Assembly: GCA_036493235.1 (NCBI GenBank)
Contig: DASXQC010000192.1
Location: forward strand, 332-64,331
DNA from: Reyranella sp.
Lineage (GTDB): Bacteria > Pseudomonadota > Alphaproteobacteria > Reyranellales > Reyranellaceae
Reading direction: 5' to 3'
Length of the DNA stretch: 64,000 bases
Shown here piece by piece: positions 1-64,000 of this stretch. The notes beneath the pieces were generated by a model. The model had not been told where the DNA came from, made no database searches, and saw nothing but the letters and a program-made list of their open reading frames with translations. Position 1 is the stretch's first letter; the number at the start of each line of letters is the position of its first letter. A program made the position numbers and the translations under genes.

Positions 1-66
1 AACGATGGAGTGCCAGTATCTTGGGCTGAGGGCGCGGTATTGGAGGGCGCCAGCGCAAGACCCAGA

Positions 67-1491
67 CTAGGGCCTTGCTCGGCGCGCTCGCAGGCCGGCG
101 AGGAAGTCGGAAAAGGCCTTCGCCTCCGGCACGAGATACTCCGGCTCGGCCCGCCGCGCTCTCGGTGCTCCGACCTCGAACGGATTGCCGAAGTACGAGT
201 TCGCATGCAGGTTGGCCAGGAACTCGATCGCGGCCGGGCGCGGCTCGCCATCGAGGGCCGGACGCGGTGCCTCCAGCATCTCGCGCAGGCGCCATTCCAG
301 CGGATGGCTGCGTGCGTGCGGCTTGTTGGTAAGCAGTGAGGAGAAGAAGATCGGCGACAGGCCGACACTCGACACGCCGAGCAGTGCCGCCTCGTAGGCC
401 ACCGTGCCGCTCACGGTCAGCACCAGGTCGGCGCCCTTCATCAGGCTGAAAATGTCCCGAAATGGATCGATCAAGCGCACATTGGGCAGCGCCTTGACCT
501 GCCGCAGCCAGCCGAGCGACCGGTCGCCGATCGCACCTTTGTGCTCCTTCACCCAGAGTCGGTGGGTCACCGGCAACAGCCGGCTGACCGTGTCGATCAG
601 GGCCAGCTGATTGCTGTTCAGCGAGCCGTAGACGTCGATCGAGGACTCTGGCTGGTGATGCAGCGGATAGAGCACATAGCGCTCATTCGGCGGCGACGTC
701 TCGAACGGGCTGAAATACCTGCTCATGATGGCGTTGACGAAACGCGTCGTGCGGTCGGCGATGCGGGCGCTCAACGGCCAGAGCGTGGCGTCGCCGCGAT
801 CCAGATGCTGCCGCGCCAGGCCAATGAACAATTCGTTCAGCCAGCGCAGGTGGAACGGCGTATAGCCGCTCTTGAACGCCTGCATGTAGGGCGGCTGGAC
901 CGGTCGGTGGAGCCACTCGTGGAGGAAATTCCGCGCCCACTCCACGTCCTTCCGGCCCGGCGCAACAACCTCGAACAGCGTCGTCATGACGGCATCGGCA
1001 AAGTAGAAGCGGTCGCCGGGCACGCGCGTCGAGGACGGCGTGAGCATCGGAATCCCGATATGGCCGCACACCAGCCAGGTGAGCAGCTCGAAACCCCAGG
1101 TACCCTCGCCGAACGCCACCTCGACCTTGCGCTGGCGCAGGAACGGCTCGACGTGACGCCGCGCCACAGCGAGGTAGGCGTAGCTGAACTGCGCCGGCGA
1201 GCGCCGCAGGTTGCGGCACATATGGATGACGTTGCCGATGGTCGCGGGCGCCTCGCGCTCGATGTCGGCCAGCTCGGCCGCAGCCTTCTCGATCGGCAGA
1301 TCCTGCCATTCAGCCTCGTGCTCGGCGAGGCACAGGATGTCGGCGCTCGGCCAGCCTTCATCGCGCAGCCAGTTGGCCCAGCGGCGGCTCGGTGCGAGCC
1401 AGACGATCTCTTCGCCTTCGCGCTGCAGCCGCCGTGCGATGTCGGAGTAGACGACCGTGAGATCCTTGTTGGAGATGAAGCAGATCGACAT
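67..1491 (-). CDS. KpsS-like capsule polysaccharide biosynthesis protein (candidate ulosonic-acid/pseudaminyl transferase)
   Basis: 474 aa; C-terminal YVLYPLHHQPESSID, VKEH and TVSGTVAYEAALLG motifs typical of the KpsS/Capsule_synth family; directly downstream of the flippase. Confidence 0.7.
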   Translation of the reverse strand: MSICFISNKDLTVVYSDIARRLQREGEEIVWLAPSRRWANWLRDEGWPSADILCLAEHEAEWQDLPIEKAAAELADIEREAPATIGNVIHMCRNLRRSPAQFSYAYLAVARRHVEPFLRQRKVEVAFGEGTWGFELLTWLVCGHIGIPMLTPSSTRVPGDRFYFADAVMTTLFEVVAPGRKDVEWARNFLHEWLHRPVQPPYMQAFKSGYTPFHLRWLNELFIGLARQHLDRGDATLWPLSARIADRTTRFVNAIMSRYFSPFETSPPNERYVLYPLHHQPESSIDVYGSLNSNQLALIDTVSRLLPVTHRLWVKEHKGAIGDRSLGWLRQVKALPNVRLIDPFRDIFSLMKGADLVLTVSGTVAYEAALLGVSSVGLSPIFFSSLLTNKPHARSHPLEWRLREMLEAPRPALDGEPRPAAIEFLANLHANSYFGNPFEVGAPRARRAEPEYLVPEAKAFSDFLAGLRARRARP

Positions 1492-1514
1492 TTACGTTCT
1501 GTTTTCTGACGGTC

Positions 1515-2798
1515 TCATGAAATGGCGGGCAGAAGCTCGATCAACCACGGGCTCGCAACCAGAGGCAGCACGAAATACGCTGACCGGAAGCTCACGCCCT
1601 TGCGGGCGAGTAATCGCATCTGAACCAGAAGCATCGCCAGCATCGCGATGGAATACAGCCAAATGACCGCCGGCAGGGTGGCCGGAATCCACCGGAACAG
1701 CCCCAGGCCCACGATCGCGCCGATCCCGACGATCGACAGGCACGCGATCGTCGCCTGTCGCGACAGCAGGTCACGCACCACGAACATCTCGAGGTTCGAG
1801 TTCAGTATCCAAAGCGTCGTCTGGATCGTGACGAGGGGGAAGATCCGGACGAATGCCGCCGCCGGAATTTCCGTCCAGGCCACGAGGAGATGGCCGGTGA
1901 AATGGCTGACCAGGGTCACCACGAACCCGAGGCCCGACAGCACAGCGACCCAGCGCGTGAAGATCCAGCCGATCCTCTCCAGGTTCATCCGATAGACAGA
2001 GCGAAACAATCCGACGCTAAGAATCTGACTGGCGAAGACCAGCACCAGAGCGATGCGCGCGCATAGGGAGAAGCACGCCACGTCGGTCAGGCCGAGCTCT
2101 TTCGCGATCGCCAGCCGCGCCGTGCCGAACAGCAGGATCTGCGACAGCCCGAAGAGCATCATGGGCGCCCCCAGCCGCACCACCGGATGGACGATCTCCT
2201 TGAACTGCGGCCACGGCATGCCCGACACGCGACGCAGGGCCAAGGCTGCCAGGGCCACGGCGACGGCCACCACCCACCAGGTGAGCAGCCCCACAGTCGC
2301 CATGCCCAGCAGCGTCAGCACGCCGACCAGGGCCACCACCACCATGATGCTCGAATTGTCGAGCCAGCCGGACAGGTGAATGTACCCCTTCATCCGGGCG
2401 TAGGCCGAGCCGGAGAACTGGAGGCCGAACAGCGCGATCAGGGCGATGCCGAGGGCGTATTCGACCGGCCAATGAAACATCAGGGCGACTGGCGCGGCCA
2501 CCACGGCAACGCCCGCCAGCCACAGGCAGAGGCCGAACAGCATCAGCTCGGCGCGGGGGTCCTTGTCCACCAGTTCGGTTCTCAGGGCTACCGAGGACGT
2601 GCCGAGGCCGAGCACCGTCGCGCCCATCAAGCCCAGAGTCAGCGCCAGCTCGATGCCACCGTAGGTTTGGGCATCGACCAGCCGCGGCAGGGCAATCGCC
2701 GCACAGAATGCGACCCCTTTGCCCAGCCCGAAAGACAGGGCGAAGGTGAAAGCGGTCCGCAGGAATTTCGCCGATGGAATGTTGACCAGTTTGCCCAC
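1515..2798 (-). CDS. wzx: Wzx-type polysaccharide flippase
   Basis: 427 aa, about 12 hydrophobic segments; N-terminal LPRLVDAQTYG and central RLGAPMML segments typical of MOP/Wzx flippases; glycan-locus context. Confidence 0.75.
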   Translation of the reverse strand: MGKLVNIPSAKFLRTAFTFALSFGLGKGVAFCAAIALPRLVDAQTYGGIELALTLGLMGATVLGLGTSSVALRTELVDKDPRAELMLFGLCLWLAGVAVVAAPVALMFHWPVEYALGIALIALFGLQFSGSAYARMKGYIHLSGWLDNSSIMVVVALVGVLTLLGMATVGLLTWWVVAVAVALAALALRRVSGMPWPQFKEIVHPVVRLGAPMMLFGLSQILLFGTARLAIAKELGLTDVACFSLCARIALVLVFASQILSVGLFRSVYRMNLERIGWIFTRWVAVLSGLGFVVTLVSHFTGHLLVAWTEIPAAAFVRIFPLVTIQTTLWILNSNLEMFVVRDLLSRQATIACLSIVGIGAIVGLGLFRWIPATLPAVIWLYSIAMLAMLLVQMRLLARKGVSFRSAYFVLPLVASPWLIELLPAIS

Positions 2799-2896
2799 CC
2801 CTTTGCCGGACGCACGTCTTCGCTCCCCTCGCGCCGCCGAAACTGCTAGTGTTTTGCCGCGACATCAACCCGCCTCGAACACCATGCGATAACGCT

Positions 2897-3661
2897 GTGA
2901 AGGACATTCTGACGCTTATTGCCGCCCTGGTTCTTCCGCGTTCCTTCAAGCCGGCCGTGCTTCGGGCACTTGGCCACAAGGTTCATAACAGCGCGGTCAT
3001 CAGGGCCTGCGTCATCTGGCGAACCCGGTTGTACCTGGGGCCACGGGCCTATATCGGGCCGGGCAACTTCATCGGCTGCCGCGCCGTGCTGATGCGCGAG
3101 GCCACGGAACTCGGCTGGGGCAACGTCCTGCGCGGCCCGTTCAAGCTGCGCTCGGGCTACCGCGCCCGCATCGGCAATCGCAACCAGATCAGCTGCGCGG
3201 CGCGGGCCGCCCCCGGCAAGCCGCAATCGATCCTGTGGCTGGCCGAGGACGCGCGGATCACCGGCCAGCACGCGATCGACATGACCCGCAGCTTCAAGAT
3301 GGGCAAGCACACCCATCTGGCCGGCCGCCAGTCGCAGGTCTGGACCCATGGCTACGTCCATGCCCGAACCGGCTACGAACGCGCCCGGGTCGATGGCGCG
3401 GTGTTCCTGGGTGACAACGTCTATATCGGCGCCTTCTCATGCATCAGCCCCGGCAGCCGGGTCGAGAACGGCATCACCGTCGGCAGCCATTCGAGCATCG
3501 CCCAGCACCTCACGGAGCCAGGGGTCTATGTGAGCCAGCACCTGCGCTACCTCGACATGGATCCCTATGAAGCGCGCCTCAACATGGAACGCGATCCGGA
3601 CGACCAACTCGACCCCGATGTCCGGCTGAAGCGCACCGGCGAAGGCATCGGAAGTCGGTAA
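2897..3661 (+). CDS. Left-handed beta-helix (hexapeptide repeat) acyltransferase
   Basis: Hexapeptide repeats (AYIGPGNFIG, ARIGNRNQI, VFLGDNVYIGAFSCISPG, ITVGSHSSI) and SQVWTHG motif; GTG at 2897 preferred over the ORF-track start at 2849. Confidence 0.75.
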   Translation: MKDILTLIAALVLPRSFKPAVLRALGHKVHNSAVIRACVIWRTRLYLGPRAYIGPGNFIGCRAVLMREATELGWGNVLRGPFKLRSGYRARIGNRNQISCAARAAPGKPQSILWLAEDARITGQHAIDMTRSFKMGKHTHLAGRQSQVWTHGYVHARTGYERARVDGAVFLGDNVYIGAFSCISPGSRVENGITVGSHSSIAQHLTEPGVYVSQHLRYLDMDPYEARLNMERDPDDQLDPDVRLKRTGEGIGSR

Positions 3662-3664
3662 TCC

Positions 3665-4615
3665 GTGAACGGACATATCCTCGTCGTGACGCCGGTTTTC
3701 AACGACTGGCCGTCTTTCGCGCACCTCAAGGCCGATCTGTCCGAAGTTGGCCGGCAGCACAACCTGCGCTTCACCATCTTCGCCGTCGACGACGGCTCGT
3801 CGGAACCACTGGGGCCGATCAGCTCGGACGAGTTCGCCAATGTCCAGATCGTCCGCCTGGTGCGAAATCTCGGCCATCAGCGCGCCATCGCGGTCGGAAT
3901 GGTCGAGGCCTTCCGCCAGTTCGAGGGCAAGCCCTACGATGCGCTGGTGGTGATGGACAGCGATGGCGAGGATCCGCCGTCGGACATCCCCTCGCTCCTG
4001 AAGGCGCTGCAGCAGGCGCCCGAGGGCATCGCCGTCGCGACACGGGGCAGGCGCCATGCCACGATGATCTTCCGCGCCGGTTACTGGATCTACAAGCAGC
4101 TCTATCGCGCGCTCTGCTCCCAGACGGTCGACTACGGCAACTTCTGCGCCATCAGCCCGGCGGCACTGCAGCAGCTGGTCCATGCGCCGGAGATCTGGAA
4201 CCACCTCGCCGCAACGGTGTCGCGCCAGCGCTGCCCGATCGTGCGCATGCCACACGACCGTGCTCCGCGCTATGCCGGCACGCCGAAGATGACCCTGCAG
4301 CCGCTGGTGCTGCTCGGCATGAGCGCGCTATCGGTCTACATCGACGTCATCCTCATCCGGATGATCTTCGCCACGCTGATCTTCGCGATCGCGACGGGAA
4401 GCGTGATCGTCGCGTTGGTGGCGCTCTATCTTTTCACCGACTGGCCGATTCGCGGCTGGACTTCGATCCTGGCCGGCGTGCTGCTCGCCATCCTGCTACA
4501 GGTCCTGTTCGCAGCGATCGGCGCGAGCTTCCTGCTGCTCAACAATCGCAGCTCGATCGCGCGGGTCCCGCTGATCGAACTGCCGATCTTCGTCCGCGAG
4601 CGGCGCGAGCTCTAG
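3665..4615 (+). CDS. GT2 polyprenyl-phosphate glycosyltransferase (GtrB/ArnC/DPM-synthase-like)
   Basis: VVTPVFND, VDDGS, RNLGHQRAI and MDSDGED motifs plus two C-terminal TM helices with a GWTS loop. Confidence 0.85.
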   Translation: MNGHILVVTPVFNDWPSFAHLKADLSEVGRQHNLRFTIFAVDDGSSEPLGPISSDEFANVQIVRLVRNLGHQRAIAVGMVEAFRQFEGKPYDALVVMDSDGEDPPSDIPSLLKALQQAPEGIAVATRGRRHATMIFRAGYWIYKQLYRALCSQTVDYGNFCAISPAALQQLVHAPEIWNHLAATVSRQRCPIVRMPHDRAPRYAGTPKMTLQPLVLLGMSALSVYIDVILIRMIFATLIFAIATGSVIVALVALYLFTDWPIRGWTSILAGVLLAILLQVLFAAIGASFLLLNNRSSIARVPLIELPIFVRERREL

Positions 4616-5338
4616 GTGGCCAGCGAACGCCAGTACGAGGGCGGAGAGCTCGAACTGTTCGAGGGCGCCGTCAACTGGAAGGCTTATTGGACGGCCAAGC
4701 TCTCGCCTTTCATCACCGGCAACGTGCTCGAGGTCGGCGCCGGACGTGGAGCAAACCTCGCGGCATTCGGCCAAGCCCCGGGCCGGCAATGGACCCTGCT
4801 CGAACCCGATCCCGAACTGTGCGAGGCCATTCGCAACAAGATCACGTCTGCACAACTGCCGGCCGGCACCAGCGTGATGTGCGGCATGCTGGGCGACCTG
4901 CCGGCCGACGCGACCTTCGATTCGATCCTCTACATCGACGTGCTGGAACACATCGAGGATGACCGGACAGAAGTGGCGGCGGCTGCGGAGCATCTGGCGC
5001 CGGGCGGCCATCTCGTCGTGCTCTGCCCTGCCCATCAGGCAGTCTATTCGCCGTTCGACGCCGCGATCGGCCACTACCGGCGCTACGACCGGCCGGGCCT
5101 CCTCGCGCTCACGCCATCGTCGCTCGTGCCGCTGACGGCGTTCTATCTTGATTCGCTGGGACTCGTGCTGTCGGCGGCGAACCGCTACGTGGCGAAGAAG
5201 AGCGCCCCAACGCCGGCGACGATCAAGATATGGGACTCGAGCGTCGTCCCCCTGTCCCGGGTCTTCGATCCGCTGACCGGCTATCGCCTCGGCCGCTCGG
5301 TCATCGCGATCTGGAAGAAGGCCGCAGCGTCCGGCTGA
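4616..5338 (+). CDS. Class I SAM-dependent methyltransferase
   Basis: VLEVGAGRG, FDSILYIDVLEHIEDD, LAPGG and GHYRRY motifs; starts immediately after the GT2 stop. Confidence 0.85.
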   Translation: MASERQYEGGELELFEGAVNWKAYWTAKLSPFITGNVLEVGAGRGANLAAFGQAPGRQWTLLEPDPELCEAIRNKITSAQLPAGTSVMCGMLGDLPADATFDSILYIDVLEHIEDDRTEVAAAAEHLAPGGHLVVLCPAHQAVYSPFDAAIGHYRRYDRPGLLALTPSSLVPLTAFYLDSLGLVLSAANRYVAKKSAPTPATIKIWDSSVVPLSRVFDPLTGYRLGRSVIAIWKKAAASG

Positions 5339-6110
5339 GAATGAAGTCGAACGGCTCGGCACCGAAGGCCGACAGCCAACGTGCGATCGTGACCCTGCGG
5401 TTGAGCTCCACCCGTGGCCGGTTTCCTGCGAAGCCAGCGAGAATGGCCGGCGCGATCGCCTGGGGCGACGGCGGCGCCTTGGCCGCGCTTAACATCGGCG
5501 CGTCCCCGACCGATGGCGGGTTGGCGTTCATCGCAGTATCGACCGGGCCGGGCGACACAACCCGCACGCGGACGGCAGAGCCGGCAAGCTCCAGGCGCAG
5601 GGCCTCGGCGAGCCGCTCGATGCCGGCCTTGCTGGCGGCATAGGCCCACTGGAACGGTACCGCGCGATAAGCCGTGCCGGAGGCGATGAAGCCGATCGTG
5701 CCGCCGCCTGCTTGCATGCGCGGAACGAGCGCCCGGGCGAGCGCGAAACCCGCCATCAGGTTCACGTCCATCAGCTCCTGTGCCTTCTCGACCGGATAGT
5801 CCGAGACCCGCGCGATCAACACCGATCCTGCGGCATGGATGGCTAGGTTGATCGGTGCGCCCAGGCGCTGCTCGGCCTCGCCGACCATCCCCTCGATAGC
5901 GGACAGGTTGCGAAGGTCGAATGGCAGCGCCTCGGCGCGCACCGCGCCGGCGGCGAGGCACATCTTGCCCGTCTCCTCGAGAGCGTCGCCGCGGCGGCCG
6001 ACCAGCGCCAGGCGGGCCTTCCGCTTCGCCAGCTCGACGGCGAGCGCGCGACCGATGCCGCTGGAGGCGCCGGTCACCAGCGCACAGGCTTCGGCGAATG
6101 GTTGGGTCAT
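5301..6110 (-). CDS. SDR family NAD(P)-dependent oxidoreductase (positional partner of the DprE1-like oxidase)
   Basis: TGASSGIG and YAASK motifs; ATGA overlap with the upstream FAD oxidase. Confidence 0.85.
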   Translation of the reverse strand: MTQPFAEACALVTGASSGIGRALAVELAKRKARLALVGRRGDALEETGKMCLAAGAVRAEALPFDLRNLSAIEGMVGEAEQRLGAPINLAIHAAGSVLIARVSDYPVEKAQELMDVNLMAGFALARALVPRMQAGGGTIGFIASGTAYRAVPFQWAYAASKAGIERLAEALRLELAGSAVRVRVVSPGPVDTAMNANPPSVGDAPMLSAAKAPPSPQAIAPAILAGFAGNRPRVELNRRVTIARWLSAFGAEPFDFILSRTLRPSSRSR

Positions 6111-7504
6111 GCTCCCTCGAACAGTCTTCGGTATTGATCGCTTTGGAAGCGTCCCTGCGGATCGACGCGCCGCTTCAGCTCAGCGAACTTGCCGGCTGTC
6201 GGATACATGCGCTTGAAGTGGCCGGCCGACAGGAACTCGTCCTTGGACGGATTGACCCGGCCGCCGGCAGCCGCCACCAAATCGAAGACCTCGGACAGGG
6301 CGGAACGGAACGACGAGCGGTCGCTGGCCGGCTTCTGGAGCGCGACCGTCACGCTCAGCCCGTCGCCCGGAAACCCCAGCAGGCAGTCGTCGGCGACGTG
6401 GCCCTTCATGGTGAAGAAGATCGGGCGCAACCGCCGGGCATCGAGAAGATCGAGCATGGAGTCGCAGACCGCCAGCTCACGGCCCTGCGGCAGCAATGCC
6501 TGAATTTCGGTGAAGCCGTGTGGACGGTAAGCCTCGTCGATGCCGTTGATGCGGTTGTAGAGAAAGTAGAAATCGGGAAACGGCACCAGCCGTTTGGCCT
6601 TGCCAGCGGCAAGTGCGCGATAGATCACATTGGTCAGGCGCAGTGCCGGCGACTTCAGCATTGGCGCCGCCGCGCGCCAGACCCAGGTCGTCGGGACAAT
6701 CCCCAGAACACGGTCGTTGACCGTCAGCGCCTGCCCAACGCGTTCCGGCGGAACTGCCTTCGAATGCGATGCCCACTTCGCCAGCGAGATCACGCCCTGG
6801 CCACGGGCTCGGCCCGGCCCAAACGGGTCCATCCAGCCCAGCGCGAAATCGTTGGTGCGCCGCCGCTCGAACACCTCGAGGCTTTCGCGCAGGGAACCGG
6901 TGCGCACGATCTCGACCTCCAGCCAGGGCGACGGAATGCGCACCAGTTGCAGCTCGGCCGCCGCAACGATGCCCAGCAGGCCGAGCCCGCCGATCGTGCC
7001 ATGGAAGAGCTCGGTGTCGCTGTCCGGTGTGACCTTCGAGACCGCGCCATCCGCAGTCAGCAGATCGAAGCTCTGCACGCCCTTGCCGAACGACCAGCGA
7101 TGGGCGTCCTTGCCGTGGACGTTGTTTGCGATCGCGCCACCCACCGTCACCATGAAGGAACCGGGAACGCCGCCGACCGTCCAGCCTGCCGGCAGCGCCA
7201 GCCGCAGGATCTCCGCCAGCGTGGTCCCTGCCCGCACCGCAATGCGCCCCGTCTCGGGATCCCAGCGCTCGATGCCGGTGAGCCCACGGCAGTCGACGAC
7301 GATGCCTTCGCGGGTCTGGATCTGGTCGGCGTAGCTGCAGCCCGAGCCCATCGCGATCACGCTGCCTGCCTGAGACCACGCCGCGTCGACGGCCTGACGC
7401 AGGCCCTCAACGGTGGTGGGATGGGCGACGAGATGAGGCCTGTGCGTGCGGCCGGCCCAGCCACCGACCGGCTCCTCGACGAACAGCGCCTCGGTACTAG
7501 CCAC
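6107..7504 (-). CDS. FAD-binding oxidoreductase, DprE1 (decaprenylphosphoryl-ribose 2-oxidase)-like
   Basis: GSGCSYAD, VTVGGAIANNVHGKDAH, TIGGLGLLGIV and GGRVNPSKD...DPQGRFQSD segments resemble DprE1 family motifs. Confidence 0.75.
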   Translation of the reverse strand: MASTEALFVEEPVGGWAGRTHRPHLVAHPTTVEGLRQAVDAAWSQAGSVIAMGSGCSYADQIQTREGIVVDCRGLTGIERWDPETGRIAVRAGTTLAEILRLALPAGWTVGGVPGSFMVTVGGAIANNVHGKDAHRWSFGKGVQSFDLLTADGAVSKVTPDSDTELFHGTIGGLGLLGIVAAAELQLVRIPSPWLEVEIVRTGSLRESLEVFERRRTNDFALGWMDPFGPGRARGQGVISLAKWASHSKAVPPERVGQALTVNDRVLGIVPTTWVWRAAAPMLKSPALRLTNVIYRALAAGKAKRLVPFPDFYFLYNRINGIDEAYRPHGFTEIQALLPQGRELAVCDSMLDLLDARRLRPIFFTMKGHVADDCLLGFPGDGLSVTVALQKPASDRSSFRSALSEVFDLVAAAGGRVNPSKDEFLSAGHFKRMYPTAGKFAELKRRVDPQGRFQSDQYRRLFEGA

Positions 7505-7506
7505 GC

Positions 7507-8925
7507 TTATCCACCAGCGGTGACCGGCCGGACCATCCGGCCCACCCGCGCGCCCCAGGCCGAGCGCTGCAGCACCGAGGACCGCAGCAGCACCGAGGCG
7601 AGGTATGGCACCTGGAAATAGTACAACGGCACGATGTGGCGATAGGTCGAGAAGGCGATCACGAAAGGCAGCATATAGGCGCCGGTCACCAGCACCATCA
7701 TGATGGCGTCGAACGCCTCCTCATCGTTGATGAGCACCTTCCAGCCCCTCCTGCGCAGCGCCGTCCAGCAGATCCAGCACGCCACTGCCAGCGAGGACCA
7801 CAGCACGGCGCGATCGAAGATCAGCCCCGCGGTCAGGATCAGGTGCTTGGGCAAGAAAAAGCCGTCCTCACCGCTCTGCAGTCGGTACTCGGGGGTCAGC
7901 TTGAAGAACGCCGCGTAGGTCTTCAGCACCAGATACCAGGCCGCCGTGCCGGGGTTGTTACGGATGAAGGCAATCGAGCGGTCGGTGAACTGCTTGTTCA
8001 TCTCCCACTCGTCGTGGACCGGCGGATCGAGCTTGATCTGGCCACGCATCACCGGCAGGTCGAGGTGATAGCGCGGCGCCACCTCGCCGTAATACTTGGT
8101 ATATCCGTGATGGAGATTGTAGCCGTTCAGCGACGACAGGGTGTTGCCGAACGCGAAGTGGCCGCTCGCCTCATAGGTGAACGTTCCCCAGGCGAGCGAG
8201 ACGGCCGCGAGCGCCACCAGCGGCAACCAGCGCACGGCGCCGCGCACCTTGAGTGCCAGCAGCACCGCGATGACCGTCGCCGGCAACATGGCCGACGACT
8301 TGGTCATCGGCATGATCGCGACCAGGACGGCAAGCACGATCACTGCCGCGCTCGAGATCGCCGTCTCGCCCCTCTTCCGGCTGAACAGTAGTGCACCCGC
8401 CAGCGCCATCTGCGGAATGAAGTACGATTCTTCGGTAACGACGCCGAAAAAGATCTGAACATTCGGCGGGCTGAGCACGTAGATCACCATCAACCCGCCG
8501 CCGATCAGACTCCAGTCGCTGGTCTGCCGCAGTACCAGCCAGGCCGCAAGGCACAGCAATGCAGTGCCGATCATCATCTTGATCGCTTCGTAGAAGACGA
8601 GGTCGTTATGGATGATCGCGACCAGCGACATGAACAGCGGCACCACTGGCATGCGGTACGCCGACGCGCATATGCCCGTCGTTGCCGGCTGGGCCGATTT
8701 CTCGCTCGGATAGCAGGCCCGGTACTGGCCCTTCTCGACGATCGCCTCGACCAGCTCGCCCATCCAGTAGTCGGCCTTAAAGAGCGTGGCATCCTTCAGC
8801 GGAATTCCCCACCCGTCCGCCATGGCCTGGCGGTAACGCATGCCCTGGAAGATGCCCAGGGCGCCGGCCAGCACGATGAGCAGAACGAACAGGACGAACA
8901 GTCTGTTGCGCACCGCGAGCCGCAT
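7507..8925 (-). CDS. Polytopic membrane protein, probable GT-C fold (ArnT/PMT-like) glycosyltransferase
   Basis: 472 aa multi-TM; SAYRMPVVPLF first-loop motif, TEES, GYNLHHG periplasmic segment and C-terminal YRHIVP. Confidence 0.6.
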   Translation of the reverse strand: MRLAVRNRLFVLFVLLIVLAGALGIFQGMRYRQAMADGWGIPLKDATLFKADYWMGELVEAIVEKGQYRACYPSEKSAQPATTGICASAYRMPVVPLFMSLVAIIHNDLVFYEAIKMMIGTALLCLAAWLVLRQTSDWSLIGGGLMVIYVLSPPNVQIFFGVVTEESYFIPQMALAGALLFSRKRGETAISSAAVIVLAVLVAIMPMTKSSAMLPATVIAVLLALKVRGAVRWLPLVALAAVSLAWGTFTYEASGHFAFGNTLSSLNGYNLHHGYTKYYGEVAPRYHLDLPVMRGQIKLDPPVHDEWEMNKQFTDRSIAFIRNNPGTAAWYLVLKTYAAFFKLTPEYRLQSGEDGFFLPKHLILTAGLIFDRAVLWSSLAVACWICWTALRRRGWKVLINDEEAFDAIMMVLVTGAYMLPFVIAFSTYRHIVPLYYFQVPYLASVLLRSSVLQRSAWGARVGRMVRPVTAGG

Positions 8926-8959
8926 GAGTGGCCTTTCCTCCCTACATCAACCGAACGCA

Positions 8960-10213
8960 CTACTCGCTGGCTCTTCCGCCAGCCGCACGGACTTCCGGAA
9001 GTATTCGCTTCAGCGGGACTTGCCGTTTGAACCCGCCCAGGAAACGGCGCAGCCGCTGCCGGGCAGGATATTCAAACCAGTGAAACGTCACCAAGGAAAG
9101 AAGGATCAAAATCGCCGTGAACAGGATGAACGTCGACTCGTGCATGTAGAACTCGGTGCCCACGCTCAGCCACGTACCGACCAGCACGAACAGGATCTGA
9201 AGCGGAAAGTGGAGCAGATATGTCGAGTAGCTGATGTCTCCAAGGAACTTCAGCCGCCGCATGCCTCTGCTCCATCGTTCCTCGTAGAGCGCCAGCGTCA
9301 GGACGGCCGACGGAAAGGCAAGCGTGGTCCAAACCAGGTACTCGTACAGCGGAGTACTGCCCAAGACCGGCTGTACAGGGAACACCGTCGCACGCGGATC
9401 AAACTCGGCGGACGTCAACCCGATCCAAACCACGCCGGCCACGACGAGTGGAATTCTTCTGTAGACCGCCGGTTGAGCCGAGAGCCATCGGCTGGCGTAA
9501 TACACTAGGGCACCCATGAAGAAGCACCACACGCCGCGACCGAGAGGCGTGTAGACGAGCATGAATGCAAAGCCTGCGACCATGCCCATGGCGGCCCACC
9601 ACGCCGATGAGCGTCGTGTCACGCAGAGGACGAAGAAGAAGTAATAGAGCAGAACCTCGACTGACACCGACCAGATCGGTGCATCGAAGCCATGACCACG
9701 AATGAACCCGAAGTATGGCGCGGCGACCTGGATGCCCCAGTCGGACGCCATGAAAAGATGCAGAATGAAGGTGAAGGCATCGTTGGCCGGATAGATGAAA
9801 TAGCTGCCGGTCGTGCGCAGCATGACGGCCTGCAGGACCGCGACCAGCAAAAGCGTCGCCAAGGCCAGCGGATACAGGCGGGAGAACCGACTGACGAAGA
9901 AATCCCACTTGCCGACCTGCCGGGTCGCGATCGCATTCGAGTAGACGGAATAGAAGATAAATCCGGACAGAATGAAGAATAGATCGACCGCAAGATCGCC
10001 ATGCCTCACGATCCCGGTGAACGCGGCCCCGAATGGAAATCTGGACGCGTCGAGCGTCTCGGGCGGGTTGACTCCGCGATAGAAGAAATGACGCCAGTGG
10101 AACGCCACCACGGTCAGCGCCGCCAGTCCGCGCAGCGCATCGAGCCCGAAATAGCGCTCGGACAGGCCGGCCGACGGTTCGGGCATATCCTGCACTGTCC
10201 CGCTCGCCGTCAT
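8960..10213 (-). CDS. Acyltransferase family 3 (OafA/YrhL-like) membrane O-acyltransferase
   Basis: GLDALRGLAA..H, AVDLFFILSGF, RFSRLYP, WSVSVE and LGDISYSTYLLH motifs; start placed at the ATGA overlap at 10210-10213. Confidence 0.9.
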   Translation of the reverse strand: MTASGTVQDMPEPSAGLSERYFGLDALRGLAALTVVAFHWRHFFYRGVNPPETLDASRFPFGAAFTGIVRHGDLAVDLFFILSGFIFYSVYSNAIATRQVGKWDFFVSRFSRLYPLALATLLLVAVLQAVMLRTTGSYFIYPANDAFTFILHLFMASDWGIQVAAPYFGFIRGHGFDAPIWSVSVEVLLYYFFFVLCVTRRSSAWWAAMGMVAGFAFMLVYTPLGRGVWCFFMGALVYYASRWLSAQPAVYRRIPLVVAGVVWIGLTSAEFDPRATVFPVQPVLGSTPLYEYLVWTTLAFPSAVLTLALYEERWSRGMRRLKFLGDISYSTYLLHFPLQILFVLVGTWLSVGTEFYMHESTFILFTAILILLSLVTFHWFEYPARQRLRRFLGGFKRQVPLKRILPEVRAAGGRASE

Positions 10214-11577
10214 TGCGGCGATGCCCCCAATCCAGGCGGTTCGGCTGGCGGCGCCGACAGCCCGGTCGGCGTTATCCTCGAGCCGCTGTCGGCGAGAACC
10301 GTTACGAGATAGTGGAACCCGGCATAGCCGGTGAACGTCCAGATCGCGAAGGCGCCCAGGCCGCCCAGGAAGATGTTGTCCACCATGTGCATCAGGCAGG
10401 CGAAGCAAAGGTACATGTACAGCGGCAGCCACCTTTCGGGAAGCTGGATCGCCCATCGCTGGACCGTCGTCGCGACAAAGCCATAGATCGCCGCCACGAG
10501 CGGGCCGCCCATGCCAAAGTCATACAGCAACGACGTAAAGCCGGTCGTCGAGATACCCGAGATCATGCCGTACGATGTCGGGTCGAAATACACATCCTCT
10601 CCGGCCAGCACCGAGAGGAAACGCATGAGCAGGAAGAGATGGTAGCGGCCGTAGCCGAGGATTCCTTCGAAAGCGTTGTAGTTGTCGCAATAGGCCAGCC
10701 ACGAATGGGTGAGGTACTGCGACACGTGCGTCCAGGCCTTCACCGCGCCACCAAGCAGGCCCACGCCGTTGGTGGACACAAGAACATCCACGACCCATTG
10801 CGATGGCCTTGCATAGTCGCTGATGGCGGTCAGCATGAAGATGTCCACCATGTCCTGCGTGTCGACACCCGAGGCGAATGTCCGCATCTGGTAGACGGCC
10901 TCCGCGACGAGCAAAACCACCACGCCGCAAAGCAGCAGGGCAAGCTTCGATCGGACGAGCCAGCGCATCGCGTTGGCCGACCGCGCGCACATGAACAGCA
11001 GGACCAGCGTGTGGATCATCGTCGAGCGGCTGCCCTGAACGAGGGTCTCGAACATCGGGTAGAGCGCGAGCACCGACGCGAGCGCAAACGAGTAGGGCCG
11101 TCGCCGATGAGCCCCGGTCAGCCACATCAGCGTGATTGCGATGAGGCCGAATGAAAAGAAAAGGCCACCGATGTAGGCGAACGATGTCAGGCCTTCCGAG
11201 ATGGTCTCGCGGTTTTCCAGCAGGTCCTCGGTGATGGTGAACCCTCGCGCGATGACGCGATCGTAGAACCGCGAGAGCACGCCGACCAAGCCCAGGACGA
11301 GCGTGATGTTGATCATGCGGTCAGCAGGAAGCGACACCGGTTGCACAGCTATCGGCGTTGCTCGCCTGTCCAAGCCGTTCACGATGTAGCAGCCACCGAA
11401 GAACGCGAGCTGACAGGCAGCAGCATAGGCAATCGCCTGCCAGGAGAGCTTACTGAAATCGTATTCAAGCGGCGACGTGAGAAGCAGGACGCCATAAATG
11501 GCGAGGCCGAGTGCGGCGAATCGGGCAGGCGACCACCGGCGCACAAATTCCACGTCCAAACTGGGAACGCGCAACAT
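10210..11577 (-). CDS. wzy: Wzy-like O-antigen/polysaccharide polymerase
   Basis: About 456 codons, multi-TM with GSRS, QYLTHS and TGFTSLLYDFGMGG segments typical of Wzy; ATG 11577 chosen because the ORF-track start 11862 overlaps the divergent gene. Confidence 0.65.
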   Translation of the reverse strand: MLRVPSLDVEFVRRWSPARFAALGLAIYGVLLLTSPLEYDFSKLSWQAIAYAAACQLAFFGGCYIVNGLDRRATPIAVQPVSLPADRMINITLVLGLVGVLSRFYDRVIARGFTITEDLLENRETISEGLTSFAYIGGLFFSFGLIAITLMWLTGAHRRRPYSFALASVLALYPMFETLVQGSRSTMIHTLVLLFMCARSANAMRWLVRSKLALLLCGVVVLLVAEAVYQMRTFASGVDTQDMVDIFMLTAISDYARPSQWVVDVLVSTNGVGLLGGAVKAWTHVSQYLTHSWLAYCDNYNAFEGILGYGRYHLFLLMRFLSVLAGEDVYFDPTSYGMISGISTTGFTSLLYDFGMGGPLVAAIYGFVATTVQRWAIQLPERWLPLYMYLCFACLMHMVDNIFLGGLGAFAIWTFTGYAGFHYLVTVLADSGSRITPTGLSAPPAEPPGLGASPQ

Positions 11578-11745
11578 CCCTGCCCTGCCCCATGGGGTTG
11601 TTACGGCAACTTTCGCCCCCGCGGAACGAGTAGCATAGAGCCCTGGATGACCGACAGTGTCTTCACGAGCGGGTCCGCGACACATCCCCGCGGAGGACGC
11701 CGGATCACCATTTATATTCAACAACATCAATGACATACTGTGCCA

Positions 11746-12468
11746 ATGGCGCAGGTGATCGTGGATGTCCGAAGCTTCTACGAAGCGTCCTACGGTTCGC
11801 AAGGATCCGGCGCCCAGCGACACTACCCGAACGAGGAAATGTGCCGCTTCATGGGCCGGCACTTCTTCCGCATTCCGGCCGACCAGCGCCGGACGGTCCG
11901 GATCCTCGAAGTGGGATGCGGCTCGGGTGCGAATCTCTGGATGATCGGCCGCGAAGGCTTCTCCGCATACGGGCTGGACCTTTCGTCAGAGGCGATCGAG
12001 TTGTGCCGCCGCATGCTGGAGGCGTACGGCACGACCGCTGACCTGAAGGTCGGGAGCATGACCGACACGGGCTATCCTGCGGGCTTCTTCGACGCCGTGG
12101 TCGACGTGTTCTCGTCCTATTGCCTGGATAACCACGGACATTCGGCCTTCCTCGACGAGGTGGCCCGCATCCTGAAGCCGGGCGGACGGTTCTTCTCCTA
12201 CCTGCCGAGCCAGGAGTCGGATGCCTTCAAGAACCCGGGGCCGTCGACGCGCGTCGACGACAGCACCCTGGATGGAATCCAGCGTCCCGATGCGCCCTAC
12301 TTCGGCAATTTCTATTCTTTCAGGTTCACGACGCCCGATGCCTACAAGGCCGATCTCGGCCGCCGGCACTTCACCATCGACGCAATGGAACGGGTGAGCC
12401 GTACCTACCGGCAGACGGCTGAATATTTCGAGTTCGTCGTCGTCGACGCAGTCCACCGCGCTCCATGA
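11746..12468 (+). CDS. Class I SAM-dependent methyltransferase
   Basis: ILEVGCGSGAN, GLDLS, FDAVVD and ILKPGG motifs; N-terminal YPNEE. Confidence 0.85.
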   Translation: MAQVIVDVRSFYEASYGSQGSGAQRHYPNEEMCRFMGRHFFRIPADQRRTVRILEVGCGSGANLWMIGREGFSAYGLDLSSEAIELCRRMLEAYGTTADLKVGSMTDTGYPAGFFDAVVDVFSSYCLDNHGHSAFLDEVARILKPGGRFFSYLPSQESDAFKNPGPSTRVDDSTLDGIQRPDAPYFGNFYSFRFTTPDAYKADLGRRHFTIDAMERVSRTYRQTAEYFEFVVVDAVHRAP

Positions 12469-13481
12469 AAGTCGTCGAGCAGACCGATCCGGAGTTCGAC
12501 GAAGTCTGGGAAGCGCTGTTGCGCGACCATGACAACCCGGCGGCACATATCTCGCAATCGCAGCTCGACTACCGACGCCACTACATGGCCGAGCAGATGG
12601 ACGGTCGCTTTTGCGCGGTCGTCACCGAAGGTGGCCGGCCGGTCTGCGGCAGCAGCTTCGAGATCCTGAAAGGCCAGAACGGCGAGCGGCTACTGGATGC
12701 CGTCGAGACACCGAGCGCGCTGATCGTCGCCCACGGCGCGAAACCCAGCCTGTACAAGGGCGCAGAGGCGCTGATGCGCGAACGCATCGAGCGGCTCGCG
12801 CGCGAAACGCAGGCGAACCGCCTGGTCTTCCGCGACCAGCTCGTTCATGGCGGGCTGTCCGCGCTGTCGTTGTGGGCGCTGGGCAAAGGCGCGTCACATG
12901 CCGTGCAGCTAATGCAGGTCATCGACCTGACGCGCGGTGACGCCTGGCTGTGGAGCGACCTGACCAAGAGCTGCCGATGGGGCGTCAACTGGGGCCGCAA
13001 GAACATGACGGTCAAGGTCGACCGCGAGCCGCAATCCGTCGAGGAACTGCGACGCCTTCACCTCGCCGCCGCGGGGTTCGCGACCCGATCGGCCGAGACC
13101 TGGGCCATCCAGGAACGCCAGGTGCGGGACGGCGAGGCCTTCGTGGTCACGGCCGCGCTGAACGGTGCGGTCGTCTCCGCCGCGCTTTTCATCTGCTCGA
13201 AAAGCGATTGCCTCTACGGCGTCAGCGCGTCCGACCGGTCGCTGTTCGAGAAGCCGATCGGCCATGTCGTGCTGTGGGAAGCAGTTCAGCATGCCCGCGA
13301 GCGCGGCTGCCTGCGCTTCACGACCGGCCTCCAGGTGTGGCGGCACACTCTGCCACGGCTCGCTGCGGTCACGCCCAAAGAAGCCAATATTGCGAAGTTC
13401 AAGAGAAGCTTCGGCGGCAAGACGGTGCCCGAAATGGTGATCGATCTCGCGATGCCCCTTCTCTCGCCCCGTCGCTGCTGA
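12465..13481 (+). CDS. GNAT/FemAB-like acyltransferase
   Basis: IDLT..LWSDLTKSCRWGV and YGVSASDR..GHVVLWEAV..A..GC..F..KFKRSFGG pattern of FemAB/Acetyltransf_6 proteins; ATGA overlap with the methyltransferase. Confidence 0.7.
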   Translation: MKVVEQTDPEFDEVWEALLRDHDNPAAHISQSQLDYRRHYMAEQMDGRFCAVVTEGGRPVCGSSFEILKGQNGERLLDAVETPSALIVAHGAKPSLYKGAEALMRERIERLARETQANRLVFRDQLVHGGLSALSLWALGKGASHAVQLMQVIDLTRGDAWLWSDLTKSCRWGVNWGRKNMTVKVDREPQSVEELRRLHLAAAGFATRSAETWAIQERQVRDGEAFVVTAALNGAVVSAALFICSKSDCLYGVSASDRSLFEKPIGHVVLWEAVQHARERGCLRFTTGLQVWRHTLPRLAAVTPKEANIAKFKRSFGGKTVPEMVIDLAMPLLSPRRC

Positions 13482-13528
13482 GCGGCATCAAATTCCCCAA
13501 TGCCGCGAACATCCTCGAACTTTCCCTG

Positions 13529-13578
13529 CTGTCGCCGGACCAACACCGGCGGCCTGTCGCCGGACGAAAGCCGGCGGT
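13529..13578. repeat. Two tandem 25-nt imperfect direct repeats, each able to form a hairpin
   Basis: CTGTCGCCGGAC-CAACA-CCGGCGGC (13529-13553) and CTGTCGCCGGAC-GAAAG-CCGGCGGT (13554-13578), 21/25 identical; intergenic, upstream of pseB. Confidence 0.8.
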
Positions 13579-13700
13579 CCGGCGCGGAAGCATCGCCGCT
13601 TTTGCCTGTCGCTCATGCGCGCTAAAATGCTAGTTGCACGTCGGATACCGGCCCGGCATACGGGCGCTACACCATGGGACATCAGCGTTAAGCCGGTGAG

Positions 13701-14717
13701 GTGCTTGCCTTGAGTGCTGAGGCTTTAAGGGATTCCGTCGTCCTGGTGACCGGCGGCACGGGGTCGTTCGGCCGCCGTTTCGTGAAATACGCTTTGGAAT
13801 GCGGAGTACGGCGCATCGTCGTGTTCTCGCGTGACGAGCTGAAGCAGTTCGAACTCGCGCAGAAGATCACTGATCCGCGCGTGCGCTGGTTCCTGGGCGA
13901 CGTGCGTGACGAGGCGCGCCTGCGACGCGCCCTGCACGGCGTCGACTATATCGTGCATGCTGCGGCGCTGAAGCAGGTACCCGCCGCCGAATACAATCCG
14001 ATGGAGTGCATCAAGACCAACGTGCTTGGTGCCGAGAACCTGATCAACGCCAGTATCGACGCAAAAGTTAAGCGTGTGATCGCGCTCTCGACCGACAAGG
14101 CGGTCAATCCGATCAACCTCTACGGCGCCACCAAGCTCTGCGCCGACAAGCTGTTCGTCGCCGCGAACCATCTGAGCGGCGCCGGCGGCACTCGCTTCGC
14201 CGCCGTGCGCTACGGCAATGTCGTAGGCTCGCGCGGTTCCGTCATTCCCTTCTTCATGGCGCATCGCAAACATGGTTGGTTGCCGATCACCGACGAGCGC
14301 ATGACCCGCTTCTGGATCACCCTCGACCAGGGTGTGAAGTTCGTGGCCTCGTGTCTCGACGCGATGGATGGCGGCGAGATCTTCGTTCCGAAGGTCGCCA
14401 CCATGCGGCTCGTAGACCTGGCGGGCGCCATAGCCCCTGAGGCCGAGCTGCGCAACGTCGGCATCCGCCCCGGCGAGAAACTTCACGAGATCCTGGTGCC
14501 GAAAGACGAGGCACGCAACACGCTCGATCACGGCAGCTTGTACGTAATCCGTCCGGCGATGCAGCAATGGACCAGTTCGACGCCTCTCACCGTGGCTGGC
14601 GTGTCGGGTGAGCAGGTCGACGACGAATTCGAATATGCCAGCGACTCCGCTGGCCAGCACCTCGACGCCGCGGCTCTGCAGGCGATGATCGCCCAGAGCA
14701 CTTCCGACTACGACTGA
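13701..14717 (+). CDS. pseB: UDP-N-acetylglucosamine 4,6-dehydratase (inverting)
   Basis: TGGTGSFG, FSRDELKQ, HAAALKQVPAAEYNP, STDKAVNPINLYGATK, RYGNVVGSRGSV and MTRFWITL motifs. Confidence 0.95.
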   Translation: MLALSAEALRDSVVLVTGGTGSFGRRFVKYALECGVRRIVVFSRDELKQFELAQKITDPRVRWFLGDVRDEARLRRALHGVDYIVHAAALKQVPAAEYNPMECIKTNVLGAENLINASIDAKVKRVIALSTDKAVNPINLYGATKLCADKLFVAANHLSGAGGTRFAAVRYGNVVGSRGSVIPFFMAHRKHGWLPITDERMTRFWITLDQGVKFVASCLDAMDGGEIFVPKVATMRLVDLAGAIAPEAELRNVGIRPGEKLHEILVPKDEARNTLDHGSLYVIRPAMQQWTSSTPLTVAGVSGEQVDDEFEYASDSAGQHLDAAALQAMIAQSTSDYD

Positions 14718-14720
14718 TCG

Positions 14721-15908
14721 ATGGCCGAACGCTTCCTCTCCTACGGCCGCCATCTCGTCGACGATGACGATGTCGCCGCCGTGGTGGAGGTGTTGCGCGG
14801 CGAGATGCTCACCACCGGCCCGGCGGTTGAGCGCTTCGAGCGCACCGTCGCCGAACGAGTCGGTGCCCGGCACGCCGTTGCCGTCAATTCCGGGACGTCG
14901 GCCCTACACATTGCGTGCCTTGCCGCCCGCATCGGCGCCGGCTCGGCGACCGTTACCGCGCCGATCACCTTCGTCGCCACCGCCAATTGCGTGCGGTTGT
15001 GCGGAGGCACGGTCCATCTCGCCGACATCGACCGCCATAGCCTGTCGCTGTCGCCGGCCACGCTGGAGCGGACGCTTGCGGCACATCCTTCGGTGAAGGC
15101 GGTAATGCCGGTACATTTCGGCGGGTTGGCCTCTCATGCCGCCGAGCTCCGCAAGATCGCCGGTAACCGGCTACTGATAGAGGACGCCGCCCATTCGTTC
15201 GGTGGCACTTACGACGACGGCCAGCCGGTCGGCAGTGGCGCCTATGCCGACATGTCGGTCTTCTCCTTCCACCCGGTGAAGCTGGTCACCACGGGCGAAG
15301 GCGGCACGGTCACCACCAATGACGATGAGCTCGCGCGCCTGCTGCGGCTGTTCCGCAGCCACGGCATCGAGCGCGCCCCCGCGCGCCTGGTCGCGCTGGC
15401 CGACGAGGATACCGATAGCGCCCCACCCTGGTACTACGAGCAGCAGGAGCTCGGCCTCAACTACCGCATGACCGATCTGCAGGCGGCGCTCGGCGTGTCG
15501 CAGATCGGCAAACTCGACCGCTACCTCGCACGCCGGCGCGAGATCGCTGCTTACTACGACGAGCAATGGCGCGGCCTGCCCCACATCGTCATCCCGCAAT
15601 CGGCACCCGGCGAACGCACGCGCTCGGCACTGCATCTCTACGTCGTCCGTATCGACTATGGCGGCCTCGGCATGACGCGACAGAAAGTCATGGAGGAGCT
15701 GCGCAAGAGCGGCGTCGGCAGCCAGGTCCACTACATCCCGGTCTACCGCCAGCCCTACCATCGCGACGGCGTCGACCGCGCGGCATTCCCCGAGAGCGAG
15801 TCCTACTACAGCGAATGCCTGTCGATTCCGCTCCATCCCGGCCTCACCGAGGCCGAGGTCGAGCGCGTGGTCGGCGCGGTCCGCACCCTCTGCCTGCGCA
15901 ACGGCTGA
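14721..15908 (+). CDS. pseC: UDP-4-amino-4,6-dideoxy-N-acetyl-beta-L-altrosamine transaminase
   Basis: DegT-family motifs EDAAHS, FSFHPVKLVTTGEGG, PWYYEQQELGLNYRMTDLQAALG and QVHYIPV; follows pseB. Confidence 0.93.
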   Translation: MAERFLSYGRHLVDDDDVAAVVEVLRGEMLTTGPAVERFERTVAERVGARHAVAVNSGTSALHIACLAARIGAGSATVTAPITFVATANCVRLCGGTVHLADIDRHSLSLSPATLERTLAAHPSVKAVMPVHFGGLASHAAELRKIAGNRLLIEDAAHSFGGTYDDGQPVGSGAYADMSVFSFHPVKLVTTGEGGTVTTNDDELARLLRLFRSHGIERAPARLVALADEDTDSAPPWYYEQQELGLNYRMTDLQAALGVSQIGKLDRYLARRREIAAYYDEQWRGLPHIVIPQSAPGERTRSALHLYVVRIDYGGLGMTRQKVMEELRKSGVGSQVHYIPVYRQPYHRDGVDRAAFPESESYYSECLSIPLHPGLTEAEVERVVGAVRTLCLRNG

Positions 15909-15917
15909 GGCACTCGT

Positions 15918-16967
15918 ATGCTGCCCGTCCTCGAGATCGCAGGCCGCAAGATCGGCACCGGGCACCCGCCCTACGTCGTATGCGAGCTGTCGGGCAATCA
16001 CAACGGCAACCTCGATCGCGCCCTGCAGCTGATCGATGCCGCGGCGGCGACCGGCGCCGACGCGATCAAGATACAGACCTACACGCCGGATACGCTCACG
16101 ATCGATTCCGACCGCCCCGAGTTCAAGCTCAAGGGCGGGCTATGGGACAACAAGACCCTGTACGAGCTCTACGGCGAGGCGCAGACGCCCTACGAATGGC
16201 ATCCTGCCCTGTTCGCGCGGGCGAAGGCGCATGGCGTCACGCTGTTCTCAACGCCATTCGACGAGACGGCAATCGATCTGCTCGCAAGCCTCGACGCGCC
16301 GGCCTACAAGATCGCCTCGTTCGAGGCGATCGACCTGTCGTTGATCGAGCGGGTCGCGCGGCAGCGCAAGCCGATGATCATCTCGACCGGCATGGCTAAC
16401 CTCGCCGAGATCCAGGACGCGGTGACGGCCGCGCGCGATGCCGGTGCGCCGGGCATCGCTCTGCTCCACTGCACGAGCGCCTATCCCGCGCCGGTGACCG
16501 ACGCCAATGTCCGCACCATCCCGCATCTCGCCTCGGCGTTCGGCGTGGTCGGCGGGCTATCGGATCACACACCAGGCACCGCCGTCGCGGTCGCGGCCAT
16601 CGCCCTGGGCGCCTGCATCATCGAGAAGCACTTTACCCTGTCGCGTACCGATGGCGGACCTGATGCCGCCTTCTCGCTCGAGCCCGAGGAGTTCAAGCGC
16701 CTGGTCGACGACTGCCGCGCTGCCTGGTCGGCGCTGGGCGACATCACCTACGACCTGCAGGGCAGCGAGCGCGGCAACAAGGCGTTCCGCCGCTCGATCT
16801 ACGCTGTCGCGACGATCGAGGCCGGCGAGGCCTTCTCGACCCAGAACGTCCGCTCGATAAGGCCGGGCTTCGGCCTGCCGCCAAAGGCCCTGCCTGGCCT
16901 GATCGGCCGGCGCGCCCGCCGCCGCATCGAGCGCGGCGAGCCGATCTTGTCGTCTCTGGTGGAATGA
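15918..16967 (+). CDS. pseI: Pseudaminic acid synthase
   Basis: ELSGNHNG, KIQTYTPDTLT, YKIASFE, CTSAYP, GLSDHT and IEKHFTL motifs plus a C-terminal SAF/AFP-like domain (RRSIY..RPGFGL). Confidence 0.93.
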   Translation: MLPVLEIAGRKIGTGHPPYVVCELSGNHNGNLDRALQLIDAAAATGADAIKIQTYTPDTLTIDSDRPEFKLKGGLWDNKTLYELYGEAQTPYEWHPALFARAKAHGVTLFSTPFDETAIDLLASLDAPAYKIASFEAIDLSLIERVARQRKPMIISTGMANLAEIQDAVTAARDAGAPGIALLHCTSAYPAPVTDANVRTIPHLASAFGVVGGLSDHTPGTAVAVAAIALGACIIEKHFTLSRTDGGPDAAFSLEPEEFKRLVDDCRAAWSALGDITYDLQGSERGNKAFRRSIYAVATIEAGEAFSTQNVRSIRPGFGLPPKALPGLIGRRARRRIERGEPILSSLVE

Positions 16968-16991
16968 CCTGACGCTTTCCGGGGAACCCTG

Positions 16992-18281
16992 ATGTCCGTT
17001 CGTTACGCCCGATCCGAGGAGCTTCTGGCGCGGGCCCGCAAGACGATCCCGCTGGGCGCGCAGACCTTCTCCAAGTCGGTCACGCAATATCCGCTGGGCG
17101 TGTCCCCCTACTTCGCCGAACGCGCCAAGGGCAGCCGGCTGTGGGATGCCGACGGCAACGAGTACATCGACTTCATCAATGCGCTCGCCTCGGTGACGCT
17201 GGGTTACTGCGATCCCGACGTCGACGGCGCAGTCCGCGCCCAGCTCGAGAAGGGCACGATCTACTCGCTCTCCCATGTGCTCGAGGCCGAGGTCGCGGAG
17301 ATGATCTGCGAGCTGGTGCCGTCGGCCGAGATGGTGCGCTTCGGCAAGAACGGCTCGGATGCCACCTCGGGTGCGATCCGCATCGCCCGCGCCTTCACCG
17401 GCCGCGACCACGTCCTGTCGCTCGGCTATCATGGTTGGCAGGACTGGTACGTCGGCGCGACGCTGCGCAACAAAGGCGTGCCGGCCTCAACCTCTGCGCT
17501 GACCCATGCCCTGCCCTACAACGATCTCCCTGCGCTCGAAGCCAAGCTGGCCGAGCTCGACGGCAAGGTCGCCGCCATCATCATGGAGCCGATGACGTTC
17601 GGCACCACCAAGCCGGGCTACCTCGAGGGCGTACGCGCCGCGGCGACCAAGACCGGCGCCATCCTGGTGTTCGACGAGACCATCACCGGCTTCCGCGTCG
17701 CCATGGGCGGCGCGCAGGAACATTTCGGCGTCACGCCCGACCTCACCACCCTCGGCAAAGGCGTCGCCAACGGCTATCCGCTGTCGGTGGTGTGCGGCCG
17801 GCGCGACGTCATGATGGAAATGGAGGAGGTGTTCTTCTCCTTCACCATGGGCGGCGAGACCCTGTCGCTGGCGGCGGCGCTGGCCACCATGAAGAAGCTG
17901 AAGACCCAGCCGATTTTGAAGTCGATCGCCACGGTCGGCGAGCGGATGTCCGCGGGCATCCGCGAGCGCATCGAGCGACACAAGGTCGGCGGCTTCATCT
18001 CCTTCTCAGGCCACCCGGCCTGGAACTACCTCGCGATCGGCGACGCGCCGGGCACGACCTCCTGGGAACTCAAGACGCTGTTCGAGCAGGAAGTGTTCGA
18101 GCGCGGGATCCTGACGCTCGGCGCACACAATATGAGCTACGCCCATACCAACGAGGACGTCGACCACCTGCTGCAAGTCTACGATGAGGTCTTCGCATTC
18201 CTCGCCAAGGCCGTGGCCAACGGCGCCGTCCGCCAATATTTGCGGTGCGAACCGCTTGTCCCGCTGTTCCGCGTGCGATAA
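16992..18281 (+). CDS. Class III PLP aminotransferase (GSA-aminomutase-like)
   Basis: GAQTFSKS, WDADGNEYID, RFGKNGSDAT, GYHGW, FDETITGFR and PDLTTLGKG (PLP lysine). Confidence 0.9.
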   Translation: MSVRYARSEELLARARKTIPLGAQTFSKSVTQYPLGVSPYFAERAKGSRLWDADGNEYIDFINALASVTLGYCDPDVDGAVRAQLEKGTIYSLSHVLEAEVAEMICELVPSAEMVRFGKNGSDATSGAIRIARAFTGRDHVLSLGYHGWQDWYVGATLRNKGVPASTSALTHALPYNDLPALEAKLAELDGKVAAIIMEPMTFGTTKPGYLEGVRAAATKTGAILVFDETITGFRVAMGGAQEHFGVTPDLTTLGKGVANGYPLSVVCGRRDVMMEMEEVFFSFTMGGETLSLAAALATMKKLKTQPILKSIATVGERMSAGIRERIERHKVGGFISFSGHPAWNYLAIGDAPGTTSWELKTLFEQEVFERGILTLGAHNMSYAHTNEDVDHLLQVYDEVFAFLAKAVANGAVRQYLRCEPLVPLFRVR

Positions 18282-18323
18282 CGCCCAGTCCGCGAACCAT
18301 CCGGAGCCCAGCAGCCCAACCCC

Positions 18324-19967
18324 ATGAGTACCGCTTCCAACGCCCATCGCATCGGCATCGGTACCGTTCAATTCGGCACGATCTACGGCATCTCCAACCT
18401 GCTCGGACAGGTGCCCCGGCCAACCGTGGCGGACATCCTGCATACCGCCCGCGAGGCCGGAATCCGCCTACTGGATACCGCAGCGACGTACGGCGAATCA
18501 GAGGAAGTGCTCGGCCAACTGATGCCGAAGGACTCGGACTTTCAGATCACAACCAAGACGACAACTAGCGCGATCGGCATCACGGGCGTGGTCGACCGCG
18601 CCCGCGAATCGCATCGCATCCTTGGCGGCCGGCCGATCCATGGCCTGCTGGTACATTCGGTTTCCGATCTGCGCTCGAACAATGGGCCTGAGCTGTGGGC
18701 AGCGCTGCAGGGCCTGCGCGACGAAGGGCTGTTCTCGCGCCTCGGCATCTCGGCCTACGGCTCCGACGATCCCGTCGATCTCGCGCAACGCTACCGGCCG
18801 GACATCATGCAGCTGCCGGTGAGCGTGCTCGATCAGCGGCTGGTGCAGAGCGGCGTTCTTCGCCGGTTGAAGGATCTGGGCGTCGAGGTCCATGCCCGCT
18901 CGCTGTTCCTGCAGGGCGCGATCTTCCTCAAGCCGTCGGCGCTGCCGCTCGGCCTAGCCCACGTGCGGCCCCAGCTCGAGGCGTTCCATGCGCACCTGAT
19001 GGAGGTCGGCATCTCGCCGGTCGAGGCCGGCATTGGCTACCCGCTGTCGATCCCGGAGATCGACCGGGCCGTGGTCGGCATCAGCTCGGTCCAGGAAATG
19101 CAGCAAATCCTGGCGGCCGCAGCGCGGGACACCGCCTCGATGCCGTGGGATTCGCTCACCGTCGACGACGAGGTGCTGCTCGATCCGCGCCTGTGGGTCT
19201 CCAACCAAGAATTCCGCGCCAGCAGCGCGGCCGCCAAGACCGGCCGACCGACGGTCATCGCCATCGTGCAGGCGCGCATGGGCTCTAGCCGCCTACCGGG
19301 CAAGGTGCTGAAGCCGATCATGGGCCGGCCGATGCTGGGCCGCCATCTCGACCGGCTGCGGCGCTGCAAGATGATCGACCGCCTGATCGTCGCGACCAGC
19401 GTCGAGAAAAGCGACGACGTGATCGCTGCCTTCTGTGCCAGCGAGGACATCGCCTGTTACCGCGGGCCGCTGGACGACCCACTAGCGCGGTACGAGGGCG
19501 CCGCGCGCGAGAACGACCCGGTCGACCATATCGTGCGTCTGACCGGCGACTGCCCACTGGCCGATCCCGAGGTGATCGATGCAGTGATCAAGACCCACCT
19601 CTCCGGCAACTACGACTATTCGGCCAACACCATCGAGCCGCGCTATCCCAACGGTCTCGACGCCGAGATCATGACGCGCGCAGCGCTGCGCCTGATGGCG
19701 GCCGAGGCGTCAAGCGCCTACGAGCACGAGCACGTCACGCCATTCCTCTACACGCAGCCGACCCGCTTCAAGCTCGGTAGCGTCGAGAACAAGGTCAATC
19801 AGAGCCACATGCGCTGGACCGTCGACACGGAGGATGACTTCCGGATGGTCGAAGCGGTCTACCGCGAGCTGTTGCCGACCAACGAGCAGTTCGCCTCGGC
19901 CGACATCGTCGCGCTACTGGAGCGGCGGCCCGACATCGCCGCCATCAACCAGCGCCCCCAAAGCTAG
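18324..19967 (+). CDS. Fusion of an aldo/keto reductase and an SpsF-type ulosonate cytidylyltransferase
   Basis: N-terminal IGTVQFG, DTAATYG, TK and LVH (AKR tetrad) and ARSLFLQG; C-terminal IVQARMGSSRLPGKVL, RLTGDCPL, EHVT and RWTVDT; continuous ORF of 547 aa. Confidence 0.88.
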   Translation: MSTASNAHRIGIGTVQFGTIYGISNLLGQVPRPTVADILHTAREAGIRLLDTAATYGESEEVLGQLMPKDSDFQITTKTTTSAIGITGVVDRARESHRILGGRPIHGLLVHSVSDLRSNNGPELWAALQGLRDEGLFSRLGISAYGSDDPVDLAQRYRPDIMQLPVSVLDQRLVQSGVLRRLKDLGVEVHARSLFLQGAIFLKPSALPLGLAHVRPQLEAFHAHLMEVGISPVEAGIGYPLSIPEIDRAVVGISSVQEMQQILAAAARDTASMPWDSLTVDDEVLLDPRLWVSNQEFRASSAAAKTGRPTVIAIVQARMGSSRLPGKVLKPIMGRPMLGRHLDRLRRCKMIDRLIVATSVEKSDDVIAAFCASEDIACYRGPLDDPLARYEGAARENDPVDHIVRLTGDCPLADPEVIDAVIKTHLSGNYDYSANTIEPRYPNGLDAEIMTRAALRLMAAEASSAYEHEHVTPFLYTQPTRFKLGSVENKVNQSHMRWTVDTEDDFRMVEAVYRELLPTNEQFASADIVALLERRPDIAAINQRPQS

Positions 19968-20000
19968 ACCGCTTTTCGCCACAGCCAAACCGGAACTCTC

Positions 20001-21128
20001 GTGGCGCACATCGTTCATGTCCTGAAGTGGTATCCACCGTCGATCGGCGGCATCGAGCGCGTCGCCGAGTTCTGTGCCGACGCCGCGCGCAGCGCTGGCC
20101 ACAAGGTGACGGTGATCGTCTGCGAAAAGGGCGCGGAGAGGGCCGGCCGCAGCATCACGCCGACCGGCGTGGTCGTGCATCGCCTGAAGAGCCTCGGCAT
20201 CCTGTTCTCGATGCCGATCGCGCCTGCCCTGCCGTTCGCGCTGATCCGCTGGCTGTACAAGGCCGACCTCGTGCACTTCCACGAGCCCTACCCGGCGGCG
20301 ACGCTGTCGATGCTGCTGCTGCCTCGGCCACGCAAGCTGGTGATCACCTGGCATGGCGACATCCTGCGGCAGAAGCGGCTCAAACGTTATGCCGAATGGT
20401 TCCAGGACCGGCTCGCCAGGCGTGCCGACGCCATCCTCACTACATCCGAGCGCATGGCGCCCGGCTCGCCGGTGCTGGCGCGCAACGCCGACCGCATCCG
20501 CATCATGCCCTTCATGATCGACACGGTGCCGTTCGACGCCTTGCGTGGGCAGACCGATCGCATCGCAGCAACGCGCAAGCGCTGGGGTGGCCGCTTTGCC
20601 TTCGCCTGCGGACGGCTCATCCCCTACAAGGGCTACGAGGTGCTGGTCGATGCCCTCGCCGGCACCGACCTGCGGGTGGTGGTCGTGGGAGATGGCCCGT
20701 TGCGCGAGGCGTTGCTGGCGCAGGCTAAGACGCGCGGCGTCAGCGACCAGATCGCGTGGGCCGGCGCGGTCGACAATGAAACGGTGTGCGATCTCCACTG
20801 CGCCTGTGAATTCCTGGTCTTCCCGTCAGTCACGCAGGGCGAGGCGTTCGGCCTGGTCCAGCTCGAGGCAATGGCCGCCGGGCGCCCGGTGGTCAACACT
20901 TGGTTGCAGACCAGTGTGCCCGCCGTCAGCCTGGACGGGGTGAGCGGCCTCACCGTCCAGCCGCGCGATCCGACGGCGCTGAGGGAAGCCATGCTGAAGC
21001 TCTGGAACGACACGGAATTGCGTGAACGCCTGGGCGCCGGCGCTTTGACTCGCATCCGAGAAGTCTTCGAGCACAGCAAAGTGCTGGGCAGACTGCTCGC
21101 GTTTTATGATGATATTCTCGCTGGTTAG
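20001..21128 (+). CDS. GT4 glycosyltransferase
   Basis: YPPSIGGIE, GRLIPYKG and EAFGLVQLEAMAAGRPVV motifs. Confidence 0.9.
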   Translation: MAHIVHVLKWYPPSIGGIERVAEFCADAARSAGHKVTVIVCEKGAERAGRSITPTGVVVHRLKSLGILFSMPIAPALPFALIRWLYKADLVHFHEPYPAATLSMLLLPRPRKLVITWHGDILRQKRLKRYAEWFQDRLARRADAILTTSERMAPGSPVLARNADRIRIMPFMIDTVPFDALRGQTDRIAATRKRWGGRFAFACGRLIPYKGYEVLVDALAGTDLRVVVVGDGPLREALLAQAKTRGVSDQIAWAGAVDNETVCDLHCACEFLVFPSVTQGEAFGLVQLEAMAAGRPVVNTWLQTSVPAVSLDGVSGLTVQPRDPTALREAMLKLWNDTELRERLGAGALTRIREVFEHSKVLGRLLAFYDDILAG

Positions 21129-21214
21129 CGGCCTGCCGCCTTGGCCTCTGAATCGCCGTATGATATTTGAGGTCAGGATTTCAGCGCAATTTCGCAATCC
21201 ACCTTGGCAGCCCG

Positions 21215-22105
21215 TTGACCGCGCACATCTTCACGATCGACGTCGAGGACTGGTTCCACATCTCGGACCTCGATAACACGCCCCTCGTCGGTACGTGGCA
21301 CGAATACGAATCGCGCATCGAACGCAACCTGCGCGACCTGCTTGACCTGCTCGACAGCCACGGTGTGAAGGTGACCTGCTTCTTTCTCGGCTGGATCGGC
21401 GAGAAGTTTCCGGGGCTGGTGCGCGAGACGGCCGAGCGCGGCCACGAGGTCGCGAGCCACGGCTACGCACACGAGTTGGTCTATGAGATCACGCCCGAGG
21501 CGTTCCGCGCCGACATCCGCCGCGCCAAGCAGATCCTCGAAGGCTGCTTCGGCGGCGCTGTGCAAGGCTATCGCGCGCCGGGCTTCTCGATCACGCCGCA
21601 GACGCCCTGGGCTTGGGACATCCTTGCTGGGGAAGGCTATCGCTACGACAGCTCGGTGTTCGCATCGACCCGCAGCTTCGGCGGCGACCCCAACGCGTAT
21701 CCCAAGCCGCATGTCCGGCCGTCGGGTAAGACAGAGGGCGGCAAGTCCGGCGTTGTCACTCTGCCGCTCCGGCCGGGGCGCGTCTTCGGCAAGTCTCTGA
21801 TCTTCTCAGGGGGTGGATATCTGCGCCTGCTGCCGACCTCGATGATCACCTTCCTCGCCGACCGCCTTGCACGGTCCGATGCGCCGATCATCTACTATAT
21901 CCATCCGCGCGAGATCGACATCGAGCAGCCGCGCCTGCCCATGCCGTTCAACCGCCGCTTCCGCTCTTACGTCAATCTGTCGTCGACGCGTGGCAAGATC
22001 GAAGCCCTGTGCCGGCGCTACGCATTCGAGCGCATGATCGACTGGGTGGAAGCCAACGAGACCAGGCTGCCGACGCTTTCCGGCCAGACGCACGCCCCCC
22101 CCTGA
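21215..22105 (+). CDS. Polysaccharide deacetylase (CE4, with DUF3473-like C-terminus)
   Basis: TIDVEDWFH, HEVASHGYAH, GYRAPGFS, YDSS, GGGYLR and YIHPREID motifs; TTG at 21215 is the likely start. Confidence 0.88.
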   Translation: MTAHIFTIDVEDWFHISDLDNTPLVGTWHEYESRIERNLRDLLDLLDSHGVKVTCFFLGWIGEKFPGLVRETAERGHEVASHGYAHELVYEITPEAFRADIRRAKQILEGCFGGAVQGYRAPGFSITPQTPWAWDILAGEGYRYDSSVFASTRSFGGDPNAYPKPHVRPSGKTEGGKSGVVTLPLRPGRVFGKSLIFSGGGYLRLLPTSMITFLADRLARSDAPIIYYIHPREIDIEQPRLPMPFNRRFRSYVNLSSTRGKIEALCRRYAFERMIDWVEANETRLPTLSGQTHAPP

Positions 22106-22114
22106 GCTGCGCCC

Positions 22115-23839
22115 ATGTCGCAAGCGCTGTCCCTCGAGAAGCCGCCCGCCGAGCGCAGGGACGCAACGCCGACCCGCACCGTGTGCCTGCTGTCGAGCGC
22201 CAACTGGGACATCCATCTGCGTCGATTGTCGGATGTCTGCTCGGCGAGCGCCGGTGTCGCGACCAAATTCCAAGCGCCGCCGTTCGGCCAGTATCGCATC
22301 CTGCTGAACGAAGAGGCCTCTGAGCTACGACGGAGCAAGTTCGACTTCTACGTCTTCGCCGAGCGGATCGAGGACTTCGCCGGCCCCTTCCAGACGCTCG
22401 ATGCCTCGGCGATCGCCACGATCCGTGAAAAGTTTGCCAACTATCTCGCCGAGATCCGCCATTTCCGCGAGCTACTGGGCGGCCGGTTCCTGGTGAACAA
22501 CTTCGCGCCCGTGCGCCCTTTCTCCGCGACGATCGCCGAGCAAACCGGCGCGGCGCTGGGCATTGAGCGGCTGGTGGCCGAGATGAACGTCGAGTTGGTC
22601 GCGATCCTGAGCGGCCTCCCTGACACGCAGGTCGTGCCGGTCTCGTCGGTGGTCACCGATCTCGGCCGCGTCGCCTGCGATCCCGGCAAGTATTGGCTGA
22701 TCGCCCGCGTGCCGTTCGCGCGTGCCTTCTCCGAGCCTTATGCGCGGCTGATCGCTGGCATCATGATGGCGCAGACCGGCAAGACGGCACGGGCGCTCGC
22801 GATCGACCTCGACAACACCCTGTGGGGTGGTGTGGTCGGCGACGACGGCGTCGCGAACCTGAAGCTCGGCACCGATCATCCGGGCAACCAGTTCCTCGCC
22901 GTCCAGGGCGTACTGAAGGCTCTCGGCCGCCGCGGCATACTGCTTACGCTGGTCAGCAAGAACACCGAAAGCGTGGCGCTCGAGGCGATCCGCGGGCTGG
23001 GCGCGATGGTGCTACACGAGAAGGACTTCGTCGCCTGGCGCATCAACTGGGATCCCAAATCGATGAACATCGACGCGCTGGCTCGCGAGCTCGATCTCTC
23101 GACCGGCTCGTTCCTGTTCGTCGACGACAATCCGGTCGAGCGCGCGGAAGTCGGCGAGAATGTCGACGGCGTGGTGGTACCCGACCTGCCGGGCGATCCA
23201 TCGGAATGGCTGCGCACCCTGCTCGCCCATCCGGCACTGACGACGCTTGCGCTGTCGGCTGAGGATCTGAACCGAGCGCGCAGCTACGAGGTGCGCCGCG
23301 ACATCCGGGCCACCGCGGTCCATCCCGGTGGGCGCGAGGCCTTTCTGCGCAGCCTCGGGCTCGCGCTCGAGATGCGTCGACTTGATGCCAGCACGCAGCT
23401 GCGCATCAATCAGCTATTCGCCAAGACCAACCAGTACAACACCACCAGCCGGCGTTACTCCGAGCGCGATCTCAAGGAGCTGGTCGCCGCCGGCCACGAC
23501 GTGTCGGCAATCCGCGTCATGGACAAGCACGGCGCGGACGAGATCGTCGGCGCCGTGGTGGTGCGCTACGACGGGCCGGCCGCCACGGTCGACAACTTCG
23601 TCATGAGCTGCCGCTTGCTCGGCCGCGGCGTCGAGACCGCGACGTTGGCGGTGATCTGCGAGCGCGCCACCGCGCAAGGCTGCATGACACTGGGCGGCGC
23701 CATCGTCGAGACGCCGCGCAACGAGCCGTGCCGCAAGCTTTACGCCGATCATGGCTTCACCGCGCTGGGCGACGGCCGGTTCAGCCTCGACCTCGCCCAG
23801 CCGATCGCTCGTCCCGCCTGGTTCGAGATCCGAGCATGA
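22115..23839 (+). CDS. FkbH-like HAD-IIIC protein (glyceryl-ACP synthase type)
   Basis: DLDNTLWGG, SKN, INWDPKS, FVDDNPVER, QLFAKTNQYN and MSCRLLGRG motifs. Confidence 0.9.
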   Translation: MSQALSLEKPPAERRDATPTRTVCLLSSANWDIHLRRLSDVCSASAGVATKFQAPPFGQYRILLNEEASELRRSKFDFYVFAERIEDFAGPFQTLDASAIATIREKFANYLAEIRHFRELLGGRFLVNNFAPVRPFSATIAEQTGAALGIERLVAEMNVELVAILSGLPDTQVVPVSSVVTDLGRVACDPGKYWLIARVPFARAFSEPYARLIAGIMMAQTGKTARALAIDLDNTLWGGVVGDDGVANLKLGTDHPGNQFLAVQGVLKALGRRGILLTLVSKNTESVALEAIRGLGAMVLHEKDFVAWRINWDPKSMNIDALARELDLSTGSFLFVDDNPVERAEVGENVDGVVVPDLPGDPSEWLRTLLAHPALTTLALSAEDLNRARSYEVRRDIRATAVHPGGREAFLRSLGLALEMRRLDASTQLRINQLFAKTNQYNTTSRRYSERDLKELVAAGHDVSAIRVMDKHGADEIVGAVVVRYDGPAATVDNFVMSCRLLGRGVETATLAVICERATAQGCMTLGGAIVETPRNEPCRKLYADHGFTALGDGRFSLDLAQPIARPAWFEIRA

Positions 23840-24300
23840 CCGCCGTTCCCCCGGACCTGGCGCCGGGCCTCCTTGCGCGGCTCGGCGTGCTGGGCGTCGA
23901 CCACGTCGCGGTGACGACCCGCCGCTTCGAGGAGACGCTGGCCGACTATCTCTCGAAGCCCGGCGCGGAGCTCGCCAAGGGCCCAGGCTGGAACCCGACG
24001 CAGAAGGTCGACTACGCCTTCGTCGTCATGGGCGGCAGTCTCACCGTCGAGATCCTCGGCCTGAAGGAAGGCGTGGCCTCGCCGATCGAGCAGCATGTTC
24101 GGCGCGGCGGTGGCGCCCATCACCTGTGCTTCCTCGTCGCCGATATCAATGTGGCGCTCGCCGAAGTGAAGGCGGCGCGCGGCATGGTCGTACTGAAGCC
24201 AACGCCCGACATCGCCTTCGCTGGCAGGCGGATTGCGTTTTTCATGCATCGGGCGCACGGCCTGGTCGAGCTGGTCGAAGCCGAGAAGCGGGAGCACTGA
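23836..24300 (+). CDS. VOC family protein (methylmalonyl-CoA epimerase-like)
   Basis: DHVAV, Q, VE, HHLCF and VELVE metal-binding pattern; ATGA overlap with FkbH. Confidence 0.8.
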   Translation: MTAVPPDLAPGLLARLGVLGVDHVAVTTRRFEETLADYLSKPGAELAKGPGWNPTQKVDYAFVVMGGSLTVEILGLKEGVASPIEQHVRRGGGAHHLCFLVADINVALAEVKAARGMVVLKPTPDIAFAGRRIAFFMHRAHGLVELVEAEKREH

Positions 24301-24304
24301 GGGA

Positions 24305-24544
24305 ATGACGACCACGCTCGATCGCGTCCGCAAGATCACCGCCCGTGAATTCAACGTCGACGCCGCCTCCCTGACCGCGGACAGCGGCGACGCCGACGTG
24401 TCGGGCTGGGACTCGTCCACCCACCTCGTGCTGATGATGGCGCTGGAAGACGAGTTCGGCGTTTCCTTCGTGCTCGACGAGGTCACGGAGCTGACCTCTA
24501 TCGGCTCCATTGCCGACGCCATCGATGCCCGAATCGGCCAGTAG
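24305..24544 (+). CDS. Acyl carrier protein
   Basis: 79 aa acidic protein with GWDSSTHL (phosphopantetheine Ser) and LEDEFGV; GAGGGA RBS upstream. Confidence 0.9.
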   Translation: MTTTLDRVRKITAREFNVDAASLTADSGDADVSGWDSSTHLVLMMALEDEFGVSFVLDEVTELTSIGSIADAIDARIGQ

Positions 24545-25634
24545 ACCGCGTAGCGCGCCGCCCCCCTCACGGGTCGTCGCCAGTCCCTTCGACGATGCGG
24601 TGCTTGCAGGCTATCTCGAGCTGTCCGGCCGCCACTATGGCGCCGAGTCGCGCAGCGCCCACGAAGCCCACGCCCGGTGGAAGCTGCAAACACCACCCGC
24701 CGGGCTGGCTATGCATTTCGGCCTGTCGCGCGAGGGTGCCGGCATCGGCCGCATCCTGCTGCAGCGGCGCGATTTGCGGCTAGGTGATCGCCGGCTGCGG
24801 GCGGGTTATACGGTCGACTTCCTGGTCGACGCTGAGTCAGCCCAGGCGACGGACGCGCTGAAGCTCATCGGCGCGGTGCCGAAAGCCGCCAGCTTCGACC
24901 TCGTCTACCAAACCTACAACGAGCGCTCGGCGCCGCTCTACCAACAGATCAAGCGGTTCTTTCCCAACTACGTCGAGCGGTTCAGCCTGCTGCCGTTCGG
25001 CCTGCCGCTGCGCGCAAAACGGCCGCTCGCCAGCCTCGCCAAGCTCGACCTGCCGGGCATCGATCTCCTCAGCCTGCCGTTGCGGCTCGGGCTCTCGGCC
25101 TACGCCGCCACCGGCCGCATCGAGGCGACCGCCGAACCGCCCGCCGAAGCCGAGCTCACCGGCCTGCTCGACCGCTTCGCCGCGAGCGTCGGCCTGCACA
25201 GCGTGCGCGACCCGGCGGTCCTGCGATGGCGCTTCGCCGAGGGGCCGTTCTTCAACGGCCGCGTAGTCTACTTGCGCCGCGGCGGTCGGCTGGTCGGCTA
25301 CTACGTCACCACCGTCACCGAATTCTCCGGCGCCAAATTCCTCGCCCTGATGGATGCCGTGGTTGACCCGGATGAGGGTGCCGCAGGCGTCAGGGCCATC
25401 AGACGGCGGGCGCTGGCCGATGCCCTCGCCGCGGGCTGTGACATCCTGTTTGCGATGTTTAACCCTCAGTCGCCACTAGCCCAGCGGTTCATCGGCTTCC
25501 CGTTCTTGCCGCTGCCGCAGCGTTTGATGAAGCATCCGACGCCGATCTTCGTGATCGACGTCGATCCTTCGCTGGCGGATGTGGCGGCGCGCAGCGACGG
25601 CTACTTCCTGCTCACCGACCTCGACTATTTCTAG
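24525..25634 (+). CDS. Probable GNAT-fold acyltransferase
   Basis: ARWK, YTVDFLVD, NERSAPLY and VRDPAVLRWRF segments resemble tandem-GNAT proteins found next to ACPs in glycan loci; overlaps the ACP end and abuts the next gene; start uncertain. Confidence 0.5.
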   Translation: MPESASRPRSAPPPSRVVASPFDDAVLAGYLELSGRHYGAESRSAHEAHARWKLQTPPAGLAMHFGLSREGAGIGRILLQRRDLRLGDRRLRAGYTVDFLVDAESAQATDALKLIGAVPKAASFDLVYQTYNERSAPLYQQIKRFFPNYVERFSLLPFGLPLRAKRPLASLAKLDLPGIDLLSLPLRLGLSAYAATGRIEATAEPPAEAELTGLLDRFAASVGLHSVRDPAVLRWRFAEGPFFNGRVVYLRRGGRLVGYYVTTVTEFSGAKFLALMDAVVDPDEGAAGVRAIRRRALADALAAGCDILFAMFNPQSPLAQRFIGFPFLPLPQRLMKHPTPIFVIDVDPSLADVAARSDGYFLLTDLDYF

Positions 25635-26198
25635 ATGCTGAAGCGCGCCTTCGATCTCGTGGTCATCCTGGGCGCCGCCGTGCCGATCCTTGCGGTGTGC
25701 CTGATCGTGGCCGCCCTGGTGAAGGCCACCTCGCCCGGACCAGTCCTCTACTGGTCCGACCGGGTGGGCATGCGCGGCCGCATCTTCCGCATGCCCAAGT
25801 TCCGCACCATGAGGACCGACACGCCTGTAGTCGCAGCGCACCTACTGCCAAATCCGGCACAATGGATCACGCCAATCGGCGGCTTCCTGCGCTCCTCCAG
25901 TCTGGACGAACTGCCACAGCTCTTGAGCGTCCTGCTCGGCGATATGAGCCTCGTCGGCCCCCGTCCGGCTCTCTACAATCAAGCTGACTTGGTGACGGCG
26001 CGCAAGTCTTGCGGGGTCGATGCGCTGCCGCCGGGCATCACGGGATGGGCCCAAATCAACGGCCGGGACGCGCTGCCAATTCCTCAGAAAGTAGCCTTCG
26101 ACTACGAGTACCTGCAACGGCAGTCCTTCGGCTTCGACCTCAAGATATTGTTGCTGACTGTGGTGACTGTCATGTTGCGGAAAGGGGTTAGCCACTAG
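25635..26198 (+). CDS. Initiating phosphoglycosyltransferase (Bac_transf, small PglC-like)
   Basis: KRAFD, KFRTM, LRSSSLDELPQL, GDMSLVGPRP and PGITGWAQINGR motifs. Confidence 0.93.
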   Translation: MLKRAFDLVVILGAAVPILAVCLIVAALVKATSPGPVLYWSDRVGMRGRIFRMPKFRTMRTDTPVVAAHLLPNPAQWITPIGGFLRSSSLDELPQLLSVLLGDMSLVGPRPALYNQADLVTARKSCGVDALPPGITGWAQINGRDALPIPQKVAFDYEYLQRQSFGFDLKILLLTVVTVMLRKGVSH

Positions 26199-26203
26199 TC
26201 GAC

Positions 26204-28183
26204 ATGGTTGGGTTGGCTGCCTGGCGGGTTGGGGACATGGGTAGGTATGGAAGTATCCGAAGCAAGCAGATCATTGCGTTCGTCCATGACGTCGCGATGG
26301 CGGTGATAGCCGTCTTCGTCGCCGTGATGTTCCGCTTCGGAAGCTTCGACGCGCTCGAGGAACGCGGCCTGCTCAGCGGCGCGATCGTGCCGTTCACCGC
26401 TGGCGCAACAATTGCTCTGATCCTGCTGCGAACCTATCGGACGAGCTGGCGGCACGTATCGACAGCCGACCTCGTCACCATCGTCCAGTCGGCGACCCTA
26501 GCGGTGCTGATTTACCTGCCGCTGTCCTTCGTCACAACCCGCCTCAGCGAGATCCCACGCACTTTCGTGCTGATCGCCTGGGTGCTGTTCATCGTGCTGA
26601 TGTCGGGCACCCGCGTCGCTTACCGCCTCAGCCACGAGCGCGGCGTACTCTTCATGAACCGCTCGCGCCGGCCTGGCCAGATGCCGGTGCTGGTGATTGG
26701 CGGCGGCACAAACGCCGAGATATTCCTGCGCAGCCTCAACGACAAGGCAGAGTACTATGCCGTCGGCGTGCTCGATGACAACTTCTCCGGCACCCTGCTC
26801 CGTGGCGTTCCCGTGCTGGGCCGCATTGACGAGGCCGAGAAGGCCGTCGAAAGCTTCAGCGAGGAGAGCCGGCCGCGCAAGCTGGTGGTAGTCGACCGAA
26901 CGCTCGCTCCGCAAGTCATCGAGAGGCTGGTCGCAGTAGTCGCTCGGCTTGGCATCACGATCGCCCGCGTGCCCGACCTCACCCAGCTTCGGCCCGGCAC
27001 CGAGGATAGAGCCGAGCTGCAGCCGATTTCGGTCGAGGACCTGCTGGGCCGCTCCCAGATCGTGCTCGATCCGTCGCCCGTGAAGAACCTGATCGCCGGC
27101 AAGCGCGTGCTGGTCACCGGCGCAGGCGGCTCGATCGGTTCGGAGATCGTCCGCCAGGTGTGCGGCTTCCGCCCAGCCGCGGTCTGCCTGGTCGACGCCA
27201 CCGAGCTCAACCTTTACACGATCGACGGCGAGGTCGCGCGCGAATGGCCACCGTTCGAGCGCGTGGCGCGGGTGGTCGATGTCCGCCATCGCAGCGGCAT
27301 CGCCGCCTGCATGGCCGCGTTCAGGCCCGACATCGTGTTCCATGCAGCCGCGCTCAAGCACGTGCCGATCGTCGAGGCCAATCCGGCCGAAGGCATCTGG
27401 ACCAACGCGATCGGCTCGCGAAACGTCGCCGACGCCGCTGTGGCCGCCAAGTGCGGGACGATGGTACTGATCTCGACCGACAAGGCGGTCAACCCGACCA
27501 ACGTGATGGGCGCCAGCAAGCGCTGCGCCGAGAGCTACGTGCAGGCGCTCGCCCTCTCCCAGGCCCGCCTGCCCGGTGCCACGCGCTTCGTTGCCGTGCG
27601 CTTCGGCAATGTGCTGGGCTCGACCGGCTCGGTGGTGCCACTGTTCGAGCGCCAGCTCAAGGCGGGCGGTCCGCTCACCGTCACGCACCCGGACATCGAG
27701 CGTTTCTTCATGACTATCCGCGAGGCGGTGCAGCTCGTCCTGCAGGCCTCCGCCCTCGGCACCCAGGAGCTCGCGGTGCAGGGCCGGGTGTTCGTGCTCG
27801 ATATGGGCCAGCCGGTGAAGATCGTCGATCTCGCTCGCCAGATGATCCGCCTCGCTGGCCTGCGCCCCGAGATTGACGTCGCCATCGAATTCACCGGGCT
27901 ACGCCCCGGCGAGAAGCTTTACGAAGAACTATTCCACTACGGCGAGCAGATCGAGGCGACCACCATCCCCCGGATCAATGTCGCCTCGCCGCGCACCGCC
28001 AGCTTGCGCGAGTTGACCGAGGCCCTGCAACGGCTGCAAGTGCTCTGCGAGGCTGGCAACGCGGTCGAGGCGATCGCAATCGTGAGGTCGCTGGTGCCAG
28101 AGTACACATCCTCCGATGCGGCTGTCGGGCCGGCCGTGGTTCTGGAACCCGCCAGGATCTATTCCAGGATTCGACTGCAATAA
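26204..28183 (+). CDS. Membrane-bound UDP-GlcNAc 4,6-dehydratase (CapD/WbpM/PglF family)
   Basis: Four N-terminal TMs, EDLLGR, TGAGGSIGSEI, HAAALKHVP, STDKAVNPTNVMGASK, RFGNVLGS and GLRPGEKLYEEL; alternative start at 26237. Confidence 0.93.
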   Translation: MVGLAAWRVGDMGRYGSIRSKQIIAFVHDVAMAVIAVFVAVMFRFGSFDALEERGLLSGAIVPFTAGATIALILLRTYRTSWRHVSTADLVTIVQSATLAVLIYLPLSFVTTRLSEIPRTFVLIAWVLFIVLMSGTRVAYRLSHERGVLFMNRSRRPGQMPVLVIGGGTNAEIFLRSLNDKAEYYAVGVLDDNFSGTLLRGVPVLGRIDEAEKAVESFSEESRPRKLVVVDRTLAPQVIERLVAVVARLGITIARVPDLTQLRPGTEDRAELQPISVEDLLGRSQIVLDPSPVKNLIAGKRVLVTGAGGSIGSEIVRQVCGFRPAAVCLVDATELNLYTIDGEVAREWPPFERVARVVDVRHRSGIAACMAAFRPDIVFHAAALKHVPIVEANPAEGIWTNAIGSRNVADAAVAAKCGTMVLISTDKAVNPTNVMGASKRCAESYVQALALSQARLPGATRFVAVRFGNVLGSTGSVVPLFERQLKAGGPLTVTHPDIERFFMTIREAVQLVLQASALGTQELAVQGRVFVLDMGQPVKIVDLARQMIRLAGLRPEIDVAIEFTGLRPGEKLYEELFHYGEQIEATTIPRINVASPRTASLRELTEALQRLQVLCEAGNAVEAIAIVRSLVPEYTSSDAAVGPAVVLEPARIYSRIRLQ

Positions 28184-28490
28184 ATCGGCGGATCATCGAG
28201 CGGGCTATGCCTACCCGTCACCACGCCTTGCTTGATTGGGCGCGCGCCGGTGGTGGCATTCGAGATCGACCAGCCGCCAAGTTTGCCGCCGGCAATCGCG
28301 AGGTGCCGATACTCGAGCAGGCGTCGGCCTGACTTGGCGCGCGTCGGATCAACCCCGCCTTGGCATTTTCTCTCACTGCGCCTCCGACGCCACGTCCGCC
28401 CGATTCTGCTCGCCGATATGTGAGCTTTCTTAAGCTGATGCCTCATAAATATGAGAAGACGCGCCCCTTCCGTGGCGCCCATCCAGCGCA

Positions 28491-28518
28491 AGAAAAGGGC
28501 GGCCGGAGGCCGCCCTTT
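28491..28518 (-). terminator. Rho-independent terminator downstream of ompA
   Basis: Minus strand reads AAAGGGCGGCC-TCC-GGCCGCCC-TTTTCT: GC-rich stem plus U-tract about 20 nt after the ompA stop. Confidence 0.8.
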
Positions 28519-28539
28519 CCGATTTCGAGGGTGATCGCC

Positions 28540-29505
28540 TTACTGGAGGACGATCTCGACGCGGCGGTTCTGCGGCTCGCGCACGCCGTCGGCGGTCTGC
28601 ACCAGCGGCTGGGTCTCGCCCTTGCCGATGACCGAGATCGCCGTGGCCGGCACGCCGTCGCGCACCAGGGCGTCCTTGACCGCATTCGCACGGCGCAGCG
28701 ACAGCGCCATGTTGTAGTCCTCCGGACCCGAGCGATCAGCGTGACCGGTCGCGGTGATGCGGGCCTTGCCTGTCGCCTTGAACTGGTCAGACGCCTGGCG
28801 GATCGTATTCAGCGCCTGTTGCGACAGGTTCGAGCGGTCCCAATCGAAGAACACCATGAACGACGGCGCAGCGGCGGCCGGCGGCGGTGGCGGGGGCGGT
28901 GCGGCCTCGGGCTGCCCGAACTTGTAGGCGATGCCAGCCAGTGCCAGGAAGTTATGATTCGGGCTAGAGAAAGTCTGGCCACCGACGTTGATGCTCGGGT
29001 TGGTTGTGCCAACATAGCGTGCCTCGAGGCCGAACGTGAACCGATTGGTCAGGTTAACGCGAACACCGGCCAGAGTATCCCATGCGAACTGCGTGCTTCC
29101 GAGAGGCGAATTGCTATCGATGAACGCGATACCCGGGCCGGCGCCGACATACGGCGTCACAAAGCAGGTTGGGCAGAAATCGTAAGAGAGGTTCACGAGG
29201 GCCGTGAGCTGAGCCGCGCTGCCCACGATGGCCGTTCCCGGGACGACGACGTTGAGCGGCGTCCGACCATAACCGACATCGAGATCGACGCGGGGCCCCA
29301 CGAAGTCATAGCCGAACTTACCACCGACCACCCAGCCGACGCCCGCACTGTTCGCTCCGCTCAGCGGGGTAGTGATACCACCGCCAGCGCCGACATAAAG
29401 GCCAGGCTGAACATTGATGGTGTTAGGTTGTAGCCCAAAATCCTGAGCCTGAGCTGTGCCCGTCAGCGCTGCCAACGTCACAGCGGCGACAAATACCTTC
29501 CCCAT
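28540..29505 (-). CDS. OmpA family outer membrane protein (N-terminal beta-barrel, Pro linker, OmpA-C domain)
   Basis: Signal peptide (TAQA), barrel strands (TPYVGAG, GIAYKF), PPPPPPP linker, FFDWD, GHADRSG..YN..LS.RRA and NRRVEI; ATG 29505 with a GGGGAG RBS. Confidence 0.92.
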   Translation of the reverse strand: MGKVFVAAVTLAALTGTAQAQDFGLQPNTINVQPGLYVGAGGGITTPLSGANSAGVGWVVGGKFGYDFVGPRVDLDVGYGRTPLNVVVPGTAIVGSAAQLTALVNLSYDFCPTCFVTPYVGAGPGIAFIDSNSPLGSTQFAWDTLAGVRVNLTNRFTFGLEARYVGTTNPSINVGGQTFSSPNHNFLALAGIAYKFGQPEAAPPPPPPPAAAAPSFMVFFDWDRSNLSQQALNTIRQASDQFKATGKARITATGHADRSGPEDYNMALSLRRANAVKDALVRDGVPATAISVIGKGETQPLVQTADGVREPQNRRVEIVLQ

Positions 29506-30098
29506 TGATCGCTCCCCATGCCGATTGAAGCCGAAGTCCCAAGTGCTCGCCAATTTATTGCTGCGAAGGATAAACTAAAACCATCGCGTTGTCGGCACGA
29601 GCGCGTCTTTACCTGCATTGTTCTCTAGACATGGTGTACCCATACCATACTCTTGGCAATCGCGATCCCTATTTGCCACTAGGAAACTGCCGCCCAGCGG
29701 CGCCTTGCGCGCGGCGCGCGTGACGCCACCGAGATTGGCGTTCTGTCACGAAAAGTTGGGTACCACCGATACAACTGGCATCGACCTTATGGCAGTATCG
29801 ATGCCGTGGCCTCATCGGCACTCGGTCCAACCAGGAACTCGCTATTGAAGCTCAATGGAAAAGAGGCGAGAAATTTCGCCAGTGTTTTCTTGCATCAAAG
29901 CGACCGCCTGGGGCAAAATGCGTGCGCAGAGAGGAAGATCAGCGGCGCCGCCGCCACGCAAGCTAAATCGTGAATAGATCTCACGTTTGTAGGAAAACGA
30001 GAGATCTGACATTCGTGCTGCGGAACTAAGGAAGGCTTGTTCAGCAGGGTGTGAATGGGGATTGGGAATCGCCATTCAAGCGGGGATGAATAGCGGCA

Positions 30099-33000
30099 AT
30101 GCAATCAAAGGACGAAGTAGCAATCGTCGGCTACGCGTGCCGACTGCCCGGCGCCCGGCACAGTCGAGAACTGTGGAAGCTCCTCAAGAACAATCGCTGC
30201 ACCGTTACTCAGATCACACCCGATCGCTTCCCGATCCAGGGTTTTCATCATCCGTCTCCCGATCAGAAGGGCCGCAGCTACACCTTCGCCGCCGGCGTGA
30301 TCGACGATGTCTGGGGCTTCGATGCCTCAGCCTTCGGCATGAGCCCGCGAGAGGCCGAGCAGGTCGATCCACAGCACCGCCATCTACTCGAAGTCACCTT
30401 CGACGCGCTCGCCCATGCGGGAATCCGCCCGTCGAGCCTCGCGGGCACTGACACCGGCGTCTATGTCGGCGTCTCGTCGGTCGACCACGCCACCCGCTTC
30501 TTTGCCGATCCGACCGTTGCCGACGTTCACATGATGACGGGCAATTCGTTGAGCATCATGTCGAACCGCATTTCCTACACGCTGGACTTGCGCGGTCCGA
30601 GCCTCTCGATCGACACGGCCTGCTCTTCTTCCCTGGTCGCGCTTCATCTCGCTTCGGAGGCCATTCGCAACGGCACGATCGACACCGCAATCGTTGCCGG
30701 CGCCAACTTGATCCTTTCGCCCTACTCCTACGTCGGTTTCTCTCGTGCCTCGATGCTGTCGCCAACCGGCCTCTGCCGGCCGTTCGACGCAGGCGCTGAC
30801 GGTTACGTCCGCGCCGAAGGCGTCGTCGCCGTCGTCTTGCGTTCGATCCAGGCCGCACACCGGTCGCGCAACCACATCCACAGCGTCGTCGTCGGCTCGG
30901 CCATGAACCAGGACGGCCGCACGACAGGCATGTCGCTGCCGTCAGCCGAATCGCAGCGCGCCCTCCTGGAGAGCATCTACAGCGAATTCTCCGTCGATCC
31001 CGCCGATCTCCTCTTCGTCGAGGCGCACGGCACCGGCACCCAGGTCGGCGATCCGATCGAGGCGGATGCGCTGGGCAAGGGCTTGGGTCAGCAGCGGGCT
31101 CGCCCGCTGCCAATCGGCTCAATCAAGTCGAACGTTGGCCATCTGGAGCCAGTATCGGGTCTGGCCGGCCTCCTGAAGACCGTCATGGCTCTCAATCACG
31201 GCATGGTGCCGGCGACGCTGCACCACAAGTCGCCGAGCCCGAACATCGCCTTCGACGAGCTCAATCTTCGGGTGATCGACCGCAACTGGCGGCCCTCCGA
31301 GCAGCAGGGTAGCATGCTGGCCGGCGTCAACTCCTTCGGCTTCGGCGGTACCAACGCGCATGCGATCCTGCGGAGGGAGGCCGCGACCGAGCGGTTGGTC
31401 TATCTGCGCGCGAACGCTCCTCCGCCTCCGCTTCTAATCACCGCTCATAACAGTGACGGCGTGGCTTCACTCGCCAAGGCCTTCGACATGCAATGGCCGC
31501 GCGAAAGGCGCGCCGTTCCCGAATTCATCGGTGCAGCCGCCTATCTGCGCGATGCCCTGCCCCATCGTGCGCTGATTCGTGGTGGGACGGCGGAAGAAAT
31601 CCGCCGCAACGTGCGCGAGTTTGCGGAGAAGGGCACTGCACCGTCGGTGCTGACGGGACAGGCGCTGGGCAACGAATTGCCGGTCACCTTCCTCTTCTCC
31701 GGAAATGGCTCGCAGTGGTCAGGCATGGGCCGGCGAGCATGGCAGGGCAACGTCCACTTCCGGGAAGCACTTACGGAGATCGACGGACACTTCCGGAAGG
31801 TCCAGGCTTGGTCGATCGTCGACGAACTCTTCGTCGAGAACCTTGCCGATCGGCTGCGACGTGCGACTTACTCGCAACCCCTGTTGCTCGCTCTTCAGGT
31901 CGCCACCGTTCGCGCCCTCGAACAGAGCGGCCTCACGGCCTCTGCGGTCATGGGTCACAGTGTCGGTGAGGTGTCGGCCGCCTGGGCCAGCGGCGCGCTC
32001 AGCTTGGAGCAAGCGATCGACGTGGTCATCGCCCGCAGCCGACATCAGGAGTCGACTCACGGTACCGGCAGCATGGCGGCGTTGATGCTGAGCGAGCGCG
32101 AGGCGCGACGCTTTTTGAAGATGGCCAACGCCCAAGAAGTCGACGTTGCCGCGATCAACAGCTGGCGCAGCGTCACCGTCTCCGGCCCCACGCCCGAGAT
32201 CGACCGGCTGCTCGCGGCAGCGGAGAAGGCCCGCGTCAGCGCGCGCCGCCTCGATCTCGATTATCCCTTCCACAGCGCTTTGGTGGATCCGGTCCGCGCG
32301 CCGCTGCTGCGCGAACTCGAGGGTCTGAAGCCGCACGCGAACCGACGCAAGCTCGTCTCGTCGGTAACAGGCGAGGCGATCGACGGCCAAAGCCTTAGCG
32401 CCGAGCATTGGTGGCGCAACGTCCGCGATCCAGTACAGTTCGACTCAGCGCTCGCTTGCCTCTTGAATGATGGCTATCGCGTTTTCGTTGAAGTGGGCCC
32501 TCGTCCCGTTCTCACCAGTTACGTCCGCGACGTGCTGCGCGAGAAGGGCAATCGGGGCATTGTCGTCGAAGCAATGAACGATGCCGATGGTCCGCAGGAC
32601 CCGCTAGAGCTGGCTGTCGCGCGCGTCCTGCTTGCCGGCGGCAAGATCGACCAGCAGCGTGTATTCGGACCACCGCCGGCTACGGCTGTGCTGCTGCCGC
32701 TCTATCCTTGGCAACACACGCCCTTCAAGATGCAACCCACGATCGAAAGCAGCATGCAGCTGATCGACGTGGCGCATCCTCTGTTAGGACAACGTCCCCG
32801 CTTCGATTCGGCCGAGTGGTTCTCCATCGTCGACCCCGTGCTGTTTCCCTGGTTGCAGGACCATAAGGTGGGTGGCGTCGCGGTATTCCCCGCCACCGCC
32901 TATGTCGAGGCCGTGCTCGCCGCAGCAAGCGAAATCCTGGGCAGTGTCGCCCTCGAACTCCGCGATTTTGATATCGTCCGGCCCATCATCTTCGACGGCC

Positions 33001-36000
33001 GCACTTCGCATGAGACCAAGGTCCGCTTCTCAGTGGAAAGCGGTCTCGCTGAATTTTACTCGCGCCTGCGTGGCGGCCTGGCCGACTGGAGCCTGAACGC
33101 GCGGGGAATCGTCCGCCGCTCTCCGATCACGGCTAAGCTCGTGACACCGGCCGGGACCGGCCCCGTGACGGTGAAGAAGGCCAGGATTTACGAGTGCGCA
33201 CAGGAATTGGGCTTCACCTATGGTCTGGCGTTCCAGCGAATGCAGCAGGTCTCCTATCCTCATCCCAAACGCGCCGTCGCGCCTCTCGATCCGCCATCCT
33301 TCCCCATCGAGGGTGCTTACGTCACCGACCTGACAGCATTCGACTCGGCCTTCCATACCCTGTTCGCCACCGAGGAAGCCGGCGTGGCCGACCAGCCGAT
33401 GACGCGCATGGTACCCATTCGCCTGGGCTGCGTGCGGCTCTACAAGCCGGGTGTGGTGGCGAAGTCTGTCATCGTGCGTACAGTCCGTCAGTCGCCCACA
33501 TCGATTACTCTCGATATCGAGCTTCGCGACGATAAGGGTGACATCGTTCTCGCCGCCGATGAGGCGCGCCTGATCGAAGCTCCGGCGGATGCCCTGACCG
33601 ACCCTGCCGCGCTGGGTTACCGAACGACCGCGTGGCATCTCGATCGGGAAGGCAAGGCATCGCGATTGATTCCTCTTCGCGAGTCCGTAGCGCCGACCAC
33701 GAATGCGCCCGCAAGTCTCGACGAATCGCTGCTGCTGCTCGAAGCGGGGTGCCTGCGCTCCGCTTGGCAGGCGCTCGCCGTTGCAGACGAGGTATCAGCC
33801 GACGAAGCTGTGACTGCGACTTGGCGCGAGTTCTATCGCGCCGGCCTACTCTGGCATTTGGAACTCCGCAACCTCGCACACGAGAAGGACGGCAAGCTTG
33901 TCCCGTCGCTGACTTGTGACCTCCCGCAGGTTGCCTCCATTCTGGGCTCGCTGACGGTGCGCCACCCAACCATGACGGTGGAAGCCACGAGCCTTGCCCG
34001 GATCGACGAGATTCTTGGCCGGCTCCTGTCTGCCGACCCTGATGCGATACACGAGCTGACCTCGGCCCACTGGCGCAATCTCGGGTTGGCCTCGAGCCAG
34101 ACGCAGCTGTTGCGTCAGTCCGTCGTCGGCCATCTGAATGCGATCATTGAGCAAGCCGACGACGATCGCCTCTTCCGTGTTCTCATGGTCGGCAGCGAGC
34201 ACCTTACCGCCGGCCACGACCTCATCAACCGCTTCGGCAATCTCGAACTGTTGGTGACCGACGTCGATCCCGGCCGCCTCGAACAGGCGAGACTTGCGGC
34301 TGGCGATTCAGAGGCCCGCATCCGCTGGGTGGCGTGGACGTCGCTCGGGGAACTCGCGCCGCGGAGCATCGATCTCGCCTTCGCGATCGATGCGCTGAGC
34401 GAGGTTGCAGCCTTCGACGGCGGCCTCGCGTCGGTAATACGCGTGCTGCGGCCGGGAGCGCCCGTCGTCGCGGGAGAGCTGAGCCCCAGTCTCTTCTGGG
34501 ACATCGTTCGGGGCACGAAAGCCACCTGGTGGGCCCGGTCCGCCAACCCAGCCTTTCCTGTCGGCGCGCTGTTGACGCGTCAGGAGTGGATCGACGAGTT
34601 GGACCTGGCCGGCATGAGATCGGCGTCAGCAAGTTCGGTAGTGGATGGCACGCATATTGGCATTTTCATCCAGGCCATCGCCCCGGCAGCTGCCCCCGAC
34701 GAGAGTTCGGGCGCCGAGTCGGTCTTCTCCTGGGAAGGCGATGATGCCAGCGAATCCAAGGGGAACGTCCAACTGCGCAGCCGTGTCGCTGAGCGCCTTG
34801 GCGAGCAGCCCCCGGATCTAGCCTCTCCTGCCCGACCGACGACGGACATCGTATGGACGATCGCCGCTATGCGCGCGATGGCCGATCCGATGGCCGTCCT
34901 AACACGTCATCTCGCCGGCATTGCCGCACGCTGCCGGCGGATCGGCGATACCGTCCGGCGCCTGTGGATTCTGATCGAGTTCGATCAGGTCGAAGATGTC
35001 ACCCAGCCTCTTGCTCTACCGGTCTGGACCTCGGTCACGTCGGCGATGCGCGTAGCGCAGAACGAATATGCCGGACTCCAGATCCGCTGCCTTGGCCTTG
35101 CCGATACTACCGCATCGACGATCGACCGGACCGCGGACGAATTGATGGCACCCGAAGCCGATCGAGAGATCTTCGTTTCGGGCGCGCATCGCACAATCGT
35201 CCGCATCCGTCGCGGAGCGACCGCAAGGGCTGTCGCCGACGCCGCCCCCGACGCCGATCACACCGCGATTGGCCTGTCGCCGCGCGCCGAGCATGGCCGC
35301 CTCGCCTGGATCACGGAGGAAAGGTCCTTCCCCAAGGTGGGTGAGATCGAGGTCAAGGTGGCGGCGACCGGCCTAAACTTCCGGGACGTAATGTGGAACC
35401 TTCGCCTGCTGCCGGAGGAGGCGCTCGAGGAGGGCTATGCAGGAGCCAGCCTCGGCATGGAATGCGCTGGCATTGTCACGCGAGTTGGCGCCAACGTCGA
35501 TACGGTGAGGCTCGGCGACAAGGTCGTAGGTTTCGCCGCGCACGCCTTCCGAAGCCATGTCGTCGCGCCTGCCTTCACTTTCGCGCGGATGGCGGACGAT
35601 CTCACCTTCGATGCCGCGAGCACTATCCCAGTCGCGTTCCTCACGGCGTACTACTCGCTTCTGCATCTCAGCCGGTTGAAAGGTGGGGAGACTGTCCTGA
35701 TCCACGGTGGGGCGGGCGCAGTCGGCCTTGCCGCGGTCCAGATCGCGCGCCTGGTCGGTGCACGGATCGTCGCCACGGCGGGCAGCGAGGAGAAGCGCGC
35801 ATTCCTCCGCCACTATGGCGTGGATTTCGTCTGCAATTCGCGGACGCTGACCTTCGCCGATGAGATCAACGCTTATACGAACGGCAAGGGCGTCGACGTC
35901 GTCCTGAACTCGCTGGCGGGCGAGGCTATGAGCCGTTCGATGGACTGCCTGCGTCCCTTCGGCCGTTTTGTCGAGCTGGGCAAGCGCGATTTCTACGCCA

Positions 36001-37505
36001 ACACCCATCTCGGACTCCGGCCCTTGCGGCGCAACCTCTCCTACTTTGGCGTCGACATCGACCAGCTGATCGCCGAACACCGCGACGTCGCTTGCCGGCT
36101 GTTCGGCGAGATCATCGGGTTCTTTTCCACTGGCCAGCTTGTGGCACTGCCGCATCGCGTGTTCGTCGGTGAACGTGTGGATGACGCTTTCCGCTTGATG
36201 CAGCGCTCTGGCCATGTGGGCAAGATCGTGATCCGGCCGCCGGCCTCAAAGGCCGCTCGCGGCCAAATGCGCGGTGCCTTCCCTGTAGGCACTCAGGGCA
36301 CACATGTCATCATAGGCGGCACAAGCGGCTTTGGTCTCGCCACGGCTGGTTGGTTGGCCGACCGTGGTGCGCGCCACGTGGTGCTGGCCAGCCGGTCCGG
36401 CCGCGTCTCGGAGGGTGATCAGGCGGAGCTAGATAAGCTCCGCCGCAAGGGCGTCGGTGTGTCGGTCGAAAGCGTCGACGTCGCCGACGAGGCGACACTT
36501 CGGCAACTGCTGCGCGGTGTGAGCGAAGTTGGCGCGGTGAAGGGCATCGTCCATGCTGCGATGGTGATTGACGACCGGCTAATCGAAGGAATCGATGCCG
36601 ACGCCATTGAAACAGTGCTGCGACCCAAGATCACCGGCGCGCTCAACCTCGAACGCATCGCGGCCGACCTCGATCTCGATTATCTGCTGCTCTATTCGTC
36701 GGCGACGACAATGTTCGGCAACCCCGGACAGTTCAACTATGTCGCGGCCAATGGCTTCATGGAAGGTCTCGCCCGACAGATGCAGGCTCGCGGCCTGCCC
36801 GCTATCGCCGTCTCCTGGGGCGGCATCGAGGACGCGGGTTACATCTCGCGCAACATCGCCACGGACTCCAATCTGCGCAAGCGCTTTTCCTCGAGTCTGA
36901 TCTCGGCGCAAACCGCTCTGGACGGCCTCGACTGGGCCTTCGATCAGGCTGGCCGGCCCGCAACGGCGCATTGCGCACTCGCGAGGATCAACTGGTCGCT
37001 GGCGCGGCACGAATTGGCGGTTGTCAGGACCCCAATCTTCGGGTCGCTGGGCGCCACCAGTGGATCGCGCCAGTCGGGCGAATCGGCTGCCATCCTCGAG
37101 AAACTGCGCGGCCTTTCGGTGGATGTCGCCGCCGATGCACTGGTCGAAATCGTAGTCGAGGAGATCGCTCGAGTACTGCGGCTGCCTCCTAAGGAGATCG
37201 ACCGCCATCGACCGCTTTCCGAAATCGGCATGGACTCCCTGATGATGCTGGAACTCCGCAACGTCGTCGAGGGCGTGTTGCAGGTCGACCTGCCGATGAT
37301 GTCGCTGTCGAGCGGCATTACTCCGGTCGACGTCGCCCGCCGGATCGCACCACTGGTGACGGGCGAACAGAAGCAGACTGTACCGAGCGCGCTGGCAGCG
37401 ATCACAACAAGCCATTTTGCCGAAGAGATAGCCACAACGACGATCGAGGAGCAGAATGCCGCCGTCGACGCCGTCCTCGGCAGGCTGCATGACCTCAGCA
37501 ACTAG
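30099..37505 (+). CDS. Reducing type I polyketide synthase KS-AT-DH-(pseudo-MT)-ER-KR-ACP, RkpA/WcbR-like
   Basis: 2468 aa; KS DTACSSS, HGTGT and KSNVGH; AT GHSVG and YPFHS; DH HKVGGVAVFP; ER LIHGGAGAVG; KR GGTSGFG and YVAAN; ACP GMDSLM; no TE domain. Confidence 0.95.
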   Translation: MQSKDEVAIVGYACRLPGARHSRELWKLLKNNRCTVTQITPDRFPIQGFHHPSPDQKGRSYTFAAGVIDDVWGFDASAFGMSPREAEQVDPQHRHLLEVTFDALAHAGIRPSSLAGTDTGVYVGVSSVDHATRFFADPTVADVHMMTGNSLSIMSNRISYTLDLRGPSLSIDTACSSSLVALHLASEAIRNGTIDTAIVAGANLILSPYSYVGFSRASMLSPTGLCRPFDAGADGYVRAEGVVAVVLRSIQAAHRSRNHIHSVVVGSAMNQDGRTTGMSLPSAESQRALLESIYSEFSVDPADLLFVEAHGTGTQVGDPIEADALGKGLGQQRARPLPIGSIKSNVGHLEPVSGLAGLLKTVMALNHGMVPATLHHKSPSPNIAFDELNLRVIDRNWRPSEQQGSMLAGVNSFGFGGTNAHAILRREAATERLVYLRANAPPPPLLITAHNSDGVASLAKAFDMQWPRERRAVPEFIGAAAYLRDALPHRALIRGGTAEEIRRNVREFAEKGTAPSVLTGQALGNELPVTFLFSGNGSQWSGMGRRAWQGNVHFREALTEIDGHFRKVQAWSIVDELFVENLADRLRRATYSQPLLLALQVATVRALEQSGLTASAVMGHSVGEVSAAWASGALSLEQAIDVVIARSRHQESTHGTGSMAALMLSEREARRFLKMANAQEVDVAAINSWRSVTVSGPTPEIDRLLAAAEKARVSARRLDLDYPFHSALVDPVRAPLLRELEGLKPHANRRKLVSSVTGEAIDGQSLSAEHWWRNVRDPVQFDSALACLLNDGYRVFVEVGPRPVLTSYVRDVLREKGNRGIVVEAMNDADGPQDPLELAVARVLLAGGKIDQQRVFGPPPATAVLLPLYPWQHTPFKMQPTIESSMQLIDVAHPLLGQRPRFDSAEWFSIVDPVLFPWLQDHKVGGVAVFPATAYVEAVLAAASEILGSVALELRDFDIVRPIIFDGRTSHETKVRFSVESGLAEFYSRLRGGLADWSLNARGIVRRSPITAKLVTPAGTGPVTVKKARIYECAQELGFTYGLAFQRMQQVSYPHPKRAVAPLDPPSFPIEGAYVTDLTAFDSAFHTLFATEEAGVADQPMTRMVPIRLGCVRLYKPGVVAKSVIVRTVRQSPTSITLDIELRDDKGDIVLAADEARLIEAPADALTDPAALGYRTTAWHLDREGKASRLIPLRESVAPTTNAPASLDESLLLLEAGCLRSAWQALAVADEVSADEAVTATWREFYRAGLLWHLELRNLAHEKDGKLVPSLTCDLPQVASILGSLTVRHPTMTVEATSLARIDEILGRLLSADPDAIHELTSAHWRNLGLASSQTQLLRQSVVGHLNAIIEQADDDRLFRVLMVGSEHLTAGHDLINRFGNLELLVTDVDPGRLEQARLAAGDSEARIRWVAWTSLGELAPRSIDLAFAIDALSEVAAFDGGLASVIRVLRPGAPVVAGELSPSLFWDIVRGTKATWWARSANPAFPVGALLTRQEWIDELDLAGMRSASASSVVDGTHIGIFIQAIAPAAAPDESSGAESVFSWEGDDASESKGNVQLRSRVAERLGEQPPDLASPARPTTDIVWTIAAMRAMADPMAVLTRHLAGIAARCRRIGDTVRRLWILIEFDQVEDVTQPLALPVWTSVTSAMRVAQNEYAGLQIRCLGLADTTASTIDRTADELMAPEADREIFVSGAHRTIVRIRRGATARAVADAAPDADHTAIGLSPRAEHGRLAWITEERSFPKVGEIEVKVAATGLNFRDVMWNLRLLPEEALEEGYAGASLGMECAGIVTRVGANVDTVRLGDKVVGFAAHAFRSHVVAPAFTFARMADDLTFDAASTIPVAFLTAYYSLLHLSRLKGGETVLIHGGAGAVGLAAVQIARLVGARIVATAGSEEKRAFLRHYGVDFVCNSRTLTFADEINAYTNGKGVDVVLNSLAGEAMSRSMDCLRPFGRFVELGKRDFYANTHLGLRPLRRNLSYFGVDIDQLIAEHRDVACRLFGEIIGFFSTGQLVALPHRVFVGERVDDAFRLMQRSGHVGKIVIRPPASKAARGQMRGAFPVGTQGTHVIIGGTSGFGLATAGWLADRGARHVVLASRSGRVSEGDQAELDKLRRKGVGVSVESVDVADEATLRQLLRGVSEVGAVKGIVHAAMVIDDRLIEGIDADAIETVLRPKITGALNLERIAADLDLDYLLLYSSATTMFGNPGQFNYVAANGFMEGLARQMQARGLPAIAVSWGGIEDAGYISRNIATDSNLRKRFSSSLISAQTALDGLDWAFDQAGRPATAHCALARINWSLARHELAVVRTPIFGSLGATSGSRQSGESAAILEKLRGLSVDVAADALVEIVVEEIARVLRLPPKEIDRHRPLSEIGMDSLMMLELRNVVEGVLQVDLPMMSLSSGITPVDVARRIAPLVTGEQKQTVPSALAAITTSHFAEEIATTTIEEQNAAVDAVLGRLHDLSN

Positions 37506-37507
37506 AG

Positions 37508-38869
37508 ATGGCTGCATATCACGACGACGCCCAGGAAACGGTCAATCGGGTCCGACAGGTCCTCGAGACATTCGGACGTGAGCCGAAGCGCTCGACTGCG
37601 GCCCGCGAAGCGCCGCTAGGCCAGGCAGAGCAACACGCAGCGTTCAGTGAGCTGCCGGAATACGAGATATTCAAACTAGGACGCGCCGCGAGCGACATCA
37701 CCGGAATCTCCAACCCGTTCCATCGCCTGCATCACGGCCGCGCCCGCGAGACAACGACGATCGACGGTCGAACGGTCGCGAACTTCTCGTCCTACGACTA
37801 TCTCGGACTCAATGGGCATCCTGTCGTGAGCGCAGCGGCCAAGGTCGCCATCGACCGTTTTGGCACGTCAGTCTCGGCCAGTCGCCTGACTGCGGGCGAA
37901 CGCGAGATCCATCGCGAGTTGGAAGTCTCCTTGGCCAGGCTGCATGGCAGCGAGGATGCCCTAGCCTTCGTGTCCGGCCATGCCACCAACGTCTCGGTCA
38001 TCGGTACGCTGCTCGGCTCGGAAGACCTGATCCTCTGCGATTCGTTGATCCACAATAGCGTCACGGAGGGTGCCAAGCTGGCCGGAGCCAAGCGGATTAC
38101 CTGGCCTCACGGTGATCTCGAAAGCCTCGAGCGCGCACTCAGGCTCAACCGTGCTCGGCATCGGCGGGCGCTCGTCGTTACCGAGGGGCTCTACAGCATG
38201 GATGGCGACATGCCGGACCTCGCAGCCCTGATCAAGCTCAAACGCCGCTACAATGCCTGGCTCATGGTCGACGAGGCGCATTCACTGGGGGTCCTCGGCG
38301 CCACTGGAAGGGGCATCGCTGAGGAGCAGAATGTCCCGCCGACCGATGTCGACATCTGGATGGGCACGCTCAGCAAGTCGCTGGCCGCCACAGGCGGCTA
38401 CATCGCCGGCAGCAAGGCGCTTATCGAGATCCTGAAGTACACGACGCCGGGCTTTGTCTACAGCGTTGGGCTGTCGCCACCAGTCGCCGCAGCGGCTCAT
38501 GCGGCGATCGACGTAATGCGGGCGGAACCCGAACGGCTGCACAGGTTGCGCGACAACGGACAATACTTTCTGTCCGGAGCGAAGGCCCGCGACCTCGATA
38601 CAGGCCTTAGCATTGGCGCCGCCATCGTTCCTGTGATCATCGGCAATTCCGCGCAAGCCATCATACTGGCCGACCGATTGCTGGCGCGCGGATTCAACAT
38701 CGTGCCGGCGATCTTTCCTGGCGTCGCGGAGAATCAAGCGCGACTACGGATTTTCATTACCAGCCAGCACTCGGCCGGCCAGATCGATAGTGTCCTGGAT
38801 GCCATCGCTGAGGAATTGAAGATCGTCCGAAGCGGGCCCTCCTTCGTGTCCATGGTCGCCAAGGGATGA
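37508..38869 (+). CDS. Alpha-oxoamine synthase (SPT/BioF family PLP acyltransferase, RkpG/WcbT-like)
   Basis: NFSSYDYLGL, HNS, EGLYSMDGD, DEAHS and GTLSKS; starts 2 nt after the PKS stop. Confidence 0.9.
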   Translation: MAAYHDDAQETVNRVRQVLETFGREPKRSTAAREAPLGQAEQHAAFSELPEYEIFKLGRAASDITGISNPFHRLHHGRARETTTIDGRTVANFSSYDYLGLNGHPVVSAAAKVAIDRFGTSVSASRLTAGEREIHRELEVSLARLHGSEDALAFVSGHATNVSVIGTLLGSEDLILCDSLIHNSVTEGAKLAGAKRITWPHGDLESLERALRLNRARHRRALVVTEGLYSMDGDMPDLAALIKLKRRYNAWLMVDEAHSLGVLGATGRGIAEEQNVPPTDVDIWMGTLSKSLAATGGYIAGSKALIEILKYTTPGFVYSVGLSPPVAAAAHAAIDVMRAEPERLHRLRDNGQYFLSGAKARDLDTGLSIGAAIVPVIIGNSAQAIILADRLLARGFNIVPAIFPGVAENQARLRIFITSQHSAGQIDSVLDAIAEELKIVRSGPSFVSMVAKG

Positions 38870-39654
38870 ACTATCGGACCGTCGCGATCACCGGCGCGTC
38901 TAGCGGCATAGGGGCGGCGTTGGCCCAACGGCTTGCCGCGCCGGGCCGGTTGCTCGTCCTGATGGCACGTAACGCCGAACGACTTGAGCACGTGGCCGAA
39001 ACGTGCCGGGCCAAGGCGGCGACGTGTCGCAAGATCGACATCGATGTCCGCGATCGCGATCGGATCGTGACCGCGTGCGAGGATCTCGATCGCGAGCTCG
39101 GATTCGATCTCTTGATCGCCAACGCCGGCATCCTCGACGGCCGGCGCGCCGACGAGATTGTCGAGAGCGGAACGACCGCACGTCAGGTCCTGGAGACGAA
39201 TCTCCTTGCGACGATCGATGTCATCCATGCCGTGCTACCCGGTATGCGCAGACGTCGCCGGGGCAGTATCGTGCTTGTGTCTTCATTGGCTGCTTTCTTT
39301 CCGTTGACGGATGCCCCGGCCTACTCCGCTTCGAAGGCCGCCCTTGTCTCCTACGGAGTCGCGCTGCGCAGCGCCCTTTCGGGCCAAGGAGTAAACGTCG
39401 TCGTGGCCTGTCCAGGCTTCGTGATCACGCCGATGTCCGATGACCATGTCGGTGCTCATCCCGACGCGGTCACCGCCGACGATGCTGCCCGGCGAATCCT
39501 TGCCGGACTTGACGCAAACCGGGCACTGATCGGCTTCCCGGCCGTGCCGTTCTGGTTGTCCCGCCTCAGTCTGCTCGTGCCTGAATCGTGGCGCCGACGC
39601 GACGCGGACAAGACCCGTTTCCATGTCAGACCGCGGCCGCCGGCGGAGACTTGA
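38866..39654 (+). CDS. SDR family oxidoreductase (RkpH/WcbP-like)
   Basis: TGASSGIG, NAG, YSASK and CPGFV motifs; ATGA overlap with the oxoamine synthase. Confidence 0.9.
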   Translation: MNYRTVAITGASSGIGAALAQRLAAPGRLLVLMARNAERLEHVAETCRAKAATCRKIDIDVRDRDRIVTACEDLDRELGFDLLIANAGILDGRRADEIVESGTTARQVLETNLLATIDVIHAVLPGMRRRRRGSIVLVSSLAAFFPLTDAPAYSASKAALVSYGVALRSALSGQGVNVVVACPGFVITPMSDDHVGAHPDAVTADDAARRILAGLDANRALIGFPAVPFWLSRLSLLVPESWRRRDADKTRFHVRPRPPAET

Positions 39655-39657
39655 CCA

Positions 39658-40350
39658 ATGTCCTCCTCGCGGGGTTTGCAGCGCTCCAATAGCGGCTGGC
39701 TGGCAACAGTCGAAGCGCGGGCACTCGACTTTCTGGCCGTCCGCCTGCCCCGCTTCGTCACGCCAAACCAGTTGACGGCACTCGGCTTCAGCGGTGCGGT
39801 ACTCGCCTTTGTCGGTTACGCTCTGGCTGCGCACCAAGCGGCCTTCCTCTGGCTCGTTGAAGTGGGATTAATCCTGAACTGGTACGGCGATTCGCTGGAT
39901 GGCCGTGTGGCCCGGCTGCGGGGGCGCGAACGTCCGCGCTACGGCTTCTTCCTCGATCAGTCGGTCGACATTCTCGCCCAGGCGCTGTTTTCGCTGGGCC
40001 TCGGCATGTCCGGCTATATCAGGCCGGAGATCGTGGCCGCAGGATTCGCGGCCTATCTGATGATGACAGCTCAGTCGCTGTTGCGCGCCCACGCCACAGG
40101 CGTTTTCCATCTGGCGACGGGCGGTATGGGTCTAACCGAGGTACGCTGTCTCTTCCTCGTGGCCAACGCCGTTTTGTACTTCGTGCCTCCACGGCCCTTC
40201 CAGATCGGCTCGACGACGTTCGCCTATCCCGACCTGTTCGGCGTCGTCTGGATCCTCACGAACATTGTGCTGTACGTCGTCGCGATGTTCACCGAGCTGA
40301 AGAACCTCGCCCGTGAGGAGCCCAACGAACCTGAGAGTTTGTTAGATTAA
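39658..40350 (+). CDS. CDP-alcohol phosphatidyltransferase family protein
   Basis: TPNQLT and the signature DSLDGRVAR..YGFFLDQSVD (DxxDGxxAR..GxxxDxxxD); multi-TM. Confidence 0.9.
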   Translation: MSSSRGLQRSNSGWLATVEARALDFLAVRLPRFVTPNQLTALGFSGAVLAFVGYALAAHQAAFLWLVEVGLILNWYGDSLDGRVARLRGRERPRYGFFLDQSVDILAQALFSLGLGMSGYIRPEIVAAGFAAYLMMTAQSLLRAHATGVFHLATGGMGLTEVRCLFLVANAVLYFVPPRPFQIGSTTFAYPDLFGVVWILTNIVLYVVAMFTELKNLAREEPNEPESLLD

Positions 40351-40484
40351 TCTATCTCAACGATTGCACCTCTCCGCCGAACGTCGTGCAATACTTGGTC
40401 TGGTTGACCCTCGAGGTAGACATTAGAGTCGCAAATCCAAGCTGCGCCCGCTTGTTCCGAATTGGCTCTCTGGAAAGAGTTGCC

Positions 40485-41096
40485 TTACATCGGCGGCGTC
40501 AAGCCGTCCTTGCCAACCGCCATGCGAGCGGCCGTCATGCTGCCGTCGGCCGCCTTCTGGGCGATGACGAACACCTTGGCGCCGACCTTGGCGTCGCTCT
40601 GCTGGCCTGGTTGGAAAGTGACGATCGGCGTGCCCGGCTTCACCTTGATGGTCTGCGTGCCGCCGCCCTTGTAGTCGAGCTTCAGCGTCTGGCCGTCGGA
40701 GGCGCTCGCCACCGTAGCGACATTGGCGTTGGTCATCATGCTGTTGGGCTTGAGGTCCCACGCATAGTGGCCTTCGCCGGTGCCGCGCAGCGCTTCCGGG
40801 AACACCAGCACCTCGAGCGCGGTACGGTCGGCGTCGCTTCCGATCGACGCGATGCCGACGAAGCTGCCCTGCTTGACGTCGGCCAGCGTCAACGGCGTCA
40901 CGAGGCTGACCCCCCAATTGTCGGCCAGCTTGACGTTCGCAGTCGTGCCGTCCCGCACGGCGATGGTCACGGTCTTGCCGTCGATGGCGGTGATCGCGCC
41001 GCGCAGGCGCACAGGCGTGGTCTGCGCCGAGGCGGTGAAGCTCAAACCGAGGACGGCCGCGGCCAACAGGCCAACGATGAAGCGGATGGTGAGCAT
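40485..41096 (-). CDS. Secreted beta-rich hypothetical protein with two similar OB-fold-like halves
   Basis: Signal peptide ending ASA-Q, GGAGG RBS; similar halves (RLRGAITAIDGKTVTI and VATVASASDGQTLKL; DVKQGSFV and DAKVGAKVFV). Confidence 0.7.
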   Translation of the reverse strand: MLTIRFIVGLLAAAVLGLSFTASAQTTPVRLRGAITAIDGKTVTIAVRDGTTANVKLADNWGVSLVTPLTLADVKQGSFVGIASIGSDADRTALEVLVFPEALRGTGEGHYAWDLKPNSMMTNANVATVASASDGQTLKLDYKGGGTQTIKVKPGTPIVTFQPGQQSDAKVGAKVFVIAQKAADGSMTAARMAVGKDGLTPPM

Positions 41097-41281
41097 GTGT
41101 CCTCCCTGAAAGGAGGCGTCAGCTTGGCACGCGCAATTCGCACGGGCCGCTTACGTTTGCGTGAGGCGGTCGCGAGGACAGATGCGCGCACGTTGCAACC
41201 GTACGTCTTGCTTCGGGTTGATCCGTCAGGGTGATCGCCAGTCCGGGGTTGGCATTCGCCAGCATGCCTTCGGAGTTGTCG

Positions 41282-41425
41282 ATGTCCGCCGAACATATTC
41301 TCCAAAACGTGAGTCATCTCGTCTGGGCATCGGGCCCTGTCATCCTGGCCATCGGCCTTGCCATCGCAACCGTGTCTCACCGGCGCTGGGCCAACCGTCA
41401 GGAGCGCCACCCGCCCCTGCCCTGA
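41282..41425 (+). CDS. Putative 47-aa single-TM small protein
   Basis: CGGAG RBS then ATG; hydrophobic stretch GPVILAIGLAIATV followed by basic HRRW; fits the gap between two minus-strand genes. Confidence 0.4.
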   Translation: MSAEHILQNVSHLVWASGPVILAIGLAIATVSHRRWANRQERHPPLP

Positions 41426-41439
41426 CACTGACACTGACG

Positions 41440-42222
41440 TCAGGTGTCGGCGAGCTGGTCGCCGGTCGAGAGGAATCGGCGCTCGCTACCGCGCAGCACC
41501 AGGCAGGTGAGCCGCCCGCTCACGAAAGCGCCAGTGTCGATATTGATGCGATGCCCGCGATTCTGCGGCAGGTCGCAGATCGTGTGGCCATGCACCACCA
41601 CGCGTCCCGGCAGCGGCGTGCGCACGCGCAGGAAGTCGTCGCGGATCCACAGCAGGTCGGTCTGTGTCTGCTTCTCCAGCGTGATGCCCGGCCGCACGCC
41701 GGCATGCACGAAGACATAGTCGCCGACCGTGTAGTGCAGCAGGCAGCGGCGAAAGAAGGCGACGTGCCGTTCCGGCACCGCCTCGATCAGCGCAGTCTGC
41801 AGCGCCCTCACCGCCTCGCCGCTGTTGGGCAGGCTGCGCAACGGCACGCCGTAGGACAACAGCGTCTCCAGCCCGCCAAACGACAGCCAGTCGATGCCGT
41901 CGCTCTCGCCGTCCAGGAACGAGAGCAGCGCCTCTTCGTGATTGCCCATCAAACGGACCGTAGTGAAACCCGGCAGCAGGTCGGACATCACGGCATCGAC
42001 CACGCCGCGGCTTTCCGGGCCGCGGTCGACGTAGTCGCCGAGAAAGATCAGGCTGCGTGCCGAATCTAACGGCTGCTGCGCGGCGTCCTCCCGGATCTGC
42101 GCCAGCAGATCCTCGAGCAGGTCGAGACGGCCGTGGATGTCGCCGATGGCGTACACCGCCTGCCCGGCCGGGACGGTTCCCGGCCGCGTCGCAGGCGCAA
42201 GACCGAACAAACGTCGCAGCAT
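41440..42222 (-). CDS. Metallophosphoesterase (PPP/PrpA-like protein phosphatase family)
   Basis: GDIHG, GDYVDRG, GNHE, VHAG, HGHT and IDTGA motifs. Confidence 0.9.
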   Translation of the reverse strand: MLRRLFGLAPATRPGTVPAGQAVYAIGDIHGRLDLLEDLLAQIREDAAQQPLDSARSLIFLGDYVDRGPESRGVVDAVMSDLLPGFTTVRLMGNHEEALLSFLDGESDGIDWLSFGGLETLLSYGVPLRSLPNSGEAVRALQTALIEAVPERHVAFFRRCLLHYTVGDYVFVHAGVRPGITLEKQTQTDLLWIRDDFLRVRTPLPGRVVVHGHTICDLPQNRGHRINIDTGAFVSGRLTCLVLRGSERRFLSTGDQLADT

Positions 42223-42258
42223 CTGAAGCGACTACCCCCACGAAGCGGGGGAAGCAAC

Positions 42259-44727
42259 TCACTTCACCCGCGGCACGATACGCTTGAGCTTGGCAATGCC
42301 GCTCTCATCCTCGGCAGCTGCCCGGCGCGGACGGCTAGGCTCGCCTTGGGCCCGCTCGCGGCGGCCACCCGTGCTACCGTCGGCGCTGCCCCCACCGGCG
42401 CCGGCACCCCGCTGGTTGGGGTTTGCGCCATAGTAGGAGTTGTAGCGCGAGTAGTAGTCGCCGTAGTCGCCGTACTCGTAGAGCGCGTGCTTGGCGAGGT
42501 TGACCTTGTTGATGACGATGCCGACGCGGTCGGTGACGCCCAGCAGGGCCGCGACCGCGCTCTTCACCACGTCGCGCGGCGTCTTGGCCCAATGCACGAT
42601 GAAGATCGTGTAGTCGGCGAGCTGCGAGATGATGCGTGCATCGGACACCGCCATCACCGGCGGACTGTCGAGGATTACCAGGTCGTAGCGGTCCGCGAAG
42701 GTTGCCAACGCGGCCTTCATGGCATGCGACTCCAGGATCTCCGGCGCGTTCGGCGTGTCAGCGCGGGCGCAGATGTAATCCACGCCCGAGACGTCGTGGC
42801 GACGGATGCACTCATCGAGCGTCTTGGTGCCCATCAGGTACTCGTCGATGGTGCCGCCGCGCTCCTTGAGGCCGAGCGCGACCGCCAGCTTGGCCTGCCG
42901 CAGGTCGAGGTCGACCAGCAGCACGCGGCGCGAGGCGTTCATCTTGGTGAGCAGGCCGCCCAACGCCGCCGCGAAGGTCGTCTTGCCTTCGGCCGGTGTG
43001 GACGACGTGACCGCGATCACCCGGGCCGGGCGATCGAGGTTGCTGAGGCTGATCGCAGTGAACACCGCGCGCATCGCCTCCGCGGCCGACGAGGTCGTGC
43101 GGTCCAGCACCTGCGTGACCATGTTGGCGCGCAGGCCGGCGGAGCCCTTGATCAGCGGCACCATGCCGAGCACGGCAACGCCGGTGGCCTTCTCGACCTG
43201 CGAGGCCGAGCGGAACACGCGGTCCAGCTTCTCTGCCGCCACCGCGCCAGCCATGCCGAGCAAGCAGCCGATGAGGAACGCGGCGAACAGGCCGGTCTTG
43301 TACTGCGGTGAGCTGGGCGCGCCGGCCGGCCAGGCATAGGCCAGAATGCGCGCGTCGGCCCGCTGGATGTCCTGCTGCTCGCGCAGCTCCTTGAAGCGGT
43401 TCAGGAAGCTTTCGTAGAGAGCACGGTTGGACTGCGCCTCGCGCTCGAGCTGCTTGAGTTCGGCTTCGTACTGGCTGGTCGCGCCCACCATGACCGAGGA
43501 CTTCTCGACCTGGGTGCGCAGCTCCTCCTCCTCCGACTTGGCCGCGTCGAGCTCGGCACGGATCGCCAGGGTCAGGCTCTGCGTCGCCGCCAGGAAGCGG
43601 CCGCGCACTGCAGCCAGCTCGGCCTGGACCTGCAGAACCTTGGGATGGTTCGGCCCAAAGGTGGTCTGGTACTCGGCGATCCTGCGGTTGAGGTCGGCTT
43701 CCTGCTGGCGCAGCGTGCTCAGCGTGGCGTTGTTGGCCACTTCGGCGATGTTGGCGACCTCATTGGGGTTGAGGCTGGCCTTGGAGAGCGCGACCAGGCG
43801 GCTCTCCTTCTCGATGCGCCGGGTCTTGGCGGCGATGTAGCGCGTGTTGAGGTCCGACAGCGTCTGCGTGGAGACGACGCCCTCGGGACTGCCCGCCAGG
43901 CCCTTGTCGCGGCGGTAGGTGGCGACCGCCTCTTCGGCAACCTGCAGGTTACGGCGCAGCTCGGCCAGGCGCTCTTCCAGCCATTCGGTGGCGCGACGGT
44001 TGGCCTCGTTCTTGTTGTCGACCTGGTCTGCCAGGTAGACCTCGGCGATCGCGTTGGCGATGCGCGCCGACATCGTGCCGTCGGTGCTCTCCACCGTGAT
44101 CACGATCACGAAGGTACGGCCCAGCAGGCTGACGCTGAGATGGCCCGCGACAGTGCCGATCGCGGTGCGGCGGCCGGGGTCGCTGTCGTCGGCCTTGGCG
44201 CCACGCTGCGGCGTCGCCGGTGCGTTCTGCGGCTGGCGCGCCTGCGGCGGGGCCAGCAGCGAGGCAATGCCCGAATGCCAGAGCTCGCGGATCGGCGCGA
44301 GCGAGCTGTCGAGAAAGCCCGGCGGCTTGGTGCCGTTGAACTCGGGATTGGAGGCGAGACCCAGCCGGTCGACCACGCGGCCGATCAGGAACTCGGACTG
44401 GATGACCTCCAGCTCACTCTGGATCGCGCCCATGTTCATGGTGTCGACGCCGGACAGGGCCGCCTCAGCTTTCACCGGGGTGAAGGTCCTGGTGTCGAGC
44501 ATGATGCGGGCCGACGCCTTATACATCGGGGTCGCCTGGGCAATGATCAGCGCCATCAGCGCGACCGCCAGCAGGCCCGCCCCGATGATCAGGGCTTTGC
44601 GCCGATTGAGCAGGCGCAGCCACTCCCACAGCTCGTTCGGGGCCTCCATTGCATGCTGTTGGCCCGAAGAACTGACAGGATCGGCTGTCTGCTGCGAGAT
44701 CCGGCCGAAACCGGCCTCATCGTCCAT
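42259..44727 (-). CDS. wzc: Wzc-type polysaccharide co-polymerase/BY-kinase
   Basis: Wzz-like N-terminus, coiled coil, second TM, Walker A TSSTPAEGKTT, VDLDLR, ILDSPP and Tyr cluster YEYGDYGDYYSRYNSYY; start uncertain (44754, 44727 or later). Confidence 0.9.
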   Translation of the reverse strand: MDDEAGFGRISQQTADPVSSSGQQHAMEAPNELWEWLRLLNRRKALIIGAGLLAVALMALIIAQATPMYKASARIMLDTRTFTPVKAEAALSGVDTMNMGAIQSELEVIQSEFLIGRVVDRLGLASNPEFNGTKPPGFLDSSLAPIRELWHSGIASLLAPPQARQPQNAPATPQRGAKADDSDPGRRTAIGTVAGHLSVSLLGRTFVIVITVESTDGTMSARIANAIAEVYLADQVDNKNEANRRATEWLEERLAELRRNLQVAEEAVATYRRDKGLAGSPEGVVSTQTLSDLNTRYIAAKTRRIEKESRLVALSKASLNPNEVANIAEVANNATLSTLRQQEADLNRRIAEYQTTFGPNHPKVLQVQAELAAVRGRFLAATQSLTLAIRAELDAAKSEEEELRTQVEKSSVMVGATSQYEAELKQLEREAQSNRALYESFLNRFKELREQQDIQRADARILAYAWPAGAPSSPQYKTGLFAAFLIGCLLGMAGAVAAEKLDRVFRSASQVEKATGVAVLGMVPLIKGSAGLRANMVTQVLDRTTSSAAEAMRAVFTAISLSNLDRPARVIAVTSSTPAEGKTTFAAALGGLLTKMNASRRVLLVDLDLRQAKLAVALGLKERGGTIDEYLMGTKTLDECIRRHDVSGVDYICARADTPNAPEILESHAMKAALATFADRYDLVILDSPPVMAVSDARIISQLADYTIFIVHWAKTPRDVVKSAVAALLGVTDRVGIVINKVNLAKHALYEYGDYGDYYSRYNSYYGANPNQRGAGAGGGSADGSTGGRRERAQGEPSRPRRAAAEDESGIAKLKRIVPRVK

Positions 44728-44887
44728 GTTAGAGACCCTAGAGAAAGAACCCATAGTTTACCATCCCGCGACCGGCCTTGCCGACCCCTCCACAAACCCA
44801 AGGACCGACCGGCGTTTCCGCACCGGATGGCCCTCCTTCATAGGTCCGGAGCTCCCACAGCCCCAGGCCCGAGTCCTGCCGTAATTC

Positions 44888-45574
44888 CTAGAACCACCTC
44901 TCTCCAACCCGGATCACATCACCGGGTTCCACGAGGGTGTCCTCGGTTACGTATTCTTCTTCCGCAGCGGTCGAGTAGAACCGCTTGATCGTCAGCCGGG
45001 TCTTTCCGGCGCGGCGGGTGAACCCGCCGCCAATGGCGATCGCCTGGATCACGCGTAGGCAGTTCGCGTAGGGAAACTGGCCGGGCCGCGTCACTTCACC
45101 GATGATGTAGAACGGCCGCATCGAGACCAGCTCGACGCTGAGCCGCGGCGCCACCAGATAGCCCTGCGCCTTGTACTTGTCGCGCAGCATTTCCTCGATC
45201 TCCGGGATCGTCTTGCCGACGATCTGGATCGGCCCGAGCATGCGCGCCGAGATGCCGCCGGAGGCGTTGACTTCGTAATCGCCCGAGAACTCGGTGTCCT
45301 GCAGGACGATCACCCGGATCTTGTCGCCCGCGCCCAACCGGTAGCCGGCATCGGTTTGCTTGCAGTCGTTGGTCCGCGCGACGGTCGGCCCGTTGATCGG
45401 GGGCGTCTGGCTGAACGAGGTGACGTCGCGCTGAGGTGGAGTCGGCAACTGCCACACGCCAGTGGTGCGGCCATCACAGGCGGCAGCGCCGAGCAGCGCG
45501 AGCACGGCCACCCCGGCGAGGGCCGGCCTGCCGGACAGGAGGTGACGGAGGTTTCCAGGAATGAATCTCAGCAC
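44888..45574 (-). CDS. wza: Polysaccharide export protein (Wza/OPX, Poly_export + SLBB)
   Basis: Lipobox-like LGAAAC, YRLGAGDKIRV, GEVTRPGQFPY, AIAIGGGFT and PGDVIRV. Confidence 0.9.
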   Translation of the reverse strand: MLRFIPGNLRHLLSGRPALAGVAVLALLGAAACDGRTTGVWQLPTPPQRDVTSFSQTPPINGPTVARTNDCKQTDAGYRLGAGDKIRVIVLQDTEFSGDYEVNASGGISARMLGPIQIVGKTIPEIEEMLRDKYKAQGYLVAPRLSVELVSMRPFYIIGEVTRPGQFPYANCLRVIQAIAIGGGFTRRAGKTRLTIKRFYSTAAEEEYVTEDTLVEPGDVIRVGERWF

Positions 45575-45578
45575 GGCA

Positions 45579-47162
45579 TCACCGCTTCGCGATCAATCGA
45601 ATGGAGTAAATCTGGCGATCATACGACGGCCCGGTCGTCGGATCGGTCGTCGAGGCGCGAGAGTATTCGAAGAACGGGCCAATTTGGATTTCCGGCTTGA
45701 TACTGTAAAGCAAGCCGATCTGGCTGCGCATGAAGTAATCAGTCCGCGGATTGACCCCTTGCACGCCGTCGGCCACCGCGTAGTCGGCGACGCTGAACAG
45801 CAGGCCGCCGGCCAGTGTCCAAGCGTCGTGGATCACGTAGGTGTAATCGAGCGCGAAGATGGTCGACGTGTAGTTCTTGTAGTCGCTGAGCGCGGTTTCG
45901 TTGATCGACCGGGTAATGGTCGGGCGCAAAGTGAGCGGAGCATAAGCCGACCACGTGCCCTTGAGGCTGAACGAAAGGCCCGAATCGCTGGCAAAGCCCC
46001 CGCTATTATAGGTCTTGTTCTGGTAGCCGATCTCGCCTTCCAGCACGCTGACCTCATTGGGCCGCCAAGTCGCGCCGACGCCGAGGTTCGTGTTGTTGGA
46101 ATTGCGATCCTGGCCAGCGGCATTGATCGTTTCGATGTAGCGGATCTGATTGAGCGACGGGGCAAGGTAGAGATCGAGGCTCTCTCCGACATGATAGCCG
46201 ACCCGCAGCGTCTCGGCATACTCGAAACGGTTGCGGCTCGAGGCTGGAAGGCCCTGCGAGGTGATCGTGCTGTAGTCGTAGTGCCAGTAGCGCGTCGCCG
46301 CGGCGCCGATCTGGTAGAAGACGTCGTTGAATTCCTGATACAGGCCGATCTGGACCGGCAGCGTGTCGACGACCGTCGGCGCCTGGGCAAACGCCACGTT
46401 GGGCGTGCCGAGCGCTTCGGTCGCACGCTTGAAGCCGATCAAGCCGGTCACATAGAGGTCGTGGCGGATGTCGACCTTGCCGTCGACCGCCAGTCCGTAG
46501 TTCTGGAAATCCTGCGTCGGCGCGGACCCGTACCAGCCGACTGTACCGCTCGCCACCGCGTGCAGCATGTGGTTGTTCCAGTCCGACTTGAGGTCGAGCG
46601 ACGGCGTCACCGTCGAATAGAGCGAGTTAGTCGTACCGAGCGAAGCGGCCTGGGCGAAGACGTTATTGTCGACGCCGATATTGAGCTCGAGCTGCGGGAT
46701 CAGGGTGAAGGCGCCGAGCGTGATGCCTGTGGCGTCGCCGGGCGACGAACCGCTACTAGCCGTCGTCCCACCGCCGAATCCGCTGGTGATGCCACCAAAG
46801 TACGGCACCGAGGATCCGAAGGGCGCATTGACGATGGTCGTGCCGGCCGACGGCGGCGGAGGCGGCTGCACCGTCTGGTTGGTCTGCTGGTCGTAGGTCG
46901 AATAGGTCGGATCCGCCGGCGTCGGCGCGCCGTAGGGCTGGGTAGGACGAGTCGGCAGGACGATCGGCGCGACGGCGCCGCCCGCCGGGACGGACGACGG
47001 CATCGTCGGCCGATTGCCCGTGTCGGTGTCCGACGGTGTGGTCGTGGTCGTCGAGCCCGGCGCGGTTGTCTGCGCGTGCACCACCGACATCCCGCACGAC
47101 AGCAGGGCCCATCCCAACAAGGGTGACCAGATGAGCCGGCTGCGAGAGGCACGAATCGTCAT
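45579..47162 (-). CDS. Outer-membrane beta-barrel protein of EPS export loci (BBP2-type) with a low-complexity N-terminus
   Basis: Signal peptide, T/P-rich linker, GITLGAFTLIP..DNNVF start of the barrel and alternating amphipathic strands to the C-terminus; directly upstream of wza. Confidence 0.75.
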   Translation of the reverse strand: MTIRASRSRLIWSPLLGWALLSCGMSVVHAQTTAPGSTTTTTPSDTDTGNRPTMPSSVPAGGAVAPIVLPTRPTQPYGAPTPADPTYSTYDQQTNQTVQPPPPPSAGTTIVNAPFGSSVPYFGGITSGFGGGTTASSGSSPGDATGITLGAFTLIPQLELNIGVDNNVFAQAASLGTTNSLYSTVTPSLDLKSDWNNHMLHAVASGTVGWYGSAPTQDFQNYGLAVDGKVDIRHDLYVTGLIGFKRATEALGTPNVAFAQAPTVVDTLPVQIGLYQEFNDVFYQIGAAATRYWHYDYSTITSQGLPASSRNRFEYAETLRVGYHVGESLDLYLAPSLNQIRYIETINAAGQDRNSNNTNLGVGATWRPNEVSVLEGEIGYQNKTYNSGGFASDSGLSFSLKGTWSAYAPLTLRPTITRSINETALSDYKNYTSTIFALDYTYVIHDAWTLAGGLLFSVADYAVADGVQGVNPRTDYFMRSQIGLLYSIKPEIQIGPFFEYSRASTTDPTTGPSYDRQIYSIRLIAKR

Positions 47163-47231
47163 GAAGCCTTCATGCCATCCCGGGACCGGTCCAATGGTCG
47201 GTTGGAAGAAATCCTGCACGGCCTTTAATCG

Positions 47232-48029
47232 TCAGGTGCAGCCGCTCGCAAGCGACTGGCAAGGCGGCGTAACGACCGGAGGCGGCGTCGGCGGCGTGCA
47301 ACCCACCGTGCAGGTCGGCGTGGGCGGAATACTGGGCGGCAACGGCGGTGTCGGGGTTGGCGGATCGCTCGGCGGATCGGACGGTGGGTCGGAAGGCGGA
47401 ACTGGCGTCGGCGGATCGGATGGCGGGTTCGAGGGCGGATCGGACGGCGGCAGCGGCGACGCCGCCGGCGGATCGGCCGGCGGAGTCGGCGGCAGGCTGA
47501 CCGGGATCACCGGCGGCGAATCAGGCGGCACGCCCAGCGAGAGTTGAGGCGCGCCAAGGTCGGCCGGACCACCGACGATGACGGGCGCGGCGCCCTGGAG
47601 CGGGCCATCGCCCAGCAACGGACCGGCACCCTGGAAAGGACTTGCACCCTGGAAGGGACCGGAGCCCTGCAGCGGGCCGCCAGCCTGCAATGGCCCTCCG
47701 CCCTGCAACGGGCCTGCGCCTTGAAGCGGACCTCCGCCATCAACCGGGTTCGCGCCCTGGAGTGGGCCACCACCTTGCAGCGGGCCGGCGCCCTGAACGG
47801 AATCGTCGTTCTGCGGGCCATTGCCTTGTGCATCGGTACCGGCGATCGCTCCGTCGTCGTTGGGATTGGCGCCCTGGAGCGGACCCACGGTGCCTTGCGG
47901 CTGCTGCGGATTCTGATCGCGGTCCTGCTGCTGACCGGCCGCCTGCGCGAGCGCAGTACCGCTGCCGAGCAACACAAAGGCGGCCACGATACTTTGCGCT
48001 TTTAATGCAAACTTATGCATTTTGGCCAT
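47232..48029 (-). CDS. Secreted low-complexity protein with G-x-G-P-L-Q hexapeptide repeats, a Pro-rich stalk and a Cys-containing C-terminus
   Basis: Signal peptide (ALA-QA), 12 tandem hexapeptides, PPSD repeats, four Cys near the C-terminus; first gene of the export operon; start 48038, 48029 or 48020. Confidence 0.7.
   Translation of the reverse strand: MAKMHKFALKAQSIVAAFVLLGSGTALAQAAGQQQDRDQNPQQPQGTVGPLQGANPNDDGAIAGTDAQGNGPQNDDSVQGAGPLQGGGPLQGANPVDGGGPLQGAGPLQGGGPLQAGGPLQGSGPFQGASPFQGAGPLLGDGPLQGAAPVIVGGPADLGAPQLSLGVPPDSPPVIPVSLPPTPPADPPAASPLPPSDPPSNPPSDPPTPVPPSDPPSDPPSDPPTPTPPLPPSIPPTPTCTVGCTPPTPPPVVTPPCQSLASGCT
47577..47792 (-). repeat. 12 x 18-nt coding tandem repeat (GAGPLQ consensus)
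   Basis: GAGPLQ GGGPLQ GANPVD GGGPLQ GAGPLQ GGGPLQ AGGPLQ GSGPFQ GASPFQ GAGPLL GDGPLQ GAAPVI, with synonymous codon divergence between units. Confidence 0.85.
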
Positions 48030-48218
48030 CCATCCCACCCGGCAGTATAGGAGCTACCCCGGCGCGCATATCCCCAATAGATTTGGCCCCGACGAAGACA
48101 TGTGGGTTCCCACCCAAATCTGCAGTCAGAATACCGAAATCTTTGTCCGATTCCAAGTCGGATAGCGGGATGACGGTCTAACAAATGTATCAAGGCCATG
48201 GACTTGAGGGCCCTTTGC

Positions 48219-49361
48219 TCACGATCGAACGGAGCGGTCGGCGAGGGCTTCGAAGGCGGCGATCAACCCTTTCGGGTCACCGCAAGACACCCGCCAGTAA
48301 GGCACTTCCGATTTGCGGCTGAGCAAGTCTACGTCGGATTCTGCACTTCCGACGAAAATAAGTGGCTTGCCGGACCCAAGACACGCATAAATCTTAGACG
48401 GCATCACGAATCCGACGAACGAGTCCTTCAGGACGACCAGATGGGCGTCGGGCGCCTTCAGCAGGCCGGCGAGCCGTTCGAGAGGTACCGGCTTGGAGCG
48501 ATGGAACGGCAGGCCGAGCGCGATCAGCCGGCCGGTCAGCTCCTCCGCCCCGGCGCCTGTGGCACTGAGCCACAGCCTGACCCGGCCACTGCCTTCCCGG
48601 TGGTGAAGCCGATAGCCCTCGATGAAGGTCTCGACCTCGTGGGCGATCCCGTAATTGCCTGAGTAGAGCAGCACGCACGACCCGGCCAGTTCGGTCGGTA
48701 CGGGCTCGACGATGTCGTCGTCCCGGAACGCCACCGGCGAGCCGTCCCGCACCAGCGCGATCCGGTCGCAGACGATGCCCGCCTCATCGTGCAGCCGACG
48801 CATCTGGTCCTCGCCCAGCACCTCGAATCGATCGACGCGACGGCGCCAGAAGTTGGTGAGCGAGAGCAAGGTCGTCAGCAGCCGCGAGGGCTTGTCCTGG
48901 GCGGCTATCAGGCACTCGGGATGGAAGTCGGTGATGCGATAGACCAGCCGCCCCTGCCACAGGAACTTCAGCGGCACCAGCAGATGGATGAGGAACGGCG
49001 GCGAGCCAGTGAACAGAATGCCATCGGCCGCGCGCATCGCCGGCAACGCCGCCCATGCCAGCCGCAGGTTGGTCCAGATCGTCCACGCCAGCCGCGTCAC
49101 CAGCGAGCCGCGCGGCACCGGTTTGGCCTGCAGCCGCAACTCGGTCAGCACCCCCTTGCCGATCTCGCGACGCACGACCGAGCGCGGCGCCGCCGCAAGT
49201 CCGACCAGCGTCATCTCGTGCCCGCGCTCCGCAAGATGCTCGGCGCGCATCTGCATGTACTGGCCTACCGCGCCGAAATCCGGCGGCAGCCAATCGGCGA
49301 TGATCACGATCCGCCGCTCACTCGTGAGGTCGAAGGGACTCTGTTCCAGCAGCTCCATCAT
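48219..49361 (-). CDS. GT4 glycosyltransferase (WcaI/WbuB-like)
   Basis: PPDFGAVG, DFHPE, LLYSGNYGIAHE and MPSKIYACLGSGKPLI; start at the ATGA overlap at 49358-49361. Confidence 0.82.
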   Translation of the reverse strand: MMELLEQSPFDLTSERRIVIIADWLPPDFGAVGQYMQMRAEHLAERGHEMTLVGLAAAPRSVVRREIGKGVLTELRLQAKPVPRGSLVTRLAWTIWTNLRLAWAALPAMRAADGILFTGSPPFLIHLLVPLKFLWQGRLVYRITDFHPECLIAAQDKPSRLLTTLLSLTNFWRRRVDRFEVLGEDQMRRLHDEAGIVCDRIALVRDGSPVAFRDDDIVEPVPTELAGSCVLLYSGNYGIAHEVETFIEGYRLHHREGSGRVRLWLSATGAGAEELTGRLIALGLPFHRSKPVPLERLAGLLKAPDAHLVVLKDSFVGFVMPSKIYACLGSGKPLIFVGSAESDVDLLSRKSEVPYWRVSCGDPKGLIAAFEALADRSVRS

Positions 49362-50563
49362 CGCCCGCGCCCACCCCGCTCCTCGATGGCGGCGCGATAG
49401 ACCTCGACCATGCGCGCGGCCACTGCGTTCCATCCGTATTCGGCGATCACCAGCGCGCGACCGCTCTCTCCCATGACACGACTCGCGGCAGGATCCTGGA
49501 GCAGCGTCATGAGCCCGCGCGCGATGCCGTCCGGCGACGGATCGACGATCACGCCGGCCTGCGCCTTGGCGACAATCTCGGACATCCCGACGTCGGGCGT
49601 CGCCAGCACCGGCAGCCCGCGCCGCATCGCCTCGAAAGCCGCGAGCCCGAAATTCTCCGACAGCGACGTCATGGCGAAGGCTGTAGCCGAGGCAAATAGC
49701 GCTTCCTTGTCAGCGCCGGCGAGGTGTCGCGCGATGATGGTGACGCGATCGGCGACGCCGAGCTTGCGTGCCTGCTCCGCCAGCAACTCCGCCTGGCCGC
49801 CGTCGCCGCCGGCAATGATCACGCGTGTCATTGGAACCAGCGGCAACGCCGCGATCAGCCGGTCGAGCCCCTTCTCCCAGCTGATGCGGCCGAACGCCAG
49901 CACGGGCGGCGCGCCGGCGATCGCGGCAGCGATGTCGGGCGACAGCGTCGCACCCCCGGTGGCCTGCGGATCGTCGACGCCATGCGGGATAGTGACGACC
50001 TTCGGCAGCGACCAGTAGAAGCCGCCGAGGTGATGCGCCTCGATCTCCGAGGTCGTATGCACCGTCGCCGCGCGCTCGAGGTTGGGCTTCTCGATCAGAC
50101 GGATCCACGCCTGCTTGATCCAGCGATTCTTGTGCTGGATCAGCTGCGGCACCAGCATGCCTCGCGGCGAGACGATGTACGGTACGTTTCGCGCCCGCGC
50201 GGCACGCGCCGCGGTCCAGGTCGGCCAGAGATAGATCGCGTGCACATGCACCAGATCGTAGTGGGTCACGCGAGAAAACAGCGCGCGCCGCATTGGCGGT
50301 GACCAGTATAGGCGCCGCATCCGCCTGCTCGGAAAATACGTGACCTGCACGCCCTCGAGATCGACCGGCCGCTCGAGTGGCACGTCGCTGTCACCCGGGC
50401 CGTCGACGTTGGTGGTGAAGACGTCCGTCACATGCCCTTGCGCGGCGAGCGCGCGGCAGAGCGCATGCACCGATTGGATCGGGCCGCCATAGCGTACGGC
50501 CGGCAGGTAGGTCGGCACGACGTGCAGCAGGCGTAGGCGAGCCTCTCCGGAATTTGCAGTCAC
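49358..50563 (-). CDS. GT4 glycosyltransferase
   Basis: YGGP, SPRGML, GRISWEKGLD and SENFGLAAFEAM motifs. Confidence 0.9.
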   Translation of the reverse strand: MTANSGEARLRLLHVVPTYLPAVRYGGPIQSVHALCRALAAQGHVTDVFTTNVDGPGDSDVPLERPVDLEGVQVTYFPSRRMRRLYWSPPMRRALFSRVTHYDLVHVHAIYLWPTWTAARAARARNVPYIVSPRGMLVPQLIQHKNRWIKQAWIRLIEKPNLERAATVHTTSEIEAHHLGGFYWSLPKVVTIPHGVDDPQATGGATLSPDIAAAIAGAPPVLAFGRISWEKGLDRLIAALPLVPMTRVIIAGGDGGQAELLAEQARKLGVADRVTIIARHLAGADKEALFASATAFAMTSLSENFGLAAFEAMRRGLPVLATPDVGMSEIVAKAQAGVIVDPSPDGIARGLMTLLQDPAASRVMGESGRALVIAEYGWNAVAARMVEVYRAAIEERGGRGR

Positions 50564-50657
50564 GGCCGCTTCACTGGCAATTCAATCGTGCGCAAAAACG
50601 AGCCCCACCCGCTTCCTGTCTGGCATAGTGCCATCAGAAGTGCTGCGTCAATCACAG

Positions 50658-51704
50658 ATGAAACTCCGCCTCTTCGGCCGTCCCGACCTTGCGGTCGCCC
50701 TGCTCGGCCTGGCCGCGCTGCTGCTCTGGGCGGTCGTGCTGGACATCGGCTGGCCGTGGGGCCTCGTCGCCTTGCCGCTCGCCGTGCTTTACGCCGCCCT
50801 GCTCGCCGTGTCCGCCTGGGCACTGTTGCGCCTGCAGAGCCTGGAGCGCTGGGCGGACTGGAAAAAGCAGCGCCTCCTGATCCTGGCGCCGCACGAGGAT
50901 GACTGCGTGATCGCCGCCGGCGGCGTGGGCCCGCTCAACCGCGCGCTCGGCGGCGCCACGCGCATCGTCTATCTCGCCCCCGAGGACGATCCGGCAAAGG
51001 CGGCGCGCCGTGCCGACGAGACGCGCGCGGCCTGGCGGCTGGCGGGCTTCGCCGATAGCGACCTCCTGCATCTCGACCTGCTGCCACGGCTGCGTCAGCG
51101 CGATCCGCAGAAACTGCGCGCCGCCGGCCGCGCCCTGCGCGCGATCATCGACGAGTTCCGGCCGACTGCCATCATCGTGCCGATGTTCGAGGGCGGCCAC
51201 GTCCAGCACGACATGCTGGCCGGCCTGGTCGGACGGATCGTCAGGCCAGACGAGCCGATAGAGATCTTCGAGGCGCCCGAGTACAGCCCCTTCACCTCGC
51301 TCGTCTTCACGCCCCATCGCGTGCTGACCCTCACGACCCGCTGGCTGTTCGGGCTGGTCTCCTACTACGGCCCGCCCGACGGCATCGACGGCCGACCGGT
51401 GCTGAAGTTCCGCCTCACGCCCGAGGAGATCGACCGCAAGCGCCGCATGCTCGGCGCCTTCGTCTCCCAGAACGCGCCGTCGCTGATGGAAACCCGCGCC
51501 TATCCCGACCGCCTGGTGCGGTGGCACCGCAACACCCTGCGCCGCCATCCGTTCGAGATGCGAGGGTCCTATCTCGCGTTGGCGACGGCCGCGCGGCGCG
51601 TGCTGCCGGCGGCGCTGGTCAGTCGCCTGCTGCCGGGCGAATCGGGAACGCTCGGCCGCGAGCCCGCGCTGACCGATTGGGACGCCGAGTACGGCGCTCA
51701 GTAG
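50658..51704 (+). CDS. PIG-L/LmbE family deacetylase with N-terminal TM helices
   Basis: Two N-terminal TMs, LAPHEDD, GGHVQHD and FVSQ motifs; opposite strand to the flanking GTs. Confidence 0.75.
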   Translation: MKLRLFGRPDLAVALLGLAALLLWAVVLDIGWPWGLVALPLAVLYAALLAVSAWALLRLQSLERWADWKKQRLLILAPHEDDCVIAAGGVGPLNRALGGATRIVYLAPEDDPAKAARRADETRAAWRLAGFADSDLLHLDLLPRLRQRDPQKLRAAGRALRAIIDEFRPTAIIVPMFEGGHVQHDMLAGLVGRIVRPDEPIEIFEAPEYSPFTSLVFTPHRVLTLTTRWLFGLVSYYGPPDGIDGRPVLKFRLTPEEIDRKRRMLGAFVSQNAPSLMETRAYPDRLVRWHRNTLRRHPFEMRGSYLALATAARRVLPAALVSRLLPGESGTLGREPALTDWDAEYGAQ

Positions 51705-52693
51705 GTGTGCTTGTCGGCGAGCTCGGTATAGGCCTGCGCCGCTGCCTCGAGCGTCAATCCCTTGTCGAGAATCATCTGCCGTGGCGCGTAGGACTCCGTC
51801 TCGACGCCGCGCCAGAAGCGCGAGAAGGCATCGCCGAAATCGGCAGCGCTGGTGAACTTCTCGCCGCAGCGCTCGTCCCAGTACGGCACGGTGGTGACCG
51901 GCCTGTAGCGCACGCCGCGCAGGAGATACTCCAGGCTTTGCCAGTCGCCGCCCGGATCCCAGGCCACCACCGGCACGTTGGCCGACAGCATCTGTTCGAG
52001 CGCGATACCCTGGGTTTCGTGCGGGCTGAGATAGATCATCGAGCGCGCGGTCTGGCTCAGCGTCATCAACTCCCGCTCGCGATAGGAGCCGTAGCGCAGG
52101 TAATGAACCGATAAGCCGCGCCGGCGCAGGTCGGCCATCATCGGTTCGACCAGCTCGGCCAGGAAACGGTCGCGCTCGCGGAACAGCTTCTCGTAGACCA
52201 CCACGTCGATCGTCTTCTTGCTGTCCGCGGTGCTCGGCGCCCAGCGGTCGGTGTCGATGCCGACCGGCCACACCGAGACGATGTCGGGCCAAGACTTGGA
52301 GAACATGACCTTGACCCAGTCGCTCGGCACCAGCACCTGGCGCAGCATGTGGCGACGCGGCAAGTGCTCGTCGTCGACTGGATGATTGTAAAGCGCGGTG
52401 CCGAACATCATCGGCGTGTGATGCTCGAAGCGATGCAGCAGATGCGGCTGGCCGAGCAGGCAGACGAGGTCTTCCTGGTTGTTCTTCACATGGCCGAAGT
52501 CGTTGACCCGGTAGGGCACGCCGATGCGGTCGAGGCCTGCCGTCAGATTGAGGAACACCCGTCGCGCACCGTGGGCGCGCGCCGGACCGCGCACCAGGAA
52601 GCGCACCACGCGCCGGGGATAGCGGTCGAACGGAACCCAGCGGTCGGGATCTATTTCCTCGAAGAAAAGATTGATCGGCTGCCGAACCTTCAA
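51698..52693 (-). CDS. Glycosyltransferase (GT-B, GT4-like)
   Basis: LVPSDW, WPVGIDT and HETQGIALEQMLSANVPVV (ExxG..E-like motif). Confidence 0.7.
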   Translation of the reverse strand: MKVRQPINLFFEEIDPDRWVPFDRYPRRVVRFLVRGPARAHGARRVFLNLTAGLDRIGVPYRVNDFGHVKNNQEDLVCLLGQPHLLHRFEHHTPMMFGTALYNHPVDDEHLPRRHMLRQVLVPSDWVKVMFSKSWPDIVSVWPVGIDTDRWAPSTADSKKTIDVVVYEKLFRERDRFLAELVEPMMADLRRRGLSVHYLRYGSYRERELMTLSQTARSMIYLSPHETQGIALEQMLSANVPVVAWDPGGDWQSLEYLLRGVRYRPVTTVPYWDERCGEKFTSAADFGDAFSRFWRGVETESYAPRQMILDKGLTLEAAAQAYTELADKHTY

Positions 52694-52801
52694 CTGCTTC
52701 TACCCATCCCGGCCCTGATTGCCCGGTCTCCCTGCGCCGGCTGGATATCACAAGGACCGCTGTGATTCAGTATGGCTGCATCCCAAAATGGGGTGAGACG
52801 A

Positions 52802-54163
52802 TCACGCTGTCGCGATCTCGCTCGGCATGCCGGCGAGGATTTCGTGATAGAGCGCCGTCATTTCCGATGCGACATCGCCCATCGTGCGGCACGGCTCGAT
52901 GTTCGATGCAATTTGCGCGAGCCTGGCGCGATCGAGCGCGATCTCCTGGATCGCCGTGGCCCACGCCGCCGGGTCGTCGAACGGCAGTAGCCAGCCGTCG
53001 ACACCGTCGCGAATGCGCTCGCTGATCCCGCCGAGGTCGGCGCCCATCACCGGAACGCCGAAAGCGTGCGCCTCCAGCACCACCAGCGGGCCGGTTTCCA
53101 TGTAATTGGACGGCACGGCGAGAACGTCGATGCTGCGCAGGAACTCGGTGACCTCCGTCCGCGAGATCGAGCCCAGGAACTCGATGCGCTTGTCCTGCCC
53201 CGCCGTCAGGATGAGCTTGCGCAGATACTCAGGCTCCGTCCCGCTGCCGGCGATGCGCAAACGCAGCGGCAGTTCCCGGGGAATCTGCGCGATCGCTTCC
53301 AGCAGGATGTGCGCACCCTTGTAGTGCTCCAGGCGGCCGACGAAGCCCACGACAAGCTCGTTCGACGGTGGCTTGCGCGTGCCGCGCGCCGCCTCCTCGA
53401 CCAGGCCGCTGGCGACGCCCTGCCGTGAGACCGTGAGCTTCTCCGGCGCGACGCCGTTGGCCAGCAACCCCGAATGGACCCAGCCGCTGGGCGCCACGAT
53501 CGTCGCGCTGAGGTCGACCATCTGATGCAGCTCGTGTGCCTGGACGACCGCGCGTGAGCGGGCCGACAGCAGCGTCACCGCCCGCGACACGATCTTGTTG
53601 GTCGCGCCCACATCGAACGACATCCGCGGCAGGCGCGTCATCGCATAGGCCAGCGCCGAGGGCACACCCACCAGCTCCGACCAGCATTGGGCGCAGCGCT
53701 TCTCGTCGATCCGGCCGTCGCACGCCTGGCGGCCGTGCAGCAGCATGGTGCCGCGCATGCACAGGGCCGACGGCACATGCATGGTGACGACACAGGGAAT
53801 GCCGAGCTGCGCGATCTGCGACAGGTGGTTGAGGCCGGCGCCGCTGGTCCAAGAATGGAGGTGGAAGATGTCCGGGCGGTTCTCGAGGATCAGCTCCTGA
53901 AACTTGCTGAGGCCGGCTCGTGGGCGCGTCGGCGCGTATTCGCGGACGCTCGCCCAGTTGCTCGGGTAGCGGATCACCGGCACGCCTAGCCAATCGTACT
54001 GGCGATAGACCTCGTTGGTCGCCGCAATGACGTACCCGTCGACCTCGCGCTTGGCGAGCTCCGACAGGAGGTCCTGCACATAGACTTCTGTTCCGCCGAC
54101 CATGTCGGGAAAATAGAATCCGACACAGTGGGCGATCCGCGGCCTCCGGCCGACCGGCGCCAT
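52802..54163 (-). CDS. GT4 glycosyltransferase
   Basis: VGGTEVY, FVGRLEHYKG and ETGPLVVLEAHAFGVPV; start at the TGATG overlap (the ORF-track extension to 54847 overlaps the GT2). Confidence 0.88.
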   Translation of the reverse strand: MAPVGRRPRIAHCVGFYFPDMVGGTEVYVQDLLSELAKREVDGYVIAATNEVYRQYDWLGVPVIRYPSNWASVREYAPTRPRAGLSKFQELILENRPDIFHLHSWTSGAGLNHLSQIAQLGIPCVVTMHVPSALCMRGTMLLHGRQACDGRIDEKRCAQCWSELVGVPSALAYAMTRLPRMSFDVGATNKIVSRAVTLLSARSRAVVQAHELHQMVDLSATIVAPSGWVHSGLLANGVAPEKLTVSRQGVASGLVEEAARGTRKPPSNELVVGFVGRLEHYKGAHILLEAIAQIPRELPLRLRIAGSGTEPEYLRKLILTAGQDKRIEFLGSISRTEVTEFLRSIDVLAVPSNYMETGPLVVLEAHAFGVPVMGADLGGISERIRDGVDGWLLPFDDPAAWATAIQEIALDRARLAQIASNIEPCRTMGDVASEMTALYHEILAGMPSEIATA

Positions 54164-55107
54164 CACACGTACCCCGGCGGCGGCTTGCGGAAGAACGCCC
54201 AGGCGCGGATCAGGCGCTCGGTCATCCGGAAGCCGAGCACGCGGTAGGCGCTGCGCAGGATCGAGCGGACCGGCGGCACGAAAGTGGGATCGAGCGTGGC
54301 GATCCACTCCGCGCCGCGCGCCGCCTCGTCGAGCTGGTTCTTCGCGAGGTTGCGCACGACCGGCCAGATCTGCGCGGCCGCTGCCCGCCGGCGGCGCGGC
54401 GTGAGCTCGCCCGTCTTCTCCAGGAGGCTGGTTGCCTTGCGGTACACTTCGAGCGTCGTCCATTCCGCGAGGCTGCGGCGAAAGCCGCCATGGCGCTGCA
54501 GGCGGCCGCCGCGGTGATGGCGATGGACGAACGCGGGCTGGCGCCAGACCGCAAGCCGCGGTCCCTTGATCGCCGCCTCGAGCACGAACATGCGATCGTC
54601 GCGCAGCGCGAATTCCTGGCGATGCGGGATGTCCTGGATGAAAGAGCGGCGGAACAGAAACGCCGAATAGTGCGAGTAGCTCACCTCGCCGAGCTGCTGG
54701 GCGACGAAGTCGTCGCAGTCGACCCACGGATGCAGCTCCTGCCGGTCGCCATCCTCGTAATAATCCCGGTAGCCGGCCACGACGATGTCCGCATCGGTCT
54801 CGCGCGCGAGCGCGAGTTGCTCGGCATTGGCCCGCGGCTCGAGCCAATCGTCGTCGTCAAGGAAGCGAATGTATTCTCCTCGCGCCGCGGCCACTCCCGC
54901 GACGACCGCCCAGTCCTTGCCCCAATTGTCCCGGCGGATGCTTACAACGTCCTTTCGGTTCTCCAGCCATTCCCGGGTGCCGTCGGTGCTGCCGTCGTCG
55001 ACCACCACGACCTCGACCTTGCAGTCGTTGGAAAAGCAGGAGTCCACCGCCTTCGGCAGCGCCCATAGCCGATTGTAGGTCGGGATGATGATCGACACGT
55101 CCGTCAT
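54163..55107 (-). CDS. GT2 glycosyltransferase
   Basis: SIIIPTYNR, VDDGSTDGT and RGEYIRFLDDDD motifs. Confidence 0.9.
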   Translation of the reverse strand: MTDVSIIIPTYNRLWALPKAVDSCFSNDCKVEVVVVDDGSTDGTREWLENRKDVVSIRRDNWGKDWAVVAGVAAARGEYIRFLDDDDWLEPRANAEQLALARETDADIVVAGYRDYYEDGDRQELHPWVDCDDFVAQQLGEVSYSHYSAFLFRRSFIQDIPHRQEFALRDDRMFVLEAAIKGPRLAVWRQPAFVHRHHRGGRLQRHGGFRRSLAEWTTLEVYRKATSLLEKTGELTPRRRRAAAAQIWPVVRNLAKNQLDEAARGAEWIATLDPTFVPPVRSILRSAYRVLGFRMTERLIRAWAFFRKPPPGYV

Positions 55108-55141
55108 CAAGGTCCGCCGGACCGCTCGCCGCTTTGCCACA

Positions 55142-56464
55142 TCAGCGATTGCCCAACCGCTCGTCGGAGTGCAGGTCGATCGACGCGTCGGCCAGCCGCT
55201 TGAAGTGCAGCGGCGCGCTCAGCCGCAGCGCGAGGGTTCCGAAGCCCTGGTCCTGACGGAAATCGTAGCCGACATCGCCCGGGTTGCAGCCGGTGACGTA
55301 GAACTGCAGCGCACCATCGACCTTGTGATCGGGGATGATGGCGGTGCTGGTGGTCTGCAGGTCGATGTTGTACTCGCCCGCGGCGAGGAACAGCCTGTCG
55401 AGCGACAGTGTGCACTCGTAGCGCCCGGTCGTCGTCGGCAGCGCAACGCTGCTGAACGGGTCCGAGGAATAGTAGCCGACCGGCAAATTGTGCTGGTCGC
55501 GCAGGACGACCGTCAGCGACATGCCGGGCATGCCGGTCGTGTCGACCACGACCTGCAGCCTGAGCGCCGTACCGGGCGTGAAGTGGTCGGTGGCGTCGCC
55601 GTTATCGTCGAGCAGCGTGGCCGAGACCAAGGTCGCGTCCTTGCCGCGGCCCCAGTTGCGGTCGGTGCCGCCCCGGCCGAGCGTCGAGGTGTAGTAGGTC
55701 AGGCCCGCCTCGACCGGACCGTCGAAGGCGAGCTTGCCGCCCTCGAGCACGATGCTGCGCTTGGTGAGCGCGCGAACCGCCGCGAAATTGTGGCTCACGA
55801 ACAGCACGGTGCGGCCGCTGCCGGCCACCTCCGACATGCGGTTGATGCACTTCGACTGGAACTCGGCGTCGCCGACCGACAGCACCTCGTCGACCACCAG
55901 GATCTCGGCCTCGAGGTGGGCCGCGACCGCGAAGGCCAATCGTACGTACATGCCGACCGAGTAGCGCTTGACCGGCGTGTCGATGAACTTGGCGACGCCC
56001 GAGAACTCGACGATCTCGTCGAAGCGGCGGCGCATCTCGGCGCGGCTCATGCCCAGGATGGCGCCGTTCAGGAAGATATTCTCGCGGCCGCTCAGCTCGG
56101 GATGGAAGCCGGTGCCGACCTCGAGCAGGCTGTTGACCCGGCCGTTGATCTCGACCCGGCCCTCGGTCGGCTCGGTGATGCGCGACAGGATCTTGAGCAG
56201 GGTCGACTTGCCCGCACCGTTGTGACCGATGATGCTGACCAGCTCGCCGCGCTTGATCTCGAAGTTGAGATCGCGCAGCGCCCAGAACTCCTCGATCTGG
56301 CCGGTCACGCCGCGAGAACGGCCCTTGACCATGTCGGCGGTGCGCCGGAACAGCGCCCGGGCACCGCGAGTCATCACCTCGCGCAGCAGGGGATCCTGCT
56401 CGACCTGATGACCGATGATGAACCTCTTGCTGAGGCCGGTTGTGCGGATGACCGTGTCGCTCAT
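55142..56464 (-). CDS. wzt: Polysaccharide ABC transporter ATP-binding protein with a C-terminal Wzt_C domain
   Basis: FWALRD, GHNGAGKST, LLEVGTGFHPELSGREN, YSVGMYVRLAF and DEVLSVGD; about 170-aa beta-rich C-terminal extension. Confidence 0.93.
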   Translation of the reverse strand: MSDTVIRTTGLSKRFIIGHQVEQDPLLREVMTRGARALFRRTADMVKGRSRGVTGQIEEFWALRDLNFEIKRGELVSIIGHNGAGKSTLLKILSRITEPTEGRVEINGRVNSLLEVGTGFHPELSGRENIFLNGAILGMSRAEMRRRFDEIVEFSGVAKFIDTPVKRYSVGMYVRLAFAVAAHLEAEILVVDEVLSVGDAEFQSKCINRMSEVAGSGRTVLFVSHNFAAVRALTKRSIVLEGGKLAFDGPVEAGLTYYTSTLGRGGTDRNWGRGKDATLVSATLLDDNGDATDHFTPGTALRLQVVVDTTGMPGMSLTVVLRDQHNLPVGYYSSDPFSSVALPTTTGRYECTLSLDRLFLAAGEYNIDLQTTSTAIIPDHKVDGALQFYVTGCNPGDVGYDFRQDQGFGTLALRLSAPLHFKRLADASIDLHSDERLGNR

Positions 56465-56465
56465 G

Positions 56466-57311
56466 TCAGATCATGTCCGCAAAGCCGCGCTCGATGCGCC
56501 GGAAGGTGCTGATGCCGAGCCACAGGAAGAATGCGGTGACGCCGAGGCTGAGCAGGAAGCCCGGCAAGTAGATCGGGCTGTCGCCGCCGACGATGCACCA
56601 GCGGAAGCCGTCGATGATGCCGACCATCGGATTGAGGTTGTAGAGCAGCCGCCACTGTTCCGGCACGACCGAGCTGGGGAAACCGACCGGAGAGACATAG
56701 AGGCCGAACTGCAACGCGAAGGGGACGACAAAACGGAAGTCGCGATATTTTACGACGATTGCCGCCGCCCAGATCGCCGGCCCGAGGCTCGCCAGCACGA
56801 TCAACAGGACGAACAGGGGCAGCAACAGTATCTGCCAGCCGGGCACAAAGGCGTACCAGATCATCAGGCCGGCCAGGATCGCCAGGCTGACGCAGAAGTC
56901 GATGACCGCGATCAGCACCGTTGCCAGCGGCACGATCATGCGCGGAAAGTAGACCTTGCTGATCAGGTTGGAATTGGAGATGACGCTGTTGGAGGCGTCG
57001 TTCAGCACTGCGGCGAATAGCGTCCACGGCAACAGCCCGCCGATCACCACGAGCGCATACGGCACCGACGAGTTGCTCTGCAGCCTGGCGATGTGCCCAA
57101 ACACGACCGTGAAGACGACCATGGTGAGGAACGGGCGGATGAAGGCCCAGGCGATGCCGACCGCGGTTTGCTTGTAGCGCACCGACACGTCGCGCCAGGC
57201 GAGGATCAGGAGAAGCTCGCGATAGCGCCACAAGTCCTGCCAGTACTGACGGTCGGCCCGGCCTGCCTCGAGGACGACCTGGGTCGACAAAGGACGATCG
57301 GAAATACTCAT
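56466..57311 (-). CDS. wzm: Polysaccharide ABC transporter permease
   Basis: LWRYRELL..RD..VRYKQT, SKVYFPR, YRDFR and LNPM motifs; start 57311 or 57335. Confidence 0.93.
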   Translation of the reverse strand: MSISDRPLSTQVVLEAGRADRQYWQDLWRYRELLLILAWRDVSVRYKQTAVGIAWAFIRPFLTMVVFTVVFGHIARLQSNSSVPYALVVIGGLLPWTLFAAVLNDASNSVISNSNLISKVYFPRMIVPLATVLIAVIDFCVSLAILAGLMIWYAFVPGWQILLLPLFVLLIVLASLGPAIWAAAIVVKYRDFRFVVPFALQFGLYVSPVGFPSSVVPEQWRLLYNLNPMVGIIDGFRWCIVGGDSPIYLPGFLLSLGVTAFFLWLGISTFRRIERGFADMI

Positions 57312-57406
57312 GCTGCTCGATTCATACTCATGCACGTGGTCTTCGCACCACAGCCTTTACACTGGCCGATCGGTGATTTTGAAGTGATTGCCGCATCGCC
57401 ATGATC

Positions 57407-58534
57407 TCATAGCCCGGCCAGGAACGAGCGCATCTGGGCGGCGACCGATTCGACCGTGGGAGAGGTCGCCACGGCGCGCTGCACCTCATGGCGCGAGTGC
57501 TGTGCGGCCGCCGGGTCGAATTGGCAGGCGGCGACGAAAGCCTCCGGCGTATCGACCTCCAGCGGCCCGCCCTCGCCCCACACATAACCGCGCCGCCCCG
57601 GGGGCGTCGTCACCACCGGGATTTCCCAAGACAATCCCAGAGCGAGCTTGGTGCTCGCGCCGCGCGGCAGGCAGAAGATCGGATGGAGAAACGCAGTCCA
57701 GGTCGCTGCCTCGACCGCGAGCGCGGCATCGTCGAGCGCACCGAGGACCTCGACATGCGCAAACCGGGAGCGCAGCCACTCGGCGATGTCCATCGAGCCG
57801 ACAACCCGAACCGTCATTCCTTGCGTCTGCTGGCGGGCCATCACCTCGAGGATGGCGACCAGGCCCTCGAGGTTCGGCGCATGATCGAGCGTTCCGACAA
57901 AACCAAGGCGTCCCGGCGTCGGCTGCCACGCCAGCGGCCGGGACGTCACGACCCGCGGCAGCCAGACGACGTGCCGGCTTCCGAGCCAGTGCTCGACGTC
58001 GGCATCGAACGAGGAAATGGCGCATACGCCGTCGATGAACTGGCGGAAATGCTGCTCGGCCAGGAAGATGCGGCCGAGCAACACCGATGCTGTCGGGCGT
58101 GTCCGGCCACTGATCGGCAGACGGCCGCGGAGACGGATCATATGGAGCAGATCGGTGTGCTCGAGGCCGTGCGACAGCACGACGATCTTGCAGCGCCCGC
58201 CCAGCGTGGAGCGCAGGAAAGGGCCAAGGGCTGCCAGCACCTCCTGATTGAGGAACACGAAATCGAACGGCGTCTGGCGCGCGGCCGCTTCGATCTTCGG
58301 CAGCAGATCGGGTGCGAACGGCCTGACGAAGGGCGACGAGTCCACCAGCCTCAGCAGCGACGTCGACAGGCGCCGGTCCGGCTCGAACGGCAGGATGGTG
58401 AGATCGACATCCGCCGCCTCGATGACGTCGATGAACTCGCGCGTGCAGATCTGCACACCGCCGCCCCCACTCTTCAGGAAGTTGGACTGGCTGATGAAAA
58501 GGCCGGTCGCTCCACGCCCCTGCCCTCGGCTCAT
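57407..58534 (-). CDS. GT4-like glycosyltransferase
   Basis: GGGVQ, GFVGTLDHAPNLEG and GASTKLA..IPVVTTP.G.RG motifs; start at the ATGA overlap at 58531-58534. Confidence 0.8.
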   Translation of the reverse strand: MSRGQGRGATGLFISQSNFLKSGGGGVQICTREFIDVIEAADVDLTILPFEPDRRLSTSLLRLVDSSPFVRPFAPDLLPKIEAAARQTPFDFVFLNQEVLAALGPFLRSTLGGRCKIVVLSHGLEHTDLLHMIRLRGRLPISGRTRPTASVLLGRIFLAEQHFRQFIDGVCAISSFDADVEHWLGSRHVVWLPRVVTSRPLAWQPTPGRLGFVGTLDHAPNLEGLVAILEVMARQQTQGMTVRVVGSMDIAEWLRSRFAHVEVLGALDDAALAVEAATWTAFLHPIFCLPRGASTKLALGLSWEIPVVTTPPGRRGYVWGEGGPLEVDTPEAFVAACQFDPAAAQHSRHEVQRAVATSPTVESVAAQMRSFLAGL

Positions 58535-60111
58535 CGAGCCGACCGAGCGTAGATGCCGCTCTCCCAGGTAAAGCTGCTCCTCGACACGTGCAGCCCGAAG
58601 ATGCTGGCGTATTGCGGCAGTTTCGGCTGGATCACGAGCTTGTACTCCGGCTCGGTCAGCCAGAACGGCCGGTGCGGCTGCAGCGGATTGCCCGAACCGC
58701 CGTAGGTGACCGCCACATAGGCCAGGCGCTCTCGATTCTTCGGATCGGCCAGACCGGAGTAGGTGGTGGTCAAAGGCCGCAGCCCCTTCTCGCGCCACAG
58801 AATGTAGTTGCCGGGAGACACCGCGATCAGCTGGTCCGGCGAGGTGAGCTTCTGGCGCACGCTGTCGATGTCGGCCAACGCCCTCTTCATCGACCCATAG
58901 GAGGCGACCCGTATGACGATCTCACGAGCCCGCTGGGGAACGCTCGTCAGGCAGATGAGCGCGAACGCGCCCAGGATGGCCATCGCATAATCGCGCCGCG
59001 CGCGCGGCATCGCGCCGACCGCGACACAGGCGGCGGCTCCCAGCAGCAGCGCGGACGTCATCGCGAGGTAGTTGGGCTGATAGGGCGACGTGAACACACA
59101 CAGCGTGCTCAAGGCGAGCAAGATCAGGATCGTCCAGTCCGGCTTTTTCATTCCGAATCGGAGGCCATTCACCGCCACGGCAACGGCGAGCGGGATCGCG
59201 ACGATCACGAGTTTGGACAGGTCGACGAAGTAGTTCGGGTCACCCAATGGGAAAGCCGAAAGCCAGGTGCGCAGATCGCCTTTGAGAAGGGCGAGGAAAT
59301 ACCCTCCTCCGGTCTCGTTGCTGGTCGTGGCCCCGGTCAGGACGCCGAAGAAGGCGGAGAACCAGCCCGGAAGAAACACCGCGAATACGGCCAGAGCAGC
59401 GGCCAGGACAGCGGCGACGCCGATCCCCACGAGCAGCCCTTTCCTGATCGCCTCCAGCGATAGTCCATGGCGGCCGCAGAGCACGACCGCGACCGCTGCC
59501 AACGTCCAGATGCCAGCGAATGGCGAGACCAGCAGCACGAGCCCGCCCAGCATGCCGGCAACCACTTCCCTGTACGACAGCGATGACTGCCCCAGAACGA
59601 CGAGTGCGAAGAGGCCGATGCTGACGCCGAGGCCGTCCGGGCGGTCCGGACCCGGCAGGAAGAAATTCGCAGCGATCGCGATCACGAACAGGAGGACCGA
59701 CAGGATGGGGGCATGGCGCGAGGTCGAACGGTCGAGAAGCGGCTTCACCGCGAGGAAGCCCGCAAGACCGAGGACGATGCCCACCATTGCGTTGAACGCC
59801 TGATTGGTTATCGCCGAGACGCCGGCCAGCTTGATGAACAGGGCGAACAGCAGAGCGTAGAGTGGCGGATAGATCGCGAAGACCCGGTCGTCGAAAGTGG
59901 GATTTCCGAAGGTGAATCGCGAGACGAAACCCAGCCCGGACGCCAGGTTAATGGCGGCGTCCTTGAAATAGTATAAGTCGGTTCCGCCGAGGGCTGGCGG
60001 CACGAGCAGGCCGTCGACCACGAACCAGACCGCAATGAAGACGACGCCCCATAGCAGGGCCGTCGAGCGGCCTGCACGAGGAAGCGCCCCTTGCACGGCT
60101 TCGATCTTCAT
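58531..60111 (-). CDS. Polytopic membrane protein, possible GT-C fold transferase
   Basis: 526 aa multi-TM; acidic first loop (GTDLYYFKD), YPPLY and RPD motifs; soluble C-terminal tail. Confidence 0.5.
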   Translation of the reverse strand: MKIEAVQGALPRAGRSTALLWGVVFIAVWFVVDGLLVPPALGGTDLYYFKDAAINLASGLGFVSRFTFGNPTFDDRVFAIYPPLYALLFALFIKLAGVSAITNQAFNAMVGIVLGLAGFLAVKPLLDRSTSRHAPILSVLLFVIAIAANFFLPGPDRPDGLGVSIGLFALVVLGQSSLSYREVVAGMLGGLVLLVSPFAGIWTLAAVAVVLCGRHGLSLEAIRKGLLVGIGVAAVLAAALAVFAVFLPGWFSAFFGVLTGATTSNETGGGYFLALLKGDLRTWLSAFPLGDPNYFVDLSKLVIVAIPLAVAVAVNGLRFGMKKPDWTILILLALSTLCVFTSPYQPNYLAMTSALLLGAAACVAVGAMPRARRDYAMAILGAFALICLTSVPQRAREIVIRVASYGSMKRALADIDSVRQKLTSPDQLIAVSPGNYILWREKGLRPLTTTYSGLADPKNRERLAYVAVTYGGSGNPLQPHRPFWLTEPEYKLVIQPKLPQYASIFGLHVSRSSFTWESGIYARSAR

Positions 60112-60148
60112 CGAGTTGAGCTCGAGCGCCGCTTTTCCTCACGCCTCG

Positions 60149-61669
60149 TCACGCGCGAAACCTGCGCGGTGGCGCGGCCTTGCGGCCGCCGACAGGGCGG
60201 TTGAGCCAATCGATCACGTAGGGATAACCGAATCGGGCGACGACTATGTAGACGAGCGTCGTCATGAGGATGGCGCCCAGAACCTTCGGCAGCGAAACCT
60301 CCATGCCGCCTTGGGCAACCGAGTAGACCAGCACGACGGTGGTGCCCTCCCTGACCATCCAGGGCAGTTTTTTCAGCGTCATGAAATATCGGCACGCGCC
60401 GCCCATGATGAAGCCGATCACAAAGATGCCGACCAACATCCCGGGGAAGCCGAGGTCGGCAAAATTCTCGGCCATGTAGCCCACGCTGATCGAGGTGCCC
60501 TCGCGCACCTCCTCGGTGGGATCACCCTTGGCGAGCCGTATGTAGACGTCGCTGTCCGACAGTGGGGCCTTGTCCGGGAACAGGAACCGCGGCTGCAGCA
60601 CGTGGGCCAATCCTTCGCGCCACTGCCGCATGGTTTCCGGCTCCGGATTGGCCTCCTGCACGGTGATCACCGACCCGAAGATGTCGATGTAGGCAAGCCG
60701 GATCAGAAGCGCGTAGGCCGCTCCGTTCCAGTCGACGGAACTCGGCGTAATGGCGCGGTTGCCGATATATCCCAGACGATCGCCTATCGAGACACTGATC
60801 GCCTGCGATTCATCGGAGCCTGTCGCATACTGCCGATACTCGCCTTTGACGCCCGACCAGAAAATGGCGAGCGCGACGATGATCGTCAGCCATGCGACCG
60901 ACGCGATGGACAGCGTGAACCCCCAGGGAATGCGCACCGCGAGGGCCGCCAATCCCAGCATGATGAAGATCGACTTGAAGTCGGCAAACAGGCCGGTGAA
61001 GCCGCTGATCGTCTCGAAGACCACGACGAAGAGCAGGAACTTGCCGCCCTTCCCCGTCGACATGATGTTTGAAAAGAGCAGGATGAGCACCAGCACCTTG
61101 ATATTGCGCAGTGCGCTCATCGGCTGGTCCAAGGCACCCGACAATCCACCGGCGATGCGCGCGAAAGTCACCACCGGTATCGAGGCGAAGTAGATGATCA
61201 TCATGTCGCGCGCCTGCCAGCGCATATGCTGGGTGCGCAACTGGGGCGTCGGGTCGGGAATGCGGCCCAGCGTCAGTCGCATGGCGAACGCCAGGGTCAG
61301 CAGGCTCGCCAGCGCGTAATAGTAGGCTCGTTCGACGCTGTGGCCGAAGAGGCCGCCCCCCAGTGACTCCTGGTCGGCCAGGGTTTGCAGCTCGCGCGCG
61401 TAGGTCTGCGTCCACTGCCAGATCAGGAAGAAGACGATGGCCACCGGCATGTTGGGACGCTTGATGATCGAGATCAGCATCCACGGGATCATGCCGCCGA
61501 CGGCGAAGGCGATCGGATCGCGCGTCAGAGGGCTGAACACCAGTGTAAAGACGCCGACGAAAAGGAAGACCTTCTGCAGAAAGCTGTAGTCGAGGCACAG
61601 CTGCGGTGCGGCCTTGCGCCGTGCCAAGGCCGCCCCCATGCCCGCGGGGACCTGTCGCAACGGTGTCAC
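60149..61669 (-). CDS. Polytopic membrane protein, Wzy-like polymerase candidate
   Basis: 506 aa multi-TM; large periplasmic loop with PRFLFPDK and ISVGYMAENFADLG typical of Wzy-like proteins. Confidence 0.55.
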   Translation of the reverse strand: MTPLRQVPAGMGAALARRKAAPQLCLDYSFLQKVFLFVGVFTLVFSPLTRDPIAFAVGGMIPWMLISIIKRPNMPVAIVFFLIWQWTQTYARELQTLADQESLGGGLFGHSVERAYYYALASLLTLAFAMRLTLGRIPDPTPQLRTQHMRWQARDMMIIYFASIPVVTFARIAGGLSGALDQPMSALRNIKVLVLILLFSNIMSTGKGGKFLLFVVVFETISGFTGLFADFKSIFIMLGLAALAVRIPWGFTLSIASVAWLTIIVALAIFWSGVKGEYRQYATGSDESQAISVSIGDRLGYIGNRAITPSSVDWNGAAYALLIRLAYIDIFGSVITVQEANPEPETMRQWREGLAHVLQPRFLFPDKAPLSDSDVYIRLAKGDPTEEVREGTSISVGYMAENFADLGFPGMLVGIFVIGFIMGGACRYFMTLKKLPWMVREGTTVVLVYSVAQGGMEVSLPKVLGAILMTTLVYIVVARFGYPYVIDWLNRPVGGRKAAPPRRFRA

Positions 61670-62832
61670 GGCCTTACGCCCTTTCCATCGGTTGCCCGCC
61701 GCAGCGCGGCGGCAGCGTCGATAATACCTTCTGCCGTCCGACTCGGCGAATAGACGGCCATTTTCTCGGAAATTGCCACGTGGCGACGGGCCGGATCGAT
61801 CGCCAGGGCACGCTCGATGGCGTGCGCGAAGCTTGCGGTATCGCCCAGCCGAAATATGGCGCCCGTCGAACCCTCCTCGACCAGGTCGGGACCGCAGCCG
61901 ACGGCATCCGAGACGACCGCCGGCAGCCCGCAGGCCATCGCCTCGTTCACGACCAGCCCCCAGGTCTCGACAGAGGGAGAGACGATCAAGTTGGCCGCGG
62001 CATAGACCGCCGGCAATTCGCTCTGATTGACGAAGCCATGGAACATGGTCGGCACACCGGCCGCCGCAGCGGCTTGCCTCAGCCTGCCCTCCGCCTCGCC
62101 TGCGCCAGCAAAAGCAACCTCGACCCGCCGGCCCTGAACCTTGGCCGCGGCCTCCAGCAGATCGAACGGCCGCTTGCTATCGACAAGCTTGCCGACGAAC
62201 AGCAGGCGCGCCGGCTCGCTCGGATCGCGCGGCAGCTTCGCACGGGCAGCTTCACTGCCGCTGCGGAAGGCCTCGTTATCAATGCAGTGCGGCGAGAAGA
62301 ACAGCCGGTCCGGCCGCACGCCGTAGTGCTGCAGATATTCCCGATTGCGCTGGCCGACATAGAGGAAGCCGTCGAAGCGCCGCAGGAACAGGGGGAATAC
62401 CGCCGCCTTGGCCATGCGCAGCGCGCCGCCGCGCTGGCTGGCGAGTTGGGAGTCACCCCGCACCAATACCGGCAGCCGCGCGCGGCGACAGGCACGCACC
62501 GCCTGCAGATAGGACTTCAGTCCCCAGCCCGGTACGAGGAAGGCATCGAAGCTGCCCTTCTCGATGTCCTGCACAATGTCCGGCGTATCGCAGCCGGCGA
62601 ACAGGTCGGTCGAGGGTTGGCGCGAAACGTTGGTGAGGGTGCGGCTCTCGTAGCCCGACAGCAGGTCAACGTCCCACTGGAAGGTGACGCCGTAGCCGGC
62701 CTTGGCCTGACCCTCGGCCGTCTGGCGGTGGGCGAAGAAGACCGTGAGATCGCAGCGCTCGGCGAGCGCGCGGAAGATCGGCGCGTAGTACTGGATCGGA
62801 TGGCTGACCAGGAAGCCGATGCGCAGGCTCAT
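61666..62832 (-). CDS. GT4 glycosyltransferase
   Basis: SHPIQY, LFVGKL..KRP, GFVNQSEL and ETWGLVVNEAMACGLP; start at the ATGA overlap at 62829-62832. Confidence 0.9.
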   Translation of the reverse strand: MSLRIGFLVSHPIQYYAPIFRALAERCDLTVFFAHRQTAEGQAKAGYGVTFQWDVDLLSGYESRTLTNVSRQPSTDLFAGCDTPDIVQDIEKGSFDAFLVPGWGLKSYLQAVRACRRARLPVLVRGDSQLASQRGGALRMAKAAVFPLFLRRFDGFLYVGQRNREYLQHYGVRPDRLFFSPHCIDNEAFRSGSEAARAKLPRDPSEPARLLFVGKLVDSKRPFDLLEAAAKVQGRRVEVAFAGAGEAEGRLRQAAAAAGVPTMFHGFVNQSELPAVYAAANLIVSPSVETWGLVVNEAMACGLPAVVSDAVGCGPDLVEEGSTGAIFRLGDTASFAHAIERALAIDPARRHVAISEKMAVYSPSRTAEGIIDAAAALRRATDGKGVRP

Positions 62833-64000
62833 GCCGCCCTCACCGCACTGGTTTGGTCGAGCGCCCGGTCGAGCGCCTCGGCCAATACCTTGGTCGAGGC
62901 GCGAGCCGAGAGCGAATCGAAAGCCGAGCTGTCGACCGCGTTCGCATCGTAGGCTGGCGCGGCGACCAGCGCCTGCAGCGCGTCGGCGACCGCGGCGGGA
63001 CCGGGCAACGCCTGCTCGGTGAGAGGCAGCACCTTCCCAGCCCTCGCCTGGTCGACCATGCCGATCGCTGTGCTCTCGGCATGCAGCATGGCGAAGACCG
63101 GCCGCTTGGACAGGATCGCCTGGAACACCTTCGACGGCGTGTAGTGACGCTCGGTCGAGCCCAGCACCAGAACGGCGCCGCACCGTGCGAGGTGATTGAG
63201 CGTATCGACATAGCCGATGCGATTCGGATGCTCGTCGACCATGTCCTCGACACCGGCGGCCCGGACACGCGGCAGGACCTGATGCCCGCTCGGATCGTCT
63301 GGCGAGGAGCCGGTGCCGACGAAATGCACCCTGAGGCGCGACGCCGTGGCGGGCGACCGCTCGCGAAGCGCCCGCAGGCCAGCGAGGAAGGCCTCGAGCA
63401 CGACGATGCCGGCGGGCAGCAGCGCGCCGGCATAGATCATGTGGAAGTGGCCGTCGTCTGGATCGAACAGGAACGGTGCACGATGCATGGTGCGCACCAG
63501 CTCGTAGTCCTCCGGCGCGCTGCCCATCGGCATGGTGGCGATGACGGCTTGCTTGGCCACATCGGGATTGCGCTCGAGCACGCCGGCGAGATAGCCGGGC
63601 GCCATGCCGGTGATCAGCGCGGCATTGTGGACCGACCACGGCTCGAGCCAGGTCGCGAGCTTGTAGGACCACCAGGCACGCGAATATTTGCGGTCGACGC
63701 CGGACCACCACGCCACCCACGGGTCCTGGTAGTCGATGCCGAAGGGCACGTCGAAACGGCCGTGCATCAGCCGACCGAGCGGTGCCAGGAAATTCGACGG
63801 GATGGTCACCAGCACGAAATCCGCGCGCCGCTGGCGCACGAGGTCGGCAACAGTCCGGTAGCAGCCCCAGAAGGACCTTATGCCAATGTCGCCGACCAGC
63901 CGGACCGGCCGCACCGGCAGGGTCGCGGATTGCACGACCTCGAGGCCCGGTGCGACCAGCCGCTCGAGATCGGGATCAAGTCGCTCCTCGTAGCGCCGTG
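62829..64000 (-). CDS. GT4-like glycosyltransferase, 5' end outside the window
   Basis: Frame is open to the window edge (RRYEERLDPDL..); IDYQDPW, YAGA and YTPSKVFQ motifs. Confidence 0.75.
   Translation of the reverse strand, partial: RRYEERLDPDLERLVAPGLEVVQSATLPVRPVRLVGDIGIRSFWGCYRTVADLVRQRRADFVLVTIPSNFLAPLGRLMHGRFDVPFGIDYQDPWVAWWSGVDRKYSRAWWSYKLATWLEPWSVHNAALITGMAPGYLAGVLERNPDVAKQAVIATMPMGSAPEDYELVRTMHRAPFLFDPDDGHFHMIYAGALLPAGIVVLEAFLAGLRALRERSPATASRLRVHFVGTGSSPDDPSGHQVLPRVRAAGVEDMVDEHPNRIGYVDTLNHLARCGAVLVLGSTERHYTPSKVFQAILSKRPVFAMLHAESTAIGMVDQARAGKVLPLTEQALPGPAAVADALQALVAAPAYDANAVDSSAFDSLSARASTKVLAEALDRALDQTSAVRAA

Follow-up and report, generated by a model that had tools for sequence, protein, structure and literature searches.

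Within the window, the 64,000-nt stretch of DNA analyzed here, an operon for pseudaminic acid (Pse) is found in which pseB, pseC and pseI precede a gene for a class-III PLP-dependent aminotransferase, after which comes a single open reading frame that fuses an aldo-keto reductase (AKR) to an SpsF-type cytidylyltransferase (CT) (Table 1). This order, already given in the preliminary description made from the nucleotide sequence, is borne out by the ORF map together with Pfam and NCBIfam matches, and the three-way linkage of AKR, CT and aminotransferase in a Pse operon is confirmed. The gaps downstream of pseI measure, in order, 24, 42 and 33 nt, and the fusion gene has the aminotransferase and a GT4 gene as its neighbors. 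Acyl-tailoring genes (FkbH, FemAB-like) are abundant at the locus; the FemAB-like protein, which also occurs at other loci of this kind and is part of a fusion with a GNAT in the syntenic Reyranella locus, may possibly serve the N-acylation of a sugar amine.

Table 1. Features of the Pse locus and of its surroundings, in positions of the window.
Feature	Position	Strand	Match or remark
pseB, inverting UDP-GlcNAc 4,6-dehydratase	13701-14717	+	TIGR03589 482 bits, cut-off 408
pseC, DegT-type UDP-4-keto sugar aminotransferase	14721-15908	+	TIGR03588 469 bits, cut-off 424
pseI, pseudaminic acid synthase (NeuB + SAF domains)	15918-16967	+	TIGR03586 503 bits, cut-off 340
GSAM-like class-III PLP aminotransferase, 429 aa	16992-18281	+	PF00202 1.8e-48
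AKR-cytidylyltransferase fusion, single 547-aa ORF	18324-19967	+	continuous frame
Aldo-keto reductase domain, residues 8-292	18345-19199	+	PF00248 2.3e-25; NF011432 232 bits
SpsF-type cytidylyltransferase domain, residues 312-547	19257-19964	+	PF02348 1.5e-32
Candidate FemAB-like acyl/aminoacyl-transferase (context)	12465-13481	+	TIGR04421-like 94 bits, below cut-off
CapD/PglF-like dehydratase	26204-28183		
Nearest SDR to the fusion	5301-6110	-	different operon

The AKR-CT Fusion

The AKR-CT fusion is real. In a Pfam profile search its residues 9-267 match Aldo_ket_red and residues 312-490 match CTP_transf_3, and the KidO-like model that spans the whole AKR domain falls below its cut-off of 244 bits. 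The catalytic D/Y/K/H tetrad that had been noticed in the AKR is complete (D51, Y56, K78, H111), and in an alignment of 19 sequences three of its residues (Y56, K78, H111) show no variation, the fourth, D51, being conserved to at least 90%. The CT domain matches PDB 6oew with 127 bits, and its nucleotide-binding residues R318, S321, R323 and K327 are invariant. An assembly artefact, the case in which the preliminary description would have had to be given up, is ruled out, as contigs of independent soil runs bridge the junction without indels (X3, 18492-19949; X4, 18000-19871; X7, 18810-19328) and the two-domain build recurs, at lengths of 533-556 aa, in homologues of 60-98% identity that were assembled separately. 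AKR and CT occur together, in either order, in more than 100 protein clusters. The combination of CTP_transf_3 and Aldo_ket_red on one polypeptide that characterizes EpaA is thereby present in the fusion, and the physical coupling of redox chemistry to CMP activation, as suggested earlier, is seen in the fused ORF and has its precedent in EpaA/EpaB (PMC12053666).

The Class-III Aminotransferase

The best NCBIfam model for the aminotransferase is the GSAM-like NF004856 (376 bits, cut-off 486), and the score with the hemL model TIGR00713, 256 bits, falls short of the cut-off of 527 bits. The PLP lysine K256 and the PLP-binding D228 are invariant among 30 sequences, as is characteristic of class-III enzymes of fold type I. 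Arg32 of GSAM, which lies in the motif SPVRAF, aligns to K28 within QTFSKSV, the family-specific motif being QTxSKRP, and the gating loop is about 9 residues shorter than in GSAM. On account of the score below the hemL cut-off, the replaced Arg32 motif and the shortened loop, a true HemL/GSA mutase has been rejected. The nearest solved relatives other than GSAM transaminate non-amino-acid carbonyls; they comprise the aminopentol aminotransferase FumI, an unnamed aminotransferase (4zm3/4zm4) and two enzymes (7lld, 7lm0) that aminate C-6' of aminoglycosides. Counterparts at related loci in other phyla are 50-66% identical to the enzyme of the window, and identities of ∼65-78% have been found among distant taxa. 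A predicted complex of the fusion with the aminotransferase has scored 0.00 and carries no weight for or against.

A role as replacement of PseC is not supported: five loci apparently lack PseC, two of these genomes encode it above the cut-off, and of the remaining three, two have DegT-type matches below the cut-off (347 and 233 bits) and one, a MAG, has none. A homologue of 38% identity on pNGR234b of Sinorhizobium fredii NGR234 lies outside any Pse cluster, and as the K-antigen Pse pathway of this strain uses the PseF-like RkpN, it is uninformative on the arrangement discussed here.

Pse Pathway Completeness and the Missing PseF

The canonical enzymes PseB, PseC and PseI all exceed their curated cut-offs. 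PseG has not been found in the MAG, which is 78% complete; the syntenic Reyranella genome encodes it 6.5 kb upstream of the cluster. PseH (131-134 bits) is located on another contig of the MAG, of 3 kb, fused behind ∼200 unknown residues. PseF (TIGR03584) is absent in the MAG, where the sole match is the CT domain of the fusion with 30 bits against a cut-off of 206, as well as in the 6.5-Mb syntenic genome, where the CT domain is again the sole match (28 bits). As PseF is missing from both, CMP-Pse is likely made by the CT domain in its place. The AKR and the second aminotransferase are extras with respect to the canonical pathway, as the preliminary description had stated, and the cytidylyltransferase, when regarded as a further extra, probably is not, being the sole PseF substitute in the genome. 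Genetic data on Bacillus subtilis, in which SpsF is required for legionaminic acid transfer, back SpsF-type cytidylyltransferases as activators of nonulosonates (PMC7439481). Pse glycosylation in Caulobacter requires no more than six enzymes, among them FlmC, a cytidylyltransferase other than PseF, which completes the six-enzyme pathway in E. coli (PMC7591256).

Distribution of the Cassette

Related loci have been collected by an alignment-based scan; a scan with the fusion protein alone gave no relatives. Among 63 related loci having AKR and CT, 52 also contain the aminotransferase, with the Pse set as the usual context, and in 39 of these 52 it is encoded at most 160 nt from CT or AKR. Its usual place is directly after CT, to which it is joined in eight loci. 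The typical context, in bacteria as well as archaea, is PseB-PseC-AKR-CT-AT-PseG-PseH-PseI (AT, aminotransferase), i.e., a full Pse set including PseG (323 bits) and PseH (144 bits), and the trio is found in Pse operons of more than 10 bacterial and archaeal phyla. The arrangement in the window is not peculiar to this stretch of DNA; the cassette is very widespread and occurs here in one of its forms. A culturable carrier of an intact cassette (L021) is Aeromonas caviae ATCC 15468 / CECT 838.

Fusions of CT with the aminotransferase make up about a third of the best 120 aminotransferase homologues (Bacteroidota and other phyla), AKR-CT and CT-AKR fusions both exist, and a GNAT-CT-aminotransferase triple fusion occurs as well. 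Since CT is thus fused to either partner, it is the hub of the cassette, which places AKR and aminotransferase at the activation stage. Some Pse loci have an SDR in the position of the aminotransferase (AKR-SDR-CT in L067; L065), and in a quick tree the AKRs of such loci are scattered among the AKRs of loci with the aminotransferase. An aminotransferase cannot oxidize an alcohol, so that the AKR, if its role is the same in both types of locus, would be the enzyme that makes the ketone.

A Possible Route to 8-Amino Nonulosonates

The product that makes the most coherent picture is a nonulosonate that has been epimerized or has received an extra amino group, and the EpaA/EpaB precedent (PMC12053666) backs this view. 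Our tentative proposal, to which we give somewhat less than an even chance, is that the trio forms a module for tailoring and activation of Pse, in which the AKR oxidizes the C8 hydroxyl group and the aminotransferase yields a sugar of the 8-amino-8-deoxy-Pse type. PseB, PseC, an N-acyltransferase, PseG and PseI would provide the 5,7-diacylamido Pse, which the CT domain would convert to the CMP-sugar. The fused AKR would then oxidize a secondary alcohol of the free or CMP-linked sugar with NAD(P)+, most likely the C8-OH, giving a methyl ketone, and the GSAM-like enzyme would transaminate the latter to CMP-5,7-diacylamido-8-amino-3,5,7,8,9-pentadeoxy-non-2-ulosonate, i.e., 8-amino-8-deoxy-Pse or its 8-epimer. 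Acylation of the new amine could follow in this locus, through the FemAB-like protein or an FkbH/ACP glyceroyl system. We infer that the AKR works in the oxidizing direction, that an amination takes place and has its position at C8 rather than C4, and in which form, free or CMP-linked, the sugar is acted upon. AKRs mostly work as reductases, which counts against an oxidizing role. A second GNAT is not enriched, with a mean of 0.71 GNAT genes in loci with the aminotransferase vs. 0.91 in those without, which argues against acetylation of the new amine by a regular second GNAT and to this extent against amination.

If the proposal holds, the trio could be the missing route to 5,7,8-triamino nonulosonic acids (8-amino-8-deoxy-pseudaminic acids), a possibility that we regard as plausible though not quite probable. 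The O-antigen of Tenacibaculum (Flexibacter) maritimum contains 8-amino-3,5,7,8,9-pentadeoxy-manno-nonulosonic acid, and no genes have been tied to this sugar (PMC3210612). Besides T. maritimum, nothing relevant has been found in the literature on triamino or 8-amino nonulosonates; two genomics papers on this species contain no annotation that bears on the cassette, and no named Tenacibaculum protein is among the best 120 homologues of an aminotransferase seed from Bacteroidota.

Three other explanations have been weighed. The first, which we consider rather unlikely, restricts the fusion to redox chemistry: it would epimerize, or otherwise reduce or oxidize, Pse in the manner of EpaA, with which it shares the CT and AKR build, and then activate the sugar, and the aminotransferase would serve something else, such as an amino-acyl side chain or the 4-keto sugar produced by the CapD/PglF-like dehydratase. 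The window indeed encodes a PglF-like dehydratase and a PglC-like transferase, no second DegT-type aminotransferase is present among its scanned ORFs, and acyl-tailoring genes are abundant at the locus. However, the aminotransferase travels with CT and AKR across phyla, often joined to CT, and does so independently of PglF-like proteins or FkbH, the latter being found in one other cassette locus only; furthermore, no SDR partner adjoins the fusion in this locus.

A second explanation, unlikely in our judgment, moves AKR and aminotransferase ahead of the condensation, where they would act on UDP-4-keto or free 6-deoxy-hexosamine intermediates and produce a different isomer or analogue instead of an 8-amino sugar. 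It draws on eight alphaproteobacterial loci in which an AKR stands beside PseB/PseC without CT, the aminotransferase being absent as well in several such loci, on the few cassette loci without PseC within 10 kb, and on related clusters (L087) in which members of this aminotransferase family are paired with transketolase, SDR and short NeuB-like synthase genes. Yet both AKR and aminotransferase are fused to CT, the last-acting enzyme, most loci have PseC themselves or, where it seems to be missing, elsewhere in the genome, and PseC already acts at the one position that is a ketone in the known intermediates. Finally, a product of plain Pse5Ac7Ac or an N-acyl variant, with CT as PseF substitute and the other two proteins without effect on the sugar (e.g., in KidO-like regulation or cofactor recycling), would agree with the closeness of the AKR domain to the KidO regulator model and with the sufficiency of the six Caulobacter enzymes (PMC7591256), but is very improbable given that the AKR tetrad, like the lysine and aspartate with which the aminotransferase binds PLP, does not vary across phyla and that the high identity among distant taxa, together with repeated fusions, argues for a conserved catalytic job.

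Implications of an Additional Amino Group

The proposed amination at C8 would extend what is known of this position, as C8 tailoring of nonulosonates is known only in the form of epimerization (Ela, Aci and Epa systems). Transamination would give the sugar a new site that is positively charged or open to further acylation. Flagella, capsules and O-antigens are decorated with nonulosonic acids, which influence how the immune system recognizes a cell, how phages attach to it and how it is serotyped. If the proposal is true, the 8-amino nonulosonate of T. maritimum, a fish pathogen, would no longer be an orphan without genes, and a cassette would be explained that is present in very many genomes under the annotations "glutamate-1-semialdehyde aminomutase," "aldo/keto reductase" and "spore coat protein SpsF." As the trio is spread over more than 10 phyla, triamino sugars would then be common, overlooked mimics of sialic acid at the cell surface. 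A free 8-amine would differ by 1 Da from Pse5Ac7Ac and have the residue mass of the known acetamidino form, and could for this reason be misassigned in mass spectrometry.

Comparison With Known Systems

Both in sequence and among PDB entries, the aminotransferase is matched best by HemL (up to 224 bits), with which it shares the fold and the PLP lysine, and is set apart by its score under the hemL cut-off, the changed substrate-carboxylate Arg32 motif, the shorter loop and the placement of its gene, which is always in sugar operons. The conversion of Kdo to 8-amino-8-deoxy-Kdo by KdnB and KdnA of Shewanella, in which KdnB is a metal-dependent alcohol dehydrogenase, resembles the proposed route in that a ulosonic acid is oxidized and then transaminated at its terminus. 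The reaction concerns the primary alcohol of an 8-carbon sugar, and neither protein family matches those found here. The preliminary description had taken KdnA for a class-III analogue. This detail is incorrect, as KdnA belongs to the DegT-type aminotransferases: its structure (PDB 5k8b) groups with PseC, which it matches at 3.6e-32, and is not among the best 60 of 157 PDB matches of the aminotransferase.

SpsF of B. subtilis and FlmC of C. crescentus, the latter grouped by description, are likewise CTP_transf_3 enzymes that replace NeuA/PseF, but both are stand-alone proteins without AKR or aminotransferase partner. ElaA/ElaB/ElaC of Acinetobacter baumannii KL49 epimerize CMP-Leg5,7Ac2 at C8 via an 8-keto intermediate (PMC13656337). 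As proposed for the cassette, a cytidylyltransferase and two further enzymes work there on C8 of a CMP-nonulosonate; in contrast, the Ela system employs a Gfo/Idh/MocA oxidase and an SDR as second enzyme on legionaminic acid, with neither aminotransferase nor fusion.

The closest characterized system, compared by architecture, is EpaA/EpaB from A. baumannii prophages, in which the CTP_transf_3 + Aldo_ket_red fusion EpaA (GenPept SBS22546.1) and the SDR EpaB convert Pse5Ac7Ac to 8ePse5Ac7Ac, as determined by NMR; which of the two enzymes oxidizes has been left open (PMC12053666). A protein search of a phage collection has returned only a weak match to the CT domain, in a marine virus. Common to both systems are the placement of CT and AKR on one polypeptide, the Pse substrate and a second enzyme encoded adjacently. 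They differ in domain order (CT-AKR in EpaA, AKR-CT here), in the partner, which is the SDR EpaB there and a class-III aminotransferase here, and in genetic setting, a prophage gene there and the Pse operon of a soil alphaproteobacterium here.

Pse Gene Run and Fusion Protein

The pseudaminic acid (Pse) genes of the window belong to a compact run of plus-strand ORFs (Table), in which a class-III aminotransferase and a fusion of an aldo-keto reductase (AKR) with an SpsF-type cytidylyltransferase (CT) follow PseI. ORF positions, family matches and the conserved tetrad bear out what the preliminary description gives as coordinates and domains for these two ORFs. No second DegT-type aminotransferase has been seen among the ORFs scanned (4.5-29.4 kb of the window), and the 4-keto sugar expected from the PglF/CapD-like dehydratase has no evident DegT-type partner there. 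FemAB-family proteins recur in related loci and may serve sugar-amine aminoacylation or acylation; the Reyranella FemAB-like part carries a fused C-terminal GNAT (533 aa in total). The sole PseH of the MAG (131-134 bits) is the C-terminal part of an ORF on a separate 3-kb contig, its first ~200 residues matching no family; a PhyH-like dioxygenase ORF overlaps upstream, and a portion of the contig corresponds to sequence that immediately precedes the Pse cluster of the syntenic Reyranella genome.

Features of the window, of another contig of its MAG (L002) and of related loci (other L numbers)
Feature	Sequence	Position	Strand	Remark
Methyltransferase	window	11740-12468	+	
FemAB-like protein	window	12465-13481	+	TIGR04421-like, below cut-off
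PseB	window	13701-14717	+	above curated NCBIfam cut-off
PseC	window	14721-15908	+	above curated NCBIfam cut-off
PseI	window	15918-16967	+	above curated NCBIfam cut-off
Class-III aminotransferase	window	16992-18281	+	Pfam Aminotran_3, 1.8e-48
AKR-CT fusion, 547 aa	window	18324-19967	+	AKR and CTP_transf_3 domains
GT4 glycosyltransferase, XrtA-type polysaccharide deacetylase, FkbH, PglC-like transferase, PglF/CapD-like dehydratase	window		+	in this order after the 547-aa ORF
Of these, PglC-like initiating transferase and 659-aa PglF/CapD-like dehydratase	window	25635-28183		
PseH-bearing ORF, 407 aa	contig C195 (L002)	1064-2287	-	
FemAB-family protein	L004	3510-5111		TIGR04421-like, below cut-off
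FemAB-family protein	L007	16362-17327		TIGR04421-like, below cut-off
FemAB-family protein	L052	15541-16629		TIGR04421-like, below cut-off
FemAB-family protein	L053	4982-5950		TIGR04421-like, below cut-off
Rhizomicrobium-type cluster	L005	5445-11599		
Methylomagnum ishizawai cluster	L087	9247-15692		plasmid NZ_AP019784.1

The AKR domain spans residues 8-292 (KidO-like model, 232 bits, cut-off 244), with the tetrad D51/Y56/K78/H111 present and conserved, and the CT domain spans residues 312-490 (CTP_transf_3, 1.5e-32); the PseF model gives a mere 31 bits on the ORF. The suspicion of an assembly artefact has been removed by independent soil-metagenome contigs spanning 18492-19949, 18000-19871 and 18810-19328 without insertion or deletion, and the fusion is genuine. 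Relatives of 60-98% identity (533-556 aa) come from separate assemblies, including Reyranella and Rhizomicrobium, and more than 100 clusters of the protein database hold both domains in one protein. The domain order varies among homologues (AKR-CT and CT-AKR), and two independent fusions are strong evidence that AKR and CT are functionally coupled.

PseF is absent from the 78%-complete MAG and from the syntenic 6.5-Mb Reyranella genome, in which PseG lies 6.5 kb upstream of the cluster, and in both the CT domain is the sole match. SpsF of B. subtilis is needed for legionaminic acid transfer, not synthesis (PMC7439481), Caulobacter FlmC, a cytidylyltransferase without similarity to PseF, completes a six-enzyme Pse pathway in E. 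coli (PMC7591256), and a 2020 survey has proposed an AKR-SpsF bifunctional protein as NeuA replacement in a Vibrio Pse cluster (PMC7371886). Given these cases and the absence of PseF from both genomes, the CT domain is likely the CMP-Pse-type synthetase.

Class-III Aminotransferase

The aminotransferase is closest to GSAM-like models, yet stays under every cut-off (NF004856, 376 against 486 bits; hemL, 256 against 527 bits). Alignment with Synechococcus GSAM has shown that the PLP lysine K256 is kept, that the substrate-binding motif SPVRAF is replaced, Arg32 aligning with K28 of a family-specific QTxSKRP motif, and that the gating loop is shorter; the enzyme is not a glutamate-1-semialdehyde mutase. 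The next-best solved relatives, namely the aminopentol aminotransferase FumI, an unnamed aminotransferase (4zm3/4zm4) and aminoglycoside C-6' aminotransferases, are transaminases of non-amino-acid carbonyls. From the KdnA/KdnB analogy drawn previously, the idea of oxidation followed by transamination stands, but KdnA is not a class-III enzyme: its structure 5k8b falls outside the 60 best of the aminotransferase's 157 PDB matches and matches the DegT-type PseC (3.6e-32).

Spread of the Cassette

Profile-guided scanning, with each species represented by one genome, yielded 80 loci; these and two further loci were scored with the window's proteins. An aminotransferase homologue occurs in 52 of the 63 loci with both AKR and CT; in 39 of these 52 it lies at most 160 nt from CT or AKR, and in eight it is fused to the CT. 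Clustering of neighbouring ORFs has revealed the recurring order PseB, PseC, AKR, CT, aminotransferase, PseG, PseH (or a formyltransferase), PseI, with representative scores of 323 bits for PseG and 144 bits for PseH. Among the carriers are Aeromonas caviae CECT 838, Cupriavidus, Massilia, Halobacillus, Cohnella, Gemmatimonas and Syntrophus, as well as Omnitrophota, Planctomycetes, Pelagibacteraceae and Methanobrevibacter. With a Bacteroidota aminotransferase as query, proteins of 65-78% identity were retrieved from several phyla, about one third of the best 120 matches being CT-aminotransferase fusions of ~675 aa; a GNAT-CT-aminotransferase triple fusion has also been found, and its Pse locus holds a stand-alone AKR. 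The window's arrangement, whose order PseI, aminotransferase, AKR-CT is common to one fully syntenic Reyranella MAG, is thus one form of a widespread cassette. Four loci (L009, L010, L016 and L064, from Methanolobus, Eubacterium callanderi, Ruthenibacterium and a Bacillota MAG) have AKR-CT followed by a DegT-type, not class-III, aminotransferase, and an unnamed ~300-aa family in PseG's usual position beside PseI and PseH.

Possible Function and Alternatives

In a small number of the Pse loci surveyed, an SDR takes the aminotransferase's place (L067, ordered AKR-SDR-CT, and L065); a quick tree of the AKRs shows those with an SDR partner dispersed among those with an aminotransferase partner. 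Provided that the AKR plays a single role throughout the family, that role must be the ketone-making step, since alcohol oxidation is beyond an aminotransferase; the AKR would create a ketone on the sugar, and the second enzyme would set the outcome, an SDR giving an epimer and an aminotransferase an amine. C8 is the favoured site, since it is the demonstrated one in the Ela and Epa systems, since the 8-ketone is a methyl ketone, a typical substrate of class-III omega-transaminases, and since a 4-ketone would, on chemical grounds, invite CMP elimination. We put forward such an amination of the nonulosonate tentatively, at somewhat below an even chance.

AKRs usually reduce rather than oxidise, which weakens the role of oxidant. 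Redox tailoring only, without amination, is an unlikely alternative. GNAT genes are not more numerous in loci with the aminotransferase than in those without, which also counts against an amination; the new amine would often be left free or be acylated by something other than a GNAT, candidates in the window being the FemAB-like protein and the FkbH/ACP system. A role at the hexose stage, rather improbable overall, would agree with eight alphaproteobacterial loci (L023, L024, L026, L029, L030, L058, L060, L073) in which an AKR stands beside PseC/PseB with neither CT nor class-III aminotransferase within reach. These stand-alone AKRs share 46-49% identity with the AKR domain of the window; most of them are convergent with PseC-PseB, those of L058 and L073 co-directional with it. 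That the cassette yields merely the ordinary product is improbable.

The amination proposal is further weakened by related clusters in which the aminotransferase family or the CT-AKR fusion accompanies thiamine-dependent enzymes and short NeuB-like synthases, so that the cassette enzymes are not confined to Pse. In Rhizomicrobium-type loci (L005; also L027, L034, L043, L046), a CT-AKR fusion adjoins a short NeuB-like synthase (285 aa, without SAF domain), with an ATP-grasp enzyme, an SDR, a thiamine-diphosphate enzyme and methyltransferases nearby and, in most, no PseB/PseC; they may represent a different ulosonic-acid pathway. The M. ishizawai cluster, with genes for an SpsF-like CT, a split transketolase, a class-III aminotransferase (44% identity), an SDR, a short NeuB-family synthase and a HAD-IIIA phosphatase, has the look of a pathway that builds an aminated ulosonic acid de novo from a precursor other than UDP-GlcNAc.

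Comparison With Known Systems

A 5,7-diacylamido-8-amino-3,5,7,8,9-pentadeoxy-manno-nonulosonic acid, tentatively placed in the L series and on that placement an 8-amino Pse-type sugar, has been described from the O-antigen of Tenacibaculum (Flexibacter) maritimum (PMC3210612); our literature search turned up neither genes for this sugar nor a second description of its kind, and no assigned function for the aminotransferase-bearing form. ElaA/B/C epimerise CMP-legionaminic acid at C8 via an 8-keto intermediate (PMC13656337), and we rate the cassette as a putative variant of such C8 tailoring of CMP-nonulosonates. All its constituents belong to known families, and for the AKR-CT fusion both a precedent and an annotation note have been published. 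Of the characterised systems, EpaA/EpaB of A. baumannii prophages comes closest; it converts Pse5Ac7Ac to 8-epi-Pse5Ac7Ac as determined by NMR, the oxidising enzyme of the pair not being stated (PMC12053666). EpaA, a CTP_transf_3 and Aldo_ket_red fusion, has the joining of CT and AKR in common with the window, but its partner EpaB is an SDR, whereas the partner in most surveyed loci is an aminotransferase.

Follow-up and report, generated by a model that had tools for sequence, protein, structure and literature searches.

For almost thirty years, a trio of genes encoding a PKS, an alpha-oxoamine synthase (AOS) and an SDR has stood without explanation in capsule loci of rhizobia and Burkholderia. 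In the window, by which we mean the whole analyzed stretch of 64,000 nucleotides from a Reyranella sp., such a trio is joined by a gene for a CDP-alcohol phosphotransferase (CDPOH). This raises the question of which product the four genes make together and what the fourth one contributes. We lean towards regarding the operon as a four-gene system for a PKS-made sphingoid phospholipid. The PKS/AOS/SDR module is already known, while CDPOH is the new part.

A sequence-only reading of the locus had called the lipid product of the PKS/AOS/SDR type not well defined. This is out of date, as the product was determined in 2025 in Pseudomonas fluorescens MYb115, where C24-C28 sphinganines and phosphoglycerol sphingolipids were shown to be products of the Sga module (Peters et al. 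2025, PMC12134224). The sphinganines and the phosphoglycerol lipids, seen as +154 Da species, were SgaA/SgaB-dependent. SgaA and SgaB yield very-long-chain 3-keto bases, SgaB was specific for L-serine in vitro, and the proposed reductase was an SDR. The work does not name the enzyme that attaches the head group, nor does it mention a CDP-alcohol phosphotransferase (PMC12134224).

Gene order and genomic surroundings

In the open reading frame (ORF) map, four tightly coupled genes on the plus strand span positions 30099-40350. The junctions were read directly in the sequence and consist of a 2-nt gap between PKS and AOS (TAG-ag-ATG), an ATGA overlap between AOS and SDR, and a 3-nt gap between SDR and CDPOH (TGA-cca-ATG). 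Coordinates and junction letters thus agree with the coupling described in the sequence-only reading. The operon and its neighbors are:

28540..29553, minus strand: OmpA-family outer-membrane protein (Pfam), divergent from the PKS gene
29554..30098: intergenic region of 545 bp that separates the divergent OmpA-like (minus strand) and PKS genes; presumed operon promoter
30099..37505, plus strand: PKS gene, 2468 aa; iterative fully reducing single-module type I, SgaA/RkpA/WcbR-like
37508..38869, plus strand: AOS gene, 453 aa; PLP alpha-oxoamine synthase, SgaB/RkpG/WcbT-like
38866..39654, plus strand: SDR gene, 262 aa; classical SDR, SgaC/RkpH/WcbP-like, predicted to reduce the 3-keto group of the amino-ketone
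39658..40350, plus strand: CDPOH gene, 230 aa; CDP-alcohol phosphotransferase with six helices from a small subfamily of its own, candidate for the transfer of the head group
40485..41096, minus strand: conserved hypothetical protein of 203 aa, transcribed towards the four-gene operon; final gene of the export operon on the minus strand
41440..47219, minus strand: exopolysaccharide export operon with metallophosphoesterase, Wzc-like co-polymerase/kinase, Wza-like exporter and BBP2_2 outer-membrane barrel (Pfam)

The promoter was placed by gene layout only, because no match to the sigma-70 consensus was found in the intergenic region. The OmpA-family gene upstream of the PKS gene is kept in the closest relatives. 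For the 203-aa hypothetical protein (GC3 0.91; 63-69% identity in relatives), the Pfam search matched no family. A plus-strand ORF at 40386-41234 was discarded as a shadow of this gene, with an identity in relatives of 43-52% compared to the range given above.

The operon lies in a Wzx/Wzy-Wza/Wzc exopolysaccharide island, and the same export genes follow the four-gene block in many Reyranella loci. A PKS/AOS/SDR trio in a surface-polysaccharide locus is likewise present in rkpA-rkpG-rkpH(-rkpI-rkpJ) of Sinorhizobium and wcbR-wcbT-wcbP(-wcbQ-wcbO) of Burkholderia pseudomallei. The association of this trio with sulfatase-like and Kps genes, named in the sequence-only reading, was borne out: in relatives, KpsS/KpsC, KpsM/T, a KpsD-like protein and a TM+sulfatase protein are encoded together with orthologues of the window's AOS (50-60% identity), and the published annotation of BPSL2787-2792 shows the same arrangement. 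In contrast, the window exports via Wza/Wzc/BBP2_2, and CDPOH occupies the place of the sulfatase-type gene. KpsS/KpsC, KpsMT and a sulfatase-type gene were all absent from the Reyranella CDPOH loci, and KpsS/KpsC (PF05159) was also absent from the window's own genome, a metagenome-assembled genome (MAG) with 78% completeness. A Group 2 (Kps, ABC-transporter) capsule locus was therefore rejected for the window, as neither PF05159 and KpsMT nor a sulfatase-type RkpI/WcbQ gene lies beside the PKS gene.

The PKS, AOS and SDR module

Pfam domains of the PKS are KS, AT, DH, a sub-threshold methyltransferase-like stretch, ER, KR and ACP, and no thioesterase domain was found. The catalytic motifs are intact, with DTACSS, HGTGT and NVGH in KS, GHSVG and YPFH in AT, HxxxGxxxxP in DH, and DSL in ACP, while GxGxG is absent from the methyltransferase-like stretch (pseudo-MT). 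Domains and motifs thus uphold the earlier description as a fully reducing single-module PKS without thioesterase. The PKS is 56-63% identical to its orthologues in Reyranella; for orthologues from Kps-type loci the value is 36-45%.

The AOS (Pfam Aminotran_1_2) carries an N-terminal extension of roughly 75 aa and the conserved catalytic His/Asp/His/Lys set (His182, Asp255, His258, and Lys290 within GTLSKS). A phylogeny of oxoamine synthases, proposed earlier as a check, placed it in a monophyletic PKS-linked clade (support 100/99) apart from SPT, BioF, Kbl and ALAS. It is hardly conceivable that this enzyme is BioF of biotin synthesis or an ordinary serine palmitoyltransferase. BioF is the best single NCBIfam model, but its 358 bits fall below the equivalog cut-off of 426, and the same holds for KBL (299 vs 460), ALAS (240 vs 339) and all SPT models (292 vs 640, 277 vs 500, 212 vs 670). 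Furthermore, separate genes of the genome encode a true SPT (614 bits, cut-off 500) and an ALAS, and the genome also appears able to make canonical SPT-dependent sphingolipids. With few exceptions, a PKS gene is located immediately upstream of AOS orthologues wherever the fetched contig extends that far. No PKS gene adjoining AOS was detected in the Hyphomicrobium-type loci L083 and L086 and in Beijerinckia L088, and in a Polyangia MAG (L107) AOS and PKS are fused in one ORF. According to the prediction, the AOS condenses the ACP-bound chain with an amino acid, most likely L-serine, and thereby sets the chain free.

The SDR (adh_short, 149.5 bits in Pfam) contains the motifs TGASSGIG (TGxxxGxG), NAG and YSASK (YxxxK). 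In one Reyranella group, a lipid O-methyltransferase-like gene is inserted between SDR and CDPOH, which fits a hydroxylated lipid intermediate. An RNA-library contig of a 96%-identical relative crosses the SDR/CDPOH junction, a weak hint in favor of the preferred reading.

Judged by clade membership, synteny and the published genus table, PKS, AOS and SDR of the window appear to match the Sga/RkpAGH/WcbRTP module. The homologue list in Supplementary Data 4 of PMC12134224 includes Reyranella (4), Enhydrobacter (2), Castellaniella (2), Sinorhizobium (241) and Burkholderia (3452), and also Prosthecomicrobium, Cohaesibacter and Methylobrevis; genera of this table carry members of the window's AOS clade. 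As in the Sga cluster, an iterative type I PKS is followed by an AOS with SPT-type chemistry, and a classical SDR is part of the cluster. The window differs in that CDPOH is added and all four genes are translationally coupled as a single operon, which lies within a Wza/Wzc exopolysaccharide island. The canonical bacterial sphingolipid pathway (Spt, bCerS, CerR) also begins with a PLP-dependent condensation with serine, whereas in the window the acyl donor would be PKS-bound, the AOS falls in another clade, and the reductase is a classical SDR and not of the CerR type.

Family, fold and conservation of CDPOH

CDPOH matched PF01066 with 32 bits (cut-off 22) and contains the intact signature DSLDGRVAR-x9-GFFLD-QSVD, with a spacer one residue longer than the textbook x8 of CDP-alcohol phosphotransferases. 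Pfam matches and motifs hence agree with the enzyme types first assigned to AOS, SDR and CDPOH. In the AF2 model (pLDDT 88.8), CDPOH has the CDP-OH PT fold with a six-helix membrane core, and in the fold comparison human CEPT1 matches best (TMq 0.71). Searching PDB sequences with the CDPOH family profile gave CEPT1 (2.3e-13), CHPT1 (5e-9) and PIP synthase (0.02), corresponding to 35-40 bits more for CEPT1/CHPT1 than for PIP synthase, and neither PgsA nor PSS was among the matches. The two other CDP-OH transferases of the genome (PgsA-like, Pss/Pcs-like) were not detected by the profile, and no PgsA/PssA/Pcs-type NCBIfam model matched CDPOH. The enzyme is a third, non-housekeeping paralogue of the genome. 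The best NCBIfam model was archaetidylinositol-phosphate (AIP) synthase with 50 bits (cut-off 180); PIP/AIP-synthase models in general scored 30-50 bits, the match with 30 bits having a cut-off of 170. Since the AIP-synthase match is about as strong as that to CEPT1, the CPT/EPT-like assignment is non-exclusive. CDPOH as a PIP or AIP synthase itself was rejected, because the cut-offs are missed widely and inositol-1-phosphate synthase (PF01658) was found neither in the MAG (78% complete) nor in five related genomes, with positive control genomes.

In the Kennedy pathway, the substrates of CEPT1 and CHPT1 are a CDP-alcohol, which is soluble, and a lipid alcohol, and for CDPOH a corresponding chemistry of CDP-alcohol and lipid hydroxyl is predicted. 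The similarity extends from the N-terminal amphipathic helix through TM6 at an identity of 16-20%. CDPOH differs by the longer signature spacer and by its size, with 230 aa and six helices compared to about 400 aa and ten helices, TM7-10 being absent. Drosophila ceramide phosphoethanolamine synthase and Treponema denticola CPT are further phosphotransferases to which CDPOH may be likened.

The sequence-only reading had proposed to look for co-occurrence of all four genes. About 25 Reyranellales loci contain the four-gene block as a whole, with 54-72% protein identity and far beyond what chance would give, and CDPOH adjoins PKS-AOS in three further lineages (Bosea L020, L098, Beijerinckia L088), in L098 without an SDR gene nearby. 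Also, the PKS-AOS pair is present in 5/5 tested alphaproteobacterial genomes with a distant CDPOH relative vs 6/200 sampled Alphaproteobacteria. On the other side, CDPOH is absent from most PKS-AOS loci, and none of five sampled AOS-positive genomes carries it. In Reyranella loci SDR is present wherever CDPOH is present, and both are lost together: remnants of SDR and CDPOH with differing deletion ends beside an intact PKS-AOS pair were seen in L036, L041, L044, L045 and L046. Joint loss thus occurred in at least five lineages that retained PKS-AOS, and CDPOH is dispensable in several Reyranella lineages. In the loci examined, CDPOH was never seen together with sulfatase-type RkpI/WcbQ or KpsS/KpsC.

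Other phyla contain members of the wider CDPOH family as well, there without a PKS. Conserved most closely beside distant CDPOH relatives are the glycosyltransferases, namely a specific GT4 (L020, L021, L098) and a 660-aa GT2 fusion, and LpxL/PatA-like acyltransferases, and GtrA-CDPOH and DedA(VTT)-CDPOH fusions exist. The 660-aa GT2 fusion is also found divergent from the PKS gene in Reyranella group B, while the window contains neither this fusion nor the conserved GT4. These partners fit a glycolipid-primer role that need not involve a sphingoid base.

Proposed pathway and alternative explanations

In the proposed pathway, the FAS-like iterative PKS would build a saturated very-long-chain acyl group on its own ACP from malonyl units, as suggested by its domains and by experiments on the homologue, and the chain would stay bound to the PKS because a thioesterase is absent. 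The AOS would then condense the acyl-ACP with an amino acid, most likely L-serine, to a free 3-keto long-chain base, an activity shown for the homologue PfSgaB and transferred here to the window. Subsequently, the SDR would reduce the ketone to a sphinganine-type amino-diol. These three steps are held with good confidence. Up to the ketoreduction, the reaction order of the sequence-only reading is backed by the homologous Sga experiments, in which the role of the SDR was proposed; for CDPOH the argument comes from comparative genomics. As a fourth step, the membrane-bound CDPOH would move a phospho-alcohol from a CDP-alcohol to a hydroxyl of the base with release of CMP, giving a sphingolipid with phospho-head group, of the kind represented by the phosphoglycerol lipids of MYb115. 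That CDPOH acts on the PKS-made lipid seems somewhat favored by the conserved operon, the joint loss with SDR, the nesting in PKS-AOS genomes, the exclusion of the sulfatase gene and the CEPT1-like profile. Thereby, CDPOH would fill the job suspected for the sulfatase/LtaS-type RkpI/WcbQ in Kps-type loci.

The donor used by CDPOH is the point at which other explanations enter. CDP-diacylglycerol is the one CDP-alcohol that every bacterium has, and it is combined with serine by PssA and with choline by Pcs. If CDPOH used this donor with the hydroxyl of the PKS-made amino alcohol as acceptor, a three-tailed phosphatidyl-(long-chain base) lipid would result. No cytidylyltransferase for CDP-glycerol, CDP-choline or CDP-ethanolamine was found in or near the cluster: PF01467 gave only three matches per complete genome, all of housekeeping size and without a TagD/CCT/ECT-type gene, and NTP_transf_3 was not found near the cluster. 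This speaks for CDP-diacylglycerol, since no other donor is obviously available; the 30-50 bits of the PIP/AIP-synthase models, whose enzymes use CDP-diacylglycerol or CDP-archaeol, point the same way, and the linkage to PKS-AOS-SDR is explained equally well. However, the CDPOH profile misses PgsA, PSS and the genome's own CDP-diacylglycerol enzymes and ranks CEPT1/CHPT1 above PIP synthase, in agreement with the fold ranking, and we consider such a lipid rather unlikely. A similarly low probability is given to a CDPOH that leaves the PKS product untouched and makes a separate phosphatidyl- or polyprenyl-linked primer for glycosyltransferases, with both lipids serving the same polysaccharide. 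In mycobacteria, PIP synthase makes the primer for PimA, and the adjoining GT4 and LpxL/PatA-family acyltransferase genes of distant CDPOH relatives resemble the PIP synthase-PatA-PimA cluster there. The GtrA and DedA fusions point to flipped lipid carriers, and PKS-AOS and the wider CDPOH family each persist without the other. Against a separate primer stand the translational coupling of CDPOH to SDR, their repeated joint loss, the lack of GT4 and GT2 fusion in the window, and the presence of PKS-AOS in all tested alphaproteobacterial CDPOH carriers. In addition, inositol-1-phosphate synthase was not found in the six genomes. A further difference from the mycobacterial cluster is that CDPOH remains below the PIP/AIP cut-offs.

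Very improbable is a diffusible amino-polyketide secondary metabolite (fumonisin-/vitroprocine-like) with CDPOH as an unrelated housekeeping enzyme. The combination of PKS, AOS and SDR is common to fungal sphingolipid-like toxins (PMC12134224), yet the PKS is fully reducing and FAS-like, Pfam revealed no tailoring oxygenases within the four-gene operon, the operon is located inside envelope-polysaccharide loci in every lineage, and CDPOH is not a housekeeping paralogue.

Under the preferred reading, a PKS-made sphingoid phospholipid, the product is probably an envelope lipid tied to the exopolysaccharide, either as anchor or primer or as outer-membrane partner lipid, because the operon sits in an exopolysaccharide island. 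A more specific version is put forward tentatively: CDPOH may be a Kennedy-type transferase that uses a soluble CDP-alcohol and replaces RkpI/WcbQ non-orthologously, and the sphingo-phospholipid may anchor or prime a Wzx/Wzy-type exopolysaccharide.

PKS-made sphingolipids were first described in 2025, and the locus provides a concrete candidate for their head-group step, CDPOH being the best candidate so far. It offers a compact single-operon version of the pathway in non-pathogenic soil bacteria, some of them cultured, e.g. Reyranella soli, with sister lineages that miss only SDR and CDPOH as natural controls. The locus also links the published Sga lipids with the biology of surface polysaccharides and suggests that the head-group step can be solved either by a CDP-alcohol transferase or by one of the sulfatase type. 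If the Kennedy-type reading is true, CDPOH would be the first head-group enzyme of the PKS sphingolipid pathway, and the locus would provide the first sphingolipid-anchored polysaccharide outside Kps systems.

Operon structure and genomic surroundings

The ORF map agreed exactly with the positions proposed for the four genes by the sequence-only reading, and the tight junctions it had described (an ATGA overlap flanked by gaps of 2 nt and 3 nt) could be read directly in the sequence. The gene identities were likewise borne out by Pfam and NCBIfam. The genes and their downstream neighbor in the window are:

30099-37505, + strand: PKS of 2468 aa, KS-AT-DH-ER-KR-ACP, without thioesterase
37508-38869, + strand: PLP-dependent alpha-oxoamine synthase (AOS), 453 aa
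38866-39654, + strand: classical short-chain reductase (SDR)
39658-40350, + strand: CDP-alcohol phosphotransferase (CDPOH), 230 aa
40485-41096, - strand: conserved 203-aa gene, function not assigned; GC3 0.91, 63-69% identity in relatives; ends the Wzc operon

All catalytic motifs that could be checked in the four operon proteins are intact. The AT domain of the PKS carries GHSVG and YPFH, which we take to be malonyl-type. A methyltransferase-like insert in the PKS scored below threshold and, since its GxGxG motif is missing, is probably a structural pseudo-methyltransferase. The operon is set apart from its neighbors on both sides, with a divergent OmpA-family gene upstream across 545 bp and the convergent, conserved minus-strand gene downstream. 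A 282-aa ORF directly after the operon (40386-41234, + strand) was discounted as the shadow of this minus-strand gene. Scanning for sigma-70 promoters and terminators revealed nothing exceeding shuffled sequences.

Pfam analysis of the window genes places the operon inside an extensive island of envelope-polysaccharide genes. On its upstream side are genes for nonulosonic acid (PseB/PseC/NeuB-like, plus a cytidylyltransferase fusion), together with glycosyltransferase genes and one each for a deacetylase, an initiating sugar transferase and a PglF-like dehydratase; downstream, a metallophosphoesterase, Wzc, Wza and a BBP2_2 barrel are encoded on the opposite strand. Membership of the locus in a Kps capsule system was rejected because no KpsS/KpsC family protein (PF05159) was detectable across the 78%-complete MAG or in the Reyranella CDPOH loci. 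A KpsS-like label for the ORF 67-1491 (- strand) is not supported by these models: the ORF matched neither PF05159 nor any NCBIfam family at E<=1e-5.

Nearly identical DNA is present in soil metagenomes from many studies. In a soil metatranscriptome library (run X20, covering just 263 bases of the window), one contig of 266 nt with 96% identity spans the junction between SDR stop and CDPOH start (39583-39845) and is a weak hint of co-transcription of these two genes in a relative.

Relationship to PKS-dependent sphingolipid systems

A genome search using the AOS returned 80 loci. In most of those in which the contig reaches upstream, a homologous PKS precedes the AOS, and an adjoining PKS was not detected in a few (Hyphomicrobium-type L083 and L086, Beijerinckia L088). 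In the AOS phylogeny, which the sequence-only reading had proposed, the PKS-linked enzymes form one clade (support 100/99) that excludes BioF and Kbl of E. coli as well as the ALAS and true serine palmitoyltransferase (SPT) encoded by the same genome; the tree was built without PfSgaB, WcbT and RkpG, so that comparison with these three is indirect. An identity as BioF or ordinary SPT was rejected on account of the missed NCBIfam cut-offs, the separate genome paralogues and the separate clade. Besides a separate ALAS, these paralogues include a canonical SPT scoring 614 bits (cut-off 500):

G000:C879:4753-5847 (L112:1501-2595 in the fetched locus), - strand: canonical SPT, NCBIfam NF047599

In a Polyangia MAG, a single ORF of 2373 aa (L107:2279-9397) encodes a PKS (KS-AT-ACP-KR-DH-like) with an AOS domain at its C-terminus that shares 53% identity with the AOS of the window; this natural fusion provides a Rosetta-stone argument for direct off-loading of the PKS product.

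Both SgaA, an iterative PKS, and the AOS SgaB were shown to be needed in Pseudomonas fluorescens MYb115 for C24-C28 sphinganines and for compounds heavier by 154 Da, assigned as phosphoglycerol sphingolipids (PMC12134224). Purified SgaB condensed acyl-CoAs with L-serine and barely accepted alanine or glycine, and the cluster SDR, SgaC, was put forward as the 3-keto reductase (PMC12134224). Among the 6,101 SgaAB homologues tabulated there are entries from Burkholderia, Sinorhizobium, Reyranella, Enhydrobacter, Castellaniella, Prosthecomicrobium, Cohaesibacter and Methylobrevis (PMC12134224), and these are the source genera of members of our AOS clade. The study mentions neither capsule, sulfatase nor CDP enzyme and names no head-group enzyme (PMC12134224). 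As judged indirectly, from clade, synteny and the genus table, the first three genes of the operon are a member of this recently described Sga-type kind. The interpretation offered by the sequence-only reading is right in outline: PKS chain synthesis, AOS condensation and SDR reduction are backed by the published experiments on the homologous system.

The rkp-1 and wcb systems differ in their surroundings. Outside the Reyranella group, PKS-AOS pairs adjoin KpsS/KpsC, KpsM/T, a KpsD-like protein and a transmembrane sulfatase-family protein, an arrangement typical of rkp-1/wcb loci, and the annotation of B. pseudomallei BPSL2787-2792 lists a matching set: an AOS, an LpxC-like protein, the PKS WcbR, a sulfatase-type membrane protein, an SDR and KpsS. 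Both the relatives' loci and this annotation confirm the sulfatase-type and Kps neighbors that had been claimed for the rkp/wcb-type trio. A description of the four-gene form PKS-AOS-SDR-CDPOH was not found in the literature searched.

Linkage of the CDP-alcohol phosphotransferase to the PKS-AOS pair

The co-occurrence search that the sequence-only reading had suggested revealed the complete PKS-AOS-SDR-CDPOH block in about 25 Reyranellales loci. It occurs in two sub-arrangements, in one of which CDPOH is followed by a UDP-sugar dehydrogenase. In some loci of one Reyranella group, SDR and CDPOH are separated by a gene resembling lipid O-methyltransferases, encoded on the opposite strand; the model it matches best is phthiotriol dimycocerosate methyltransferase (81 bits), and mycobacterial lipid O-methyltransferases are its best matches:

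L011:9131-9922, - strand: SAM methyltransferase, 263 aa; also in L009, L010 and L027

In five Reyranella loci (L036, L041, L044, L045 and L046), PKS and AOS are intact and only an N-terminal SDR fragment and a C-terminal CDPOH fragment are left. Since the fragment boundaries vary among the five, both genes must have decayed jointly and several times, as is expected if the SDR produces the substrate of CDPOH.

CDPOH relatives adjoin PKS-AOS in three further lineages, namely Bosea Root381, Beijerinckia mobilis and a Rhodobacter-labelled MAG (PKS-AOS-GT4-CDPOH with KpsT/M adjacent). Where the relative lies away from a PKS, the PKS-AOS pair was present elsewhere in all of five further genomes, compared with 6 of 200 evenly sampled Alphaproteobacteria; the five carriers represent few families and the comparison carries no formal statistic. 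None of five sampled AOS-positive genomes contained CDPOH. This nested distribution argues for CDPOH as an accessory of the PKS-AOS system. Among the fetched loci, neither the sulfatase-type gene nor KpsS/KpsC was ever seen together with CDPOH, which is consistent with the proposed placement of CDPOH in the rkpI position.

PKS-AOS loci of another kind also exist in Reyranella: those of the R. massiliensis type (L047, L050, L055-L061) have neither SDR nor CDPOH and encode a beta-helix protein, an LpxO-like Asp/Asn beta-hydroxylase, GT2, GT4 and a formyltransferase-domain protein. Some genomes hold both kinds. All four operon genes are present in the locus of Reyranella soli NBRC 108950; in the PKS-AOS locus fetched from R. 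massiliensis 521, both SDR and CDPOH are missing.

Predicted head-group chemistry and the glycolipid alternative

The CDPOH subfamily is small and well-delimited (479 clusters at E<=1e-30 among 1.84 billion representatives); an ESM Atlas look-up returned generic CDP-OH clusters only. Human CEPT1 was the sole match in a single-sequence search of solved structures. A profile built from 19 members matched CEPT1 at 2.3e-13 and two CHPT1s near 1e-8, with alignments that take in the N-terminal amphipathic helix and span nearly the full length. PIP synthases reached just 0.02, PgsA and PSS were not found, and the two other CDP-OH transferases of the genome were not detected. Foldseek of the AlphaFold model (pLDDT 88.8) ranked CEPT1 best, followed by AF2299, CHPT1 and PIP synthases. 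The substrates of CPT/EPT enzymes are a soluble CDP-alcohol and the hydroxyl of a lipid, and head-group attachment to a sphingoid base requires just such chemistry. However, CDPOH and CEPT1 share only about 20% identity, and the NCBIfam archaetidylinositol-phosphate synthase model scores 50 bits.

A PIP-synthase reading was rejected because NCBIfam cut-offs were missed and no MIPS was found in six genomes (the MAG, three complete Reyranella chromosomes, R. soli and Bosea), while control genomes matched; inositol phosphate was therefore set aside. In complete Reyranella genomes, no cytidylyltransferase forming CDP-glycerol, CDP-choline or CDP-ethanolamine (PF01467, PF12804) was found in or near the cluster, which likewise calls for caution about the CEPT1 likeness, and CDP-diacylglycerol as donor is a live alternative.

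We also keep alive the explanation that CDPOH makes or modifies a glycolipid primer and not a free membrane lipid. Glycosyltransferases are the most consistent neighbors of distant CDPOH relatives, among them a GT4 with 51-55% identity in three lineages and a 660-aa protein combining a C-terminal GT2 domain with a 390-aa N-terminal part matching no known family. The latter, 37-40% identical beside CDPOH or PKS in Reyranella, Beijerinckiaceae and Hyphomicrobiales, is also oriented divergently from the PKS in one group of Reyranella:

L035:260-2233, - strand; L022:7969-9984; L025:2717-4810: 660-aa GT2 protein

LpxL/PatA-like acyltransferases, SDRs and a P450 also occur near distant relatives. 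The family members P0191 and P0217 are fused to GtrA/DPMS transmembrane or DedA-type VTT domains, which are associated with lipid-carrier flipping, and members from other phyla have no PKS nearby. In the three distant members whose context was examined, the picture is mixed: P0191 lies on a T9SS-bearing (Bacteroidota-like) contig without PKS, P0253 has no PKS nearby, and P0125 adjoins an SDR and a KpsM-like gene. These observations also fit the phospho-sphingolipid itself as acceptor for the start of a glycan.

From gene linkage, joint decay and family likeness we infer, with good support, that CDPOH would add the head group to the PKS-made sphingoid base. On sequence grounds, the operon is a Sga/Rkp/Wcb PKS sphingolipid module in which a CPT/EPT-like CDPOH would replace the sulfatase-type partner. 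Its host, in which it lies within a Wza/Wzc exopolysaccharide island, also has a canonical SPT and seems to have two independent sphingoid-base routes.
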